A stretch of 64,000 nt of DNA from an uncultured Bacteroidales bacterium (GCA_903946925.1 CAJAXK010000015.1:3579-67578), one strand, 5' to 3'. Positions 1 to 64,000 are shown, counted from the first letter of the stretch. Numbers and translations: made by a program. Notes: generated from the letters alone by a model not told the origin.

Positions 1-605
1 GCGTTAAACCCAGCAAATACAATGCTTTCCCATTGGTTAAAATCTTTTTCCTGAATATCACCGAGAAGCACCGAAAATGCCAAACCAAAATATCCTTCAC
101 CCTTTTCCAAAAGGCTTTCGCGAAATAATTTATAACATGGGGCCAACGAATTATAAAAGCGCAAATAATCCTGTTCAAAAGCGGTTAAAGGTTTTCCATC
201 AGGGTTCCAGTGTTTCATGGCTTTTATTTCGTCCAAATATTGGAAAACCTTTTCGCCATCGGCCATATATTGGTCAATTTCATCAAAATCGTTCAGTAAC
301 ATATTGCCCCACGAAACAAATTCGGAAAACGGCTGGGCTCTGTCTTTTTCAAGCGATTTATACACTTTGTAAAGCTGTGCAATTAAATCGAGTGGTTCGC
401 TCAATTTTAATCCAGACGAATGTACTACAAAATCTTCAAGCGCATAAGTGTCTGGCAACCAGATTGGTTTATCAATTATTTGCGAAACATACTGCTTGAA
501 AAACAAACTTGCCCGGCGGCTTGGGAATACCACACAAATACGGCTGAAATTATCCTGGTATTTTGAATATAGGTGTTTGGCAAGTTTATCTAAAAAGGGT
601 TGCAT
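1..605 (-). CDS. Partial CDS (first 201 codons; continues past the window start). Tentatively a PD-(D/E)XK nuclease / AddB-like family protein
   Basis: Manual reverse-strand translation: ATG at 605-603, and I checked every in-frame triplet down to position 3 and found no stop (MQPFLDKLAKHLYSKYQDNFSRICVVFPSRRASLFFKQYVSQ...). It is absent from the ORF track because it runs off the window. The family call rests only on recalled N-terminal resemblance. Confidence 0.6.
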   Translation of the reverse strand, partial: MQPFLDKLAKHLYSKYQDNFSRICVVFPSRRASLFFKQYVSQIIDKPIWLPDTYALEDFVVHSSGLKLSEPLDLIAQLYKVYKSLEKDRAQPFSEFVSWGNMLLNDFDEIDQYMADGEKVFQYLDEIKAMKHWNPDGKPLTAFEQDYLRFYNSLAPCYKLFRESLLEKGEGYFGLAFSVLLGDIQEKDFNQWESIVFAGFN

Positions 606-667
606 TTGGGATGGGTTTTGCTAATGGGCATTTTGGATGAATAGGGATAATGGTTTGCCTGAAATCT

Positions 668-829
668 AATATTGAGTCCACTCCGAAAAGTCTTTTTTCG
701 CCACAAAGGCACAAAGCTTCTAAGTTCCACTAAGTTTATAGCGCTGAAAACAATGCTTTGTGAACCTTTGTGTCATAGTGCCTTAGTGGCGTTTCTTCAT
801 TTTTTGGTTGTTGGAGTGGACTCAATATT
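668..829 (+). mobile_element. MITE-like repeat, copy 1 (about 160 bp with terminal inverted repeats)
   Basis: TIR AATATTGAGTCCACTCC (668-684) pairs with GGAGTGGACTCAATATT (813-829). The internal GCCACAAAGGCACAAAG and TTTATAG blocks are shared with copies at 39512, 40196 and 50014. Confidence 0.7.
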
Positions 830-878
830 CAAACCAGAATAAAAGGCAAAAGTACACCCAAGATGTTGAAATATTTCC

Positions 879-1622
879 TTATTTCTTGTTTTTCAATATT
901 TCCAGTATTTTTTCAGCCTTCAATAATTCCTCTGGTTTGCCCATATCAACCCAATACTGAGGATCATGCACAAACCCAACAATTTTTTTTGTTGATGCTA
1001 TTTCGAGGTAGGAATCAATTATGGAGAATTTGCCAATTTGTGGCATAAGGCTAAAAATAGCTGGATCAAGTATTTGTATGCCGCTAAATGCAAAACGGGT
1101 GAGGTTTTCGGATTGTGTCCTCGCCATCCTTTGTTCATTGTTTTTTGAATTTTCCCAACCGCAAAGTTGCATTGAACTATCGAAAAGAAACCGCCTCGAT
1201 GTTTCGCGCCTGCTTACAGCGAGTGTGGCTAATGCCTTGTTTTTACAATGTGTTTCGAGAAAACCGGCATAATTTATATCACAAACAACATCAACATTTT
1301 GGACTAAGAAAGGCTGATTGTCATTAAAAAACCAGGATGCATTTTTTAGGCCGCCTCCTGTATCGAGAAGTAAACCTGTTTCGTTGGATATAGTTATAGT
1401 GATGTTTGCCCCAAAACCATTGTTTTGGTTTAAAAAACCTATTACCTGATCAGCAAAATGATGGACATTTACAATTATATCGGTTATCCCATTCAATATC
1501 AAATGCTTGATAAGGATTTCGATCATCGGCGTACCCGCAACCGGAACCAAGGCTTTTGGCATTGTGTCTGTGTAAGGCTTGAGTCTGGTGCCCAATCCGG
1601 CGGCAAAAATCATTGCCTTCAT
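879..1622 (-). CDS. Sugar-phosphate nucleotidyltransferase, MurU-like (N-acetylmuramate-1-phosphate uridylyltransferase family)
   Basis: N-terminal MKAMIFAAGLGTRLKPYTDTMPKALVPV matches the GxGTRLxPxT NTP-transferase signature, and the overall layout resembles MurU. It sits in an operon with an AmgK-like kinase. Confidence 0.75.
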   Translation of the reverse strand: MKAMIFAAGLGTRLKPYTDTMPKALVPVAGTPMIEILIKHLILNGITDIIVNVHHFADQVIGFLNQNNGFGANITITISNETGLLLDTGGGLKNASWFFNDNQPFLVQNVDVVCDINYAGFLETHCKNKALATLAVSRRETSRRFLFDSSMQLCGWENSKNNEQRMARTQSENLTRFAFSGIQILDPAIFSLMPQIGKFSIIDSYLEIASTKKIVGFVHDPQYWVDMGKPEELLKAEKILEILKNKK

Positions 1623-1984
1623 AATTTGTCGGGATTGTTTTTATAATAATTCCTTATCAGAACTTTTTTTAACTCGCGGTGGATAACAAGTTCGGTGATT
1701 ACCTCGGCCAATGCCCAATCGGGATGAAGCGCAGTTGATTCCATAATTTTGTTTTCACCTAAATCAACTTGGTAAAGCAATGCGGAAAGCCGGTGCGGAT
1801 CAATTTCCAACAGATGGGATACATGGGAGGCAAGTTGGATAAACATTTCGCCATACGCCAACTCGGTATTCCCGGTAAAGTCAATATCCATCCCAAACAT
1901 GGTAAAATCCTTTTTTACCTGCTCAACCGTCTGGCGTATTACCTCGGTTTTTGTTTTATAAATCTCAATATCAAATGATTCCAA
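1619..1984 (-). CDS. Hypothetical protein (121 aa), translationally coupled to the nucleotidyltransferase
   Basis: Clean ORF whose stop overlaps the downstream start by 4 nt (ATGA). No recognisable motifs. Confidence 0.6.
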   Translation of the reverse strand: MESFDIEIYKTKTEVIRQTVEQVKKDFTMFGMDIDFTGNTELAYGEMFIQLASHVSHLLEIDPHRLSALLYQVDLGENKIMESTALHPDWALAEVITELVIHRELKKVLIRNYYKNNPDKL

Positions 1985-1990
1985 AATTGA

Positions 1991-2125
1991 TTATATTTTT
2001 TCTGGTTTACAAACGTATTTTTCCTTGTTCACTTTTTTGCCGCATTTGGCACATTCAAATCTTGGGTCAGCCTGTTTTTTTGCCCTTTTGGCTTCATCCT
2101 TGGTTTTGCACATTGTTTTCGACAT
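1991..2125 (-). CDS. Candidate small Lys-rich 4-Cys protein (44 aa), not in the ORF track
   Basis: Manual translation gives MSKTMCKTKDEAKRAKKQADPRFECAKCGKKVNKEKYVCKPEKI. It has a CxxC pair plus two more Cys. Its stop lies 7 nt upstream of the next gene start on the same strand. Confidence 0.4.
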   Translation of the reverse strand: MSKTMCKTKDEAKRAKKQADPRFECAKCGKKVNKEKYVCKPEKI

Positions 2126-2147
2126 ACTATTTCTTTTGTAACTTTAT

Positions 2148-2333
2148 AGGGGTTTACCTCTTAGGTGTTAGGATTTGGGGGTTGGGTGTTAGGGTTCATC
2201 ATTTTTTGCCATATTGTGGATTAAAATCAGGCATTATTTGAAAAGCAATGCCCTAAAAGCCTACAGCCTAAAAGCCTAAATCAACTAAAGCGGTGCGTTC
2301 TTCGGCTTTCATTTACAGGGTTAATAGTTACGT
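2148..2333. repeat. Intergenic ~180-bp repeat element, copy 1 (G-rich TTAGG/TTAGGG-like tract)
   Basis: AGGGGTTTACCTCTTAGGTGTTAGGATTTGGGGGTTGGGTGTTAGGGTTCATC...ATTGTGGAT...ATCAGGCATTATT...GTTCTTCGG...GTTACG aligns along its length with 5673-5846. Confidence 0.75.
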
Positions 2334-2402
2334 TCTTTTAAGTTTGTAAGTTTTGATAAAACAGTTTGTAATGTGCGAAGTTCAACCCAAATGGAAAACA
2401 GT

Positions 2403-3845
2403 TTACTGGAAATTGAAATTTTTCATTTCGTTATGGTTCATTTCAACTTTTACCGAATAGTTTTCGTCAATGTAAGCTGCCATTCGCGAAGCGCAATACA
2501 CGGAGCGGTGCTGTCCTCCTGTACACCCAAAGTCAATTTGCAGATGGCTGAACCCCCGTTTTTGGTATTCCAAAATGCTTTGATCCACTAATTTAAACGC
2601 GTTTCGGAGGAATTTCCCTACCAAAGGTTCGCGGCTAAGATATTGTATTACAGGTTCGTCGAGGCCGGTAAACTTTTTGTAATGATCGTACCTTCCGGGA
2701 TTTGGCAGTGCGCGGCAATCGAACACAAAACCACCACCATTTCCAGAATAATCGGGAGGGGTTCCATTTTTAAATGAAAAACTGCTTATGGCTATTGTTA
2801 GTGATTCCTTATTGATAGTATCAGGGATATTAATTTCACTTTTGGCAATTTCGTTAAGTGCTTTCATCAATTCGGGCAGTTCGATCTTCAATTTTACATT
2901 TTCGAGTAGCCAACGGAGGTTTTCAATTGCATACGGTATGCTTTGCAGGAAATGTGCCCGCCGCTCGAAATAGCCCCTGAAACCATAAGCACCCATTACC
3001 TGAAGCAAACGAATGAGCACAAACCCATAGTAATCCTCAATAAATTTGTTTTCGTCAATTTTGATGTACTTTCTTACGTTTTCGAGATACCAATGCAACA
3101 TTTCTTCCCTGAAAGGGTAGGGGAGCGAGGCTTTTACCTGAAAAAGTAAAGAGGCGAGGTCGTATTGGAGAGGTCCACGGCGTCCGCCCTGATAATCAAT
3201 AAACCACGGTTTGTCTTCGTGTACCATAATATTCCGGGCCTGAAAATCGCGGTACATAAAATATTTGCTGCCACTACGGAGCAGATACAAAACCAGCCTG
3301 TCGAAATCATCCTCCAAAGCGGCTTCGTTAAAAGGTACTTTCAGAAGCTTTAGGAAATAATACTTGAAGTAATTGAGATCCCAACGCATGGATCGGCCAT
3401 CAAATTCGGCACTAGGGTAACAAACTGAAAAATTGAGATCTTTACAGCCATCAACTTGAAAACGTGGTAGTTCGGCAATGGCTTGTTTGTAAAGGGATAA
3501 GGTTTCCGGTGATGGTTGCCCATTCATCCTGTTTCTTTCAAGGTGATCGAGGAGGGAGATATTGCCCAAATCGCTGATAAGGTAACAGCCATTAAGTAAA
3601 TCGGTGCAAAAAACTTGTGGGACATTAAGCCCATGTTGCCTGAAATGCTCTGTAAATGTTATAAACGCTTGGGTTTCCTTATTATCTGGGCTATAAACAC
3701 CAATAACTTGTTTAAACTGACCAGTAAGCCTGTAATATTTGCGATCAGAGCCAGCTTGTGGCAAGGGTGTGATTTCTATTCCATCTTCGTTTGCCCATTT
3801 GGCGAACAAAGCCCTGAGTATATCTGTATGATCTGATTTTTTCAT
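2403..3845 (-). CDS. Fusion protein: N-terminal APH/AmgK-like sugar kinase domain plus C-terminal RapZ (YvcJ) C-terminal-like domain
   Basis: The N-terminal ~330 aa look like a phosphotransferase-family kinase (HEDKPWFIDYQGGRRGPLQYDLASLL). The C-terminal ~140 aa carry RapZ C-domain motifs: FSFKNGTPPD, FDCRALPNPG, TGLDEPV, GCTGGQHRSV. Confidence 0.75.
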   Translation of the reverse strand: MKKSDHTDILRALFAKWANEDGIEITPLPQAGSDRKYYRLTGQFKQVIGVYSPDNKETQAFITFTEHFRQHGLNVPQVFCTDLLNGCYLISDLGNISLLDHLERNRMNGQPSPETLSLYKQAIAELPRFQVDGCKDLNFSVCYPSAEFDGRSMRWDLNYFKYYFLKLLKVPFNEAALEDDFDRLVLYLLRSGSKYFMYRDFQARNIMVHEDKPWFIDYQGGRRGPLQYDLASLLFQVKASLPYPFREEMLHWYLENVRKYIKIDENKFIEDYYGFVLIRLLQVMGAYGFRGYFERRAHFLQSIPYAIENLRWLLENVKLKIELPELMKALNEIAKSEINIPDTINKESLTIAISSFSFKNGTPPDYSGNGGGFVFDCRALPNPGRYDHYKKFTGLDEPVIQYLSREPLVGKFLRNAFKLVDQSILEYQKRGFSHLQIDFGCTGGQHRSVYCASRMAAYIDENYSVKVEMNHNEMKNFNFQ

Positions 3846-3971
3846 CGAAGATTTATGTAGAAAAAATTATGGTGTAGATATGCAAATTTACAGTTTTTAA
3901 GCATTGGGTAGAAACATGTTTTTGATAATTGGTAACAACATGTTATTCATTTAGTTGCATCGTAATCACAT

Positions 3972-3998
3972 AAAAAAACCGGCTTATAAAACCGGTTT
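3972..3998 (-). terminator. Candidate rho-independent terminator after mscL
   Basis: Stem AAACCGG (3976-3982) pairs with CCGGTTT (3992-3998) around a 9-nt loop, followed on the minus strand by a short U-run. Confidence 0.5.
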
Positions 3999-4016
3999 AG
4001 GCAAAAAAGAAGTTTT

Positions 4017-4421
4017 TTATTTTTTTTCCTTCAACAAATCCCTGATTTCTGCAAGCAAGGATTCCTGGGCTGTTGGGGCAGGTGGTGGGGCTGGGGCTGC
4101 AATTTCCTTTTTCTTGGCCGAATTCATGGCTTTAATCATGATAAATATAGCCATGGCTATGATTAGGAAGTCGATAACATTTTGGAAAAACATCCCGTAA
4201 TTGAGCGTTACTGCTGCTTTGTCGCCAACAGCTTCAATCAAAGTTGTTTTATAGTCCTTGAAATCCACACCACCCAGCAGCACCCCTAAAGGTGGCATTA
4301 GCACATCGTTAACAAAGGATGTTACTATTTTACCGAAAGCACCGCCGATGATTACGCCGACTGCCAAATCGACAACGCTGCCTTTCATGGCAAATTCCTT
4401 AAATTCTTTAACAAATCCCAT
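4017..4421 (-). CDS. mscL: Large-conductance mechanosensitive channel MscL
   Basis: [46 protein letters not shown] is a canonical MscL N-terminus with TM1, and the 134-aa length fits. Confidence 0.95.
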
Positions 4422-4559
4422 TTTCGTTTAGTTTTTGGTTAGTACTCTGGTTATCTGGATAATGTTATTGTTTGCTTTTACGAGGTTGAGAATGTGGGCT
4501 ATACTTTTGTGCAAAAAGCCAACCTTGTATGCCGGTAGCATTATGTTTCTGTTTTTCTG

Positions 4560-5474
4560 CTACTTATGTTCGAGTGAATAAGCAAGTCCTATTGCAAATG
4601 TTTCCCTGAACTGGGTTTTTGGCCCATGCGTATTTCCCTCGCTATCAGTAGAATTTATGTTGTCGTCGTAAATGAGCATGGAAGTAAATGCCAGCGAAAT
4701 GTATTTATTAACTTTCATCAGTAAGTTATTTTCCCATCCAACAATAATATTTTGTGGATTATGACGGTAATCGGAAAACAAATCCAATTTTGATAATAAA
4801 TTTACATTTTTCATAATATCCTTCTTAAACACAACATTAACAGAACCCCCAACCTGCCACAGGGTTGTATTATCGCCAATAACCCCAAAAGCTCCTATAA
4901 GTTTCCCTTTTTCGTCTAAGGCATTGGTGAGCTTCGAATCATTTACAACTGTTAACCTTGCTCCGATTGGTGAGATGAAAACTGCAAAATAATCTACCGG
5001 TTTATAATTTAAACCTAAAGAAAGCTGGAAATACCCGGGAGCCATAAAGTTTGATATATAAACTGAATCATTTGGGTAATTAAATCCTTGATCGAACTGC
5101 GACTTGAATTCGAATAACCCGGCGTAATCCCAATTCTTCCAGGCTTTGAAACCCGCTTTTGACAACAGATTTATTTTATCATTTGTTTTGCGCATTTTTG
5201 GCTCGGTTTGTTGGAAATTAACCCCATAAGCCAATCCAAGGTAGTTAGTCCAGAATATATTGTCCTTTGCATAAAATTTATAAATATTCAGCATACCATT
5301 TAAAGCTAATGCATTTTCGCCACCAGCCGACCAATTGGTGAAAGAAGTTTGCGAAAAGCCCAAAGAAGCTTCATATTTTGATTTCCACGCAGTATCGGAA
5401 TCGGTGCCAGGCGCAAAGGCCCATAGTTGATAAGCAAATAAAACAAGGCCAAGAAATAGTAAAGTTCGTTTCAT
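4560..5474 (-). CDS. DUF3078-family outer-membrane beta-barrel protein
   Basis: Signal peptide, then LGFSQTSFTNWSAGGENALALNG, a motif typical of DUF3078. The strand pattern is beta-rich and alternating. Confidence 0.75.
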   Translation of the reverse strand: MKRTLLFLGLVLFAYQLWAFAPGTDSDTAWKSKYEASLGFSQTSFTNWSAGGENALALNGMLNIYKFYAKDNIFWTNYLGLAYGVNFQQTEPKMRKTNDKINLLSKAGFKAWKNWDYAGLFEFKSQFDQGFNYPNDSVYISNFMAPGYFQLSLGLNYKPVDYFAVFISPIGARLTVVNDSKLTNALDEKGKLIGAFGVIGDNTTLWQVGGSVNVVFKKDIMKNVNLLSKLDLFSDYRHNPQNIIVGWENNLLMKVNKYISLAFTSMLIYDDNINSTDSEGNTHGPKTQFRETFAIGLAYSLEHK

Positions 5475-5672
5475 GAAGGAAAGGGTTTGTTTATTCTGGA
5501 ATAGGGTTTAACGCAAATATTAAGCAAATATAAAACTAAAAGATTTATATAACAATCACCTAAACAAAATACTTTACATAGTAATTGGCCGAAATAGCCC
5601 TAAACTATGCAAAAATAATTGGCAGGGCATTAAAAAGCGGTTAGAAGCAAAAAGATATATTCCAAATAATCA

Positions 5673-5846
5673 GGGGTTTACCTATTAGGTGTTAGGATTT
5701 GGGTATTAGGGTTCATCCTTATGTGCGCTATTGTGGATATATCAGGCATTATTCGAATTGCAAAGCCTCGAAAACCTAAGGCCTAATTGCCTAAACCTAT
5801 TAATAGGTATGTTCTTCGGTTTTCGTGTATAGTGTGGATAGTTACG
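5673..5846. repeat. Intergenic ~180-bp repeat element, copy 2
   Basis: Aligns with 2148-2333 (AGGGGTTTACCTATTAGGTGTTAGGATTTGGGTATTAGGGTTCATC...ATTGTGGATATATCAGGCATTATTCGAA...GTTCTTCGGTTTTCG...GTTACG). Confidence 0.75.
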
Positions 5847-5866
5847 ATATATTTAGTTAAACATAC

Positions 5867-6631
5867 TTATATCTTTTTGATATCCACGGTTTTTATCCAT
5901 CCAACACTGCCGTTTGCTATGCGTATTTCCTGCCATTCGGCAACCACATCCAACAAGGTTACTTTAATGCCTTCGTGCAAAACAAAAATATCCTTGCTGT
6001 TTTCGTCGGGTGAGCTTTTAATATTCACTGTTTGCGAAAACACTATGGCTTCGTGGTGCTCGGTTAAATAATGGTTTCGCTGTGAGGCTGCAATGCTGCC
6101 AACCCCAAAAAGCAACAAAAATGCAATGCCAGTCCAAAAACTGATTTTACGGATTGCCAAGTTATTGGCAGCAATATAAACAGCTATCAGTGATAAACCA
6201 AATGTGAACAAAACAATGTTCAGTATTGATTGGGTTTCGATATCCATGAGGTTCAATAATTGTTTCCACCATCTTATGTAGAAAAGTTCGGGTATTGTCT
6301 CAACTTTGTCAACCAATTTACTGTTTACTACCCCAATATTATGGAGGATATTTTCGTTGTTCGGTGCAATTTTTAGAGCTTTTTCGTAATTAAGCACGGC
6401 ATGGGCAAGTTCATTGTTCCTGAAATATGCATTTCCCAGATTGTAATACAGGCTGTACGATTCGTAGCCGCTGGAAATGATTTTTTCGTATTGGGCAATA
6501 GCATCGGCAAATTGTAGGTTATTATATGATTTGGCTGCTTTAGCTGCTAATTGCTCAGGATTTTGGCTAACAGCCTGAAATGCAACTAACAGTAACATTG
6601 CAATAAAGACTGTTGGGTTTTTACATTTCAT
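5867..6631 (-). CDS. batE: BatE-like protein (signal peptide, TPR repeats, two TM segments, C-terminal SH3-like domain)
   Basis: TPR-like YYNLGNAYFRNNELAHAVLNYEKALKIAPNN, a C-terminal ...WQEIRIANGSVGWIKTVDIKKI (SH3b-like), and its position at the end of the bat operon. Confidence 0.8.
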   Translation of the reverse strand: MKCKNPTVFIAMLLLVAFQAVSQNPEQLAAKAAKSYNNLQFADAIAQYEKIISSGYESYSLYYNLGNAYFRNNELAHAVLNYEKALKIAPNNENILHNIGVVNSKLVDKVETIPELFYIRWWKQLLNLMDIETQSILNIVLFTFGLSLIAVYIAANNLAIRKISFWTGIAFLLLFGVGSIAASQRNHYLTEHHEAIVFSQTVNIKSSPDENSKDIFVLHEGIKVTLLDVVAEWQEIRIANGSVGWIKTVDIKKI

Positions 6632-6705
6632 GGTTATTGTATTTTTGTTTAATTTGTTATTGAAGTTTTAAAGCCTAGTTCACTTTACTTCATATAGGCA
6701 TTTTT

Positions 6706-6960
6706 TAGGGCTGTTCTTTTTCATTTCTTTATTCGCGGGCTACTACACCCACGGTTTTCAGGGCTGTTCTTTTTCTCAGTTTATTTTTCCGTGGGCTTCA
6801 CCCACGGTTATTGAATTGCGCCCTTTCAGGGCTGTTCTTTCTCATTTCATTTTTCCCGTGGGCTTCACCCACGGTTTTCAGGGCTGTTCTTTCTCAGTTC
6901 ATTTTTCCGTGGGCTTCACCCACGGTTAGTGAATTGCGCCCTTTCAGGGCTTTTTTCGGT
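6706..6960. repeat. Tandem hairpin repeats, about 4.5 units of 53-66 bp (REP-like)
   Basis: The unit is TTCAGGGCTGTTCTTTCTCAGTTCATTTTTCCGTGGGCTTCACCCACGGTT, with or without AxTGAATTGCGCCC. Each unit holds the palindrome CCGTGGG-CTTCA-CCCACGG, and alternate units add GCCCT-TTC-AGGGC. Confidence 0.9.
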
Positions 6961-6987
6961 GAAAGAGGTTTTTGGTGTGGCCTCGTA

Positions 6988-7190
6988 TTTTCAAATTTTC
7001 CAATCCCCACATTTTTACATCCCCAAATTTCCCAATTATCACATTTCCACATCCCCACATTTTCAAATTCTCACATTATCGCATTTCCACATTTCCACAT
7101 TTTCACATTTTCAAATTCTCAAATTCTCACATTATCGCATCTCCACATTTCCACATCCCCACATTTTCACATTTTCACATTTTCAAATTA
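6988..7190. repeat. Imperfect simple-sequence tract (CACATTT / CAAATTCT word repeats)
   Basis: ...CCACATTTTCAAATTCTCACATTATCGCATTTCCACATTTCCACATTTTCACATTTTCAAATTCTC... runs up to the batD stop codon. Confidence 0.9.
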
Positions 7191-7192
7191 AC

Positions 7193-9061
7193 CTACTTCA
7201 AAACCTGCTCAGTTTCCGTAATCGTTTTTATTGCCAATTCGTAAAGTTGGTTCATATTCAGTGCTTTACCAGCAGGGGCATACCGTGCAAAGTTGCAATC
7301 GTTAAGTGTACTCAGAAACCTTTCGGTGAGGGCATTGTCAACATTCCTAAGTTCGAGTTGTTCGCGTGCAGTATCCATTGAGAGCAACGACATTGGAACA
7401 TTGAATTTTTGGCTGATATAACCCCACAGTGCAAAAGAGATTTCTTCGTGGAATGCATCGTGCTGCCCACTATCAAGCAGCTTTTTTGCTTTTTGGAGGC
7501 GTTTTACGGCAATTCGGGTAGCCCGTTTGCGCTGCATTAGTTTTGTATCACCTTTTAAACGCATGTTTTTGCGGTAAAACAAAAGAAAGAGGATAAAGCC
7601 TAGCGAAGGCAAGAAAAGGAGGAACCAATACAATGTTTTACCATACAATCTGTTTCCGGCAACTTGGATATTCAAAGGCGGTTCCATCAAATACCTGATG
7701 TCGCTACCAAGCATTTTTACATCGGTTTGGGTATTGGCTTCGGCGGCAGCTGTTCCATTCCCTTTATTGACTTTAAGCGTAAATTTCTCCGAATTGAGTA
7801 CAGTATAATCTTTTTGGGCTGGATTGAAATACGCAAATTGGATGGGATCTATCGTAAAATCGCCGGCAGCCCTCGGAATTATCAGGTATTCAAATGTACG
7901 TGTGCCGGATGTGGCTCCTTTGTTATTGAAATTGTCAATAATTTTAGGGTCATACACTTCAAAATCGGAAGGGAAATTTATTGCCGGTTTTTCAATCAGG
8001 TTGAGGTTGCCTGTTCCGGAAACCGAAACTTTAAGTGTTATCCCATCGTTGGTGTTCACCACGTTACGGTCAACCTGTGCTTTCATGCTAAACTGACCCA
8101 CAGCACCCGAAAATTCGAGTGGCCGGTTGTTGGCTGGCAATGGTTTAACATTTACTGTTATTGGATTTGATTTTAAGCTTTTCTTCACATTTTGGAGTTC
8201 GCTTCCAAAAAACGAATCGTCCATAAAATTTTTGAAGAATGGATCGTTGCCAAAAACTGGGTCGTCGCCAAAGGGATTCCTTGACTTTACCTTGATTTGA
8301 TAAACCACATCCTGTACTAATGGATCAATTGTCAAAACCCCTGATTTCTGGGGGTAGAGTGCGGCTTTCCTTAATTCGACAACAATATACTTTTTACCAT
8401 TTACAACCTCGGTGTACTGTGGATACTGGGTTGCATCCTTTAAAAGATCCTGTGCCCAAAAACCGGGATAGGATGGGGCTTTGGTTGCCTGATCAACCTG
8501 TAACCTGTTGGTAGGCGTATATAATTTAAACGTAACGGTTATAAGCTCACCTTGATATGGGTTGTTTTTGTCAACAACAGCTTTGAGGAATAAATCGTTC
8601 CCGATATCGTCCTTGGGTTGCTGTTGTTGCTTGCTTTGGGGTTGATTGTTGTTTTGGGGTTGCTGTGCCGAACGCGGGTTCTGGTTTAAAACCGTTATCG
8701 TTACCGTGTTCGACATGTACCTTTTCCCCTTAACCGAAATTATGGCTTGAGGAATGGTAAAGGTTCCTGCCTTATTGGCTTCGACAATAAAAGTGTAAGA
8801 GGATGAACTGGAATATTCGAGTTTGCCGTTAACGCTAATAATATTTGTGCCACTCGACATCATAGGGCCATTCAAAACATCGAAATTTACAATTTCCGGG
8901 CCCATGAAATTAGTCCCTTCGGCGCTGTTGAGTGTATAGGTGAGCTGAAACCTTTGTCCTAAATACACTTGTTTGGGTGCCTGGGCAGTAAAACTGACTT
9001 CCTGGGCCAATAGCAAGCCTGGAATTGCAAGGAGAAAAAGAAGTATCAGTTTTTGTTTCAT
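7193..9061 (-). CDS. batD: BatD-like oxygen-tolerance protein
   Basis: 622 aa with a signal peptide, repeated beta-sandwich segments, one TM segment near the C-terminus followed by a cytoplasmic tail, and the expected position after batC. Confidence 0.8.
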   Translation of the reverse strand: MKQKLILLFLLAIPGLLLAQEVSFTAQAPKQVYLGQRFQLTYTLNSAEGTNFMGPEIVNFDVLNGPMMSSGTNIISVNGKLEYSSSSSYTFIVEANKAGTFTIPQAIISVKGKRYMSNTVTITVLNQNPRSAQQPQNNNQPQSKQQQQPKDDIGNDLFLKAVVDKNNPYQGELITVTFKLYTPTNRLQVDQATKAPSYPGFWAQDLLKDATQYPQYTEVVNGKKYIVVELRKAALYPQKSGVLTIDPLVQDVVYQIKVKSRNPFGDDPVFGNDPFFKNFMDDSFFGSELQNVKKSLKSNPITVNVKPLPANNRPLEFSGAVGQFSMKAQVDRNVVNTNDGITLKVSVSGTGNLNLIEKPAINFPSDFEVYDPKIIDNFNNKGATSGTRTFEYLIIPRAAGDFTIDPIQFAYFNPAQKDYTVLNSEKFTLKVNKGNGTAAAEANTQTDVKMLGSDIRYLMEPPLNIQVAGNRLYGKTLYWFLLFLPSLGFILFLLFYRKNMRLKGDTKLMQRKRATRIAVKRLQKAKKLLDSGQHDAFHEEISFALWGYISQKFNVPMSLLSMDTAREQLELRNVDNALTERFLSTLNDCNFARYAPAGKALNMNQLYELAIKTITETEQVLK

Positions 9062-9210
9062 TTTTAAACGGTAATTTCAATTTTCAGGTAAAACGTTCCA
9101 GCAAAAATCAACTCGTAAGTAAATTCTTAATCTCTTTACTTTCTCCCTTCTCTCCTCTCCCTTCTCACCTCTCATAACTCATAACTCACTACTTACCTCT
9201 CCAGCTCCGC

Positions 9211-9849
9211 CTACCAATCTTTCTCCGGCTGAACCTGCGTAGGTTTACTCTGTTTGTTCTTTGTTTTATCGAGAGTCCTTTTTTCGTTGTTGTTCATTGC
9301 GTTCAACATGCGGTTTGCATCCTCTTTCGACATATTTGGCTTGGCTTGCTGAGGTTGTTGTTGCTGTTGTTGCTTCTGCTGCTGGTTTTGTTGCTTTTGT
9401 TGCTGTTGCTGCTGCTGTTGCTTTTGTTGCTGAAGCTTGCTCATAGCATATGAAAGGTTGTAGCGCGTATCTTCGTCCTTGGGGTTTTGCCGCAATGCCA
9501 TTTTGTACGCGTCAATGCTTTCTTTATATTTTTTGTTTTCCAAAAGCGAATTGCCAAGGTTATAAAAAACATCGGATTTAGGGGCTTCTTTATTTTCACT
9601 CTGTGCCAACTTCGAATATTGTGCGGTAGCTTCTTCAAAATTCTGTTGCTTATAGAGCGAATTGCCAAGGTTAAAAGTAGCCTTTTGCGAATTTGGGGCT
9701 TTGGTCAAAGCTTTGCGGTAATCAATCTCGGCATCTTTAAAATGGCCGTTTTTGTAAGAATTATTACCCGAACGTATCAATTTCTGAGCCGGCTGTGCCA
9801 TTAAAAAGCCTACAGCTAAGAGAAGGGAAAATGTAAGTAAGCTTCTCAT
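9211..9849 (-). CDS. batC: BatC-like TPR protein with a poly-Q tract
   Basis: Signal peptide, three TPR units (FNLGNSLYKQQNFEEATAQY, FYNLGNSLLENKKYKESIDAYKMAL) and operon position. Confidence 0.8.
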   Translation of the reverse strand: MRSLLTFSLLLAVGFLMAQPAQKLIRSGNNSYKNGHFKDAEIDYRKALTKAPNSQKATFNLGNSLYKQQNFEEATAQYSKLAQSENKEAPKSDVFYNLGNSLLENKKYKESIDAYKMALRQNPKDEDTRYNLSYAMSKLQQQKQQQQQQQQKQQNQQQKQQQQQQPQQAKPNMSKEDANRMLNAMNNNEKRTLDKTKNKQSKPTQVQPEKDW

Positions 9850-9853
9850 CGGT

Positions 9854-10891
9854 TTAAATGGATTTTGATTTGAAAATCTTTATTTTTCCTGAAAGCCTGC
9901 CTTTGCGGTTTGCTATTAAAATGTCAGCAAAAATCAAAATTAATGCTGCAAGTATAAATATCTGGAACCTATCCTCGTAATCGGAGAAAAAGGCCACATC
10001 GTATTCGGTTTTTTCCAGCTTGTTAATTTGGTCGAAAACTTCCTGAACACCTGATTGGGAGTTGTTTGCCCTCACGAAAATACCTTTTCCGGCTTTGGCT
10101 ATTTCCTGCAACATCGGTTCGTTTATCCTCGTGATTACCGTGGTGCCGGAAGCATCTTTTTTATATCCTATCTGTGTGTTTCCACTGAAAACAGGAATTG
10201 GGGCACCTTCGGGCAATCCTATTCCGATTGTATAAACCCTGATGCCTCTGGCAGCACTTGCCTGGGCTGCCTCTGTTGCATTGTCTTCGTGGTTTTCGCC
10301 GTCGGTGATTGCAATAATGGCCTTGCTTTGCTTTGTGTTGCCAAACATGGATGCGCTGGTTTCAATCGCATCACCAATTGCGGTTCCTTGTATGGGGATC
10401 ATCCCCGGATTAATGTTGGAGAGGAACAACCGTGTGGCAGAATAATCGGTGGTAAGCGGCATTTGTATGTACGATTTCCCAGCAAAAATCACCAAACCAA
10501 CGCGGTCATTTTCTAGTTTCCCCAAAAGGTGGATAATAGCTTGCTTGGCCCTTTCCAGTCGGTTAGGTGTAATATCCTGTGCCATCATGCTGTTGGAAAC
10601 ATCAAGTGCAAAAACCATGTCAACCCCTTTGCGTTTTATTTTTTCGAGTTTTGTACCCGTTTGTGGATCGGCCAATCCAATAACAATCAAAACCCAAGCT
10701 AAGGACCAGATAATAAACTTTAGGGTTTCGCGGCTTCCGGAGTATTCTGGAATTAGGCGCATCACCAGCTTCAAATCACCAAAAGCGGCTAAAGCTTTTT
10801 TCTTCCTCTGCCGCGCATACACAAAAAGCAGCACCATCAAAGGAATGAGCAGCAGCAAATAAAGGAATTGCGGATGAGCCAGTCGGAACAT
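9854..10891 (-). CDS. batB: BatB-like von Willebrand factor A (VWA) membrane protein
   Basis: N-terminal TM pair, VWA MIDAS region DMVFALDVSNSM and operon position. Confidence 0.85.
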   Translation of the reverse strand: MFRLAHPQFLYLLLLIPLMVLLFVYARQRKKKALAAFGDLKLVMRLIPEYSGSRETLKFIIWSLAWVLIVIGLADPQTGTKLEKIKRKGVDMVFALDVSNSMMAQDITPNRLERAKQAIIHLLGKLENDRVGLVIFAGKSYIQMPLTTDYSATRLFLSNINPGMIPIQGTAIGDAIETSASMFGNTKQSKAIIAITDGENHEDNATEAAQASAARGIRVYTIGIGLPEGAPIPVFSGNTQIGYKKDASGTTVITRINEPMLQEIAKAGKGIFVRANNSQSGVQEVFDQINKLEKTEYDVAFFSDYEDRFQIFILAALILIFADILIANRKGRLSGKIKIFKSKSI

Positions 10892-10905
10892 GCTTATTTT
10901 TTAGG

Positions 10906-11901
10906 TTAGGGTACAAGTTTTAATACAACATACCGAATCACAAATTCGAGGGTGAGGAATAGCAAGGCCAGCAGTACAAAGGGTAAAAATTCTTCTTTTT
11001 TCCTGCTGAATTCGGTAACATCAATTTTTGATTTTTCGAGCCTGTCAATTTCTTTATAAACTTCCTGTAACTTCTGTTTGTTGGTTGCGCGGAAGTATTT
11101 CCCATTGGTGAGGGCCGAAATTTTTTGCAGCAAAACTTCGTCAATCTGAACTTCCATACGCTGGTATTGCCTGCCAAAAGGCGTGTTGACCGGCATTAGG
11201 GCGGTTCCCATTGTCCCAACGCCTATGGTATAAATACGGATTCCATATAGCTCGGCAATTTCGGCTGCCGATTGAGGGTCAATGGAACCCATGTTGTTTA
11301 TTCCATCAGTAAGCAGGATTATAACCTTGCTTTTTGCCTTGCTTTCCTTAAGCCTGTTCACTGCTGTTGCAAGCCCATCGCCAATGGCAGTGCCATCGTC
11401 AATCATCCCGAAATTTATATCTTTATAAAGGTTTATGAGCAGCGCATGGTTTGTTGTGAGAGGGCATTGCGTAAAGCTTTCGCCACTAAAAACCACAAGC
11501 CCGATCCTGTCGTCAGGCCTGCCGCTTATAAACTCAACAGCCACATCTTTAGATGCTTCGAGCCTGTTTGGACGCAAATCTTCGGCAAGCATAGTGCTCG
11601 AAATATCGGTTGCCAGCATAATATCGATACCTTCTACACTAATATCCTGGCGATTGAGGTTTGTTTGTGGCCTTGCCAACGCTAAAATGAGGAAAGCAAC
11701 ACCAATCATCCTTATAGCAAACAAACCATGGCGCATATAGTGTTTCCAGTCGGGTGCAGATTGTTTGAAAGCTGCCGTTGACGACATTTGCATGGGAACC
11801 GTATAATGCCTCAACTTATACCAATACAATGTAACCAATGCCGGTATTAGCAGTAGAAGCCATAAATATTCGGGAGTAGCAAAATGCAGTCTTTCTATCA
11901 T
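10906..11901 (-). CDS. batA: BatA-like VWA membrane protein
   Basis: N-terminal TM, VWA MIDAS region IDIMLATDISSTM, C-terminal TM, and a 4-nt overlap with the upstream gene. Confidence 0.85.
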   Translation of the reverse strand: MIERLHFATPEYLWLLLLIPALVTLYWYKLRHYTVPMQMSSTAAFKQSAPDWKHYMRHGLFAIRMIGVAFLILALARPQTNLNRQDISVEGIDIMLATDISSTMLAEDLRPNRLEASKDVAVEFISGRPDDRIGLVVFSGESFTQCPLTTNHALLINLYKDINFGMIDDGTAIGDGLATAVNRLKESKAKSKVIILLTDGINNMGSIDPQSAAEIAELYGIRIYTIGVGTMGTALMPVNTPFGRQYQRMEVQIDEVLLQKISALTNGKYFRATNKQKLQEVYKEIDRLEKSKIDVTEFSRKKEEFLPFVLLALLFLTLEFVIRYVVLKLVP

Positions 11902-12917
11902 GCTTTTAATTCAGGATCCGTAGTTTGTATTGGTGGTTTTGCAGCATTTTTTATGTCGGGCAACGCAACAACCGGTTTTGTGGTTTCAAGAAATTGCTTT
12001 GCATACGTCATGCTTAGCTCGTTTTCAGACCTTTGCGGGATTGCTTTTGCAAATTTGGTATAATCGGCTTGCACCAGAATGGATGAAAGTATTGCACGCC
12101 CCTCGGGCTGAAGCCCGGCCGAATCATACGCTACCAATATTTCGGAAGTAATCATTTCCATAGCTTCGATACCATGCTGTTGGAAAAGGTATTGACGCAA
12201 AATGTCGGTAAGTTCCGAATAATACTCTTTAATTTTCCCATTTTGCCATAACTTCTTGTCATCCAACAAAACAAGGTTCTGTAAGGCAATTTCCCAAGGT
12301 GGCCCTACAACTTTTGCCAACATGGGGAAAAGTGGTTTGTTCATCCTTTTCCGCCAGAAATAATACCAAATCAAACCAATAATAAGTCCAACAATAGCTA
12401 TTGCGCCAAGGTATGGGGCAATTTCCGAAAAGGTTAAAGGTGCCTGTATCGGGCCATGTATATCGCGGATTGCCCTTGTGGTATCCACTTCAACCGTGCG
12501 GACTTTCAGATAAACTGCATCTGTTAAAAGCAGGTGCCTTGAAGTATCGCCTGAATATGAGTAATATACGGTAAAAGGCGGTATGTAATGAAACCCGGTG
12601 TCGAAGGATGTGATGAGCAGGTTTTGGCTGTAATTGACAAATTCCTGACGGCTTGTAGAGTTGGTGTCAACCTTCGTTTTGTTTGCAACTTCAATCTTGG
12701 ATGTAAGTGTGTCGGCAATGGCCGGCCAATAAATTGTAGCCGTTTTTGGCAATGCCACATTAAGCCGCAGTTGCACCCGTTCCCCGATTTTGATTGAAGA
12801 GGAATCGAGGCTGAGCACTGCTTTTTGAGCCCGGGAATCGGTAAAAACCACCGAAACAATCAGAGTAAACAATATAACGAAAATGTGCCTGAAATTCATG
12901 TTCATAGTCATCCTCAT
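11898..12917 (-). CDS. Bat-operon membrane protein (BatD-like N-terminal beta-sandwich, one TM, DUF4381-like C-terminal region)
   Basis: Signal peptide, a central TM (IAPYLGAIAIVGLIIGLIWYYFW) and a C-terminal PPWEIALQNL...YYSELTDILRQYL pattern. It overlaps both neighbours by 4 nt. Confidence 0.65.
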   Translation of the reverse strand: MRMTMNMNFRHIFVILFTLIVSVVFTDSRAQKAVLSLDSSSIKIGERVQLRLNVALPKTATIYWPAIADTLTSKIEVANKTKVDTNSTSRQEFVNYSQNLLITSFDTGFHYIPPFTVYYSYSGDTSRHLLLTDAVYLKVRTVEVDTTRAIRDIHGPIQAPLTFSEIAPYLGAIAIVGLIIGLIWYYFWRKRMNKPLFPMLAKVVGPPWEIALQNLVLLDDKKLWQNGKIKEYYSELTDILRQYLFQQHGIEAMEMITSEILVAYDSAGLQPEGRAILSSILVQADYTKFAKAIPQRSENELSMTYAKQFLETTKPVVALPDIKNAAKPPIQTTDPELKA

Positions 12918-13789
12918 TGCCGCATTTCGCGTAAAGTAAATAGTTTCATCAAAGGTTTTACATAATCCTGACCAGTGCTTATGCCAGTGGTGTCAATGCC
13001 TGAACGCTTGAAAATGCCATCAATGTTTTTTTCGTGGTTTTTCCACCAAATACGGTAGTTGTCGCGCACTTTTTTGCTCGAAGTATCAACCCAAACGCGG
13101 CCCGATGATTCTTTGTCGAAAACTTCCATCATCCCTATTGAAGGAAGTTCTGCTTCCCTGGCATCGAAAACCCTGATGGCCACCAAATCGTGTTTGCCGG
13201 AGGCGATTTTTATGGATGGCTCAAAGGATTGATCCATAAAATCAGAAATGATAAATGCCGTGCAACGTTTTTTAATAGCATTGGTAAGGTAACGCAAGGC
13301 TTCCGATATGTTTGTCCCCTGGCTTTCGGGCTTAAAATCAATCAGTTCGCGGATAATCCTCAGTATGTGAGATGTGCCTTTTTTAGGTGGGATAAACTTT
13401 TCGATTTTGTCGCTAAAGAAAATCACGCCTACCTTATCGTTGTTTTGTATGGCCGAAAATGCCAGCACAGCGGCAATTTCTGTCATCAGCTCTTCCTTAA
13501 AAGAACCCTGGGTGCCAAATTCGTTGGAACCACTCACATCAATCAAAAGCATGACCATCAATTCGCGCTCCTCATCGAATATTTTGAGGAAGGGCGTGTT
13601 GAACCTGGCGGTTACGTTCCAATCAATATTACGGATATCGTCGCCAAACTGGTACTCGCGCACTTCGCTGAAAGCCATGCCACGGCCTTTAAAAGCACTG
13701 TGGTAATGCCCGGAAAAAATATTCCGCGACAAGCCCCTGGTCTTGATCTCAATACGCCTGACTTTCTTAAGAATCTCAGAGGGTTCCAC
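12914..13789 (-). CDS. DUF58 domain protein (MoxR-associated VWA-like)
   Basis: ...GHYHSAFKGRGMAFSEVREYQFGDDIRNIDWNVTAR... is the classic DUF58 core, and the gene directly follows moxR. Confidence 0.9.
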   Translation of the reverse strand: MEPSEILKKVRRIEIKTRGLSRNIFSGHYHSAFKGRGMAFSEVREYQFGDDIRNIDWNVTARFNTPFLKIFDEERELMVMLLIDVSGSNEFGTQGSFKEELMTEIAAVLAFSAIQNNDKVGVIFFSDKIEKFIPPKKGTSHILRIIRELIDFKPESQGTNISEALRYLTNAIKKRCTAFIISDFMDQSFEPSIKIASGKHDLVAIRVFDAREAELPSIGMMEVFDKESSGRVWVDTSSKKVRDNYRIWWKNHEKNIDGIFKRSGIDTTGISTGQDYVKPLMKLFTLREMRQ

Positions 13790-13857
13790 TGTGTTTCAGA
13801 ATTTGTGTGAAGGGATAAGTAACAGATGAAGATCGGATTTTTACGTAAGCAAAGTGC

Positions 13858-14850
13858 CTACGGTACCTCGACTGAGTTGAGGATTTCGTTGATAATATCT
13901 TCGGTGGTGATGTTTTCGGCTTCGGCCTCGTAGGTTAAACCAATCCGGTGGCGCAACACATCATGGGCCACAGCCCTTACATCTTCAGGGATTACATATC
14001 CGCGGCGCTTGATAAAGGCCAGCGCTTTGGCAGCCATAGCCAGGAAAATACTTGCACGTGGCGATGCACCGTAACGGATCAGGTCCTTGTATTTTTTGAG
14101 GTTGTAATCCGCAGGGAAACGGCTTGCAAATACAATATCGGTAATATAATTCTCTATTTTTTCGTCTAAATATACTTCCTTCACAATTTCCCTTGCACGT
14201 TGAATATCGGCAGGTTTCAGGATTTTGCGAGTGGAAAGCACTTCGTTGTTGATGTTTTGGCGAAGTATAACTTTTTCCTCCTGTTTGGAAGGGTAGGTAA
14301 TCACAAGTTTGAGCATAAACCTATCTACCTGTGCTTCGGGCAATGGGTACGTACCTTCCTGTTCCAAAGGGTTTTGTGTGGCAAGCACAAGGAAAGGGTC
14401 GGGGAGGGGATAGGTTTTATCGCCAATGGTTACTTGCTTTTCCTGCATGGCTTCTAGCAAGGCACTCTGCACTTTTGCAGGCGAACGGTTTATTTCGTCG
14501 GCAAGGATAAAATTGGCAAAAACCGGCCCTTTACGCACATGGAATTCCTCCTGGCGCGGACTGTAAATCATGGTGCCAACCACATCAGCCGGCAACAAAT
14601 CAGGCGTAAACTGGATACGGCTGAAACTTAAATCAATAGAATTGGCAAGCGATTTTATTGCAAGTGTTTTTGCCAGACCCGGCACGCCTTCGAGCAAAAC
14701 GTGCCCGTTGGAGAGCAGCCCAATGATAAGCCGCTCTATCATTTGTTTCTGGCCAACAATTACGCGGTGCATTTCCATGGTAAGCATATCCACAAAAGCA
14801 CTCTCGCGCTGTATTTTTTCGTTCAGTTCACTAATGTTGTTTTCTAACAT
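13858..14850 (-). CDS. moxR: MoxR-family AAA+ ATPase
   Basis: Walker A GVPGLAKT, Walker B FILADEINR, plus QNPLEQEGTYPLPEAQVDRF and ASPRASI, which are typical of MoxR. Confidence 0.95.
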   Translation of the reverse strand: MLENNISELNEKIQRESAFVDMLTMEMHRVIVGQKQMIERLIIGLLSNGHVLLEGVPGLAKTLAIKSLANSIDLSFSRIQFTPDLLPADVVGTMIYSPRQEEFHVRKGPVFANFILADEINRSPAKVQSALLEAMQEKQVTIGDKTYPLPDPFLVLATQNPLEQEGTYPLPEAQVDRFMLKLVITYPSKQEEKVILRQNINNEVLSTRKILKPADIQRAREIVKEVYLDEKIENYITDIVFASRFPADYNLKKYKDLIRYGASPRASIFLAMAAKALAFIKRRGYVIPEDVRAVAHDVLRHRIGLTYEAEAENITTEDIINEILNSVEVP

Positions 14851-15178
14851 TGCCCGTAATTATTTTGATGTGCAAAAGTAAAAACAGACGTTGCACCAGT
14901 CTCCGCGTTGGCTGTTAAAAAATGTTAACACTATTTGTATTCGAGCAACTTTTAACAAATGTAAGTAGCTTGTATGGATTGGGGGATGGGGTAAGTGGTT
15001 GAATGTGTTCAATTTACTATTTATTCTTGAATATAATCTGCCAAATAATACGGTTTTTGCTGGTTTTAACGAAAATTTTAAGCCAATTTTAAATTTTTCA
15101 AACAGATAGAAATTACAAAAGTTGGAGCCATAGGTTCTCCATACAACGCTATTGTTTAAGTTTGCAAAAATGTAAAAA

Positions 15179-15943
15179 ATGAACCTCCGCCCGGCCAACC
15201 TGCTTTATAAATACCTGCAAATAATGCAGTTTGATATTCATAAGGCAATGATGAACTACAAATTAAGCAAGCTTTCGTCTGGTTTAAATGGACGATGGCT
15301 CGATATTGGCGCAGGCGACCAACCTTATAAATACTATTTTTTGGGCTGTAGCGAATATTTGACCACCAACACTAAGCGGCATTACAAGCAAGTTGATTTT
15401 GAGGCGATTGAAAAGCAAACCACTTTTTGGATAGAAGATGGTAAAAACCTTCCATTGCCCGATAATTCACTTGATGGTGTAGCCTGTTTCCAGGTTTTAT
15501 CGGTAATGGATAAACCGGGGGAGTTTTTCAGGGAGATTAAACGAGTGTTGAAACCGGGCGGGAAGTTGCTGCTTACCACCGATTTTATCTACCCTGTTTG
15601 GAGCACCGAGGACCGCTATCGCCATACCGCTTTCAACCTACAACAGTTGTGTGCCAAAAATTCGTTCAAAGTATCATCAATCGAAAGCTTTGGTGGTTTT
15701 GCATCAACGATTTACGCAATATTTATGCGCTATATGCGCTCCTTCCCTGAATTGTGGAAACAGAAAAAATTACTTGCCAAACTGCTTTTGGCCATACCCT
15801 ATTTACTATTTGTGCTGCTGTTACCGATTATAAGCCTGAAAGGAATGGCCATTTTTGGGATCGAGAAAAATACAGTCCATAATACCGATTTTACATTCAA
15901 TTTGTTGCTGGTGGCTGAATTGGAAATAGTAGAATCACTTTAG
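15179..15943 (+). CDS. Class I SAM-dependent methyltransferase with a C-terminal hydrophobic segment
   Basis: Motif I WLDIGAGDQPY and post-I LKPGGKLLLTT. An alternative start ATG lies at 15224. A TAAGTTTG box sits at 15157-15164. Confidence 0.75.
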   Translation: MNLRPANLLYKYLQIMQFDIHKAMMNYKLSKLSSGLNGRWLDIGAGDQPYKYYFLGCSEYLTTNTKRHYKQVDFEAIEKQTTFWIEDGKNLPLPDNSLDGVACFQVLSVMDKPGEFFREIKRVLKPGGKLLLTTDFIYPVWSTEDRYRHTAFNLQQLCAKNSFKVSSIESFGGFASTIYAIFMRYMRSFPELWKQKKLLAKLLLAIPYLLFVLLLPIISLKGMAIFGIEKNTVHNTDFTFNLLLVAELEIVESL

Positions 15944-16350
15944 GAGCAATAGGACAAAACAGGAATGTTGTTTTACCCAAAAATTTGCCTTATAAATTTA
16001 TAACAAATCAGGAATTCTACTTTACATACAAAAAAGTAACAACAGCAGGCACAGTAGGATGCAATAGGAATGTTGTTCTACAGATTGACTTCTCTTTTAG
16101 TATTTACAGAAAAAACTTCACATAAATCTGTTTAAAACAAGCGGCTTTCTTTATACTGAACTATATGCTCTATTGAGGTTCAAAGAATCATAGAGGCCAG
16201 CGTTGGTTTACTTTCTATGTGTCCTATTGTGCCTATTGCGGTTCAAAAATTGTTGGTTCTTCATATAACTTTTTCAACTACCCGCACATTTTGTCTTAAA
16301 ATGTCTTAATTTTACTAAATGCAAAATTAGCTGTTACATTTTTCAAATTC

Positions 16351-17889
16351 GTGAAATATACCCTTGTGAAAACTTATTACGAGAAAATTTGTAAAGAGTA
16401 TAATTCCGCCGACGATCTGATGAAAGCAATCGTGTTAAATAAAACTATGGTTTATTATTTCCTGATTCAGGTACTTGTTTTGGGAAATGATACCTACAAA
16501 AATATTGAAATAAATAAAGGTAAGGATAATGCCGACCAATTGCTTACCGACACCTTAATGGTTTTTCGCAGGCAGGTGAAAGATGAAAAAGTTGTTTTGC
16601 AGGTGCATGGGGGGAAAGTGTTTGTAAAAAAAGACAACCTTGAATTGTTCGATTACCTGGCCAATCTGATTTCGTTGGTGATGGAGACTAGCCCTTGTAG
16701 TGTTTTTTATGATAAATGCATCGAATTTGAGACGAAACTGATTAGTGGACAGGGATTTAGTAAAATATATGATTTAAAGGAAACCATATTTGGCGCTCTT
16801 CAAAGTTTTGGTTGTAGGGAATCTGAAGACAAAGAAGAGATTTTTGACGAAAGCCTGCTTGTGTTTTGGAAGAAACTGCAACAAGCGGAAGTCGGAATTT
16901 ACTTTACGGCTAACTATCCGAAACTGGAAAACTGCAGGGTATTTAACCGGAAATATTATCAAAACAGCAAACTTAGCACCTTTTTGAGCGGTATTGCTAA
17001 AAACATCTTTCTTAATAGAACGAGGACTTCAGAGTTCCAGGTTTCGAGGAACAGCACTGTTGAGATTACGGATCAAGATGAAGCTATAACCGGAAATTCG
17101 GAATTGGAAACGCCGGCATTATTCCTGTTTCTTTATTACCGCAACATGGTTGAAGAACGTAAACTGCGAACGGTAATTTCGCTGCTGCAATACGATTGCA
17201 ACCTCGAAGACAAGGAAGTCCGCCAACTTATCGGCATTTCCAACACCCGCATACATAGCAGCCGTTTGCGATCCCACTTTTTCGACTGGTATCAGGATAA
17301 TCTGCATCAAATTCCTGAATTATTGGATGCTGCACATGATTATCTGGCCAAAAGGGAATTGAAAAAAGAAAACCTGAATGCTAAAATCAGAACGATCGAT
17401 TTGTACCGGCGAGCTTCGCTCAATTATATCGACCTGAACATTTTCAGGGAAGAATTCCGCAGTATTCCTGAATTCAGGCAGCACTACCTGATTTTCAATC
17501 ACGTTTATTACTTTATTTCTGCTGGTAAACCAAGTGCCCTTGCCGGACTACCTGGAGAAAAAACAATGCGGGCTTTGCTGGAAATATACAAAACCAGGCT
17601 TTTTGATTTGCCCCAAAACCAGGCACTTTTACTCTTGCTGTTTTATGGCTCTGACGAGCCTGCAGAAATTATTGTCAACCTGCTCAATTGCCTTGAACAA
17701 GAATTGTTGCAATTGGAACCGAATTCGGAATCAATCGGGAATGGTAAAGGCCTTACTCTTAAAAATGCTGTTCCCAGTGATAAAGATACCCTAAAAGATG
17801 AAATTTATAAAACAAACAAAAAGCTGTACAGCAATTTAGAAGCCGATAATATCTTTACTAAAATGATCCTCGAAAATGAGACCATATAA
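16351..17889 (+). CDS. Atypical extended ECF-sigma-like protein (512 aa), tentative
   Basis: The sigma-2-like segment is DKEEIFDESLLVFWKKL...LSTFLSGIAKNIFLNRTR (about nt 16835-17030). The sigma-4/HTH-like segment is ERKLRTVISLLQYDCNLEDKEVRQLIGISNTRIHSSRLRS (about nt 17150-17290). The track start is GTG, and the first ATG alternative is at 16420. The gene overlaps the next one by 14 nt. Confidence 0.5.
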   Translation: MKYTLVKTYYEKICKEYNSADDLMKAIVLNKTMVYYFLIQVLVLGNDTYKNIEINKGKDNADQLLTDTLMVFRRQVKDEKVVLQVHGGKVFVKKDNLELFDYLANLISLVMETSPCSVFYDKCIEFETKLISGQGFSKIYDLKETIFGALQSFGCRESEDKEEIFDESLLVFWKKLQQAEVGIYFTANYPKLENCRVFNRKYYQNSKLSTFLSGIAKNIFLNRTRTSEFQVSRNSTVEITDQDEAITGNSELETPALFLFLYYRNMVEERKLRTVISLLQYDCNLEDKEVRQLIGISNTRIHSSRLRSHFFDWYQDNLHQIPELLDAAHDYLAKRELKKENLNAKIRTIDLYRRASLNYIDLNIFREEFRSIPEFRQHYLIFNHVYYFISAGKPSALAGLPGEKTMRALLEIYKTRLFDLPQNQALLLLLFYGSDEPAEIIVNLLNCLEQELLQLEPNSESIGNGKGLTLKNAVPSDKDTLKDEIYKTNKKLYSNLEADNIFTKMILENETI

Positions 17890-19144
17890 AGCACTTTTTG
17901 AAAAATACAAGGAAGGGAACCTTTCTGAAAGCGGGATCGAAGAGTTAAATCATACCCTGGTCGAAAGTTATTTTCTATGTGCTACAAAGCTCAGCAAGGA
18001 AGAGTTAGAATATGCTGAAGATATGGTTATTGAGTTATATGGAAATGGTAAATTGGAAGAAAAATTTGCAGCTCAATTTACCGAATTGCTTAAAACGAAC
18101 AGAATCCTTTCGCGAAAATTCCATTTACTCCGGAATCTAAACAAAGCAAATGAAAGTGTGCGGATGAACCAGATGTCGGGATTACTTGCTTTAGAAAATG
18201 CGCAATCAGAGCAGGAAGAAGAAGCACAATTAGCTAAAATACTGCATGAAGTGATTGAAAAAATTCATTCCGAAAAAGAAGCCACGCTGGTAAATTCCAA
18301 ATTCCAAATATTTTTATCGCAAATAATTGATTTTTTCAAAAGCCTGTTTTCAAACCTATTACCTGTTCAGCCACAATTTCGCATGGCATTTGCTTTTGCA
18401 ACCTTTGTTATTATTGCTGGTATCGTTTGGGTTTCAGTCAAACCTGAAGACAAAAAATTGATAAGTACTAATGCTGGGAGAGACACAATCCAAAAAAATC
18501 AATTGATTCATGAGGATTCAAATCAACTGAAAGAAATTGAAGTTAAACCCGAAATTAACAAACCTCAATATGCTTATGCCGATTCAGTAAGTAACCAGAA
18601 ACTGATAAAAGATCAGGTTGCCCAAATACAAAAAACAGTTAGAGTGCCTGACAGCGTTTCAAGGGAATTAGATATGGCACTCTTGGCGTATGCCAGCGAA
18701 ATTCCAGCCGGCATGGATTATATTGAATTACGGTCAGAATCATCGTCAGCGAACGATTTATTTATAGATGCGGCTGAAAAATACAACAATAAAGATTACA
18801 ATGGTTGTGCATTGATTTTGAAGGATTTGCTAAAAAGCAATCAATTCAAATCAGTTGATACCCTCAGCGTGATTAACCATTACCTTGGTATTATTTCAAT
18901 GAATGAAGGATTTAAAACAACAAATCGAAAAGCACTGAAGCAGGCAATCCAATTCTACAGTAAGGTTGACAAAAGTTCAACTTATTTTAGCGATTCGCAG
19001 TGGTATTGCGCACTGTCGGAAATCAAACTGGGAAATCAAACAAAAGGGATTCAGATTCTTAATTCACTGCCGGAAAACAATAATCAAAGAGCCGCAGAAT
19101 TGAAGTTATTAAAGGAAAAACTGACGACAAACACTTATAAATAA
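17876..19144 (+). CDS. Single-pass membrane protein, anti-sigma-factor-like, with an extracytoplasmic TPR-like domain (tentative)
   Basis: The N-terminus ALFEKYKEGNLSESGIEELNHTL resembles the opening helix of Bacteroidota anti-sigma/FecR-type proteins. It has one TM (FRMAFAFATFVIIAGIVWVSV) and C-terminal TPR-like helices. It is coupled to the sigma-like gene. Confidence 0.5.
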   Translation: MRPYKALFEKYKEGNLSESGIEELNHTLVESYFLCATKLSKEELEYAEDMVIELYGNGKLEEKFAAQFTELLKTNRILSRKFHLLRNLNKANESVRMNQMSGLLALENAQSEQEEEAQLAKILHEVIEKIHSEKEATLVNSKFQIFLSQIIDFFKSLFSNLLPVQPQFRMAFAFATFVIIAGIVWVSVKPEDKKLISTNAGRDTIQKNQLIHEDSNQLKEIEVKPEINKPQYAYADSVSNQKLIKDQVAQIQKTVRVPDSVSRELDMALLAYASEIPAGMDYIELRSESSSANDLFIDAAEKYNNKDYNGCALILKDLLKSNQFKSVDTLSVINHYLGIISMNEGFKTTNRKALKQAIQFYSKVDKSSTYFSDSQWYCALSEIKLGNQTKGIQILNSLPENNNQRAAELKLLKEKLTTNTYK

Positions 19145-19296
19145 CCAGGATTTCGGATGATTTTCAAGGCATTAGATACAATTTCTTGATTTCTTCGTAT
19201 ATTTGTATTCAATACTATTTCCTTGTAAGCCTGCCATATCTGCAATTACGAAAATTGAAGTTTCAAAAAATAATTTTAATCCTTAAATCCAGTAAT

Positions 19297-19653
19297 ATGA
19301 AAAAAACATTCTTTTTCGTGGCATTCCTTGTTTTGGTAATTGCCATAGTGATTTCATCATGCATCCAGCATAATGGCGGTGTTTTAGTTTCTGAGAGCGA
19401 TGGTGACCGTGGCAGCAAAATAATACGTGATACAACCAGAAAGTCGGATAGTGTTGTCAAGCTAGATCAAATCTATAAATTTAAAATTGAAGGAACTGAT
19501 TACACCAAGGAGGTCAAGACAATTACACTCCAGATTACTGGATCAGCAGAGAAAATAGATATGCTAACAGAGGCTGGTAATGGCATATACAAAATCCGGT
19601 ACGGCTTTATAAAGGCCAGCAAAGAAGAAAGACTAAAAGCTGAGCAAAAATAA
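19297..19653 (+). CDS. Small lipoprotein (118 aa)
   Basis: MKKTFFFVAFLVLVIAIVISSC is a signal peptide with a lipobox Cys. I chose the internal ATG at 19297 of track ORF 19186-19653 because the upstream extension lacks signal features. Confidence 0.65.
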   Translation: MKKTFFFVAFLVLVIAIVISSCIQHNGGVLVSESDGDRGSKIIRDTTRKSDSVVKLDQIYKFKIEGTDYTKEVKTITLQITGSAEKIDMLTEAGNGIYKIRYGFIKASKEERLKAEQK

Positions 19654-19891
19654 ACTTTCAAATTGGTTGAATGTAAGAAGTGGTTAGTTCATTTCCTTCC
19701 ACTTTTTACAAGGAATCAATGCCAAAATGCGTGAAAAATCCTCCACAAAGATTGGGGGATGGTTAGGTTATTTGTTGCTTTGCCGTTGAGAATTCAGGGA
19801 GAATAATTTTTGGGTAATTCAAATTCTCTGCGTGTTTATTGCAAATCATGCCAAGTTTTATGGCTTTTTCATACAAACAAAAACCAACAAA

Positions 19892-20113
19892 ATGAAAAAA
19901 ACATTTTTCACCCTGGCTTTTGCCCTCTTTTGGGTATGTCTGATGGTTGCTTCCTGCAGCACCAATCCATCCCCGGGAAATGGCGAAAAACAATCAAGTG
20001 ACAGCATTGCTACAAAATCAGATTCCGTCCCTCAAGCAACTACATCTGATGGTAAAGTTGTTGTATCCGAAGGGGATATGGAACAGGCATCAAGTGACAG
20101 TGTTGATAAATAG
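19892..20113 (+). CDS. Small Ser/Asp-rich lipoprotein (73 aa), paralogous to 19297-19653
   Basis: MKKTFFTLAFALFWVCLMVASC lipoprotein signal (internal ATG of track ORF 19832-20113). It shares KSDSV and G-x-V-x-VSE-x-D motifs with the preceding lipoprotein. Confidence 0.6.
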   Translation: MKKTFFTLAFALFWVCLMVASCSTNPSPGNGEKQSSDSIATKSDSVPQATTSDGKVVVSEGDMEQASSDSVDK

Positions 20114-20295
20114 TGATTTTGTCGGGATGTATTAGAATACTTTGATTTTTCTTGATTTCTGGCTGTTATCCGTTTGTTCAAGATAGGGGAACAGGTGAAA
20201 TCAAGAAGTGGAATCGCTCTTTACTAAGTATAGAGGGAAAATCTTACATGGAATGAAGGATTCGGGCTAAAAGTGAGTGTAATCCAGGTTAAAAA

Positions 20296-23200
20296 ATGAA
20301 AAAGCCATTTCCCATTTATTTTTTAGGACTATTTTTCATTATTGCCAGCATTGCTTCAGCTCAGGATAGTGAAGTCAATCTCAAACAGGCGGGCGAGTAT
20401 TACAAGCAAGGCTATTTTGCAAAGGCTTCGTCGTTGTACGACACCCTGCTCCTTGGCTTAGAATCGGCAAAAACTGTTAATGATACAGCCTATCTTCATA
20501 AACTTAAATTAGCCGGAAATTGTTACCGTTCGTCGGGACAATACGAAAAGGCTTTACAAGTGTTTGCCGAACTAAAAAAATTACATTCAGATGTAAAAGA
20601 ACCAGATAGTTTAATATATGCATCTGATTTGAATGATATTGCCAAATGCTTTTATTTTTTGGGCAAATATGATACCGCCTTATCTTTATTCAATAAATCC
20701 AGGAATTTAAGACTGAATCGTTTGGGTCCCCATCACCCCGACTATGCTGAGTCCATAGACGATATTGGTGTATTGTATTGTGATATTGGTAAATACACTG
20801 AATCATTGCCGCTATTGGAAGAAGCAAAGAAAATAAGGCTTGAAGTATTGGGCGACAAACACCTTGATTGTGCTAAATCCCTCGACAACCTTGGATCCTA
20901 TTATTATGTTATTGGTAATTACAAGGCGGCTTTGCCTTTTTTCGAACAGGCTGTCAATATTAAGTTATTAACCCTTGGCGAAAATCATCCTTCTTATGCC
21001 CGATCGCTGAACAACCTGGCTGCCCTATATTATTCAATGGGTGATTACAAAGCAGCTTTGCCCTTATACTTGACAGTTTCGTCAATCGACAAGGAAAAAC
21101 TTGGTAACCGGAACCTTGATTATGGTGTTGACCTGAACAACCTGGCAATGCTTTATAAAAAAACAGGCAACTATAAAGCTGCCTTGCCTTTGCTCAAAGA
21201 ATTTTCGTCGATATGTAAAGAAAAAGTAGGTGTCAACCATACTTATTATGCTTCATCACTTATGAATTTAGGTGCGATGTACTCAGCAATGTATGTATAT
21301 GATACAGCACTGCTTTACTACCAGCAGGCAAAACAAATCCGTCAGGAGCAGCTTGGCACTAACCATGCCGATTATGCAAGGGTTTTAAATAACCTGGCCT
21401 TGGTAAACAAAAATTTATGTAACTATGAAATTGCATTGAGTTATTATAAGGAAGCATTAAACATTTACCTGAAGGTGTTTGATAAACAACATATTGAATA
21501 TGCAAGGACATTGAACAACATTGCCATCCTGTATGTAAAGCTTGGAAATTATGATGAAGCCTTGCTCCTTTATGAAGAGGCAATAGCTGTAAGCAAACCG
21601 GATGCGGCTTCCGGGAAACAGGATTACTCGCTTGCTTTAAACAACCTGGGTTTGCTTTACAGCGATATGGGCAACTATGAGGAGGCAATCCGCCTGTTGA
21701 CTAAAGCAGCCTATATCGACAGTTTATCGCTGGGGGCAAAGCATCCTTATTATGCAACTGATTTGATAAACCTTGCCAATAATTATTCGGCCATTGGTAA
21801 AAACCAAGAGGCCATTAAAAGGCAAAAGGAGGCAACAGCTATTTATCTCGAAAAATTCGGTGAAATGAATCAGATGTATGCTCTTTCGCTCAGTAGCCAG
21901 GGTCGCCTGTTTAATTCAATGGGGGAATATAATACCGCTTTGCCTTTGTTTTTGCAGGCTACTGCAATCTACAAAGAAGTTTTGGGAATACATCATGCCG
22001 ACTATGCCATGTCGTTAAAGAACCTGGCTTTAAATTACAAAAAAATGGGGGATTACCCGGCCGCATTGCCCCTGTTGGAAGAAGCATCAGTAATTTATAA
22101 AGAGTTGTATGGAGCCAACTATTCTGATTACGATGATTGCAGGTATAATATGGCTGAAATTTACTTTGCCCGTGAAGATTATAATTACGGGCTGCCGCTG
22201 ATGGAAGAGGTTAATACCAATATTAAAAACCGTATCCGGAACTATTTTTCATTTTTGCCTGAAAGTGAAAAGAAAATGTATATGGCTAAAGTTGGGGATT
22301 TTTACGATGAATACCTCTCTAGCCTTTTAAAGGTTTCAGGGAATTATCCCGAGTTATGCAGCGAAGTTTATAATAACGAGCTATTCCTAAAGGGTGTAAT
22401 CCTTTCCTCAGTCACTTCTATGCAACAATCTATTCTCGAAAGTGGCGACTCGGTTTTAATAGGTGAATATGAACAAATGCGGATGCTGAAAAGACAAGTC
22501 AATTTATGGCAGCAACGACAAATTTCGGAAAGGCATGCGGATTTGACAGAAATAGAACTGCAATCACAGCAATTGGAAAAGGATATTACGCGGCATTCGC
22601 AGATATTTAGCGAGATGCAGGCATCCTTCAACGTAAAATGGAAAGATGTTCAGAAACAACTTAAAGATGGGGAAGTTGCCATCGAATTTGTCAATTTCAG
22701 GTATTCGGATAATGAAAAAATCACTGACAGCATTTTCTATTGTGCTCTTGTCCTGCGAAAAGATGACACAATCCCTCAATTGAAATACCTATGCGAAGAG
22801 TCTCAATTAAAGAAAGTTATTCCTCCCATCAGAGCTGTAAATCGTGGAATTAACGCATTTTATAATGGACAGGATATTTACAATCTGGTGTGGAAGCCGA
22901 TTAATAGTTCACTCAATGGAATCCAAACTATCTACTTTGCGCCATCGGGTTTGCTAAACAGGATTTCGATGGCAGCCATTTCGTGCCCCGACAGTATTGA
23001 GCTATTAGAGAAATACAAGTTGATTCAGCTCAGTTCAACCCGGTCGATTGCCATTGCCGGAAAACATAAGCCGATTAAAACTGCTGTAATTTATGGTGGA
23101 ATAGTGTATGATACCGATTCACTTACAATGCTTTCAACGGCAAACTTGTATGTACAAAAAGACAGTAGTTTTCTTACTCAAAGCCACACGACAAGCATCG

Positions 23201-23886
23201 ATACCAGGAGTGGGTTCAGATATCTGCCCGGTACCTTGAAAGAAGCAGAAATGATTGCCGGTAAGCTGGAGAAAAACGGTGTGTCCACAAAAACTATCTC
23301 TGGAACTGATGCTGTGGAAGAATCTTTCATTGTTTTGTCACGAAATGAATCCCCATCCATCATCCATTTTTCTACTCATGGATTTTATTTTCCAGAACCC
23401 AATCGAACGGCTGTCAATAACAAAAACACATATTCAACAACCGGAGAAACGAGGTTCCGGGCTTCAAGCGATCCTTTGTTGCGCTCAGGATTGCTGATGG
23501 CAGGAGCTAATCGGGTTTGGAAAGGTTCATTTACTTCGCAAGATATTGAAGATGGAATTCTGACAGCCAAGGAAGTCTCGAATATGAACCTGATGAATAC
23601 CCAATTAGTGGTATTAAGTGCATGTCAGACCGGACAAGGCGACGTTAAAGGTAATGAAGGCGTTGAAGGCTTGCAAAGGGGGTTTAAAATGGCTGGTGCC
23701 CGGTATATGATAATGAGCCTTTGGGAAGTGCCCGACAAGGAAACTACAGAGTTTATGGGTATTTTTTACGACAATTGGCTCGAAGGAAAGGAAATTCACG
23801 AAGCTTTCCGCAATACCCAGAATATTATGAACGATAAATATAAAAGCGACCCTTTTAAATGGGCCGCTTTCGTTCTGGTTGAGTAA
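20296..23886 (+). CDS. Exported TPR-CHAT protein (caspase-like cysteine protease domain)
   Basis: Sec signal MKKPFPIYFLGLFFIIASIASA/QD. About 13-14 TPR_12-like repeats follow (LG.NHPDYA.SLNNLA.LY..MG.Y..ALPL) and then a coiled-coil linker. The C-terminal CHAT domain has His in IIHFSTHGF (codon at 23377-23379) and Cys in VVLSACQTGQG (codon at 23623-23625). Confidence 0.85.
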   Translation: MKKPFPIYFLGLFFIIASIASAQDSEVNLKQAGEYYKQGYFAKASSLYDTLLLGLESAKTVNDTAYLHKLKLAGNCYRSSGQYEKALQVFAELKKLHSDVKEPDSLIYASDLNDIAKCFYFLGKYDTALSLFNKSRNLRLNRLGPHHPDYAESIDDIGVLYCDIGKYTESLPLLEEAKKIRLEVLGDKHLDCAKSLDNLGSYYYVIGNYKAALPFFEQAVNIKLLTLGENHPSYARSLNNLAALYYSMGDYKAALPLYLTVSSIDKEKLGNRNLDYGVDLNNLAMLYKKTGNYKAALPLLKEFSSICKEKVGVNHTYYASSLMNLGAMYSAMYVYDTALLYYQQAKQIRQEQLGTNHADYARVLNNLALVNKNLCNYEIALSYYKEALNIYLKVFDKQHIEYARTLNNIAILYVKLGNYDEALLLYEEAIAVSKPDAASGKQDYSLALNNLGLLYSDMGNYEEAIRLLTKAAYIDSLSLGAKHPYYATDLINLANNYSAIGKNQEAIKRQKEATAIYLEKFGEMNQMYALSLSSQGRLFNSMGEYNTALPLFLQATAIYKEVLGIHHADYAMSLKNLALNYKKMGDYPAALPLLEEASVIYKELYGANYSDYDDCRYNMAEIYFAREDYNYGLPLMEEVNTNIKNRIRNYFSFLPESEKKMYMAKVGDFYDEYLSSLLKVSGNYPELCSEVYNNELFLKGVILSSVTSMQQSILESGDSVLIGEYEQMRMLKRQVNLWQQRQISERHADLTEIELQSQQLEKDITRHSQIFSEMQASFNVKWKDVQKQLKDGEVAIEFVNFRYSDNEKITDSIFYCALVLRKDDTIPQLKYLCEESQLKKVIPPIRAVNRGINAFYNGQDIYNLVWKPINSSLNGIQTIYFAPSGLLNRISMAAISCPDSIELLEKYKLIQLSSTRSIAIAGKHKPIKTAVIYGGIVYDTDSLTMLSTANLYVQKDSSFLTQSHTTSIDTRSGFRYLPGTLKEAEMIAGKLEKNGVSTKTISGTDAVEESFIVLSRNESPSIIHFSTHGFYFPEPNRTAVNNKNTYSTTGETRFRASSDPLLRSGLLMAGANRVWKGSFTSQDIEDGILTAKEVSNMNLMNTQLVVLSACQTGQGDVKGNEGVEGLQRGFKMAGARYMIMSLWEVPDKETTEFMGIFYDNWLEGKEIHEAFRNTQNIMNDKYKSDPFKWAAFVLVE

Positions 23887-23891
23887 CTGAA

Positions 23892-23912
23892 GGAGAAGGA
23901 TTCTTCTTCTCC
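23892..23912. terminator. Hairpin between convergent genes (candidate bidirectional terminator)
   Basis: GGAGAAG (23892-23898) pairs with CTTCTCC (23906-23912) around a 7-nt loop. It lies between the CHAT stop (23886) and the stop of the minus-strand gene (23915). Confidence 0.4.
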
Positions 23913-23914
23913 GC

Positions 23915-24454
23915 TTATCTTTTATCGCTAATATTCGCCATTCCATTGTTATTCAAATCCATAATCGTTCCAACTATGTTGTTGCAATATCCTGAATAGC
24001 GGTGAACATCCAAAGCATGGTCAATTATCATAGTATAGGGTAGGACCGGAATATTCATAGCCCTTTTCAAATCATTGTTCCTGTCGATAAAGACATCGAA
24101 ACCTATTGCTAATCCACTTACAAGCGGACGGATACTTTGCATGGTGCATGAATAATTGGTGCAAATGCCGACTATTTTTACTTTTCCGCTAAAAATCTGA
24201 TTTTCATATTCTTCATTGAGTAATCTCAACTGCTCAATACTTCTATTGTCATCCGCATTCCAGAAGAAAAGAACCGTTGTGCTGTTTTTCGCATCTATAG
24301 AACTGGCACTGGCAGTTGATCCTTCCAAAGTATAAATTTTGACATCAGGAAGAATCAATTTTTGGGACATCGCAGAAAATGCCGCAGATAACAAGGCATT
24401 AATCAAAAAAAATCTGAAGGTTTTCATAACATTATTATTTGAAAGGTTAAACAT
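23915..24454 (-). CDS. Secreted thioredoxin-fold (TlpA/AhpC-TSA-like) protein lacking the CXXC motif
   Basis: TVLFFWNADDNRSIEQLRLLNEEYE aligns to the FWA(S/T)WCxPC region of TlpA-like proteins, but both Cys are replaced. The likely true start is MKTFRFF at 24427, which gives a signal peptide. Confidence 0.55.
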   Translation of the reverse strand: MFNLSNNNVMKTFRFFLINALLSAAFSAMSQKLILPDVKIYTLEGSTASASSIDAKNSTTVLFFWNADDNRSIEQLRLLNEEYENQIFSGKVKIVGICTNYSCTMQSIRPLVSGLAIGFDVFIDRNNDLKRAMNIPVLPYTMIIDHALDVHRYSGYCNNIVGTIMDLNNNGMANISDKR

Positions 24455-25210
24455 CTTTCAAATCAATGTGTGTTTTATTAATAATGTAACAGTCCAGGAT
24501 TTTTAATAGTCTGGCACATTTAATTTTATTGTTTTGAATTCAAAATCCCGCATTTCAAGATCCTAAAATTTAATTGTAGTTTATAATAAAAGGAGGAATG
24601 CTTACTGTTCCTAAGAATTCAGTTTTGTGGCTTTATAACTATACAATATTCCTTTTAAATATTGCATATAAATGAAAATCAGATATTTAAAAATTATTTT
24701 ATAAAAATCGCGAATAACTGTTACAAAAAAAGAAGGCCCTACATATACTATCGAACAACATCATGCAGTACGTAAATCGGGAGTTAAAACGGAACTGAAA
24801 TTTGCAAATCTGAGTTTCCCGATGAAAGTAAACCAAAAACCAAAAACCTCCTAAAACCTTATAGCCATGGAACCAAATACTGATTATCTGAAAGACCAAA
24901 CAGTTGCAACGCTAATGGCCTTAGTTTACTTCGCCATCCTGACATTCATTTCGATACTGACAACTTAAATTTTTTTTGAAAAAAATTGATTGTCTGTTAC
25001 ACATTGAAAAAACTCCACATTTAAAGTAAAACACACGATTATGAAACCTCACTCAAAATCAAATTCCAGGGCAAGTCCTTCCGATAGCCCTCTGCCAGAC
25101 CAAAAACAGTAATCCATTTTTGGCGAAAAAAGGCAGCAAAAGCTGAAATCAAAAATCAAATAGCCTGAAAATCAAAAAAAACTTTTAACAACCATTAAAT
25201 CCCCAAAACC

Positions 25211-26098
25211 ATGAAAACAATTAATTTCCTTCTCGTGTCACTTATGACCAGTGTTGTCCTGTTCTCTGCATGTCAAAAAGATGAGCTAGACGTAGTACCA
25301 ACCACCAGCAAGAATGAGGCTGAGTATAAAGCAGTTTTGCCTGCCCCACCCACTGTAAACCTAAACTGGCAGGACGACTTTACATCGGCCAGCTCATTAC
25401 CATCAAACTGGAATCTTTATGGTAAATCCCTGCCAACATTTGTCCCCTTTGCAGGAAACAGGTACGGCCTGTTCGATAATAATGGCAAGCTGCCTGATGG
25501 AAGTTTTGCTGTTTCAAAAAGAAAAATTGGCTATGGCCGCGGCTATACAATTGAATCAGACGTTTTTATTGATGTAAACAAACCTCTATCCGGCACTGTA
25601 ATCTGCCCTGAAATCGGTGTAGCGCAAAATGTTATTGAACCATCAAGCGGAGGCACTGTTGCAGAAGGAATTTCAATGAAACTGATGTATATTGGCCAAG
25701 GCGTTTCCAATGTTGATCCTGCTTACCACACACGTACAGTTATTCTGATGTCGGTGCTTTTACAGAACGGAAATATTATAACTTCCGGTGAACTTGGCAG
25801 CGCCCCTACTGACTCATTCGATAATTATGCCCTCCCTATCACGACAGCTACTTCAAAATGGCATAAAATGAAAATAGTGGTAAATTCCTTAGGCCGTGTT
25901 TCGTTCTATCTTGATAACAAGTTCGTATGGTCACCAGCAATGCCGGCACATCCTTCGCTCATGAAAAACAGAAGCGTAGTCCTTGGTTTCTCCTCTCCTG
26001 GTAACGGCGGCAAAGCATACCACGACTACGTAAAGGTAACCTATCCCTCAAACATTGAACTGCAATCAGTAAATAGTGCAGAGCAAACGATAAACTAA
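25211..26098 (+). CDS. Lipoprotein, possibly with a concanavalin-A-like / LamG-like beta-sandwich (tentative)
   Basis: Signal plus lipobox VLFSAC. The C-terminal WHKMKIVVNSLGRVSFYLDNKFVW pattern is typical of lectin/glucanase-fold domains. Confidence 0.6.
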   Translation: MKTINFLLVSLMTSVVLFSACQKDELDVVPTTSKNEAEYKAVLPAPPTVNLNWQDDFTSASSLPSNWNLYGKSLPTFVPFAGNRYGLFDNNGKLPDGSFAVSKRKIGYGRGYTIESDVFIDVNKPLSGTVICPEIGVAQNVIEPSSGGTVAEGISMKLMYIGQGVSNVDPAYHTRTVILMSVLLQNGNIITSGELGSAPTDSFDNYALPITTATSKWHKMKIVVNSLGRVSFYLDNKFVWSPAMPAHPSLMKNRSVVLGFSSPGNGGKAYHDYVKVTYPSNIELQSVNSAEQTIN

Positions 26099-26134
26099 AT
26101 TTTGCTTCGCCCGGTTTTTAATTCCCAACCTGAA

Positions 26135-26175
26135 AACAACCTGCTTCTTAACCAAAGGAAGCAGGTTGTTTTTTG
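26135..26175 (+). terminator. Rho-independent terminator
   Basis: AACAACCTGCTTC (26135-26147) pairs with GAAGCAGGTTGTT (26158-26170) and is followed by TTTTT. It lies between convergent genes. Confidence 0.8.
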
Positions 26176-26254
26176 TAAAATGCTGGTTCCGCAATAATTA
26201 TTAGTTCTACCAGATATTGTAACAAATCGGCATGTAAAGCTCAGGAAAATCAAA

Positions 26255-29200
26255 CTATTCCGGATTCTTTGGTGTTTCTATCTTCTTTTTTCTTGTAAAC
26301 AGTTCTTTAAAAGTATTGAATTCCTTCCGGAACCCTATGCCAATACCTTGTGTATAAAGTGAATATCCTGAGTAATCGAGTGTTGTGTTTGTACGGTTAA
26401 AGGCTCTGCCAACCAAACGGCCATCTTCTGTAATTTTTACCTCAACCAGCACATCGCCAATAAACTGCGACGATTGGTCCGAAACATTGGTGGTTTGCCC
26501 AACAGCCCCATCAATGGTAACACGGTTGTTAAATAGCTGGGTGGAAAGTGCAAGCTCCAACTCCTGTGGCGAAATCTGATCGCCTGGACGATAATTCACC
26601 CCAATATCAAAATCCTTCGAAATTTGCGAAAGCATCCGGCTCAATTGGGCACTAATAATATCATAAGATGAAATGCCAAGGGAAGCACCAGTGGTTGAAA
26701 TCCCTGATGAAGAACTGAACGTGTTGAGCACCAAGAGAGAAATCATTTGCTGGTTCATTTCAAGTGCATTCGAGGTGTCAATAAGTGCGAAAATAGCCCT
26801 TTTTACCTCTTCGCTTGCATCGGGCAAGGCAATGCTGAACTTAATATCGGGATTGTATAAATTATTGGTCAGCGAAACCAAACAATTTACATTTAAGCGG
26901 GTTGACTTTGGCAAACCGGCAATTTCGGGTAAGCCCGCTAACGAAGTTTTTACTTTATATACCGCCTGCAACCTAATATCTGAGTCGAATGGGCTTCCGT
27001 TAAATGTAATAACACCGCCTTTTTGAATCTGGAAGTTCTTCTTCAATATGTTTTCGAAATTGAATAAAAAATCGCCATTGTCCATTACAAACTGGCCAAA
27101 CATGGAGTAATCGCCCCGCGAATCAATTCCCATATTTATTAAACCATCACCACGAACATCAATATTGCCCATATTGTAAGGCAGTATAATACCAATATTG
27201 GCATTCCGGGTTACATCAAGCCCAAGTTGAAGCGAAAGGACCGATGGTTCTTCGGGAATAATTTGATTATCAATATCAAGCTCATTATGTACCGTATAAT
27301 GGATAAAGTCGTTCTCGGAAATATTGCGGGCAAAACTTATAGGGATAAAAACACCTGTACCTTTATCGGAAGTTAAATTTGCTTTTAAAACAAGGTCATC
27401 CACAGGGCCTTTAATTGTCATTGTGCCACTTGCCTTTGCCCTTCCATAATACGCTTCGTTGGGGTTGTATGGCGTGTTGAGGGCCGAAAGTTTGTCGGCT
27501 TTCAACGTAATATCAAGGGCAAAATCCGAAAAAGCCTTATGGTGTATAAACCCGGAAACTACCCCTGTGCTCATAGTAGTGTCAGTTAGCACCAAATCCT
27601 TGAACCACATCAAATCTTTATCGAAATTAAAATCGCCGGTAAAGGAATAGGAAGTCCGCAAATAATCGACCAAGAGTTCTGAACGCATAAGTTTTACTTT
27701 TCCTTTGAGAACTGGGTCGGAAAAATCGCCTGTAAATGTTAAAGCCCCCGAAATGTAGCCCCGGATGCGGGAAAAAACCCCTTCGAGGAAAGGTTCAATG
27801 GTTCGAAGTTTCAAATTGTCCACATCAACCGTGAGGTCGAAATTATCGTGTTCTTGTTCAGGATATATGTTGCCAAGTACTTTTATTGGATAATGAGTGC
27901 CGGCATTGCCCACAAACACAACCCGCAAATCGACTCCTATAAGGCTTTTGTCGCTGTCCCAATAGCTTTTCAATTCGGCATCCCCAAGGCTTTCGTGGTT
28001 AAACCCAAATTTTTTAATACTGATATCCGCCGACACACGAGGAACGGCATACAGCTCCGAAACCGTCAATTTCCCATCAACATAGCCATCAAAATCAATC
28101 CCTATTTGCTCTGTCAACACATCGGTTTGCGAAATGTTAAAACCTTTAATGTCTAATTCCATTTGGCTTAACGGGTCAACGGAAGCTATCCCATTCAGGT
28201 AAATATGGTTATCTTTATTTGTGAAACCCATTTTGGTGATTTCGATATACGATGTGTCGATAATTGCCAGGTTTCCGGGTATCGATCTCCAAACTGTATC
28301 ATTTACCATTATTTCGGCATTATCGAAACGTAATGCAAGCCGTGGCATTTGCACAAAAGAAATTGCGCCCGAAATATCCCCTTTATTGTGGTCGGGGATT
28401 TTAAAATCGTCCCATCTGATTCCAAATTTTACACTGTCGTTGGCCGCAATTGCCGTTAATTTGAATTGTTCAATGCTTTTAATCGTTGTATCAGGTTTAA
28501 CCTTGGTCGAAGTGTTGATTTTGCTGCAATCCATTGCAACTAAAAGTTGGTTATTAACAGTTGACCCAACCAAAGTCCAATCGTGCAGCACAAAACCGTT
28601 CAATATTAGCATTGGTGAATGGCCATTAACGTTAACCTCTCCAAGTTCAGGCTCAAACTTTCCGGAAATTACTGTTTCCGGATCCATTTTAATCCAGGGG
28701 ACGAACATCGAAGTTAACGAATCGGTATCGTGTAACTGAATAGTATAATCGAAACGCCCGCGATTTATGCGTTCCGGGCTTTTTCCGGTGGCCGATAGCG
28801 ATGGGAGGAAATCTGTAAAAGCCATTGTCAGATATTCGGCCATATCGTCAAATGTGTATTGTCCCGAGAACACGGCATTTACGAAATCACTTTTAACATC
28901 CATCTGTTTGCCCCCGTTTTCGAGTGATTGGGTATGAACGGAAAGCTCGTCCATTTTCAAGGTTCGTTGCCCGAGCGTAAAAGAGGTATTGGTAAAACTG
29001 AGCGACCCAATCAAGTTGTCGATGGAATTGCCCTGAAAATTAAAATTGGTTTTGGTTGACAGTGTAACCGCAGAATCGGAAGTTATAAGGTTAAGTTTAT
29101 TTAAGTCGGCATACTCCAGGCCTGCAACAAAATCGAAAGCTGGTAGCGTATCCGAAAAATCGGCCGATCCGTTAAAATCGAAGCTCAGCAGTTTATCGTT

Positions 29201-30670
29201 AACATATATGCCACCTGTAAACTTCTTTTTCCGCAACAATCCGTCAACGTTAATTAAGCCAATAGTGTTGCCCTCGTATTGCAGCTTGGTCATTTCGCCT
29301 TTTATGCGTAAATCTGCTTCTTCGAACGAAAAATTTTTGCCTTTTATAGTTGCATAAAGGTCCACCGTGCCTAATTGTTTACTATCGAGCATCTTGCCGG
29401 CATCAAATTCCTCTACCAATATTTTCCCGTCATATTCAATACTCTTGGTTACTTTGTTGTTGGTAAGCAAAATATCGGTTGTAACCTGACCCACGTCAGT
29501 AATGAAAGTAGCTTTTGAAACAAAATCATTGTAAAAGCCAGTGAATCGGCCATTTACGCCAACATTCCCTAATTTGGCTAAGTTAGCAGGCATTGCAATC
29601 GTATTAATGCCTTCGGAATAAGGCAGCGTAAATGAACCTATATCGCCTGCATTGGCATACAACTCATCAATTTTAAGGTTTATAAATGTTTCTTCCAGGT
29701 TTGGCAAACCATTCATGATAATATTTCCTTTGAACGAGGTTTGCTTACCAAGTGCGAATTGAAAATCCTTGGCACTAAACGAAGAAACTGTTCCCCTGAC
29801 TTTACCCGAAAAATCAATTAAATTATCCATGCCATCCAAATCGGAGGCGAAGGAAACAATATCGCGCATATCGAGCTGCGATGGCTCAATTGTGGCAGTA
29901 AACTTAATGCTATCCAAGAAGTAGTTATAGGCATCCCAATTATCATATTCAAACTTTAGGTCCATCGACAAGCGGCTTTTGGCTGTGGTAAACTGAAGTT
30001 TATCCGCTTTCAGTCCGCGAGGGCAAACAATGGCTTTGGTTGAAAAATCATCGATCCTGAACCCGCTTTTTTCTTTCAGTGCCAATTGCCTGATGTCGCC
30101 TTGTATAGTATCGCCATGGAGCGAAATATTCCTTACTTCGAGGTTTAACTTCGCAAAATCCAAATCTGAAAAATCAATGCCTTTGCCCGGTTTCATATAG
30201 CGTTCGTCGCGCATGGCAAAGTGCGATTCTTTTAGTTTTACATTATCAGCTATTAAAACCCATGGTGCCGATGGTGTTGTATCTTTTGGCCCAGATGAGG
30301 CAAAGTGGTCAATAATAAACTGGAGATTTAAGCTGCTGTCGTTTTTGTAATAGATAAGGTTGATATCGGCATTGCCAAGTAAAATTTCATTCAAATGCAA
30401 TTTATGTGCTTTAAAATCAATAGATTTGACATCAGCCCTGATTTTTTTCGCCTGGAATAAAACATTTTTGTGTTTGTCGCGGATCCTGATATCGGTGATT
30501 ACAGCTTCCAGGAACCAGTTTAAACGGAAATCGCCAATAACGACTTCTGTTTCTAATTCCTTCGAGAGGAAGCTGGCAGCCTCGTGTGCTAAATAGCTTT
30601 GCACCACTGCCGTACGGAGCATTAAAAAAGCGGCCAGCGGCGTAAGCAACAGGGACAGCATTACAACCAA
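26255..30670 (-). CDS. tamB: Translocation and assembly module protein TamB-like (DUF490-type giant envelope protein)
   Basis: 1471 aa with an N-terminal TM anchor and a long beta-rich repetitive body. It is divergent from tsaD, which I recall as a common arrangement in Bacteroidota. Confidence 0.7.
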   Translation of the reverse strand: MVVMLSLLLTPLAAFLMLRTAVVQSYLAHEAASFLSKELETEVVIGDFRLNWFLEAVITDIRIRDKHKNVLFQAKKIRADVKSIDFKAHKLHLNEILLGNADINLIYYKNDSSLNLQFIIDHFASSGPKDTTPSAPWVLIADNVKLKESHFAMRDERYMKPGKGIDFSDLDFAKLNLEVRNISLHGDTIQGDIRQLALKEKSGFRIDDFSTKAIVCPRGLKADKLQFTTAKSRLSMDLKFEYDNWDAYNYFLDSIKFTATIEPSQLDMRDIVSFASDLDGMDNLIDFSGKVRGTVSSFSAKDFQFALGKQTSFKGNIIMNGLPNLEETFINLKIDELYANAGDIGSFTLPYSEGINTIAMPANLAKLGNVGVNGRFTGFYNDFVSKATFITDVGQVTTDILLTNNKVTKSIEYDGKILVEEFDAGKMLDSKQLGTVDLYATIKGKNFSFEEADLRIKGEMTKLQYEGNTIGLINVDGLLRKKKFTGGIYVNDKLLSFDFNGSADFSDTLPAFDFVAGLEYADLNKLNLITSDSAVTLSTKTNFNFQGNSIDNLIGSLSFTNTSFTLGQRTLKMDELSVHTQSLENGGKQMDVKSDFVNAVFSGQYTFDDMAEYLTMAFTDFLPSLSATGKSPERINRGRFDYTIQLHDTDSLTSMFVPWIKMDPETVISGKFEPELGEVNVNGHSPMLILNGFVLHDWTLVGSTVNNQLLVAMDCSKINTSTKVKPDTTIKSIEQFKLTAIAANDSVKFGIRWDDFKIPDHNKGDISGAISFVQMPRLALRFDNAEIMVNDTVWRSIPGNLAIIDTSYIEITKMGFTNKDNHIYLNGIASVDPLSQMELDIKGFNISQTDVLTEQIGIDFDGYVDGKLTVSELYAVPRVSADISIKKFGFNHESLGDAELKSYWDSDKSLIGVDLRVVFVGNAGTHYPIKVLGNIYPEQEHDNFDLTVDVDNLKLRTIEPFLEGVFSRIRGYISGALTFTGDFSDPVLKGKVKLMRSELLVDYLRTSYSFTGDFNFDKDLMWFKDLVLTDTTMSTGVVSGFIHHKAFSDFALDITLKADKLSALNTPYNPNEAYYGRAKASGTMTIKGPVDDLVLKANLTSDKGTGVFIPISFARNISENDFIHYTVHNELDIDNQIIPEEPSVLSLQLGLDVTRNANIGIILPYNMGNIDVRGDGLINMGIDSRGDYSMFGQFVMDNGDFLFNFENILKKNFQIQKGGVITFNGSPFDSDIRLQAVYKVKTSLAGLPEIAGLPKSTRLNVNCLVSLTNNLYNPDIKFSIALPDASEEVKRAIFALIDTSNALEMNQQMISLLVLNTFSSSSGISTTGASLGISSYDIISAQLSRMLSQISKDFDIGVNYRPGDQISPQELELALSTQLFNNRVTIDGAVGQTTNVSDQSSQFIGDVLVEVKITEDGRLVGRAFNRTNTTLDYSGYSLYTQGIGIGFRKEFNTFKELFTRKKKIETPKNPE

Positions 30671-30778
30671 TAGTATGCCAACTGGTTTTTTGATACTTTT
30701 GCAGTTTAAAAATTAATAATCCCTCCCCATTTTTCAACCTTGCTTTTTCAAAACAAACAATAACCTTTAATCCCGTTT

Positions 30779-31798
30779 ATGCCTGTTTATATCCTTGGAA
30801 TCGAATCCTCCTGCGACGACACCTCAGCCTCTGTGCTGAAAGACAATATATTGCTTTCAAACATCATTGCTAACCAACAGGTACATAAAGCTTTTGGCGG
30901 TGTAGTGCCGGAACTGGCTTCGAGGGCACATCAGCAAAATATTATTCCTGTAATCGACAAGGCGCTCAAAGATGCAAATGTAAGAAAAACTGAATTAAGT
31001 GCGGTTGCTTTTACCCGTGGGCCGGGATTGCTTGGTTCGCTGCTGGTCGGCACTTCGTTTGCCAAATCTTTTGCCCTCGGTTTGAATATACCACTTGTTG
31101 AGGTTAACCATTTAAAAGCACATATCCTGGCTCATTTTGTTATTCAACCAGGTAAGGAAAAAGCTTTGCCTAGGTTTCCATTTTTATGCCTTACAGTATC
31201 GGGTGGGCATACACAAATTGTTGTTGTTAAGGATTTTAACGAAATGCAGATTATAGGCCAAACCATTGATGATGCTGCAGGCGAGGCTTTTGACAAATCG
31301 GCAAAAATATTGGGATTGGAATATCCGGGCGGGCCACTAATTGATAAACTTGCCCAAACCGGGAATCCAGGTGCTTTTTCGTTTGCAAAAACAAACGTTC
31401 CAGGGCTAAACTTTAGTTTCAGTGGGCTAAAAACGTCGATCCTTTATTTCCTAAGGGATAAATTGAAAGAAGACTCATTATTTATACAAAACAATTTGCC
31501 CGATTTGTGTGCGTCCATACAATCGGCTATTGTAAATACGCTGATGATAAAACTAAAACTGGCCAGCCAGCAGACAGGTATTACCGAAATTGCCATTGCC
31601 GGAGGGGTTTCGGCCAATTCGGGATTAAGAAATGCAGTATCCAATATGCAATCAAGCGCAGGCTGGAAAGTGCATATCCCTGAATTTCAGTTTACCACTG
31701 ATAATGCAGCCATGATAGCCGTGGCTGGGTATTACAAATTCCTCGAAGGGGCTTTTGCCGATCAATCCGTTACACCGTATTCGAGGGGCGGAATTTAA
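30779..31798 (+). CDS. tsaD: tRNA N6-adenosine threonylcarbamoyltransferase TsaD
   Basis: ILGIESSCDDTSASV, GGVVPELASRAHQQNI, VSGGHTQ and IAGGVSANSGLR are hallmark Kae1/TsaD motifs. Confidence 0.95.
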   Translation: MPVYILGIESSCDDTSASVLKDNILLSNIIANQQVHKAFGGVVPELASRAHQQNIIPVIDKALKDANVRKTELSAVAFTRGPGLLGSLLVGTSFAKSFALGLNIPLVEVNHLKAHILAHFVIQPGKEKALPRFPFLCLTVSGGHTQIVVVKDFNEMQIIGQTIDDAAGEAFDKSAKILGLEYPGGPLIDKLAQTGNPGAFSFAKTNVPGLNFSFSGLKTSILYFLRDKLKEDSLFIQNNLPDLCASIQSAIVNTLMIKLKLASQQTGITEIAIAGGVSANSGLRNAVSNMQSSAGWKVHIPEFQFTTDNAAMIAVAGYYKFLEGAFADQSVTPYSRGGI

Positions 31799-32076
31799 CG
31801 ATACAAGCACAAATAAGTTGTGTCGGAATCGGCTTTCACTTTAAAAGTCACACCTTTTTCAACCCTAAAAGTTTCGAATGGTTTGTATGATTTCCATTCG
31901 GTTTCGCCGGGCTGCATTACATTTAATTCACCCGAAGTTACTGTCATATATTCTACCGAAGAAGTGCCAAAATTATATTCACCTGCAGCCATAACTCCAA
32001 TGGTAGCTGGGCCGTCGGGCATTTCAAAAGCAATGGATTTTACGTTTCCATCGAAGTATTCGTTTGTTTTGAACAT
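31795..32076 (-). CDS. ppnP: Pyrimidine/purine nucleoside phosphorylase PpnP (DUF1255)
   Basis: The 93-aa sequence MFKTNEYFDGNVKSIAF...GEYNFGTSSVEYMTVTSGELNV...YLCLYR is collinear with E. coli PpnP/YaiE. Confidence 0.9.
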   Translation of the reverse strand: MFKTNEYFDGNVKSIAFEMPDGPATIGVMAAGEYNFGTSSVEYMTVTSGELNVMQPGETEWKSYKPFETFRVEKGVTFKVKADSDTTYLCLYR

Positions 32077-32290
32077 GGTTATTGGTTATTGGTTAATGGT
32101 TATTCGTTATTCGTTAATGGTTATTGGCGGCAACTGAGCGTTGGTTGTTGAGCCATTCGCCGAAACAAACCGAAGTGTTATTGGTTAATGGTTATTGGCG
32201 GACACTGAGCTTGTCGAAGTGTTATTGGTTATTGGTTATTGGCGGACATCGCACATCGCACCTCCCACATCCAACCTCCCACATCTTACC
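32077..32290. repeat. Imperfect simple-sequence tract (GGTTATTG / GGTTAATG words, then CACATC / CCTCCCACATC words)
   Basis: GGTTATTGGTTATTGGTTAATGGTTATTCGTTATTCGTTAATGGTTATTGGCGG... includes two copies of GGTTATTGGCGG(C/A)(A)ACTGAGC. It starts immediately after the ppnP start codon. Confidence 0.9.
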
Positions 32291-33128
32291 TCACAACATC
32301 GAACCTCTCGTTCAAGCCTTTTTTTAACGATTTCGAACTAAAATCGTAATGAAAATATTCGCGGTTTATAATACTAGAGGGAAGGTTTTCGCGGATGTAG
32401 TCGTTCATAAAATAATCGAAAAGAAGCTCGGCATGTTTTTGACCTGAAGATTCAGCCATAGCATATACATCCTGCATTGCAATTGAATCACGATTTCCAA
32501 GCATCCCAAAATCGCCCTGCATCAGGTCAATATCAAGCCCAAGATGGTAATCATCCTGAATATATCCTTCGAGATAAAGAACTTGCTTATTTGATGAGTT
32601 TGTCCGGCTTACCTCAAGCCAACTGCTCAGATTTACCTGATTTACCCTAAAATCTTCGTAAAATATGGTATTGTCTTCAACTGAATATTTCTGCTGATAC
32701 TTTATCTTATACTCTTCATCTAGTTGAAGTTGTGCCAATTGGACAATCCATTTTGGATCGGGCAGAGAAAGGTACAGGTCGGAGGTTTCATCCAGATAAA
32801 CGTCGTAACCAATTTTTGAAAGTTGGTTTATAAGGCTATTTGTAAAGTTTGTAAGGAAAATCGAGTCGGAAACATGCTGTATAAAAAGAGATTGCGACCA
32901 TGCCAACGAATCAATTTGTTCGGGGCTGTACCTAATACTGGTATCGTAAGTAACAGTTAGGTTCTCTTTGAATAAATCGTACAGGGGAACTATCATAACT
33001 CCATTCCCTTTATGGTTTTTCACATAATTCCGGGCGAGTTTGCGCTCAGGGCTACAAGCTCCCAATAGGAACAGGATAAAAATACCTGCCAAGCCTATTT
33101 TTGGAACCGAAATTATTTTTCTCACCAC
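32286..33128 (-). CDS. Hypothetical lipoprotein (280 aa)
   Basis: Signal plus lipobox FLLGAC. No recognisable family. Confidence 0.65.
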   Translation of the reverse strand: MVRKIISVPKIGLAGIFILFLLGACSPERKLARNYVKNHKGNGVMIVPLYDLFKENLTVTYDTSIRYSPEQIDSLAWSQSLFIQHVSDSIFLTNFTNSLINQLSKIGYDVYLDETSDLYLSLPDPKWIVQLAQLQLDEEYKIKYQQKYSVEDNTIFYEDFRVNQVNLSSWLEVSRTNSSNKQVLYLEGYIQDDYHLGLDIDLMQGDFGMLGNRDSIAMQDVYAMAESSGQKHAELLFDYFMNDYIRENLPSSIINREYFHYDFSSKSLKKGLNERFDVVR

Positions 33129-33146
33129 TGTGAATGAAATATCAGA

Positions 33147-34361
33147 TTATTCAACTGTCAGATTTTTCAACATCTGATCAGCAAATGCCTTACCGAATGC
33201 TATGCCTTTTTGAATGCCTTCTTCGTGTGGCGTAAATTTGATGTATAATCCTTCACCAAAGTATTTTAACTTAAGATTGGCCAGATTAGATTCCAGCATT
33301 TTCGAAGCTTCCCCGCTCCATCCGTATGAACCAAACGAAGAAGCCAGCTTTCCTTTGTCACGAAGTGGGTTTATGGCAGCAAATAACTGGTAAACAGGCA
33401 TTAATATATTTTGATTAATGGTTGGCGATCCTACCAGAAGGCCAGTACAGTTAGACATATAATATTCCATGTGCTCCAACGACATGTTTTCGATATCATG
33501 AACTTCCACATGTACCCCTGGCACCTGGCTTACGCCTTTTGCAATAGCCTCTGCAATTGAAGAAGTATTGTGGTAGGCAGAAACATAAGGAATAAAAACC
33601 ATTGGTTTGTCGCCTAATGACAGGGCTTCCTTTGCATATTTTTCGCTCAAATCCACATACTTTTTCCAATGGGTACGAAGAATTGGGCCGTGACCCGGAC
33701 AAACTGAACTGATTGGCAAAGGCCTGATTTTTTCAATTGCCCTCAACATAAATTTGCTGAACGGCTTAAGGATTACATCAAAGTAATACCTGAAGGCATC
33801 GTCCCAGTTCCCAACTTTATCATCGAACATGCGCGAATCGCAGTAATGGGCACCAAATGAGTCGCAGGTAAAAAGGATATTTTCACCTTGCAAAAATGAA
33901 TAAATGCTATCGGGCCAATGCAAATTGGCCGCACCGATTACCTGAATTTTTTTGTTGCCAAGATCAAGAATATCGCCATCGCGAACTTGAAGATGCTTAA
34001 AATCGCGGCCCAGCATATCTTTTAGGTAACGTATGGCATTACCGCTGCCAACCACAGTTGCGTTTGGCGCAATTTCCAGAATTTTAGAAAGGCTTCCCGA
34101 ATGGTCAGGTTCGGTATGGTTTACTACAATGTACTCCAATTCTGCCGGGTCGGTAAGTTGTTTTAGCTTTTCGAGAAAAACAGGGAAATACTTGTCTTTA
34201 ACTGTCTCAACAAGGGTTTTTTTCTCCGCATTTATAAAATACGAATTGTAAGTTGTGCCATACGGGGTATGCATTACCACATCAAAAGTTACCAACTCGC
34301 GGTCGAGAACACCTAACCAGTGTACATCCTTTGTGATTTCAAGAATTTTATCGTCGATCAT
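33147..34361 (-). CDS. FprA-family flavodiiron protein (metallo-beta-lactamase-like domain plus flavodoxin-like domain; O2/NO reductase class)
   Basis: Di-iron ligand motif VVNHTEPDHSGS and a C-terminal flavodoxin-like segment MVFIPYVSAYHNTSSIAEAIAKG. The 404-aa length fits. Confidence 0.9.
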   Translation of the reverse strand: MIDDKILEITKDVHWLGVLDRELVTFDVVMHTPYGTTYNSYFINAEKKTLVETVKDKYFPVFLEKLKQLTDPAELEYIVVNHTEPDHSGSLSKILEIAPNATVVGSGNAIRYLKDMLGRDFKHLQVRDGDILDLGNKKIQVIGAANLHWPDSIYSFLQGENILFTCDSFGAHYCDSRMFDDKVGNWDDAFRYYFDVILKPFSKFMLRAIEKIRPLPISSVCPGHGPILRTHWKKYVDLSEKYAKEALSLGDKPMVFIPYVSAYHNTSSIAEAIAKGVSQVPGVHVEVHDIENMSLEHMEYYMSNCTGLLVGSPTINQNILMPVYQLFAAINPLRDKGKLASSFGSYGWSGEASKMLESNLANLKLKYFGEGLYIKFTPHEEGIQKGIAFGKAFADQMLKNLTVE

Positions 34362-34435
34362 ATTTTTTTATTTCAGTAATTGGTAAAGGGTGTATTTAAT
34401 TATCCTATGATAGTGTTCGTTTTTCGTTTTACTTC

Positions 34436-37228
34436 TTAAAAAAGTGTCATCTGCACTCCGGTTCCAATATCATCATCGTCAGGGAAATCAGGCGGCTGGG
34501 GTGGAAGCTGTTTACTGGCAACCTTTTCTTCTTCCTCTTTAATTTCTTCCTCATTAATTTCTTCCTCTTCTATTTCAGGTTCATTAACGTCAGTTTCCTC
34601 AATTTCAGTATTTTCATCTTCGTCCTCCTGTACAGTTTCCTCAATTTCGTCAACAGGGATTGGATCGAGCCAAGAAATTTGGCTTACAGGATGGTTGCTG
34701 AGTTTTTTCCCTTTTGCTTTTACGCCCATTACCTCAACAAACTCATCAATAATAATTTCTTCAGGATCAAGGGGTTTACGGGAATCGTCATTTTGAAATT
34801 CTACTCTAATCTGAGGACGTTTATCAGCAACAGCAGCAACAAATTTATTGCCGTCTTCTTCTGGGAACATGCAAACTTTTTTATCCGAAACTTCTGGTAA
34901 AAAGCGTTTAATGAAATAGGCCTTTTTTTGCTCGCTGAAATACAGCACAGTCAGCGCTTTAGTTGGGTTGAATTTTTCAATGAGCGCCATATCCTCATCA
35001 AAATGATTGGATAAATCGAAGCTCATCAATCGGTAAAACCCTGTGCGACTGAGCACTAAGATTTTATCCGCTTCTTTAAAAGCTCCCAGATACATTCCCC
35101 GTTCGTCGGTATTAAGACGCATCACGGTATCGTCGTACCAAATATGGCGTGCCCCAAGTGTGGAGAATCCCCTTTCGGCTTGTACAATTTTTTTTACCGC
35201 ATTTTTGCTCAGCACATTGCCTTGCGAACTGCGCCCTTTTATCGCCAATTCGGAAATATCAAAATCGAAGTTGAGTTTTTTTAAGCGGGGTTTTGCTTTG
35301 AGGCTAACTTTTATAATTTCGGATTCGCCATTTGGGTTAGCTGTAAAATATATGATTTTTGAACCAGCGGTCCCTTTGGTAAGCACATATTCCTTGTCGC
35401 GTACAACGCCGGTAACCGAAAAACGTTTAATATAAACTGCACCCATCCGTCCGTCCTGATACACTACGTGGTAAACTGTTCGGGTGTCATTCTTTTTAAA
35501 AACGTCAATATGAATCACGTTTTTACCTACAAAAGCTTTCTCCACAACACGTGAAACGGCAAAAGTCCCGTCTTCGCGGAATACTATAATATCATCTATA
35601 TCAGAACAATCGCAAACGAATTCATCTTTTTTCAGCCCAAAACCGGCGAAACCTTCCACACGGTTAACATACAGCTTTTGTGTAGCCGCGGCAACGGCAG
35701 CCGCTTCAATGCTTTCAAAGTTCCTGAGTTCGGTTTTGCGTTCACGGCCGGATGCATACTTTTTTCTGATATTTTCATAAAAAGCTATCACATAATCAGT
35801 CAGGTGTTCAAGATTATGCCTTACTTCGAGCAATTCGGCATTAAGGTTTTTGATATGTTCATCGGCCTTAAATGAATTGAACCTTGATATGCGTTTTATG
35901 CGGATTTCGGTCAGCCTTAAAATATCCTCCTCGGTAATTATGCGATAAAAATCAGGCTTATAGGGTTCTAATCCTTTATCAATTGCCTGAATTACAGCCT
36001 CCCATGTTTTACATTCTTCAATGTCGCGGTAAATACGGTTTTCGATAAAAATCCGCTCCAAAGATGCAAACAGCAGCGATTCCAACAATTCCTGTTCACG
36101 GATAAGAAGCTCCATTTTAATCAGTTCGAGTGTTCGCTGAACCGATATGCGAAGGATTTCTTTTACACCGATAAAGTAGGGTTTCCCTTTGTGGATAACG
36201 CAGGAATTTGGCGATTCGGACCTTTCGCAATCCGTGAAAGCATATAGGGCATCAATGGTTTGGTCGGGTGAAACCCCGGTTTGCAGATGAATAAGTATTT
36301 CTACATTCTGAGCCGTATTGTCATCAATCTTGCGTATTTTTATTTTACCCTTTTCGCTGGCAGCAATTATGGTATCAATCAAATCGCCGGTTGTTGTTCC
36401 CCAGGGTATCTCGGTTATGACCAGTGTTTTTTTGTCCTGCTGCGTTATCCGGGCACGAATTCGGACTTTGCCACCCCTCAACCCATCGTTGTATTTTATT
36501 ACGTCCGCAAGGCCTCCTGTTGGGAAATCAGGAACCAAGGTAAAGTCATTACCTTGAAGCACAGCAACCGAAGCATCAATTAATTCCACAAAATTATGTG
36601 GCAATGTTTTGGATGCCAGTCCAACGGCAATTCCTTCAACGCCCATTTGCAACAGCACCGGGAATTTCATTGGAAGGTTCACCGGTTCTTTGTTGCGCCC
36701 GTCGTACGAAAGCTTCCACTTGGTAGTTTTCGGGTTGAAGGCCACATCCAGCGCAAATTTCGAAAGCCGGGCTTCAATATACCGTGGTGCTGCCGCTCGG
36801 TCGCCGGTAAGTATATTCCCCCAGTTTCCCTGGGTGTCAATAAGCAAATCTTTTTGGCCAATCTGAACCATGGCGTCGCCGATGGATGCATCGCCATGCG
36901 GGTGGTATTTCATTGTATTGCCAATAACATTGGCAACTTTGTTATAGCGGCCATCTTCGAGTTCCCACATGCTGTGCAGGATGCGCCGCTGAACCGGCTT
37001 CAGCCCGTCGAGCACTTCAGGCACGGCTCTGTCAAGAATTACGTAGGAGGCATAATCGAGGAACCAGTTTTGGTACATCCCCGGCAAAAAAGTTGTGTGG
37101 TGCAATTCATCGGTATCTGTCGGAACCAGATCTGCCGGCAACAATCCTTCAGCATCTTCGGCAGGTAAACCCCCGTGCGGGATTTCATCCTCAAAAACCC
37201 CTTCTGCCAATTCGTCGTTCATGTCCAT
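34436..37228 (-). CDS. parC: DNA topoisomerase IV subunit A (ParC) with a long acidic C-terminal tail
   Basis: LKPVQRRILHSM, KYHPHGDASIGDAMVQ, QGNWGN and AAPRYIEARL (catalytic Tyr). The Bacteroidota ParC-type HPHGDASI distinguishes it from the GyrA-type HPHGDSSV. Confidence 0.85.
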   Translation of the reverse strand: MDMNDELAEGVFEDEIPHGGLPAEDAEGLLPADLVPTDTDELHHTTFLPGMYQNWFLDYASYVILDRAVPEVLDGLKPVQRRILHSMWELEDGRYNKVANVIGNTMKYHPHGDASIGDAMVQIGQKDLLIDTQGNWGNILTGDRAAAPRYIEARLSKFALDVAFNPKTTKWKLSYDGRNKEPVNLPMKFPVLLQMGVEGIAVGLASKTLPHNFVELIDASVAVLQGNDFTLVPDFPTGGLADVIKYNDGLRGGKVRIRARITQQDKKTLVITEIPWGTTTGDLIDTIIAASEKGKIKIRKIDDNTAQNVEILIHLQTGVSPDQTIDALYAFTDCERSESPNSCVIHKGKPYFIGVKEILRISVQRTLELIKMELLIREQELLESLLFASLERIFIENRIYRDIEECKTWEAVIQAIDKGLEPYKPDFYRIITEEDILRLTEIRIKRISRFNSFKADEHIKNLNAELLEVRHNLEHLTDYVIAFYENIRKKYASGRERKTELRNFESIEAAAVAAATQKLYVNRVEGFAGFGLKKDEFVCDCSDIDDIIVFREDGTFAVSRVVEKAFVGKNVIHIDVFKKNDTRTVYHVVYQDGRMGAVYIKRFSVTGVVRDKEYVLTKGTAGSKIIYFTANPNGESEIIKVSLKAKPRLKKLNFDFDISELAIKGRSSQGNVLSKNAVKKIVQAERGFSTLGARHIWYDDTVMRLNTDERGMYLGAFKEADKILVLSRTGFYRLMSFDLSNHFDEDMALIEKFNPTKALTVLYFSEQKKAYFIKRFLPEVSDKKVCMFPEEDGNKFVAAVADKRPQIRVEFQNDDSRKPLDPEEIIIDEFVEVMGVKAKGKKLSNHPVSQISWLDPIPVDEIEETVQEDEDENTEIEETDVNEPEIEEEEINEEEIKEEEEKVASKQLPPQPPDFPDDDDIGTGVQMTLF

Positions 37229-37324
37229 TTAATCTAACAATTTTAATTACCACATTCCACCTTTAACTAACCACAATTTTGCTGCAAAATTACTCTTAGT
37301 AAGTAATTTATAAAATCTAACTTC

Positions 37325-39409
37325 CTACTTTTTAACGAATCTTATCAACAAAATTTCGGATAATAGTAGAATTAAAGCAGCCCATATAAAGTAACGCCAA
37401 AGCTGTGTTCCGCTGTTTATTGAAGCAATTACTTCATTTAAAGGCTTTTGGCCCGATTTTAATATGTTAAAGTTATCCAGATGTGCTTTGTCCAACATGT
37501 TCTCCAATTCGTCGGTACTGTTGCTTGTAAGGTCGCTTTCGCCCCGGTTGTAATTAAACGAAAGCGAGGTTATGGCTTTTTTATCGTTGAGCAATTCAAA
37601 ATTACCTGACGAATGTATCTGGTTTGCCACAAAAACATTCACCATATTGCCCGATGTGTTGGTTTGGGGAATCATTTCAAAATCACCTTGTAGCGATTTT
37701 ATTTTAAATATTTTATCTCCTTCGGGAATTGTGGTCCCAACGCGTATTGCTTTATTGTCGCCGATTATGCTGTACAAGCTATGCGTGGGATGGCTTATGA
37801 GGGCAATATTATAGAGTACCGGAACAAACAAGGCTTGTTGCACGAAATTACTGAACGCAGCATCAAGCGGCGCCGCAAATTGCAAAACCTGGCCTAAACC
37901 GCTTATGGTAAGCGTAAGGAATTCCCTGCCGTTGAGCATGCCCATTAAAGGTGTAGTTAGGCTGGAAGTAGGAACCTGGATTGGAAAATGCTTGTTTACT
38001 TTCGGCAAATCAGTATTTGCTGAAACAGCCATCTTTGCTTGGCTTTTTTCGAATACATCGCGGAACAAATAACTTTCTTCACTCAACTTTACAACTTTGG
38101 TGCTGGTAGTATCGCTTTTTTGATAGGTTGGGGAATTGAGCGATGAAAGAAAATTATTATAAGTGGTTAGGTCGGCATTATAGGCAGGCAGGATAAGGAT
38201 TGTTCCACCATTACCAACGTACTTTTTTATTTCGCCAGATAATCCGGATGAAATAATTGGGATTTCGTTGAATATGATCAGGTCGTATTTTGGAAGGCTT
38301 CCATAATCAAGCGATTTTTCATTCATATTGGTGAACTGGATGGAAGAATCCTGCTTGTAAAGCGCATTCAGGAACCGGTTTTCGGAACCGCCGTTGATGG
38401 CAAGAACATTAATGGAAGCAAGCACATCAAACGAAAAATAGAACTTATCATCATAAGTTATTGGATAATCTGTTACCTGCAATAAACCATGTTGCGGGCC
38501 TGTTTGGTGAATGGTAAAAGGTAATTCAACAGTTGTTGACATTCCCGCTTTAATATCAATGGAAGCAACTGATTTTTGCTGGTTGTTGATGAGTAGTTTC
38601 AGGGGGATTTTTTCAAGATCATTTTCGGATTTATTCCATATCCTGGCCGAAAGCAGGGACGTTTTGCCCGGTTGCTGGGTAGGCTGTTCAAACCAACAAG
38701 TATCAATATAAACATTGTCAACAGCCGTTGATTTTAAAGGGACCAGATACGTATTGACTGTTGAATCATTTTGAAAATCGATGCCGTTGAAGGATGATTT
38801 TTGAAAATCGGAAACAATAAATGAGCTTCGGCGCGAATTTGGTTCGTTTTTGAGCAGATCGTTCTGGCGGCGGATAATTTCGTTGAACGAACGAACCGAA
38901 GGCGAAATTTTCACCTCTTCAAGCAGGGTCAGAAATTCATCGCGGGTAACAAGCCTTTGGTGCCTGCCTTCAAAATCACAAGTTAGCAAGTGGAACAAAT
39001 CACTTGATTTGTATGCCGATACGATTTCACGGGCTTTAGTTTTTGATTCGTCGAGCAAAGTGCCGTTTGTGCCAACGGCTTCCATACTGAACGAGTTGTC
39101 AACAAAAACACTTACCGCATTTCGGGAAGCTATACGTGAGTGTTTATTTGAAAAAGGTATATACGGTTGCGCGAAAGCCATTACAAGCGCGGCAATAGCC
39201 AATATCCGTGTTGCCAGAATAAGCAAGTGGCGGAGCTGCGACTGTTTTTGGGTTTGCTGCTTCAGCTCTTGTAAAAACCTGACATTGGTAAAATATACCT
39301 TTCGGAACCGCCTGAAATTGAACAGGTGGATTATAATGGGTATTGCTACCGCAAGTAAACCAAAAAGATATAATGGATTAACAAATTGCATAGAAGTGGC
39401 AAATGGCAT
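37325..39409 (-). CDS. BatA-N-terminal-domain (aerotolerance regulator N-terminal) membrane protein
   Basis: FVNPLYLFGLLAVAIPIIIHLFNFRRFRKVYFTNVRFL matches the BatA_N double-TM signature. There is also a C-terminal TM. Confidence 0.75.
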   Translation of the reverse strand: MPFATSMQFVNPLYLFGLLAVAIPIIIHLFNFRRFRKVYFTNVRFLQELKQQTQKQSQLRHLLILATRILAIAALVMAFAQPYIPFSNKHSRIASRNAVSVFVDNSFSMEAVGTNGTLLDESKTKAREIVSAYKSSDLFHLLTCDFEGRHQRLVTRDEFLTLLEEVKISPSVRSFNEIIRRQNDLLKNEPNSRRSSFIVSDFQKSSFNGIDFQNDSTVNTYLVPLKSTAVDNVYIDTCWFEQPTQQPGKTSLLSARIWNKSENDLEKIPLKLLINNQQKSVASIDIKAGMSTTVELPFTIHQTGPQHGLLQVTDYPITYDDKFYFSFDVLASINVLAINGGSENRFLNALYKQDSSIQFTNMNEKSLDYGSLPKYDLIIFNEIPIISSGLSGEIKKYVGNGGTILILPAYNADLTTYNNFLSSLNSPTYQKSDTTSTKVVKLSEESYLFRDVFEKSQAKMAVSANTDLPKVNKHFPIQVPTSSLTTPLMGMLNGREFLTLTISGLGQVLQFAAPLDAAFSNFVQQALFVPVLYNIALISHPTHSLYSIIGDNKAIRVGTTIPEGDKIFKIKSLQGDFEMIPQTNTSGNMVNVFVANQIHSSGNFELLNDKKAITSLSFNYNRGESDLTSNSTDELENMLDKAHLDNFNILKSGQKPLNEVIASINSGTQLWRYFIWAALILLLSEILLIRFVKK

Positions 39410-39511
39410 TAGTAAGCCAAATGCACCGCAAAAGTAAGAATTTTAACGGGATGGAATGTAGTAGCCCTTTAATATTGGGAAGTGTGTTTTCGGGAAAACT
39501 AAATGCGGGTT

Positions 39512-39728
39512 TTAATACTGATTCCACTCCGAAAAGTTTTTTTTTGCCACTAAGCCACTAAATCTCTAAGTTTACTCACAATTACTTATTTTAAAGGAGT
39601 TCGTGATAACGCTTCGCTAAGTTCACAAAGTTTATAGTGATGATTAACAATACTCTGTGTCCCTCGGTGTCCTCTGTGCCTCCGTGGTTTCCTTTTTTAA
39701 GGTTTTCGGAGAGCACTAAATACTAAAG
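39512..39728 (+). mobile_element. MITE-like repeat, copy 2 (with ~50-bp internal insertion)
   Basis: The ends are TTAATACTGATTCCACTCCGAAAAG and TTTTCGGAGAGCACTAAATACTA. The internal TTCACAAAGTTTATAGTGATGATTAACAATACTCTGTGTCC...CTCCGTGG matches copy 4 in reverse complement. Confidence 0.7.
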
Positions 39729-39750
39729 GTCATAGCCAGCAATTGCCGGT

Positions 39751-40113
39751 TTATTTCAACCAATCTTCGGCTTCGGCAATGGTTCTACATATTTTTACCG
39801 ATAATCCGCGGTTTACGGCCACAGTTTCCCAAAAATCAGCATCCTTCAAATTAGATGCTTTACACACAATGGCAGTTTTTGAAATTTTAGGCGCAAGTTC
39901 AGAGATAAATTTGGCAGATTCGAAGGTGTCAAAAGTATCTAACGAATACTCCAACTGCGATTCGTCGCATAAAATCTTTGAAACTCCAAATGAAATGGCA
40001 GCCTCTATCACTGCCTTCCCATAATTTTCAACTTGTTCGAGATTATCGTCCCTTCCGGAAGCTTTAACCCTTAGCAGGTTTCCGGAACACTCAATCGTGT
40101 ATTGTATTGCCAT
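39751..40113 (-). CDS. Small hypothetical protein (120 aa), possibly a STAS/SpoIIAA-like fold (tentative)
   Basis: Clean ORF with an alternating beta-alpha pattern reminiscent of STAS-like DUF proteins. It is bracketed by MITE-like copies. Confidence 0.55.
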   Translation of the reverse strand: MAIQYTIECSGNLLRVKASGRDDNLEQVENYGKAVIEAAISFGVSKILCDESQLEYSLDTFDTFESAKFISELAPKISKTAIVCKASNLKDADFWETVAVNRGLSVKICRTIAEAEDWLK

Positions 40114-40195
40114 AATAACAAGGTAACAACGAAAGGTAAGAAATTTGATTGATTATTTGCTTTAACTTTCAGGCGGTTATTCTAAGTCAAAATAA

Positions 40196-40388
40196 CCAAA
40201 GTTGAGTCCACTCCGATAACCTAATAATGAAGACCCGCCACTAAGCGGTGTGCTGAGCCTGCCGAAGCAGCACTACGCCATAAAGGTTCACAAGGCATTG
40301 TTATTCAGTGTTATAAACTTAGTGAAGCTTATAGGATTTGTGCCTTTGTGGCTAAAAAATAGACTTTTCGTAGCGGACTCAAATTTGG
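40196..40388 (-). mobile_element. MITE-like repeat, copy 3 (inverted relative to copies 1 and 2)
   Basis: The ends are CCAAAGTTGAGTCCACTCCGA and TCGTAGCGGACTCAAATTTGG. The internal TTTGTGCCTTTGTGGCTAAAAAA matches copy 4. Confidence 0.7.
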
Positions 40389-40390
40389 AT

Positions 40391-40586
40391 CTTCCACTAT
40401 CCAAAATCGAGTTCTTGAAGTTTAAGCCAGCTACGAAAAGCCGCTTTTTAGCACAAGAGCACAAAGCCCCTGAGTTTACCTGTAATTGTTTGATTTAAAA
40501 GAAATTCACTTCGGTAGTAGGCTTGGTGTGCCATTCCCAACGCTTTGCGGCAATTCTTTGTTTAGGGCTTTTCGGAGTAGGGCCAA
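40391..40586. repeat. Degenerate MITE-like remnant adjacent to copy 3
   Basis: It starts CTTCCACTATCCAAAATCG, contains AGCACAAGAGCACAAAG and ends CTTTTCGGAGTAGGGCC. Similarity to the family is weaker. Confidence 0.4.
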
Positions 40587-40606
40587 TCTTCTCTTAGCCT
40601 TTTTCA

Positions 40607-41377
40607 CTAAAATCTGAACCCTACCATAACAATATATCTGTAGCCCATTGATGTTGTGTTTACTGAACCCGATTTTTCAAATTCCCCTGGTTCGATCACA
40701 AGGCTATATCCGGGAATTTTTTCGGCAAGTGCTTCATTTAACTTCATAAACAATTCAGACTCAGAATCTGGATCAAGGGATGTATCTATATTGGCTTTCA
40801 ATTTATAAAATGAAGCACCAGGTCCAAATAGGACCATATCCAAAGAAACCCTGTCCCAAAAAATAAACTGATATCCCAATTGGAACCCCACGGTTGAAAC
40901 CCTGAATTTGAAATCTAAGTTAAAATTTCCGGTAAAATCGGCTGTATTTGCCTCAAGTGCAAATTTTCTGTTGTAGGAATTTAGGGCGAAATAAGGCCCG
41001 ATGTATAAACCGTGTGGCGAATTGTATTTGTTTTCTTTTGCCAGATAAAACCTGTAATCCCCACTTAGGCTTATTCCCCGGTTTGTTATATCCTTCTTTA
41101 AATTTTTCACCGAATCGGTGTTGATGCTAAAAAGCCTACCCAACATGAAGGTGCCAACATGCAACGAAGCTGATTGGTGTTTTCCGAAAGTCCTTTCGTA
41201 ACCAAGGATGTAATTATTGTTCCCAAAAATCATTGGGTTGGTAAGATTAATTTTTACCGAGTTTTTCTTCTCCTTTTTCAAAGAGTCCTGAACCTGACAA
41301 TCCGCATTTGGCGAATACGCCAACAAGCAAATCATCACAAATGCAGTCAAAAACTGAATGTGTATTCTATTTTTCAT
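40607..41377 (-). CDS. Putative outer-membrane beta-barrel protein
   Basis: Signal peptide, alternating beta-strand pattern and a C-terminal ...GYRYIVMVGFRF ending in an aromatic residue. Confidence 0.65.
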   Translation of the reverse strand: MKNRIHIQFLTAFVMICLLAYSPNADCQVQDSLKKEKKNSVKINLTNPMIFGNNNYILGYERTFGKHQSASLHVGTFMLGRLFSINTDSVKNLKKDITNRGISLSGDYRFYLAKENKYNSPHGLYIGPYFALNSYNRKFALEANTADFTGNFNLDFKFRVSTVGFQLGYQFIFWDRVSLDMVLFGPGASFYKLKANIDTSLDPDSESELFMKLNEALAEKIPGYSLVIEPGEFEKSGSVNTTSMGYRYIVMVGFRF

Positions 41378-41650
41378 GTGTTATTATTTGTTTTTTACGG
41401 GTCACATGGAATACGCCAGATTGATTATAATATCATCCTTGGTTGATGATTTATTCCAATCATGGCTATTTCATCTGTTGTTAATTTGTTTAGTTCGGCA
41501 GGCTCACTATAAATTTTAAAGGTCAGTTGGAATACGCCATAATATCATTTTCGGTTGGTGATAAAATTTTACCATGGCTATTTCATGTGTTTGTTTTTTA
41601 ATTTAGGCTCAAATGGAACTCGCCAAAATATCCATCCCTTTGTTTGACAA
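41375..41650 (-). repeat. Tandem reiteration (about 2.6 units of 97-113 bp) of the leader and start-codon region of the OMP gene
   Basis: The units begin at 41375, 41472 and 41585 (CATGTG / CATCTG on the plus strand). Each carries TGGAA(T/C)(A/T)CGCCA...ATAATATCAT...GGTTG.TGAT...CATGGCTATTT. A related copy lies at 50281-50430. Confidence 0.8.
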
Positions 41651-41896
41651 CAGTTTGGCTTGGCTTGATTCATTGAATGGGCATTGAAAAAACGATTGCT
41701 TTCTGATTTCAAAGATAATTAAATATGTTAAATTCTACATCAGATAGAGATTAAAAAAACATTGGGGGCAATTTGTCAATACTTTCAAAAATGGCCTCAA
41801 CAATTTCAGTAATAACTGATAGGCTACCTTGTTTATTACACATGGTTTCTTTTCAAGAATTATCTGATGCGAATCATTATCAATATGTTACACCAT

Positions 41897-41926
41897 AAAA
41901 AAAGCCCTGAAATTTTCAGGGCTTTT
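41897..41926 (-). terminator. Rho-independent terminator after secDF (palindromic, could act in both directions)
   Basis: AAAGCCCTGA (41901-41910) pairs with TCAGGGCTTT (41916-41925), with flanking A and T runs. Confidence 0.75.
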
Positions 41927-41945
41927 AAATTTATGGGATAAAAAG

Positions 41946-44900
41946 CTATTTCTTCTTTATAACGTCTTTGCCTGCTTCTTTAAGTTTTCTCTCTTTGCGG
42001 CGGTTCGACATCATAATAAAGTCGTAAGCAACCGGTGTAGCATTGAAAATGGAGGAGTAAGTACCAACTGTTATACCAACCAACAATGCGAAGATAAATC
42101 CACGGATTACATCACCACCAAAAAGGAATATTGCAAGCAAGGTAACAATAGTTGTACCCGCAGTATTTACGGTACGTCCCAATGTACTGTTCATACCACC
42201 GTTCATATTGGTTGCCAAATCGCGGTTTGGATATAGCCCAATCCATTCACGCAACCTGTCGAAGATGATTACAGAGTCGTTGATAGAGTAACCAATAATA
42301 GTGAGTATAGCAGCGATAAATGCCTGATCCACTTCGAGGCTGAATGGTAATATGCCATAAAAGATGGAATACATAGAAATGGTAACCAATGTATCGTGGA
42401 ACAATGAAGTTACACCACCAAGGCCGTATTGCCATTTGCGGAACCTGACGGCGATGTAGGCGAAAATTGCCAACAAAGCAAAGAACAAAGCATAAACTGA
42501 TGATTGCTTGATGTCGTCGGATATGGTTGGATCCACTTTCTGTGAATTTTGTATTCCAATCGATTCGTTGTTGGTACTGAAATCGTCAGGTGAAAGCGGG
42601 GTTTTATAAAAACTTAGAAGCCCTGTATAAAGCCGGTTTTCAACAATCGAATCGGCTTTTTCCGATTTATCATCAACCATAAATTTGGTTGTAATTTTCA
42701 CCCTGTTTTTGTTTACACCAATGGTTTTAACTTCAGGGGCTTCACCAAAGGTTTTGCCAAGGGAAGCGCGGATATCACCTGTATTTACATCTTGGTCGAA
42801 CTTCACGATGTAAGACCGTCCCCCTGCAAAATCAACACCAAAATTCAAACCTTTGGTTGCCAAGGAAATCATACCAATTAAAATCACGGCACCCGAAACC
42901 ATGTAAAGTTTCTTCCTGATACCAATAAAATTAATATTTACTTTGGTAAAGGCATTGATGGTGTATTTGTTACCAAAGGTGATTGCCACGTTCCTGGTGA
43001 GCATGGCCTCGAAAATGAGGCGCGAAATAAAGATTGCAGTGAAAAGTGAGGTAAGGATACCAATGATAAGCGTGGTAGCAAAACCTTGTATCGGGCCTGA
43101 CCCAAAAATGTAGAGAACGATACCTGTTATGATTGTAGTAACGTTCCCGTCAATAATAGCAGAATACGCATGTTTGAAACCGTCATGTATAGCAAGCCGT
43201 AAGCCTTTACCTGCCCTCACTTCTTCCTTTATACGTTCGTAAATAATTACGTTTGCGTCAACCGCCATACCAAGGGTAAGAACAATACCGGCAATACCAG
43301 GCAGTGTAAGAACTGCGCCAACACTGGCCAATACACCAATTAGGAAAAATACGTTGGCTAACAAGGCAACATTGGCTACCAAACCAGCTTTTGCATAGTA
43401 GAACTGCATGTATAACAGTACCAGAATAAAAGCGATGATAAATGAAAGCAAACCTGCATTGATGGATTCTTTACCAAGCGATGGTCCAACAATTTCTTCC
43501 TGAACTATTCGTGCAGGAGCAGGTAATTTACCAGCTTTCAGTACGTTTGCCAAATCTTGTGCTTCTTCAACGGTGAAATTTCCTGAGATAGATGAACGTC
43601 CGTTAGGGATTTCGTCGTTTACGTTTGGCGCTGAATATACATAACCATCGAGTACAATTGCAACTTGTTTGCCTACATTGTCACGGGTTAGGTTACGCCA
43701 AATTTTGGCACCGGTATTATTCATGCCCATTGAAACCTCAACACGTCCATTTTGGTCGAAATCCTGGGATGCGCTAACAATTACATCGCCAAAAAGGGCT
43801 GCGGTATTTTCGCGGTTGGTTGATTTAAGTGCCATTAATTCCAATACTTCCGGAGCTTCCTTTTCAGGTTTAATAGTCCAGGCAAGCTGGCAATTGCGAG
43901 GCAACATTCCTTGTATTTTCTTTAGCATGGAATTGATGCGGGCAGTATCTTTTATTGCTGCATAACCAACTGTTGCGCGGTTAGTTGCAAAGGTTTGCCC
44001 GTTTTGCTGCTGGTAAGCTGGTTGCAGGTAAGCAAATAATGGATTTTCTTTCCTGTATTTTTCAATTTGTTGTTCCTTGCCTGCTGCGGTGGTATCTTGT
44101 TTCAACTTATCGGCAAGACTTGATTTTTTGGTGGTATCAGCTTTTGCAACATTGCTCGAATCGGCTTTGGCTGCGGTCGAATCGGAGGCAGTTGTTGTGG
44201 TATCAACAGTTACGCTCCCTGTAGCGAGGCGTTTGTTGGCATCGTTGAAAATACCTGCTAATTCGCTGAATTTATAGGTTTCCCAGAATTCGAGTTTTGC
44301 CGAACCTTGTAAGAGTTTTCTAACGCGTTCCGGATCTTTAATACCTGGCAACTCGATAAGGATACGGTCGCTGGTTGCAAGCTTTGTGATGTTTGGCTGC
44401 GTTACGCCGAAACGGTCGATACGGTTGCGGAGGATATTAAAAGTCCTGTCAAAAGCATCGGTACACTCCTGACGAACCACTTTCAAAACTTCCTCGTTGG
44501 TTGAGTTTGGCCTTATTTTTTCGCGCAATTCCATCCGACCGAAAATTGCCGAAAGTTTTGCATTTGGATCAATTTGGGCAAAAGCTTCGCCAAATAAAGT
44601 TACAAAATCTTTTTGACTGTTTTTTTGGTTTTGGTTGGCGGCAGCCATTGCTTTGGTGAAAACAGGGTTTGTGCTGTTTCCCGACATTCCTCTTACCACA
44701 TCGGCAACGGAAACTTCCATTGTAACATTCATGCCGCCCTTAAGGTCAAGACCAAGGTTGATTTCACGGTCGAGGCATTCCTTATACGTGTACTTACGGA
44801 GAAGTATATTATAAACGGGTTGATTGGCTACTGAATCGAGATAGTAGCGTGTGCGGGCTTTTTGAATGGAATCGGTGAGCCTGGCTTCAATTTTGGCATC

Positions 44901-45062
44901 GTTTTTTGCTAATTGTTTAGCTAAGGCAATTGCCTGTTCGTTATTTGCGTAATTCTTCGCTTTTTTTTCGGTAATAGTTGTTACCAAAGTGAATGAAAGC
45001 TGGAAAAGACAAACTACGGCAAATGCTATTGCAAAGAAACGTATTGCGCCTTTATTCTGCAT
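41946..45062 (-). CDS. secDF: Protein translocase subunit SecDF (fused)
   Basis: 1038 aa. It has the SecD periplasmic P1 region, two six-TM bundles ([12 protein letters not shown]..., [30 protein letters not shown]...) and a SecF half with [22 protein letters not shown]. Confidence 0.95.
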   Translation of the reverse strand: [1038 protein letters not shown]

Positions 45063-45108
45063 GTGTTTAGAATTTAGGTAGTTAGATAAACTTTATTTTT
45101 TGAGCCTG

Positions 45109-45139
45109 CAAAGATAGAAATCTATTGCCAAATAACAAA
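45109..45139 (-). promoter_or_regulatory. Candidate Bacteroidota sigma-A promoter for secDF
   Basis: The minus strand reads TTTG (45139-45136), a 19-nt spacer, then TATCTTTG (45116-45109). This matches the TTTG-N19-21-TAnnTTTG consensus and lies about 45 nt upstream of the ATG. Confidence 0.55.
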
Positions 45140-45451
45140 CCTACCACAAGAAAGAAATGCAGCCTTTTATCATCTTGTTATTAACTTAATAGCTTTAAAA
45201 TTGATTTATTGCAAGAGATTCCTGCGTTTTATTGGCCCATTTTTATCCTCTATCCCGAGGTTTTTAATACCTAATTAATGATTGCTTCATTTTCAACTTC
45301 AAATGTACACTGTAGTTTATGTCAGTTTATTTTCGATTTTTATATTCTGATAGATTTCCATTCCTAAAAACAAAGCATTTGCTTTGTCCTTGTCTTTTTT
45401 TTACCTAACCAATTGCCTTAATAACGACCTTTGTAATACCTTTTATAATAC

Positions 45452-46363
45452 TTGCAAACCGAAACAAACCTATTTATTCCCAACTGTATGCTTTTCCAAT
45501 ATCTTCGAAATGCTGCAATCCTGCTAACTATTTTGGCTGGTTTCAGTGATTTTTCACTTGCTCAAAGCCAAACCCATCCGCTAACTGTTTTAACCTACAA
45601 CATCCGTTATGCCAATCCCGAAGATGCACCAAATACCTGGGCACAGAGGAAGGAGAAAGTTTTTGGCCTTATCCGCGAGGCGAAACCCGATGTTTTTGGC
45701 CTTCAGGAAGCACTGATAGAACAGGTTCTGGATGTTAGAAATGCTTTTTCAGGCTATAAATTTATAGGTGTTGGTCGTGACGATGGCAAAAAATTGGGTG
45801 AATATTCCCCTCTGTTTTTCAATTCGGAAAAATACACTTTAATGGAAAGCGGCACTTTCTGGTTGTCGCAAACACCATCGGTTCCCGGCAGCCGTGGCTG
45901 GGATGCCGCATGCAACCGTGTTGTTACCTGGGTGCATTTAAAGGAAAATACTACTGGAAAACCGTTTGTGGTTTTTTGCACCCATTTTGACCATATCGGT
46001 GAAATTGCAAGGCGGAATTCTGCCAATCTCCTACTTCAAGCCTTGGATTCGTTAGCCAAGGATAAAACTGCCATTGTACTTGGCGATTTTAACGCAACTC
46101 CCGATTCGGAACCCTATCAAATTATTACTTCTACCTCGGATCCAAAAAGTTTAACTGATGCTGGCCTGATTGATAAAAACTATACTGGCCTTCAATATAC
46201 CTATTGCGGGTTTAAAGTTGGAGGATTGCCCTGCGAAAGGATTGACTACATTTTTGTTAAAAATATATATAAGGTTGATTCGTATAAGGTAAACCCTGCC
46301 AACAACGGCACTTATTATCCTTCCGACCATTTGCCGGTTAGCGCAAGGATATTTTTGGAGTAA
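45452..46363 (+). CDS. Endonuclease/exonuclease/phosphatase (EEP) family protein, secreted
   Basis: LTVLTYNIRY, PDVFGLQEAL, LGDFNATPDS and PSDHLPV are EEP motifs. The track start is TTG. The likely true start is ATG at 45488 (MLFQYLRNAAILLTILAGFSDFSLAQ signal peptide). Confidence 0.85.
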   Translation: MQTETNLFIPNCMLFQYLRNAAILLTILAGFSDFSLAQSQTHPLTVLTYNIRYANPEDAPNTWAQRKEKVFGLIREAKPDVFGLQEALIEQVLDVRNAFSGYKFIGVGRDDGKKLGEYSPLFFNSEKYTLMESGTFWLSQTPSVPGSRGWDAACNRVVTWVHLKENTTGKPFVVFCTHFDHIGEIARRNSANLLLQALDSLAKDKTAIVLGDFNATPDSEPYQIITSTSDPKSLTDAGLIDKNYTGLQYTYCGFKVGGLPCERIDYIFVKNIYKVDSYKVNPANNGTYYPSDHLPVSARIFLE

Positions 46364-46375
46364 TCGCGAAAGTAT

Positions 46376-48709
46376 GTGAGTAACATAATGATATTGAATA
46401 TTCTGCAAATTTGGCATGAATGTAAAACCTCAATTTATAAAGTGAAAAGAAGAAAATATTTACTCTTTTGTTTAGTTGCCCTTATTGTTTCGAACAGATT
46501 CGGTGCATTTGCTCAATTATCGGCGTTACACGGTTTTGGCCGAAACGACAGTGTTATATGCTTAGGCGAAAATTCCGATACGCTTTCCTTTCCTTTTGCC
46601 GGAGGCTTGAATAGCTGCCAGTTTACCAATATGGATGTAAATTTAGATGGATTAGATGATCTATTGGTTTTCGACAGGCACGGAAACCGGATTTTGCCAT
46701 TTCTTGCCTTGTCTCTCGCAAACCCTAAATTCAGGTTTTCCTCTCAATATTCCGCTTCGTTTCCACCCATCGAACAATGGATTCAAACAGTGGATTATAA
46801 CTTTGATGGCAAAAGCGACATTTTTACCTATACTACTGGTGGGATAAAAGTATATCGCAACATTTCGGATAAAACACTGGAATTTAAGCAGGTTACAAGC
46901 CCATTCCTGCTTTCGCAACAAGGTACTACGCTAACAAATATTCTGGTTACGTATGCCGACTATCCAGCCATTGCCGACATTGACCGTGATGGCGATTTCG
47001 ATATTTTGACGTTTGGCGATTTTGGCGTTTTTGTTGAGTGGCACAAAAATCTCTCGATGGAAAATTTTGGCAAACCTGATTCACTGATTTTCCAAAAAGT
47101 TTCATCCTGTTGGGGGCAATTTGCTGAAAGCAACGAGGGCAATACTATAGTTTTGGATACTTGTTCCGGGGTATTTAATTCGTTAAAACATTCAAATGCT
47201 GCATCTAATGACCCAAAACACACCGGTTCTACTTTGCTGGTAACCGATTGGAATGAGGATGGACTTCCTGATCTTACAGTCGGCGATGTGGATTTTGGGA
47301 AACTGGTTTATCTGATTAATGGCGGAACAGTAACAAATGCAAAAATTACGTCCCAAACCAATGATTTTCCCAACCAGGCAAATCCTGTTGCGTTAAACAT
47401 ATTTCCTGCAGCCATGCAGCTTGATGCCAATAATGATGGTTTGAAAGATTTGTTGGTGTCGCCATTTGATCCTTCCCTCACAAAAGGCGAAAATTTTGAG
47501 AGCGTTAATTTATACCTTAGTAATGGGACTACATCTTTACCTAATTATAGTCTGACGTCAAAAAACTTTCTTCAGGATCAGATGCTTGATTTTGGTTCGG
47601 GTGCATATCCTGTTTTCTTTGATTATAATGGAGATGGCTTAGTGGATGTGTTGGTAGGGAATTATGGATATTACGACACTTGTACAAATACGGCTGCAAG
47701 TGGTTTTCAATGTTTTTACACGGCTAAAATTGCCTTGTTGCTCAATATTGGAACAATGCAAGAACCTGTTTTTAAGCTTGTTGACCGCAATATTGCCCAT
47801 CTGGATTCGCTTCAATTACAATCGCTTATTCCATCGGTTGCCGATATGGATGGCGATGGCGATGCCGATTTGGTTTGCGGCAACTCGAAAGGCAAGTTGG
47901 TATATTGCGAAAATGTCGCGCTTACCGGACAAGCGGCTGATTTTAAACTTGTTGACCCAGCTTGGAAATCAATTGATGTTGGCGATTTTGCCGCACCACA
48001 ACTTTTCGACTTGGATCAGGATGGGTTAACCGACCTGGTTTGTGGAAAACGGAACGGAAGTTTGAACTTTTACAAAAATATGGGCAGCGCTACCAACCCG
48101 GAGTTTACGCTTGAATCGGAATTGTTTGGCGAAGTGGATGTTACCAACACACAACTATCTAATTATGGATATAGCTTGCCATGTTTTTATAGAGATAAAA
48201 AAGGCGAAACCCTTCTTTTCGTAGGTTCCGAATTTGGCGATATCTTCGTTTATGATCAAATAGAAAATAACCTGAACGGAAAATTCAGGTTGTTGGGGAA
48301 CATTCCTAATATTAAGGAAGGCTGGCGCAGCGGGGTTGCTATCGGGAACCTGAATGGGGACACTCTTGCCGATATGCTGCTTGGCAATTACTCCGGCGGT
48401 TTGGGCCTGTTTTTCGGGAAACCGGATAAAATATTCAGGCTTGGCGAACAGCTTTTTTCAAAAATTGAATCGTTATACATTAGCCCAAATCCGGCACAAG
48501 ATAAAATATCAATATTTCCCTCCCAAGAATTCAACACTTCCAAAAGCCTTCTAATAATAAAAGGTATGGATCAGAAAATAGTAAGGTTTTATTCGCATCC
48601 CAATGTTAGAGAAGCTATTGATGTTTCGGGGTTCGCGAATGGTGTCTATCTGGTTTCATTGCTAACGGATAGGGGAATGGCAAATGGAAAACTCGTAATT
48701 TGTAGGTGA
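46376..48709 (+). CDS. FG-GAP/VCBS-repeat protein with a T9SS C-terminal sorting domain
   Basis: Repeated Ca-binding loops (DIDRDGDFDILTFG, DYNGDGLVDVLVGN, DMDGDGDADLVCGN, DLDQDGLTDLVCG). The C-terminal ISPNPAQDKISIF...GVYLVSLLTDRGMANGKLVI is a type-A T9SS CTD. The start is uncertain (GTG 46376, ATG 46388 or GTG 46442). Confidence 0.85.
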   Translation: MSNIMILNILQIWHECKTSIYKVKRRKYLLFCLVALIVSNRFGAFAQLSALHGFGRNDSVICLGENSDTLSFPFAGGLNSCQFTNMDVNLDGLDDLLVFDRHGNRILPFLALSLANPKFRFSSQYSASFPPIEQWIQTVDYNFDGKSDIFTYTTGGIKVYRNISDKTLEFKQVTSPFLLSQQGTTLTNILVTYADYPAIADIDRDGDFDILTFGDFGVFVEWHKNLSMENFGKPDSLIFQKVSSCWGQFAESNEGNTIVLDTCSGVFNSLKHSNAASNDPKHTGSTLLVTDWNEDGLPDLTVGDVDFGKLVYLINGGTVTNAKITSQTNDFPNQANPVALNIFPAAMQLDANNDGLKDLLVSPFDPSLTKGENFESVNLYLSNGTTSLPNYSLTSKNFLQDQMLDFGSGAYPVFFDYNGDGLVDVLVGNYGYYDTCTNTAASGFQCFYTAKIALLLNIGTMQEPVFKLVDRNIAHLDSLQLQSLIPSVADMDGDGDADLVCGNSKGKLVYCENVALTGQAADFKLVDPAWKSIDVGDFAAPQLFDLDQDGLTDLVCGKRNGSLNFYKNMGSATNPEFTLESELFGEVDVTNTQLSNYGYSLPCFYRDKKGETLLFVGSEFGDIFVYDQIENNLNGKFRLLGNIPNIKEGWRSGVAIGNLNGDTLADMLLGNYSGGLGLFFGKPDKIFRLGEQLFSKIESLYISPNPAQDKISIFPSQEFNTSKSLLIIKGMDQKIVRFYSHPNVREAIDVSGFANGVYLVSLLTDRGMANGKLVICR

Positions 48710-48832
48710 TTACTTATTCTCAAAAAACAGGTTGCCAATGCAAAGAATAGAGACTGTGAACAGATCAACATTTTCTTTTCAGTTTTTCTCTATCTTTACG
48801 AGTCTTGAAAAACAACTTTAATTACCACTCAC

Positions 48833-49177
48833 ATGCTTAAGATTTTCTTTATTATTTTCTTTGCGATTCTGATTATGGCATCAATAGTTGGTTTTTTTAA
48901 GGTGGCTACAGGTGAAACATATATCGAGAGCGATAATATAATAATAAGGTATATTTTAAAAGGCTGCGAGGGATCGGAAAGTTGTTCCAAGTTTTTAAGA
49001 GAGAATGGATTTCCAGTACCAATAACAAAAAAATATCTGAAATCCTTAAAAAGGGATAATCTGGCTAAATTCCTTTTTTTGATAGACGAATTGAATTATT
49101 TGATCAATAGGGAAGCATATTTAAAAAGCAAAAACAGTGAAAATTGCAATTCGGATTCGGAATCACTGTTGTCCTGA
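48833..49177 (+). CDS. Small N-terminally anchored membrane protein, paralog 1 (114 aa)
   Basis: One TM (IFFIIFFAILIMASIVGFF), then KVATGETYIESDNIIIRYILKGCEGSESCSKFL...EAYLKSKNSE. It is clearly homologous to 49408-49740. Confidence 0.6.
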   Translation: MLKIFFIIFFAILIMASIVGFFKVATGETYIESDNIIIRYILKGCEGSESCSKFLRENGFPVPITKKYLKSLKRDNLAKFLFLIDELNYLINREAYLKSKNSENCNSDSESLLS

Positions 49178-49241
49178 GAAAATATCCTAAGAGGGTTTAA
49201 CTGATTGATATATAACTTCCCTGTGGGACTTGAGATTTGGA

Positions 49242-49307
49242 GGCTTGATTTATGTTCTACCAACGGATAAGTGAATGGCAAATGTTAAGCTTGTAATTTA
49301 TAGGTGA
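49242..49307 (+). pseudogene. Relic of a T9SS C-terminal sorting domain 3' end (in-frame stop)
   Basis: GLIYVLPTDK*MANVKLVIYR* aligns with the end of the upstream gene, GVYLVSLLTDRGMANGKLVICR*, and the downstream non-coding sequence is also duplicated. Confidence 0.55.
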
Positions 49308-49407
49308 TTACTTATTTCGAGAAACAAGTTGGCTAAAAAAGATTGAATCGCCGCAACTATTTAATAATCAGTTTTATTCGCTACCTTTACAGTCTTGAAA
49401 AAAAATT

Positions 49408-49740
49408 ATGGAAATTATCGAAAATATCATGGAAACGATATTCAGTTTATTAATTGGATCTTTATTTTTTATTCCCATTCTTGGCTTTTTTAAGGTGGCA
49501 ACGGTCAAATCGCATATCGAAGGCGACAGCAATATAATACGCTATATTTTAAAAAATTGTGAAGATTCGCCTAAATGTACAACTTTTCTAATTGAGCATG
49601 GTTACCAATCGCCTTTAACAAAAGAATACTTGAAAACCATGCTGAAAAACAACCGGGAAGATTTCTTTTCTTTGGTAAACGAATTGAATGTTATAATCAA
49701 CCAGGAAGCGTATTTAAAAAGCAAAAACAGTGAAAAATAA
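49408..49740 (+). CDS. Small N-terminally anchored membrane protein, paralog 2 (110 aa)
   Basis: LLIGSLFFIPILGFFKVATVKSHIEGDSNIIRYILKNCEDSPKCTTFL...EAYLKSKNSEK. The CxxSxxC motif is conserved with paralog 1. Confidence 0.6.
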   Translation: MEIIENIMETIFSLLIGSLFFIPILGFFKVATVKSHIEGDSNIIRYILKNCEDSPKCTTFLIEHGYQSPLTKEYLKTMLKNNREDFFSLVNELNVIINQEAYLKSKNSEK

Positions 49741-50013
49741 CCTTTCTGGTTCATTAGAAGTCAGTGTGTATTTTACTCCCAAAATCACTCCTGAAATAAT
49801 GAACAATTAAAGAAAATATCTGCAAATGTCTGTAATTTAAGTCTTTAAGTAAAATGTGAATTTGTCAGTTTCATAAAAGTAAGCAAATCAGGTTTCGATT
49901 TGTTAAAGATGAAATACACCGTTACGAAAAATAGGGTTTTCCAAAAACTATGTGGAGCTAATAGCTCTCAATCAGGTTATGCCAACAATCTGATTATCCA
50001 ATAAACTAACCAA

Positions 50014-50152
50014 TGAGTCCACTCCAAAACCCTTAAAAAAAAACCACGGAGACATAGAGGACACAGAGTATTGTTAATCAGCACTATAAACTTTGTGAAA
50101 CTTAGAGTCTTTGTGCCTTTGTGGCTAAAAAAGACTTATCGGAGTGGACTCA
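50014..50152 (-). mobile_element. MITE-like repeat, copy 4 (inverted relative to copy 1)
   Basis: TGAGTCCACTCC (50014-50025) pairs with GGAGTGGACTCA (50141-50152). The reverse complement aligns nearly base-for-base with copy 1 through GCCACAAAGGCACAAAG and TTTATAG. Confidence 0.75.
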
Positions 50153-50280
50153 CTAATAGAATAATAGCTTCAATGTTTTCAAAGCAAATAGATGATATCC
50201 ATGCTTCTTTACAATAGAATTAAAGCGTACCCCAAACTTAAGTTTTATATTCTGCAACTTCAGGAAAAGTCTTTTAAATA

Positions 50281-50430
50281 TATGAAATAGCCATGATTGG
50301 AATAAATCACCAACCAAAGATGATATTATAATCAATCTGGCGAACCTTTAGCTCACGAATACCAATAAAAAACAAGCAAGGAATGAGTAATTCCATGCGA
50401 CCCCTAAAAAACAAATAATAACGCATGAAA
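50281..50430 (+). repeat. Dispersed copy of the leader/start-codon repeat seen at 41375-41650
   Basis: TATGAAATAGCCATGATTGGAATAAATCACCAACCAAAGATGATATTATAATCAATCTGGCG is the reverse complement of 41414-41476 at about 90 percent identity. It is followed by CCATGCGACCCCTAAAAAACAAATAATAACGCATGAAAA, which matches 41371-41409. Confidence 0.8.
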
Positions 50431-50438
50431 ATCCACAT

Positions 50439-50469
50439 CTTGCAGGTTGAAAATATTATACTACCTTTG
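50439..50469 (+). promoter_or_regulatory. Candidate Bacteroidota sigma-A promoter for rpsA
   Basis: CTTG (50439-50442), a 19-nt spacer, then TACCTTTG (50462-50469). It lies about 110 nt upstream of the rpsA ATG. Confidence 0.5.
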
Positions 50470-50578
50470 CACCCCATTTTAGCAGGGCAAGGTTTCAACA
50501 TTTCCGGTATGTTCAACTTTGTTCCTGACTTTCAATAAACCTAAGTTAAACCGGCCGCACCGGTAGGCCACAATTAGA

Positions 50579-52645
50579 ATGATTATTATGAGTAACGACG
50601 TTAACGTTAACGACGAATTGAACAGTGTTGAAGAAACTTCGGAAGTTGCAGCTAATGAAGCTGTTGAAACACCAGTTTCGGAAGCAGTAACTACCGAAGA
50701 AGTAGTTGTTGCAGAAGCAGAACCTGTTGCAGAAGTTGTTGTTGAAGCAGAACCTGTTGCAGAAGCTCCTGTTGCAGAAGTTCCAGCAGTTGAAGTGGTG
50801 GCAGAAGCAAAGGTTGTTGTTGAAGCACCTAAAGCACCAAAAGCCCCCGAAGCTCCAATTGTACCGGTTGAATTTGACTGGAATGCAATTGGAAAGAAAC
50901 ACGAAGCGTATGCACCTGCTGACCGCAAGCGTTTAGAAGACATTTATGACAAAACCCTTAGCTCCATTGGCGACCACGAAGTTCTTGAAGGACTTGTTGT
51001 TGGTTTAACCGGACGCGAAGTTGTTGTAAACATCGGGTTCAAATCCGATGGTGTAATTCCGGTTTCGGAAGTACGTTACAACCCCGATTTGCGCGTTGGT
51101 GACAAAATTGAGGTTTATGTCGAAAATCAGGAAGACATGGGCGGACAGCTTCAGCTTTCTCACAAAAAAGCCCGTATCCTCCGTTCATGGGAGCGCGTTA
51201 ATTCCGCTTTCGAAACACAGGAAATTATCAATGGTTTTGTAAAATGCCGTACCAAAGGTGGACTTATTGTTGACATTTTCGGTATTGAAGCTTTCTTGCC
51301 AGGTTCACAAATTGATGTTAAGCCTATCCGCGACTACGATCAGTTTGTTGAAAAGGTTATGGAATTCAAAATCGTTAAAATCAACCATGAATATAAAAAT
51401 GTGGTTGTTTCGCACAAAGCCCTTATCGAAGATGAACTGGAAGCCCAAAAAATCGAGATTATCTCGAAACTTGAAAAAGGACAGGTTCTCGAAGGAATCG
51501 TTAAAAACATCACTTCTTACGGTGTATTTATTGATCTTGGAGGTGTTGATGGACTTATCCACATCACCGACCTTTCGTGGGGACGCATCAACCATCCAGA
51601 AGAAATCGTTCAGCTTGACCAGAAAATCAATGTTGTTATCCTCGATTTCGACGAAAACAAAAAACGTATTGCCCTCGGCCTCAAACAACTTAGCGCTCAT
51701 CCATGGGATTCGCTCCGCGAAGACCTTAAAGTTGGCGAGAAAATTAAAGGCCGCGTAGTGGTTATTGCTGATTATGGTGCTTTTGTTGAAATCGCTCCTG
51801 GCGTTGAAGGTTTGATCCACGTTTCAGAAATGTCGTGGAGCCAGCACTTACGCACAGCTCAGGATTTCCTAAGGGTAAATGACGAAGTTGAAGCAGTTGT
51901 TCTTACACTCGACCGCGAAGACCGCAAAATGTCGCTCGGTATCAAACAACTCATTCCAGATCCATGGACTGACATTGTTTCGAAATATCCAAGCAACTCA
52001 CGCCATACTGCTACTGTCCGCAACTTTACCAATTTCGGTATTTTTGTTGAGCTCGAAGAAGGTGTAGATGGACTTATCCACATCAGCGACCTTTCATGGA
52101 GCAAGAAAATCAAGCATCCAGCTGAATTCACCAAAATTGGCGAAACTATTGATGTTGTAGTTCTTGATGTTGATGTTGAAAACCGCCGTTTGAGCTTAGG
52201 CCACAAACAACTCGAAGAAAACCCATGGGATGTATTCGAAAGCATTTTCACCACCGGATCAGTTCATAAAGGTACCGTTGTAAGTTCATCCGATAAGGGT
52301 GTTGTTGTAGCTTTGCCTTATGGTGTTGAAGGTTTTGCACCTACACGCCATGCTCAAAAAGAGGATGGTTCCAATCTTCAGGTTGACGAAGCTCAGGATT
52401 TCAAAGTAATTGAATTCTCGAAAGAAAATAAGAAAATTATTCTTTCACATGCTAAAATGCATCAGGATTCGAAAGCTGCTGAAAGGGCAAAAGAAGACAA
52501 GAAAGAGGAAAGTGCAGAAATGACAACCAAACGCGCAGTGAAAAAAATCAAGGACAATCTTGAAAAAACCACACTCGGCGATTTGGATGCATTAGCAAAC
52601 CTAAAAGCCTCGATGGAGAAAAAAGAAGAAGAAGATAAGAAATAA
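50579..52645 (+). CDS. rpsA: 30S ribosomal protein S1 with an acidic Val/Ala/Glu-rich N-terminal extension
   Basis: Six S1 OB-fold repeats (for example GQVLEGIVKNITSYGVFIDLGGVDGLIHITDLSW and GEKIKGRVVVIADYGAFVEIAPGVEGLIHVSEMSW). An alternative start lies at 50588. Confidence 0.95.
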   Translation: MIIMSNDVNVNDELNSVEETSEVAANEAVETPVSEAVTTEEVVVAEAEPVAEVVVEAEPVAEAPVAEVPAVEVVAEAKVVVEAPKAPKAPEAPIVPVEFDWNAIGKKHEAYAPADRKRLEDIYDKTLSSIGDHEVLEGLVVGLTGREVVVNIGFKSDGVIPVSEVRYNPDLRVGDKIEVYVENQEDMGGQLQLSHKKARILRSWERVNSAFETQEIINGFVKCRTKGGLIVDIFGIEAFLPGSQIDVKPIRDYDQFVEKVMEFKIVKINHEYKNVVVSHKALIEDELEAQKIEIISKLEKGQVLEGIVKNITSYGVFIDLGGVDGLIHITDLSWGRINHPEEIVQLDQKINVVILDFDENKKRIALGLKQLSAHPWDSLREDLKVGEKIKGRVVVIADYGAFVEIAPGVEGLIHVSEMSWSQHLRTAQDFLRVNDEVEAVVLTLDREDRKMSLGIKQLIPDPWTDIVSKYPSNSRHTATVRNFTNFGIFVELEEGVDGLIHISDLSWSKKIKHPAEFTKIGETIDVVVLDVDVENRRLSLGHKQLEENPWDVFESIFTTGSVHKGTVVSSSDKGVVVALPYGVEGFAPTRHAQKEDGSNLQVDEAQDFKVIEFSKENKKIILSHAKMHQDSKAAERAKEDKKEESAEMTTKRAVKKIKDNLEKTTLGDLDALANLKASMEKKEEEDKK

Positions 52646-52670
52646 TCATCTGTTTTCTAATCTTATATGT

Positions 52671-52710
52671 CAAGCCGGTATAGTTAACTCTGTCCGGCTT
52701 GATTTTTTTT
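52671..52710 (+). terminator. Rho-independent terminator after rpsA
   Basis: CAAGCCGG (52671-52678) pairs with CCGGCTTG (52694-52701) and is followed by ATTTTTTTT. Confidence 0.8.
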
Positions 52711-52729
52711 CGCTAAGTTTTGGGGAAGA

Positions 52730-53105
52730 GTTTAATTGCTTCGCGTTACAAGGGTTCAATTGTTTCGCGTTCGAGGTTCGATTGCTTCGAGTTCGAGGTT
52801 CGATTGTTCAAATGTTCGATTGTTCAAATGTTCGATTGTTCAATGTTCAATTGCTTCGCGTTCAAGGTTCAAAAAGTTGGCCACTGAGCCTGTCGAAGTG
52901 CAATGCTTCGCGTTCAATGTTCGAATGTTCAAATGTTCGATAGTTCAAATGTTCGATTATTCAATGCTTCGCGTTCAAGGCACAAATGTTTGATTGTTCG
53001 ATTGTTCAAATGTCCGATTGTTTAAATGTTCGATTGTTCAATGCTCCGCATTCAAAGGTTCAATTGCTTCACGTTCAAGGTTCAAAAGTCCTTTTGTTCG
53101 CTCCT
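52730..53105. repeat. Imperfect simple-sequence tract (GTTCGATTGTTCAAAT / GCTTCGCGTTCAAGG words)
   Basis: About 375 bp of ...TTGCTTCGCGTTCGAGGTTCGATTGTTCAAATGTTCGATTGTTCAAATGTTCGATTGTTCAATG..., interrupted by GGCCACTGAGCCTGTCGAAGTG. Confidence 0.9.
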
Positions 53106-53169
53106 CTGATTTTTTTAGTAGAATATTGCTTCCCTACCCCCCAGCCCCTAACCCCCAATCCCTAAAACA

Positions 53170-54084
53170 ATGCTTCCCTTCAACCTTACTATTTTAGGCA
53201 GCAGTTCGGCTACCCCAACATCCGAACGAAACCCAACTTCTCAGTTGTTGAATCATGCCGAAAAGCTTTTTTTAATTGATTGTGGCGAAGGCACCCAGGT
53301 TTCGCTCAGGCGTATGCACATCCATTTTCAACGTATTAAATATATATTTATCAGCCATTTGCATGGCGACCATTTCTTTGGTCTTATTGGCCTTATTTCA
53401 TCCATGCACTTGCTGGGAAGAACAAAACCTCTTTATATTTTTGGGCCAGAACCCCTCAAAGAAATACTTGATATACAGTTGAAAGCATCGCAAACATCCT
53501 TGCTTTATCCTTTGGAATTCCGCCCAACCCAGGCAGAAAAGCCGGAAATGATTTTTGAGGACCAATTAATTAGTGTAAGCAGTTTTCCTTTGCTGCATAG
53601 GATTCCAACCACAGGATTCCTTTTTAAGGAAAAACCTGGCGAGCTAAAAATAAAGAAAGATGTGATTGATCTCCTAAAAGTCCCAGTCCACTTAATCCCA
53701 AAACTAAAAGCAGGGGCCGATTTTATGGCAATTGATGGAACGCTGCACCCCAACTCCCTATTTACCCAACCGCCGCCTCGGCCGCGTAGCTATGCTTTTT
53801 GTTCCGACACAGCCTATTATGAAAATATTATTCCTGAAATTGCCGGAGCTGATTTACTTTATCATGAAACTACATTTATGAACAACCGGGTTGCTAATGC
53901 CATTGAAAAATTCCACTCAACAACAGGGCAAGCTGCAACAATTGCACAAAAAGCAAACGTGAAAAAACTTCTTATCGGCCATTATTCAGCCAGGTACGAC
54001 GATTTACAACCCTTATTAGGTGAGGCCAAGGCTATATTCCCGGAAACTGAGTTAGCCGAAGAAGGAATGGTTTTCGAAATTTGA
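53170..54084 (+). CDS. rnz: Ribonuclease Z (tRNA 3' endonuclease)
   Basis: LTILGSSSATPTSERNPTSQLL, FLIDCGEGTQ and FISHLHGDHFFGLIGL (HxHxDH motif). The 304-aa length fits. Confidence 0.95.
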   Translation: MLPFNLTILGSSSATPTSERNPTSQLLNHAEKLFLIDCGEGTQVSLRRMHIHFQRIKYIFISHLHGDHFFGLIGLISSMHLLGRTKPLYIFGPEPLKEILDIQLKASQTSLLYPLEFRPTQAEKPEMIFEDQLISVSSFPLLHRIPTTGFLFKEKPGELKIKKDVIDLLKVPVHLIPKLKAGADFMAIDGTLHPNSLFTQPPPRPRSYAFCSDTAYYENIIPEIAGADLLYHETTFMNNRVANAIEKFHSTTGQAATIAQKANVKKLLIGHYSARYDDLQPLLGEAKAIFPETELAEEGMVFEI

Positions 54085-54117
54085 ATTAGGTTGCATTTTC
54101 AATATAATTCAGGGAAA

Positions 54118-54146
54118 TAAAAAAAGGGAGCATTTGCTCCCTTTTT
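54118..54146. terminator. Bidirectional rho-independent terminator between rnz and the DUF2723 gene
   Basis: An A-run, then GGGAGC (54126-54131) paired with GCTCCC (54136-54141) around a 4-nt loop, then TTTTT. Confidence 0.7.
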
Positions 54147-54166
54147 CAGTTCTAAAAGTGTTGTAT

Positions 54167-57100
54167 TTACTTCATTGCACCTGTACGTTCGCCAAGGAAT
54201 TTGTCAATTCGTTGAGCTATATCCTTTTGGTTATATTGCTCGGCGATTTGTTTCATGGTATTGAAAAATCCAAAAGCCTCACTCAGGTCTTCGTCGTAAT
54301 TGCCTCGGAATTCGGGATTGAGCGAAAGATAATAATCGGTATTCTGCTGATAAATCTGCATCAAGGTACTTGCAAGTTTATTGCCTTTTTCAAACGCTCC
54401 AGCCTTATAGTACACATCAACAAACTGTATCATGTAGTAATCGAAATGTACTTTGTTGTTGGGGAAAATTTGCTGCACATAATCGCAAACTTTTACAGCC
54501 GAATCCTTTTTGCCTTCTATGATCAGGGTTCGTGCCAAACGGGCAAAGTTTTGTTTTGGGATCATAGTATTGCGCGAACTTTCGCGATCAACATATACAC
54601 CTGGCTGGTTCAGGTTTCCCCATTTGCATTTGTTTATCAATATATCGTACGAACTTTGTGAGTTTACGCTACCAACACCTTTGATGTAATCTTCTTCATC
54701 GGGTTTCACAGGCATAAACCTGTAAACGAATCCTTCCTGATAACAGTATTTATCAACATCAACCGCATCGCTAACACTCGAAGGTTGAGCGAAATAGATT
54801 GGCCTTTTGAACTTGTTTTTGGCAAGGAAATCGAGCAGCATCAAATCGTTTTTATATAAATAATTCGATTTAATATCCCATTCAACCGTTCCAACAACCC
54901 TGTCGGCCAAATTAGCCGGAACAATCCCATTTTTTACCAGATTAGCTGAATCAACTGTGATTTTCACTTTTTTGGTAGGATAAATTGCGATGGATCTTGA
55001 TCCGCTCTGGAACCTGGATGAAGGATCTTCGCTTGCAATCAAATCCATCAAATCCTGTAGCTCAACTCTTTCCTGCATTTGTCCTGAATAAGCCGAAACC
55101 TCGTTTATCCCTTTATTATACTGATCGTAGGATAAAGTGAATGGCAAAGCTTCCGAATCGTAAATTTTTCGCATCAATTGATGAACATACCAATCGCCAG
55201 ACGACAACATAAAATTCACTACTCTCACATCGGTGCGGATTCCTTCCACTTCCTGGGCGTACCAAAGAGGGAAGGTATCGTTATCGCCATTTGTGATAAG
55301 TATGGCATTGGGTGCGCAGGAATTCAAATAGTTGACAGCAAAATCGCGGGTTGCATATTTATTGGCGCGTGTATGGTCGTCCCAGCCTTCTTTTGCCATA
55401 ATTCCAGGAACTAACAGTAAGCAAACCAATGTAATTGGGATTGCTGAGTATTTCTCGTTCACTTTTTTCAGTAAATCCCATAATGCCATTACCCCAAGCC
55501 CTATCCAAATAGCAAAAGCATAAAACGATCCGGCAAAGGCATAATCCCGTTCGCGCGGTTGTTGTGGCGTTATGTTTAGGTATAAAACAATGGCCATGCC
55601 TGTCATAAAAAACAGCAGCAGCACCACCAAAAAACCATCCAAATGCTTGCGCAGATGGAAAAACATACCCAAAAGCCCAAGCAGCAGTGGCAGGAAATAG
55701 AACTTGTTGTTTGCCGCATTGCTCATGCTGTCGGGCAAGTTCGATTGATCGCCCAAACGGGCATTATCCAAAGGCGTTATCCCACTTAGCCAGTTACCGT
55801 AACGTATGCCGCCGTGGCCTTCAATATCGTTTTGCCTTCCAACAAAATTCCAGAAAAAATACCGCATATACATGTGCCCAACCTGATAGCTTAGGAAAAA
55901 ACGCACATTTTCGACAAAAGTAGGTTTGTATAAAGTTTCTGGCTTCCCGTCTTCGTTTGTAACATCAATTGGGGTGCCTTTAATTTTTCCCCACGATTTG
56001 TACGCCGAAATATGGCTGGGTTTCTGGTTGCTCCACATACGTGGAAAAGGGGTGCAAAATCTTGGATCGTATGCAGGAATGGTATTTTTCCGGTCATCGG
56101 TCATTACATACTTCCCTTTTTTCTTGTCCTTTACATAAAAAGGGGTTGCATCACCGGCCTTTTCCTGGCTATCCTGAGGTGCGTTGTAATATTGACCGTA
56201 AGCTACAGGCCATGTGCCGTATTGTTCGCGGTTCAGGTACGACAGAAGGCTAACCGCATCGCTTGGGTCATTTTCATTGATTGGGGTGTTAGTATTTGCA
56301 CGGATAACGAGCATAAAAAACGACGAATACCCGATCAACAGGAAAGCGATAGACAGGAAAATGGTATTTGCTGCCGACCGGACCAGATTGCGGTTCAAGC
56401 GCCCGGGTTCGCTCTTGTACCAATAATATACCCCTGCCACTATCAACAACCCAATAAAAGTTGTCCACGAAAAAGCAGCTAACAACAGCAAAAGCACCCC
56501 GCCAACCATATAGTTTACTGCCGAATGTTTAGCTTGGTATGTAAAGCGTATGCTCCAAACAAGTGCGCCAATCAGTATTATGAAATAAAACAATGTGCCT
56601 GAATTAAATGGCAGCCCAAAACTGTTTACAAACAATATTTCGTATTTACCTGCAAGGTTAACGGTGTAAGGTATTACAAGGAACATTATAAAAGCAAGGA
56701 TAAAGAACGAAATGCCCAAAGTAAGCACTACCCCTTTCCAGGTAGTTTTGTATTTACGGAAGTAAAAAACAAGCGCAATTGCAGGGATAGCAAGCAGGTT
56801 GAGCAAATGGACCCCTATGGAAAGCCCCATAAGGTAAGCAATTATAATTATCCAACGCTGCGAATGTGGTTGGTCTGCGGCCTGATCCCATTTTAATATG
56901 GCCCAGAAAACAATGGCTGTAAAAAACGACGACATGGCATAAACTTCACCTTCCACCGCCGAAAACCAGAACGAATCGCTGAAAGTATAAGCTAGTGCCC
57001 CAACAAGCCCGCTTCCAAGAATGGCAATCATGCGTCCTGTCGAAATTTCTTCGTCTTTGGTAAATTTAAGACCTAACATGGTAATGCTCCAGAAAAGGAA

Positions 57101-57376
57101 CAAAATAGTTGCCGAACTGCTCAATGCCGACATATAATTTACCATTACAGCCACTTTGCTCAGGTCGCCAAAAGCAAATAAACTGAAAAAACGTCCAAGT
57201 AACTGAAAAAAAGGTGCTCCTGGTGGGTGGCCAACCTGAAGTTTAAACGCGGTAGAAATGTACTCGCCACAATCCCACCAACTTGCTGTTGGCTCAACGG
57301 TTGACAGATAAACCCACGAAGAAATGGCAAAAACTAGCCATCCCAACAGGTTATTCAGTTTCCTGAATGTTTTCAT
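54167..57376 (-). CDS. DUF2723-domain polytopic membrane protein (TMEM260-like / putative glycosyltransferase) with a C-terminal TPR-like region
   Basis: The N-terminus VFAISSWVYLSTVEPTASWWDCGEYISTAFKLQVGHPPGAPFFQLLGR is the DUF2723 signature. It has many TM segments and is 1069 aa long. Confidence 0.85.
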   Translation of the reverse strand: MKTFRKLNNLLGWLVFAISSWVYLSTVEPTASWWDCGEYISTAFKLQVGHPPGAPFFQLLGRFFSLFAFGDLSKVAVMVNYMSALSSSATILFLFWSITMLGLKFTKDEEISTGRMIAILGSGLVGALAYTFSDSFWFSAVEGEVYAMSSFFTAIVFWAILKWDQAADQPHSQRWIIIIAYLMGLSIGVHLLNLLAIPAIALVFYFRKYKTTWKGVVLTLGISFFILAFIMFLVIPYTVNLAGKYEILFVNSFGLPFNSGTLFYFIILIGALVWSIRFTYQAKHSAVNYMVGGVLLLLLAAFSWTTFIGLLIVAGVYYWYKSEPGRLNRNLVRSAANTIFLSIAFLLIGYSSFFMLVIRANTNTPINENDPSDAVSLLSYLNREQYGTWPVAYGQYYNAPQDSQEKAGDATPFYVKDKKKGKYVMTDDRKNTIPAYDPRFCTPFPRMWSNQKPSHISAYKSWGKIKGTPIDVTNEDGKPETLYKPTFVENVRFFLSYQVGHMYMRYFFWNFVGRQNDIEGHGGIRYGNWLSGITPLDNARLGDQSNLPDSMSNAANNKFYFLPLLLGLLGMFFHLRKHLDGFLVVLLLFFMTGMAIVLYLNITPQQPRERDYAFAGSFYAFAIWIGLGVMALWDLLKKVNEKYSAIPITLVCLLLVPGIMAKEGWDDHTRANKYATRDFAVNYLNSCAPNAILITNGDNDTFPLWYAQEVEGIRTDVRVVNFMLSSGDWYVHQLMRKIYDSEALPFTLSYDQYNKGINEVSAYSGQMQERVELQDLMDLIASEDPSSRFQSGSRSIAIYPTKKVKITVDSANLVKNGIVPANLADRVVGTVEWDIKSNYLYKNDLMLLDFLAKNKFKRPIYFAQPSSVSDAVDVDKYCYQEGFVYRFMPVKPDEEDYIKGVGSVNSQSSYDILINKCKWGNLNQPGVYVDRESSRNTMIPKQNFARLARTLIIEGKKDSAVKVCDYVQQIFPNNKVHFDYYMIQFVDVYYKAGAFEKGNKLASTLMQIYQQNTDYYLSLNPEFRGNYDEDLSEAFGFFNTMKQIAEQYNQKDIAQRIDKFLGERTGAMK

Positions 57377-57880
57377 GAAAAAATTGGATTAATGAATAAA
57401 CGATTTATTTTGAAGGGACGAAATTAACCATTTATTGCGATGTACAATCAACTTTTAGCAATTGTTAAGAAAATGCAGGGTTGAAAGTGCAAAACAGTTA
57501 GAGAATGGAATTCTATTTGATTGATATACAATATGTTAAAAATATTTATCAATACTGTGAATCGTTTTTTTTGTATAGTTATACAAACTTACGTTTCCAA
57601 ACCCGAAAAGCAAATGATCTGCTTGAGTCTGGTTTCTGTCAGCAAATAGCAGAAAAAGAAGAGCAAGCTTTCTAAATCGTAATGGATTTGCTTGGTTGCG
57701 TGGGAGGCTAAATCTTAAACGATGTTAGAAAAATCAACTTGGTTAGCCAAAATCATTTACATATCATGATTTTACTTACCGATAAAAATGAATGGATCCT
57801 CTGTTATTGGCCTGAAATATCGCTTAAATTTTAGTTTTTCGGCTTGCACCCAAAACAGAAAAACCCAAATTACCGTGAAA

Positions 57881-58354
57881 TTATTTTACAACCAATTTCA
57901 CAAATTCTTCGGTCTCCTCAAAAGCCTTTATAATTGTCTTTGCGGCTTCCCCGCCAATTATATCGGCAAAAGCCGGGGCATTCATACGGGAAATATATGT
58001 ATATCCGTCAGATTTTTCATACACCGATATGCGGCAGGGCAGCATTGGTGATACATTTCTAAGCCCGTCTTTTGAAAGTATCTGGAAAGCATGGTTAGGA
58101 TTGCACAGTTCAATCACCTTTACAGGCAATACTTCTTTGCTGTTTTTCTTCATAGTTTCCTGAAGGTCGTGGGTTATTGTAATCTTCCATCCATTTTCAA
58201 CAATGGTTTTCGATAACTTTTCAATGGTTTCGGCAAAGCCAAACCTACTCTGATTTTCAATCAATAATAGAGGGTTGCTTTTACTTGTGTTTTGAGATGT
58301 AGCCATTAGGCCGCAAAGCATTAAAACAGATACAAATAGTTGCTTGATTTTCAT
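57881..58354 (-). CDS. DUF302 domain protein, secreted
   Basis: Signal peptide, then ...VKVIELCNPNHAFQIL...MLPCRISVYEKSDGYTYISRMN, typical of DUF302. Confidence 0.8.
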   Translation of the reverse strand: MKIKQLFVSVLMLCGLMATSQNTSKSNPLLLIENQSRFGFAETIEKLSKTIVENGWKITITHDLQETMKKNSKEVLPVKVIELCNPNHAFQILSKDGLRNVSPMLPCRISVYEKSDGYTYISRMNAPAFADIIGGEAAKTIIKAFEETEEFVKLVVK

Positions 58355-58584
58355 GATTATTTGAATTTGAAAGTGTGTTATTGATTATTATAAACACCTT
58401 GTATTTGAGAATGTTTAGCAATACCGCTAAGAAATTTTGGGTTTTTTTAATTAGGTATTTTTACACCAAACAAATAGTAACTATTCAGCCAGTACAAAGC
58501 CTTGTAAAGCATATATTTGCCACTGATTTTGCGGATTTCCAAGTTGGAAATATTTCAATTCATCCAATTTCAATTCAAAAACTT

Positions 58585-58685
58585 TCTACGGTAGTTAAAA
58601 ATCTCTGTTAATCTGTGAGCTTAGCGAAGCGGTATCACGAATAGGGAATTACTTCATGAGTAAATCTTTGGCAAAAATGGCAAAC
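58585..58685. repeat. Fragment related to the internal insertion of MITE-like copy 2
   Basis: GTGAGCTTAGCGAAGCGGTATCACGAA...GGAATTACTTCATGAGTAAA resembles the reverse complement of 39572-39625 (TTTACTCACAATTACTT...TTCGTGATAACGCTTCGCTAAGTTCAC). Confidence 0.45.
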
Positions 58686-58890
58686 TGAAAGCGTGAATAG
58701 TTACCAGCATTTTGATGGTATCGAAATCCATACTATTTGCCTAAAAAATACAGCTTTGTATTTATCGTAATTAAATTATTCCACATTTCCGATTTTCCTA
58801 TATTTGCTGGATAAAAACCATCTATAATTTTGGTTTATTGAAATCTGGGAATTAGCCTAACTTGCAGCAAAACCACACAAAACTTTTATC

Positions 58891-59622
58891 ATGAAGTACT
58901 TAAAAATTTCTTTCATGCTTATTTTGGCTGGGCTTTCCATTAAAAGCATTGCCCAAGAATCCAAGCCAACCAATTGCAAACTATCCCTCGGGGCCGATTT
59001 TGCCACTTCCTATCTTTGGCGTGGCTACGAATTGGGCAACTCGCCGGCGGTGCAGCCTTGGGGCGAGTTCTCTTACAAAGGCTTAACGCTTGGCACTTGG
59101 GGAAGTTATGGTTTTACAGGCGATTATAAAGAAGTTGATCTGTATGTCAAATACACACATAAAGATTTCACCCTGACCTTTGTTGATTTGTTTTACCCCG
59201 GTGCAGAAGCATTTGATCAAAACTTTTATAACTTCAAGCAAAGTTCAACCGGTCATTGCGGCGAACTAGGCCTGAGTTTTAATGGTTCCGAAAAAATCCC
59301 TTTTTCGGTTTTTGGAGGTGTTATCCTTTATGGGGCTTCATCGGATCCCGACCCAAGCGACTCCACAAGCATGAATTATTCAACCTACTTTGAACTGAAA
59401 TATTTGGGGGCTTTAAACGAATATTCTTATGAAGTATTTGCGGGCTTCACCCCTGTGCAAAGCACTTTTTACCTAACCGACGGCTTTGCTTTTGTAAACG
59501 TTGGGGCAACTGTAAAAAAATCGATAAAACTCACCGACGACTTTTCGCTGCCGCTAAAGCTCACCTTGTCAACCAACCCCGAAATAAAGAAAATTTATTT
59601 ATCGCTGCTTATCTCCATCTAG
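58891..59622 (+). CDS. TorF-like / Gcw_chp-family putative outer-membrane porin
   Basis: Signal peptide, then LSLGADFATSYLWRGYELGNSPAVQPWGEFSY, which resembles the Gcw_chp (TIGR02001) N-terminal motif. The rest is beta-rich. Confidence 0.6.
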   Translation: MKYLKISFMLILAGLSIKSIAQESKPTNCKLSLGADFATSYLWRGYELGNSPAVQPWGEFSYKGLTLGTWGSYGFTGDYKEVDLYVKYTHKDFTLTFVDLFYPGAEAFDQNFYNFKQSSTGHCGELGLSFNGSEKIPFSVFGGVILYGASSDPDPSDSTSMNYSTYFELKYLGALNEYSYEVFAGFTPVQSTFYLTDGFAFVNVGATVKKSIKLTDDFSLPLKLTLSTNPEIKKIYLSLLISI

Positions 59623-59658
59623 AAGCGAATTAGTAACACAACAATCAATCAAGCAGTT

Positions 59659-60657
59659 ATGAAACAATCCATTGCACTTGTATTGCTGGCTGTATTTTTT
59701 TTCTCCTGCAAGCAATCGCCCAAGTTTGATCTGGCCAAAGAGCATGAAGCGCTACAGAAACAAGCCGAGAACATAAACAACGATTTCCTTAAAATAAGGT
59801 TGGAAGTCGATTCGTTGGTAACCGGGATTGCAAAGCTTTACGAAAGGCAAAACGAAATACTTCCCAACATCGACAAAAAAAAATACCAGCTAGCCAATAA
59901 TGGGGTTTTTACCAAACCAATTGACGATGGCGGTTCTGCCATTTTTGTTTCGGGTTTTTATCCGGTAAACGAAAGCATAAAAAAAATTGTTTACTTTACC
60001 GAACCTATTGATCAGGATTTCAAGGCATTGGTAAATAATTATCCCGAAATTGTACAGGTTTATTACAACGACAAACATTCAATTAACCGTATTTACCCTT
60101 ACTTCGATGTTTTGTCGCAGTATGAGGCCAAGATGGATATTCCAAATTTTAATTTTTATTATCTTGCCGATGAAAAGCATAACCCCGAAAAAAAATCGCT
60201 TTGGCTTGAGGAGCCTTATGTGGACCCTGCCGGCCGCGGCTGGATGGTTTCGGCAATAGCTCCAGTTTATTTTCGCGACAGCCTTGTTGGTGTGCCAGGC
60301 ATTGATGTAACCATTAACCTTGTTGCAAAGCGTTACCTGCCCGAAAAACCCGAAAGCATGACCATGATTATTGACAATTCCGGTGCCATAGTTGCCGCAC
60401 AGGAAGGGGCTATCAACCTTCTGTCGTTTCCTCCCTTATTCGACCATAAATATATAGAAACCATAAAACAAGATACATACCGCAAAGATTCGTATAACCT
60501 GGCTTTGAGCAAGGAAATAAATGTAAGGAATATTGCAGTAGAAATATTGCAAAACAAGAAAAGTGTAACAGAAACAGAAATAAACGGCGAAAAAATAACC
60601 ATAATAGCAGCTACCATCCCCGAACTGAACTGGCACCTTCTGGAAATCCTGAAATGA
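59659..60657 (+). CDS. Lipoprotein with a Cache/PDC-like extracytoplasmic sensor domain
   Basis: Lipobox FFFSC. EPYVDPAGRGWMVSAIAPVYFRDSLVGVPGIDVTIN is the typical Cache core. Its stop overlaps the kinase start (ATGA). Confidence 0.7.
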   Translation: MKQSIALVLLAVFFFSCKQSPKFDLAKEHEALQKQAENINNDFLKIRLEVDSLVTGIAKLYERQNEILPNIDKKKYQLANNGVFTKPIDDGGSAIFVSGFYPVNESIKKIVYFTEPIDQDFKALVNNYPEIVQVYYNDKHSINRIYPYFDVLSQYEAKMDIPNFNFYYLADEKHNPEKKSLWLEEPYVDPAGRGWMVSAIAPVYFRDSLVGVPGIDVTINLVAKRYLPEKPESMTMIIDNSGAIVAAQEGAINLLSFPPLFDHKYIETIKQDTYRKDSYNLALSKEINVRNIAVEILQNKKSVTETEINGEKITIIAATIPELNWHLLEILK

Positions 60658-63605
60658 AAATTAAATTCTATTTATTGGTTCCCCTGATCCTTGTTTTTAT
60701 TGGTTTATCCATAAGGCAGTATTATGTCCTTAATATAAACCAACGCAAGGAAACTGCAGATTTTGTCCATAAACAGATTATCCTTTGTGGAAAAAGCATT
60801 GAAGATGCCAGCAATGATTTTGAGGAATTAGTAAAATTTGAATTTGCCGACCACGACCTTAAAGGCTTCTTTGTAAACAAAGAGGACAAATCGAAAAATG
60901 CCGTTAAAAATGTAACCGTTGAGAACGAAATAAAAAGGATAAGGCGCTTTTATTCGCGCAACCAGGTGCTTATCTCAAAAATTATAATTTATAACGATTC
61001 GCTTTACAGGAGTTTCGAACGAAGAAACGACAATTACTTTATTGTCCTTCCCTCGCAGGCGTTTGCAAAACCAGTAACATTACTCAGCCACACCCAATTA
61101 ACCGATGCTGCTGGCGAACTGTCGTACATTCAACCTATACGTAATTCGGAGGGGAACCTGGTGGCTAACATTAAATTCGAGCTCAATATTTCAAATTTCC
61201 TTGCCTCACATTCCGACAAATTTTACATCGGCAACAATTCGTGGAGCTGGGCAATCGATACCGCCGGTCAGGTTTTGTTCCACAAACACAGCGAGCAATC
61301 CATAAGGGGCATCTTTAAAACCGATGCCATCGGTATTTTCCAGTCAAAACTTAAGCAAAACCTAAGTGCTTCGTTTACGCATACCATACAGCAGACGGAT
61401 GACTTTAACGTTTTTTCGGTTTTTTACCCTATAAATATCTTAGGTAAGAAAACAGGGATAATATTTTCGGTGGATACCGATTCGCTTTGGCGGCTCCAGA
61501 ATGAATCGAACATAACCATTTTTGTTTATTTCCTGGTGGTAATTGCATGCATTATTGCCTTGTTTTCCATAATTATCAGGCAAATGCTTTTGGCACGAAA
61601 GCGGCTTGAACTCACAGATGCATTGTTGCGGACAGCTAACCAAGCCTCGGAAGTACTGCTCACCGACCCGGATTTTGATAGTGCAATGCTCAATTTTTTA
61701 GAAATCACGGCAAAGGCTTTTGGATATCAACATGCATATTTGCTCGAATTTACGCAAAAAGGCACTAATCAGGTGTATCATCTAAAATACGAATGGTTCG
61801 ACAAATCATTGGTGAAACCATTTTCCGAATTGATTCCCGAAATAATCCCTGGCCTCGAAACCAATCTGTTCCAAAATATTGCCTCCCAGTTGTTCAGTAA
61901 TAAACTTGTTAAACTTAACGAACCTGATTTCGATAATTCATACGCGCCACTTCTGAAAAAGATTGATTGCAAGGCGTTTATCAATCTGCCAGTTTTTGTC
62001 GACAAGGTTATTTATGGTACAATTGGCTTCGTTGATTGCAAGGGCAGCAGGCAGTGGCCTAAATTTGAGGATGCGTTGGTGTTCAACTTCGCCAATGCCG
62101 TTGGCGGTGCTTTGTCAATATATAAAAAGAAGCAGGAGTTAATTTCGGCCAAAGTGCTTGCTGAAACAGCAAACAGGGCAAAATCAGAATTCCTGGCAAT
62201 TATGGGGCACGAAATCCGGACGCCAATGAATTCAATTGTTGGTTTAAGTCAGGTTATGCTCAGTAAAACTGACAACCCAACACAGAAAAACTATCTTAAA
62301 ATCGTTTCCGACAGCTCAAAAACCTTGCTTTCGCTTATTGACGATATTCTAATCTTATCCAAAATTGAAGCGGGGCAAATGAAAATATCGCCCGACCCTG
62401 CCGATTTGAGGGTGGCAATAAACGGGATAAAACAACTTTTTCATCGCAACACCGAAGGGAAAAACCTCAGTTTTATTATTGAAATTGACGATCAACTACC
62501 GCAAACTATTTTTATTGACGAATTACGGCTACGACAAATATTACTAAACCTGACCGGAAATGCCATTAAATTTACCCATACTGGTTTTGTTAAGATTGAG
62601 GTGAAGGTTTTGGATAAAAAAAATGGAAAAGTAACTTTTGAAATAGCTGTAATTGATAGCGGTATTGGTATCCCCGACCACGACCAGCAACTGATTTTCG
62701 AGTCGTTCAGCCAACTATCGGGTATGGATGCCCGAAAATACGGAGGCACAGGTTTGGGGCTTTCGATAAGTAAACGGCTTTTGGATTTGATGAATGGCAC
62801 AATCAGGATAAACAGCACACCCGGGCAAGGAAGCTGCTTTACGGTTTCATTTCAAAACCTTGATTATTCGGAAGAGTTTGTTGATGCCCAAAACCAGATA
62901 GAAACTTTTGATGAAAAAGTATCTTTTTCAGGTTCAAAAATACTGATTGTTGATGATGTTAAATTCAACCGCGATTTGATTTTAGCATACCTTGATATTT
63001 ATGATCTCAAATTATTTGAAGCCGAAAATGGCGAAGCTGCAATACAAATGGCAAAAGAGTGTGTGCCCGACCTTATCTTAATGGATATCAGGATGCCAGG
63101 CATGGATGGTTATCAGGCTACCAAAATCATTAAATCAGAAAAATTAACGGCTCACATTCCAGTTATTGCCCTTACTGCATCCATTGTGCAAAGCGAAATT
63201 GGTAACCTGCAAACCCAATTCGAAGGATATTTGCGCAAACCAATGAAAGAAGAAAGCATGATTAATGAATTAAAAAAGTACCTTCCCTATACCATTCTCA
63301 AGAGTACGAACGATGTTTCCAGTATTTTGCAAGTTGAAGCTCCTAAAACCGGGTTTAGTACCCCCGATATGGAAACCAAAGCGCTTTTCGAAACCAAGTT
63401 TAGTCAGGAAATCTCAACCCAATCGGAATCAATGATAAACGACAGTTTGATCGAACTGGCAGCAAATATGGAAGCATTCGCGATACAGTACAAAATACCC
63501 CAACTTGAGATAGAATGTGTTAAACTAAAAAGCCACATCGAAGCATTCGACTTCGATAAAATACAAAATTCATTGATACAAATAAAAGAAGTATTCAAAT
63601 CTTAA
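60654..63605 (+). CDS. Hybrid sensor histidine kinase / response regulator (TM, Cache-like periplasmic domain, TM, GAF, HisKA, HATPase_c, REC, C-terminal helical HPt-like tail)
   Basis: H-box FLAIMGHEIRTPMNSIVG, N-box LLNLTGNAIKFT, G-boxes DSGIGIP and GTGLGLSI, and REC KILIVDDVKFN...LILMDIRMPGMDG...LRKP. The GAF-like segment ends ...INLPVFVDKVIYGTIGFVD. Confidence 0.9.
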   Translation: MKIKFYLLVPLILVFIGLSIRQYYVLNINQRKETADFVHKQIILCGKSIEDASNDFEELVKFEFADHDLKGFFVNKEDKSKNAVKNVTVENEIKRIRRFYSRNQVLISKIIIYNDSLYRSFERRNDNYFIVLPSQAFAKPVTLLSHTQLTDAAGELSYIQPIRNSEGNLVANIKFELNISNFLASHSDKFYIGNNSWSWAIDTAGQVLFHKHSEQSIRGIFKTDAIGIFQSKLKQNLSASFTHTIQQTDDFNVFSVFYPINILGKKTGIIFSVDTDSLWRLQNESNITIFVYFLVVIACIIALFSIIIRQMLLARKRLELTDALLRTANQASEVLLTDPDFDSAMLNFLEITAKAFGYQHAYLLEFTQKGTNQVYHLKYEWFDKSLVKPFSELIPEIIPGLETNLFQNIASQLFSNKLVKLNEPDFDNSYAPLLKKIDCKAFINLPVFVDKVIYGTIGFVDCKGSRQWPKFEDALVFNFANAVGGALSIYKKKQELISAKVLAETANRAKSEFLAIMGHEIRTPMNSIVGLSQVMLSKTDNPTQKNYLKIVSDSSKTLLSLIDDILILSKIEAGQMKISPDPADLRVAINGIKQLFHRNTEGKNLSFIIEIDDQLPQTIFIDELRLRQILLNLTGNAIKFTHTGFVKIEVKVLDKKNGKVTFEIAVIDSGIGIPDHDQQLIFESFSQLSGMDARKYGGTGLGLSISKRLLDLMNGTIRINSTPGQGSCFTVSFQNLDYSEEFVDAQNQIETFDEKVSFSGSKILIVDDVKFNRDLILAYLDIYDLKLFEAENGEAAIQMAKECVPDLILMDIRMPGMDGYQATKIIKSEKLTAHIPVIALTASIVQSEIGNLQTQFEGYLRKPMKEESMINELKKYLPYTILKSTNDVSSILQVEAPKTGFSTPDMETKALFETKFSQEISTQSESMINDSLIELAANMEAFAIQYKIPQLEIECVKLKSHIEAFDFDKIQNSLIQIKEVFKS

Positions 63606-63616
63606 CGATCCTTGTT

Positions 63617-64000
63617 ATGCTTAACCCAGAAAAAAAAACCAACAAAGACGTAATTCTTGTTGTTGACGATCAACCGACTAACATAAAAGTAATAGCAAGC
63701 ATTTTAGGACAAAAATATTCGCTCAGTTTTGCCAATAATGGGATGAATGCACTGAAAATTCTCGAAAAAAGCATCCCTGATTTAATCCTCCTCGATATCA
63801 TGATGCCAGAAATGGATGGGTTTGAGGTTTGCAAAAGGATCAAAGAAAATGAAAATACCAAGGAAGTACCTGTCATTTTTTTAACAGCAAAAACTGATAT
63901 TGCCGACAGAATTAAAGGGTTTGAAGTAGGTGCCGTGGATTATATCACAAAGCCGTTCAATCCTGTTGAAATGGAAGTTAGGGTAAAAAACCACCTTAGC
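63617..64000 (+). CDS. Response regulator receiver domain protein (partial; output domain beyond the window)
   Basis: Manual translation from ATG 63617 gives MLNPEKKTNKDVILVVDDQPTNIKV...DLILLDIMMPEMDGFEV...VIFLTAK...DYITKPF. The frame is open to the window end. Confidence 0.85.
   Translation, partial: MLNPEKKTNKDVILVVDDQPTNIKVIASILGQKYSLSFANNGMNALKILEKSIPDLILLDIMMPEMDGFEVCKRIKENENTKEVPVIFLTAKTDIADRIKGFEVGAVDYITKPFNPVEMEVRVKNHLS

Follow-up and report, generated by a model that had tools for sequence, protein, structure and literature searches.

The DNA analysed here, referred to below as the window, is a stretch of 64 000 nucleotides from an uncultured Bacteroidales bacterium. Five co-oriented ORFs (g1 to g5) occupy its + strand at 16351–23886, exactly where an earlier note on this DNA had placed them (Table 1). 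The 14-nt overlap of g2 with g1 that it described is also present, and suggests translational coupling. The lower GC content claimed for the block is marginal (38.5% versus 40.2%; 8% of same-size windows are equally low). The genomic setting is chromosomal, with a MoxR/DUF58 operon on the 5′ side and TamB on the 3′ side. On the + strand, no terminator-like site was found from the g2 stop to the g5 stop; g5, lying 3′ of g1–g4, may simply be a co-expressed output. The module reaches past 23886, as judged by a promoter-like motif common to g1, a thioredoxin (Trx)-like gene, a 33-aa peptide ORF and a 295-aa lipoprotein gene.

Table 1. Coordinates of the genes and sequence elements of the locus in the window.
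Feature	Position	Strand	Remarks
g1	16351-17889	+	ORF of 512 aa; putative divergent, extended ECF-like sigma-70 family protein
g2	17876-19144	+	Membrane protein with one TM helix; its position and architecture are anti-sigma-like
g3	19297-19653	+	118-aa lipoprotein, lipobox ISSC
g4	19892-20113	+	73-aa Ser/Asp-rich lipoprotein, lipobox VASC
g5	20296-23886	+	1196-aa predicted exported TPR-CHAT caspase-fold protease
g1-type promoter-like motif, TGTTACA-N15-AAAT(ATA)	16332..16361	+	Kept upstream of g1 across loci
Promoter-like/regulatory element 5′ of g3	19183..19205	+	12-mer TTCTTGATTTCT followed by TATATTTG (TAnnTTTG-type box)
Terminator-like hairpin 3′ of g5	23892..23912	+	
Trx-like gene (secreted thioredoxin-fold, AhpC/TSA-like)	23915..24454	-	Pfam AhpC-TSA 3.9e-7
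Target-type motif, TGTTACA-N15-ACAT	24466..24491	-	11 nt 5′ of the Trx-like gene start
Target-type motif 5′ of the 33-aa ORF	24719..24744	+	
33-aa single-TM peptide ORF (MEPNTDYLKDQTVATLMALVYFAILTFISILTT)	24867..24968	+	Conserved
Target-type motif 5′ of the 295-aa lipoprotein gene	24995..25020	+	
295-aa lipoprotein, family unassigned	25211..26098	+	Conserved with the module

Translation of g1 probably starts at GTG 16366, giving 507 aa; this start is favoured because 507 aa equals the database cluster P0001 and because the N-termini of homologues match. Pfam, NCBIfam and PDB gave no sequence match for the window protein, which passed no curated sigma model. In its AF2 model (pLDDT 86) a sigma-2-like part (approximately residues 136–224, with a β-hairpin insert at 181–207) is joined by a disordered linker (226–253) to a sigma-4-like part (255–316), and additional helical domains are formed by residues 1–131 and 318–512. 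With a pTM of only 0.53, how the domains are arranged is uncertain. The extra residues, ∼ 320 in all, could regulate g1 without any anti-sigma factor. The predicted structure of the 512-aa protein alone does favour a sigma fold: the best Foldseek matches are the ECF sigmas SigL, RpoE, SigW and SigH, albeit at E 0.3–2.6 (prob up to 0.92), and the matches include SigW/RsiW, RpoE/NepR and SigL structures.

The g1 family gives a clearer signal than its member in the window. Sigma70_r2 is sub-threshold in 11 of the 37 members and exceeds the Pfam cut-off in one (P0060, 24.6 bits). The NCBIfam model TIGR02985 (Sig70_bacteroi1) is likewise sub-threshold in 11/37, and nearly all sub-threshold NCBIfam matches across the family are sigma-70/ECF models, among them TIGR02952 (best 2.1e-5), SigY, SigM and SigW. 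When the hairpin insert is removed, the family consensus matches positions 9–67 of the 71 in Sigma70_r2 (E 0.001). Searched against a library of 1.84e9 proteins, the family profile finds P0065, P0066 and P0067 at E 3e-5 to 1e-4. P0065 carries Sigma70_r4_2 above cut-off (27.2 bits) and aligns with the g1 family in hhalign (prob 96%); P0066 carries Sigma70_r2 (6.5e-11). Escherichia coli RpoE gave no significant match to the family profile. The positions conserved in the family coincide with the expected sigma regions 2.1–2.4 and 4.1–4.2. These data point to a very divergent, extended protein of the ECF branch of sigma-70, recognizable at the level of remote homology only. It is at this level, through the family profile and Foldseek, that the sigma-2-like and sigma-4-like segments proposed in the earlier note stand.

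The partner, g2 (422 aa), is the gene immediately 3′ of g1 in all loci for which there is sequence; the two overlap in most loci, and g2 starts 6–10 nt downstream in L006, L010, L015 and L017. Its AF2 model comprises four N-terminal helices (residues 3–74), a conserved acidic helix (about 110–134), a TM helix (166–187), a disordered periplasmic linker (188–258) bearing the semi-conserved motif [YIL]-A-x-x-D-S, and a helical domain (290–400) that matches 3-TPR structures (TM-score to target 0.7–0.8, prob 1.0). The single TM helix, the N-terminal helices and the periplasmic TPR domain agree with the anti-sigma type assigned earlier, but g2 matches no anti-sigma family by sequence and has no Zn (HxxxCxxC) motif. 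By position and predicted architecture only, g2 is anti-sigma-like. The same pairing is seen even for the relatives P0065 and P0068 (335 and 373 aa), where the next gene encodes a TM protein with TPR matches; the TPR part of the P0065 partner aligns to the g2 family.

As read from its sequence, g5 is a Sec-exported TPR-CHAT caspase-fold protease with an intact catalytic dyad, as had been proposed. Pfam assigns CHAT to residues 858–1195 (7.8e-55), and the dyad motifs IIHFSTHGF (His1027) and LSACQTGQG (Cys1110) are invariant in 8/8 homologues. All eight also have an N-terminal signal peptide (...ASA|QD in g5) followed by Gln at +1, which fits the Bacteroidetes Q-rule as outlined in PMC5837995. 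The TPR_12 type of the repeats, put at about 13 in the earlier note, is evident (4.4e-109), although Pfam delimits 10 stretches; TPR_10 is matched in 11. In PDB the CHAT part has a single sequence match, DdvA (8ROT, E 0.015). Pfam gave no NTPase or other conflict-system sensor domain in g5, PADLOC returned two weak matches, both to generic TPR models, and no relatives were found in viral contigs.

Between the pair and the protease, g3 and g4 both carry a lipobox, but their claimed paralogy is weak, the likeness being limited to the signal peptides and one short motif (GVLVSESDGD after the lipobox Cys in g3, GKVVVSEGD in g4). g3 has in addition a small folded C-terminal part and has homologues in L003, L004 and L011; in L005, L006 and L012 the position is taken by one or two small secreted proteins with poor conservation, most of them lipobox-bearing. 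The element upstream of g3 is conserved in L003, and its 12-mer recurs at 20149–20160, 5′ of g5. From Bacteroides promoters, we take its TAnnTTTG-type box to be a candidate primary-sigma -7 box.

A bipartite motif, TGTTACA-N15-(T/C)ACAT, occurs at 41 sites in 267 kb, where shuffles give an expectation of 0.6. With spacings of 14, 15 and 16 permitted, every match has exactly 15, and apart from two or three, the sites lie upstream of module genes in the same orientation, 6–200 nt from the start codons, g1 included. The g1-type motif has the variant -10 GAAAT and is conserved 5′ of g1 in the window, L002–L008, L010 and L016. It ends 5–8 nt before the start codon in the window and 6 nt before the ATG in most loci, and because of the latter we suggest that the g1 mRNA may be leaderless or near-leaderless. 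The motif also accompanies g1 into loci with other neighbours (L010, L016 and L018). Fixed spacing and co-oriented sites that include g1 are the hallmark of an autoregulated ECF promoter, and g1 probably has one. An unlinked sigma factor other than g1 could also read the TGTTACA promoters.

The genes under the motif encode envelope proteins. The Trx-like protein has no cysteines at the WCxxC position (the sequence reads FFWNADDNRS) and has homologues in L001, L003, L004, L010, L011, L012 and the P0035 contig. The 33-aa peptide is 84% identical in L003, and by alignment reading ORFs of its kind lie at the same position in L004, L005 and L012. The 295-aa lipoprotein, with no Pfam match, has homologues in L001, L003–L006 and L012. 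In relatives, further motif-associated genes encode FeeM-type N-acyl amino acid synthases, an ICMT-type methyltransferase, giant Fib_succ_major proteins and T9SS substrates. In the window none of g3, g4 and g5 is immediately preceded by the motif, as would suit a protease acting on the input side, and among the loci compared the target-type motif was never found at a protease gene.

The association of the pair with a protease is constant. An exported caspase-fold protease lies near g1/g2 in 13/13 informative loci, all from related Bacteroidales MAGs, so that the synteny is partly vertical inheritance. The protease type varies (TPR-CHAT, Peptidase_C14-TPR or Ank-WD40-C14); the link of the pair to a caspase-fold protease holds even where Peptidase_C14 replaces CHAT. 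In L010 a 44-aa piece of the CHAT 3′ end persists as a remnant, and a C14-like gene lies in an operon with a g1-type promoter. In L016 and L018 the protease gene is on the opposite strand, without the target-type motif. No neighbour of the pair is more constant than the protease, whereas putative substrates differ from locus to locus.

We propose that the cytoplasmic N-terminal helices of g2 most likely hold g1 inactive, and that g5 is most likely a dedicated periplasmic partner of the pair, acting on the input side. g5 would cut the disordered linker or the TPR domain of g2 in the manner of a site-1 protease or, alternatively, cleave small lipoproteins (g3/g4) that gate it; regulated proteolysis would then release g1. 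Freed g1 may bind RNA polymerase and steer it to TGTTACA-N15-(T/C)ACAT promoters, those of its own operon and of envelope genes (in the window, the Trx-like protein, the 33-aa peptide and the 295-aa lipoprotein). Proteolytic control of g2 by g5 is inferred, and we give this proposal, from g1 held by g2 to its release through g5 and the reading of TGTTACA promoters, an even chance of being correct.

A tentative second reading, which we consider rather unlikely, keeps the pair and regulon but makes the protease an output or maturation enzyme that processes or degrades g3/g4, the 295-aa lipoprotein or giant adhesin-like proteins; in that case the periplasmic TPR domain of g2 would itself sense the signal, and an unrelated site-1 protease would cut g2. 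The co-oriented position of g5 3′ of g1–g4, not separated from the g2 stop by any terminator-like site, the L010 C14-like gene (co-expressed with the sigma operon), a regulon rich in exported proteins as possible substrates and the peptide-binding type of the g2 TPR domain are all consistent with it. Against it, in DdvA TPR-CHAT is physically joined to an anti-sigma factor, target-type motifs are absent from protease genes (which in L016 and L018 even lie on the other strand), and it is the protease that is constant and the putative substrates that vary. It is improbable that g1 is a non-working sigma, that is, a sigma-derived scaffold or other DNA-binding regulator, with TGTTACA-N15-TACAT read by a different sigma factor or serving as an operator: the failure of window g1 with curated models, its size (2.5–3 times that of an ECF sigma), the hairpin within sigma-2 and the low pTM would suit such a protein, but not the conservation at sigma regions 2.1–2.4 and 4.1–4.2, the fixed 15-nt spacing of co-oriented sites 5′ of starts including that of g1, or a motif that travels with g1 among different neighbours. 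The alternative raised in the earlier note, a stand-alone conflict or cell-death effector unrelated to its neighbours, is very improbable: CHAT and TPR-CHAT proteins do occur in defence contexts such as Craspase, as outlined in PMC10028731, and PADLOC matched g5 weakly, but g5 is exported rather than cytoplasmic, lacks a conflict-system sensor domain, lies in a chromosomal context in the window and had no relatives in viral contigs, and a 13/13 link to g1/g2 that survives protease-family replacement and strand change argues against it.

Comparison with known systems bears on the proposal that g5 acts on g2 to free g1. Craspase consists of Cas7-11 with the TPR-CHAT protein Csx29, Csx30 and an ECF-type sigma, and the sigma-binding protein is cleaved. 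It is cytoplasmic, RNA-guided and CRISPR-encoded, whereas g5 has a Sec signal peptide, its partner g2 is a membrane protein, and no Cas7-11, array, Csx30 or Csx31 was found at this locus. The likeness, as far as PMC10028731 outlines it, is a TPR-CHAT protease genetically linked to ECF-type sigma control. RpoE-RseA and SigW-RsiW, governed by regulated intramembrane proteolysis, share the co-transcribed single-pass partner, the probable autoregulated bipartite promoter and the Foldseek matches of g1. Unlike RpoE and SigW, g1 is longer by ∼ 130 residues at the N-terminus and 190 at the C-terminus and has the sigma-2 hairpin insert; unlike RseA and RsiW, g2 has no anti-sigma domain recognizable by sequence; and the candidate site-1 protease is caspase-fold, not a serine protease like DegS or PrsW. 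ECF41, ECF42 and other ECF groups with C-terminal extensions (PMC7826278) resemble g1 in having an ECF core with a large extra domain, regulatory and C-terminal in those groups, that may contact sigma-2/sigma-4. Such groups typically lack an anti-sigma factor (PMC7826278), whereas g1 always has a membrane partner, and its extensions correspond to none of the known types.

The closest precedent is not Craspase but Myxococcus DdvS/DdvA, in which the anti-sigma factor DdvA carries a periplasmic TPR-CHAT domain; its self-cleavage is unproven, and CHAT is proposed as a site-1-like protease before intramembrane proteolysis (PMC11506125). The same logic is proposed here, and in both systems the sigma-70-family factor has a single-pass membrane partner, the periplasmic side holds a caspase-fold TPR-CHAT module bearing a His/Cys dyad, and the flexible linker that joins TM helix and periplasmic domain is the proposed cleavage site. 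They differ in that TPR-CHAT is here a separate secreted protein and g2 keeps only a small 3-TPR domain, that g2 lacks the CHCC zinc anti-sigma domain, and that g1 is ∼ 507 aa long with extra domains and, in the window, scores below every curated sigma model. Here the genes nearby or under regulation are envelope genes rather than CBASS or CRISPR-Cas, and the phylum is Bacteroidota, whereas reports of the fused DdvA type are confined to Myxococcota and one Comamonas. The locus looks like a split version of DdvS/DdvA, with TPR-CHAT separate here and fused there. The TGTTACA-N15-(T/C)ACAT motif is new here and marks g1 together with neighbouring envelope genes; as a whole, our best explanation, which we hold to be as probable as its opposite, is that the locus would be a chromosomal envelope-signalling module of an uncultured Bacteroidales bacterium.

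The five co-oriented genes that the earlier note had placed at 16351–23886 are all present in the ORF list; they encode a sigma-like protein (g1), its membrane partner (g2), two small lipoproteins (g3, g4) and a TPR-CHAT protease (g5). The true start of g1 is probably the second GTG, at 16366, since the resulting 507 aa equal the length of the database cluster P0001, the resulting N-terminus (MKTYYEK) resembles those of homologues (e.g. MKTYYQE in the related locus L010), and this codon lies 8 nt past an upstream motif that in most relatives ends 6 nt before the ATG. The GC content of the block is 38.5% versus 40.2% in the rest of the window, and 8% of same-size windows are equally low; the lower GC once ascribed to the block is thus not a real feature, and the comparison gives no support for a low-GC island or horizontal transfer. 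On both sides lies ordinary chromosome; the upstream side holds a class I methyltransferase gene as well as the MoxR/DUF58 (Bat-like) operon. An Rfam search for structured RNAs in the long intergenic spacers gave no match. When the plus strand was scanned for terminator-like hairpins, none was found between the g2 stop and the end of g5, so g1–g5 may form a single transcript. A scan for E. coli-type promoters returned matches at chance level.

Positions of the module, its predicted protein segments and its surroundings (window numbering, unless a related locus or protein residues are named)
Feature	Position	Strand	Details
g1	16351–17889	+	512 aa, GTG start
g2	17876–19144	+	422 aa, overlaps g1 by 14 nt
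g3	19297–19653	+	118 aa
g4	19892–20113	+	73 aa
g5	20296–23886	+	1196 aa
Trx-like gene	23915–24454	-	
33-aa ORF	24867–24968	+	MEPNTDYLKDQTVATLMALVYFAILTFISILTT
295-aa lipoprotein gene	25211–26098	+	
Upstream flank	11898–14850	-	MoxR-type AAA_3 ATPase, DUF58/vWA protein, weak sub-threshold DUF4381 match; Bat-like operon
Downstream flank	26255–30670	-	TamB homologue, 1471 aa
Terminator-like hairpin	23892–23912	+	first after g2 stop, directly 3' of g5
Motif	16332	+	before g1
Motif	24491	-	11 nt before Trx-like gene
Motif	24719	+	before 33-aa ORF; TGTTACA-N15-TACAT
Motif	24995	+	before 295-aa lipoprotein gene
12-mer TTCTTGATTTCT	19183–19194	+	upstream of g3
12-mer TTCTTGATTTCT	20149–20160	+	upstream of g5
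g2 linker motif [YIL]-A-x-x-D-S	18560–18585	+	g2 residues about 229–237
g1 N-terminal region	16351–16725	+	residues 1–125
g1 extra helical domains	residues 1–131, 318–512		AF2, confident
g1 sigma-2-like part	residues 136–152, 158–177, 208–224		AF2, helices; beta-hairpin insert 181–207
g1 linker	residues 226–253		AF2, disordered
g1 sigma-4-like part	residues 255–316		AF2, four helices
g2 N-terminal helices	residues 3–12, 18–34, 41–56, 62–74		AF2, pLDDT 72–85
g2 long helix	between N-terminal helices and TM		AF2; strongly conserved acidic stretch EEEAQLAKILHEVIEKIHSE
g2 TM helix	residues 166–187		AF2
g2 disordered segment	residues 188–258		AF2
g2 C-terminal helical domain	residues 290–400		AF2
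L010 CHAT remnant	15030–15161 of L010	+	44-aa CHAT C-terminus between ICMT-like and Trx-like genes
L010 FeeM/ICMT	13015–14552 of L010	+	
L010 operon	3095–6652 of L010	+	near-exact g1-type motif TTGTTACACTTTGCCAAAACCTGAAATA, then 506-aa secreted and 604-aa secreted C14-like caspase proteins
L015 locus	2497–6141 of L015	+	CsgG-like and Peptidase_C10 (streptopain-type, T9SS tail) precede pair

The signal peptide, TPR repeats and CHAT domain with His and Cys that had been described for g5 are all there. Pfam finds TPR_12 in 10 stretches (4.4e-109), TPR_10 in 11 stretches and CHAT (PF12770) at residues 858–1195 (7.8e-55, 186.8 bits versus a cut-off of 24), and His1027 (STHG) and Cys1110 (SACQTG) are invariant in eight of eight homologues. 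In all eight the signal peptide is followed by Gln, which fits the Q-rule for Bacteroidetes signal peptidase I substrates (PMC5837995). No T9SS tail was found in g5, which argues for a location in the periplasm as the likely one. In a PDB sequence search the CHAT part has a sole match, chain B of 8ROT (E 0.015), which is DdvA, the anti-sigma factor of a Myxococcus sigma/anti-sigma pair (DdvS/DdvA). By its sequence, g5 is an exported, intact TPR-CHAT protease.

Gene neighbourhoods were compared in 11 genome loci and further contigs, a small and phylogenetically narrow sample in which 13 places had enough flanking sequence to be judged. The g1/g2 pair lies near an exported caspase-fold protease in all 13, one of them (the contig of cluster P0013) a probable case; the co-occurrence proposed in the earlier note is thereby borne out, with the amendment that the protease is not always of the CHAT family. 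TPR-CHAT proteins accompany the pair in the window, L003, L004, L005 (the same locus as L001), L006, L011 and L012, and in L008 two complete TPR-CHAT genes stand in tandem, with a third TPR-rich paralogue truncated by the locus end after its start. Two TPR-rich proteins, one of 1063 aa and the other of at least 1120 aa, are encoded in the P0013 contig, with CHAT not among the matches listed. In L016 and L018/L019 the protease is of the Peptidase_C14-TPR type, is encoded on the opposite strand and carries either a signal peptide or a lipobox, and in the P0035 contig it is an Ank/WD40/Peptidase_C14 protein of 1580 aa. L010, where g2 is followed by genes for a FeeM-type N-acyl amino acid synthase and an ICMT-type methyltransferase and then by the Trx-like gene, was considered as an exception and rejected as such: it retains a CHAT remnant that is 43% identical to g5 residues about 1158–1196, exactly where g5 would end, and a 604-aa secreted C14-like protein (SGHG...DACFSG) is encoded 4 kb upstream. 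It appears that in this genome the FeeM and ICMT pair replaced the TPR-CHAT gene. The upstream flank varies: one contig has a type I restriction system there and another has T9SS cargo. Plain vertical synteny among related MAGs is insufficient to account for the association, since the caspase-fold families swap, with other repeat domains and on the other strand; this swapping is the strongest evidence for a functional link between g1/g2 and the protease. In L015, the most divergent full-length g1 locus, the contig stops directly after the g2-like gene, ahead of the downstream protease slot.

Other genes recur around the pair. FeeM-type genes (one or two copies) stand beside g1/g2 in L016, L018/L019, L010 and the P0035 contig, and ICMT/PEMT-type membrane methyltransferase genes in L018, L010 and the P0035 contig, not in L016; both kinds are absent from the 64-kb window. 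The Trx-like protein downstream of g5, secreted and of AhpC/TSA-thioredoxin fold, is kept beside the module in seven other loci or contigs. Its WCxxC position reads FFWNADDNRS (IFWNSNDKKS in L010), leaving no redox cysteines, and it is probably a non-catalytic thioredoxin-fold protein. Between its gene and that of the 295-aa lipoprotein lies an ORF for a 33-aa single-TM peptide, which is 84% identical in L003; the alignment has ORFs of the same kind at that position in L004, L005 and L012.

The gene directly 3' of g1, an adjacency kept in every locus with sequence there, encodes a protein with a single TM helix. No Pfam, NCBIfam or PDB match to anti-sigma domains (zf-HC2, RskA and similar) was obtained for g2 and all 10 family members at E ≤ 10, and the alignment of residues 1–100 has no conserved His/Cys motif of the HxxxCxxC zinc (ZAS) type. 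In an AF2 model built from 10 sequences (overall pLDDT 62), the C-terminal domain resembles three-repeat peptide-binding TPR structures (Foldseek TM-score to target 0.7–0.8, prob 1.0); the N-terminal bundle matched no anti-sigma domain structure in a Foldseek list dominated by the TPR domain. Because 165 hydrophilic residues precede the TM helix and a signal peptide is lacking, a cytoplasmic N-terminus and a periplasmic TPR domain are expected. Directly after each of the shorter g1 relatives P0065 and P0068 comes a TM protein that has TPR matches, and the TPR part of the P0065 partner aligns to the g2 family (hhalign E 1.4e-5). The description of g2 as anti-sigma-type stands for position, single TM and TPR domain, with the N-terminal helices as a prediction of the model, and lapses for sequence and zinc motif: in gene order and modelled build, g2 looks like an anti-sigma factor. 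Its linker varies save for [YIL]-A-x-x-D-S, a motif that is semi-conserved (in the window, YAYAD236-S) and missing in L010, the locus without its CHAT gene.

The slot between g2 and the protease gene differs by locus. It can hold small secreted proteins, one or two in number, that are poorly conserved and mostly have a lipobox; in L008 it holds a secreted ankyrin-repeat protein and in the P0013 contig a 1310-aa protein. Both g3 (ISSC) and g4 (VASC) have lipoboxes, and the paralogy earlier proposed for them is weakly supported, because their likeness is limited essentially to the signal peptide and one short motif, G-[VI]-[VIL]-V-[SA]-[ED]-[GS]-D. The 12-mer TTCTTGATTTCT upstream of g3 and g5 is kept at both places in L003, and the g3 copy precedes TATATTTG, a TAnnTTTG-type box; these sites are possible internal promoters or operators apart from the TGTTACA type described below.

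The g1 family comprises 42 clusters at 90% identity, all of about 500 aa, all from Bacteroidales or Bacteroidota MAGs and annotated as hypothetical wherever any name is given; its profile finds only 18 matches among 1.84 billion representative proteins. Searches of Pfam, NCBIfam and the PDB with g1 of the window (single sequence and profile) gave nothing significant, and Sigma70_r2 was not matched in Pfam at E ≤ 1. In the sigma HMM searches proposed earlier, run across the family, Sigma70_r2 is found below threshold in 11 of 37 members and above the Pfam cut-off of 24 in P0060 (24.6 bits). Recurrent sub-threshold NCBIfam matches of the family are almost all to sigma-70/ECF models (TIGR02985 Sig70_bacteroi1 in 11 members; TIGR02952, best 2.1e-5; also SigY, SigM and SigW). 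The family consensus minus its hairpin insert, a post hoc edit counted as supporting evidence only, aligns to positions 9–67 of 71 of Sigma70_r2 (E 0.001). The family profile also reaches bona fide Sigma70_r2 proteins at E 6e-5 to 1e-4 and picks up P0065, P0066 and P0067 at a library-wide E of 3e-5 to 1e-4. P0066 and P0067 (both ∼ 182 aa) match Sigma70_r2 at 6.5e-11 and 24.1 bits; P0065 (335 aa) matches Sigma70_r4_2 at 27.2 bits versus a cut-off of 25.7, aligns to the g1 family with an hhalign prob of 96% and shares its insert between regions 2.2 and 2.3. A single homologue of this bridging protein was found, too few for a bridging profile. No sigma-4 Pfam model matched g1 or the family consensus, and the g1 profile aligns weakly to FliA region 4.2 (E 1.5). 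E. coli RpoE, in an approximate sequence, gave no significant match to the g1 profile, though in the expected register; the same query found no ECF sigma among all ORFs of the window and the loci.

An AF2 model of the 512-aa protein alone, built from a 37-sequence alignment, is confident (pLDDT 86) and has a short disordered linker between the sigma-2-like and sigma-4-like parts, like that of ECF sigmas. The best Foldseek matches in the PDB are ECF sigmas (SigL, 6dv9_F, E 0.31, prob 0.92; also RpoE/NepR, SigW/RsiW and SigH); all are weak because just one third of the model aligns, and the alignments span whole ECF sigma structures. Profiles and model point the same way: within the sigma-70 family, g1 probably belongs to the ECF branch as a remote and oversized member outside current curated models, and the sigma-2-like and sigma-4-like segments noticed earlier appear real at this remote level. 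The helix-plus-beta-hairpin pattern of g1 residues 1–125 echoes the sigma-2-like part (ADQLLTDTLMVFRRQVKDEKVVLQV versus KEEIFDESLLVFWKKLQQAEVGIYF), a hint of a possible internal duplication (hhalign prob 33%); hhalign of the C-terminal domain against the sigma-4 part gave nothing.

Alignment of the sequences upstream of g1 revealed CTGTTACA-N15-(G)AAAT just ahead of the start codon in ten loci, and the same heptamer, followed by exactly 15 nt and (T/C)ACAT, recurs ahead of neighbouring genes in their own orientation. In 267 kb the motif has 41 sites, versus 0.6 (maximum 3) in shuffles, and the spacing is 15 in every match of a search that allowed 14, 15 and 16. A fifth CTGTTACA in the window, at 60571 (-), was set aside as chance: it falls within a gene on the plus strand, no minus-strand gene follows it, and the -10 part is missing. 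In relatives, the motif precedes FeeM-type and ICMT/PEMT-type genes (most of those in loci with DNA carry TGTTACA-N15-TACAT), small secreted proteins, giant Fib_succ_major/DUF8237 proteins and a T9SS-tail protein. Autoregulated ECF sigmas have as their signature a bipartite element of fixed spacing, with conserved -35 and -10 parts, that also stands before the gene of the regulator itself. We infer that g1 reads this motif, since it travels with g1 into loci with different neighbours; the motif-linked genes are then the probable regulon, and the recurrence of FeeM and ICMT genes with the motif suggests an acylated amino-acid lipid as part of the output. We found no published sigma promoter of the TGTTACA form. 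Motif and regulon are new elements, partly outside the stretch that the earlier note had considered.

Beyond gene anatomy and comparative genomics, we infer the mechanistic steps. On the best-supported reading, the genes form a sigma/anti-sigma module for envelope signalling, served by a dedicated caspase-like protease in the periplasm: g5, a free TPR-CHAT protein, would act on the input side of the g1/g2 pair, in which the periplasmic part of the membrane partner offers a disordered linker and a small TPR domain. The Asp-containing motifs of the disordered periplasmic segments, namely the g2 linker motif and the acidic motif shared by g3 and g4, are both speculative candidates for cleavage or docking. 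In the main rival, which we consider a real though lesser possibility, the protease is an enzyme of the output that is co-expressed and acts on envelope proteins; in line with this, the C14-like operon of L010 carries the g1-type variant of the motif. The absence of the motif directly upstream of g3, g4 and g5 in the window fits a protease on the input side, and it is likewise absent upstream of the C14-TPR genes of L016 and L018. The DdvA fusion is 'Rosetta stone' evidence that a separate partner and TPR-CHAT protein act on each other. A non-sigma role for g1 seems improbable. Foldseek and HMM support is sub-threshold for the window protein alone and becomes convincing only at family level. 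That g5 is a stand-alone conflict or cell-death effector unrelated to its neighbours, the alternative once offered, is very unlikely, given its export, the chromosomal context, the lack of any PADLOC defence match beyond generic TPR models and a search of viral contigs that found no relatives. As a more far-reaching reading, we tentatively propose that g1 founds an unrecognized extended sigma-70 clade with the promoter code TGTTACA-N15-TACAT, gated in trans by secreted CHAT/C14 proteases that would cut the membrane partner at the conserved Asp-containing linker motif.

The module has the same parts as DdvS/DdvA and would work similarly. DdvA has a periplasmic TPR-CHAT domain, removal of which permits RseP-dependent cleavage, and self-cleavage of the linker beside its TM helix was proposed by the authors, not demonstrated (PMC11506125). 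In DdvA the TPR-CHAT domain is fused to the anti-sigma factor, a type reported in Myxococcota and one Comamonas only, whereas here it is a separate 1196-aa secreted protein and the g2 periplasmic part consists of a linker and three TPRs; g2 also differs in having no zinc anti-sigma domain. The DdvS/DdvA regulon is CBASS/CRISPR-Cas, in contrast to the envelope proteins linked to the motif here, where PADLOC matches are to generic TPR only. Resemblance to the sigma release controlled by Craspase, the type III-E CRISPR TPR-CHAT system (Csx29), is looser: Craspase is cytoplasmic, whereas g5 has a signal peptide that would place the protease in the periplasm, and neither Cas7-11, a CRISPR array nor Csx30/Csx31 was found in the window region or related loci. 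The module is not a member of either type. Relative to ECF sigmas, g1 is a sigma-70-family relative that falls short of curated thresholds and, at 507–512 aa, exceeds the ∼ 170–250 aa of proteins with sigma-2 and sigma-4 only. Pfam cut-offs miss its clade, which is therefore probably lacking from ECF classifications; the ECF reclassification paper makes no mention of CHAT contexts. Three elements are new: a clade of extended, unclassified sigma-like proteins, an arrangement in Bacteroidota that splits anti-sigma factor and caspase-type protease, and a promoter code with its regulon, both predicted.

The switching on of CHAT-bearing anti-sigma factors has been studied in one case, DdvA, for which self-cleavage is a proposal. 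With protease and putative anti-sigma factor separate, a clean in vitro test from purified parts is possible of whether and where the partner is cut; because every member is from an uncultured MAG, experiments are harder, but the split design suits tests of this kind. The locus also contributes a sigma-like family that escapes standard domain models, together with the promoter motif and regulon predicted for it. 'Hidden' regulators of this kind are important for the annotation of Bacteroidota genomes, which are rich in ECF sigmas. What the probable regulon contains (N-acyl amino acid synthases, a membrane methyltransferase, giant surface proteins, T9SS substrates) points to cell-envelope remodelling. 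If gating in trans holds true, the module would be the missing 'split' counterpart that explains the origin of the fused DdvA type, and caspase-like proteases would be a general class of site-1 protease for envelope signalling in Bacteroidota.
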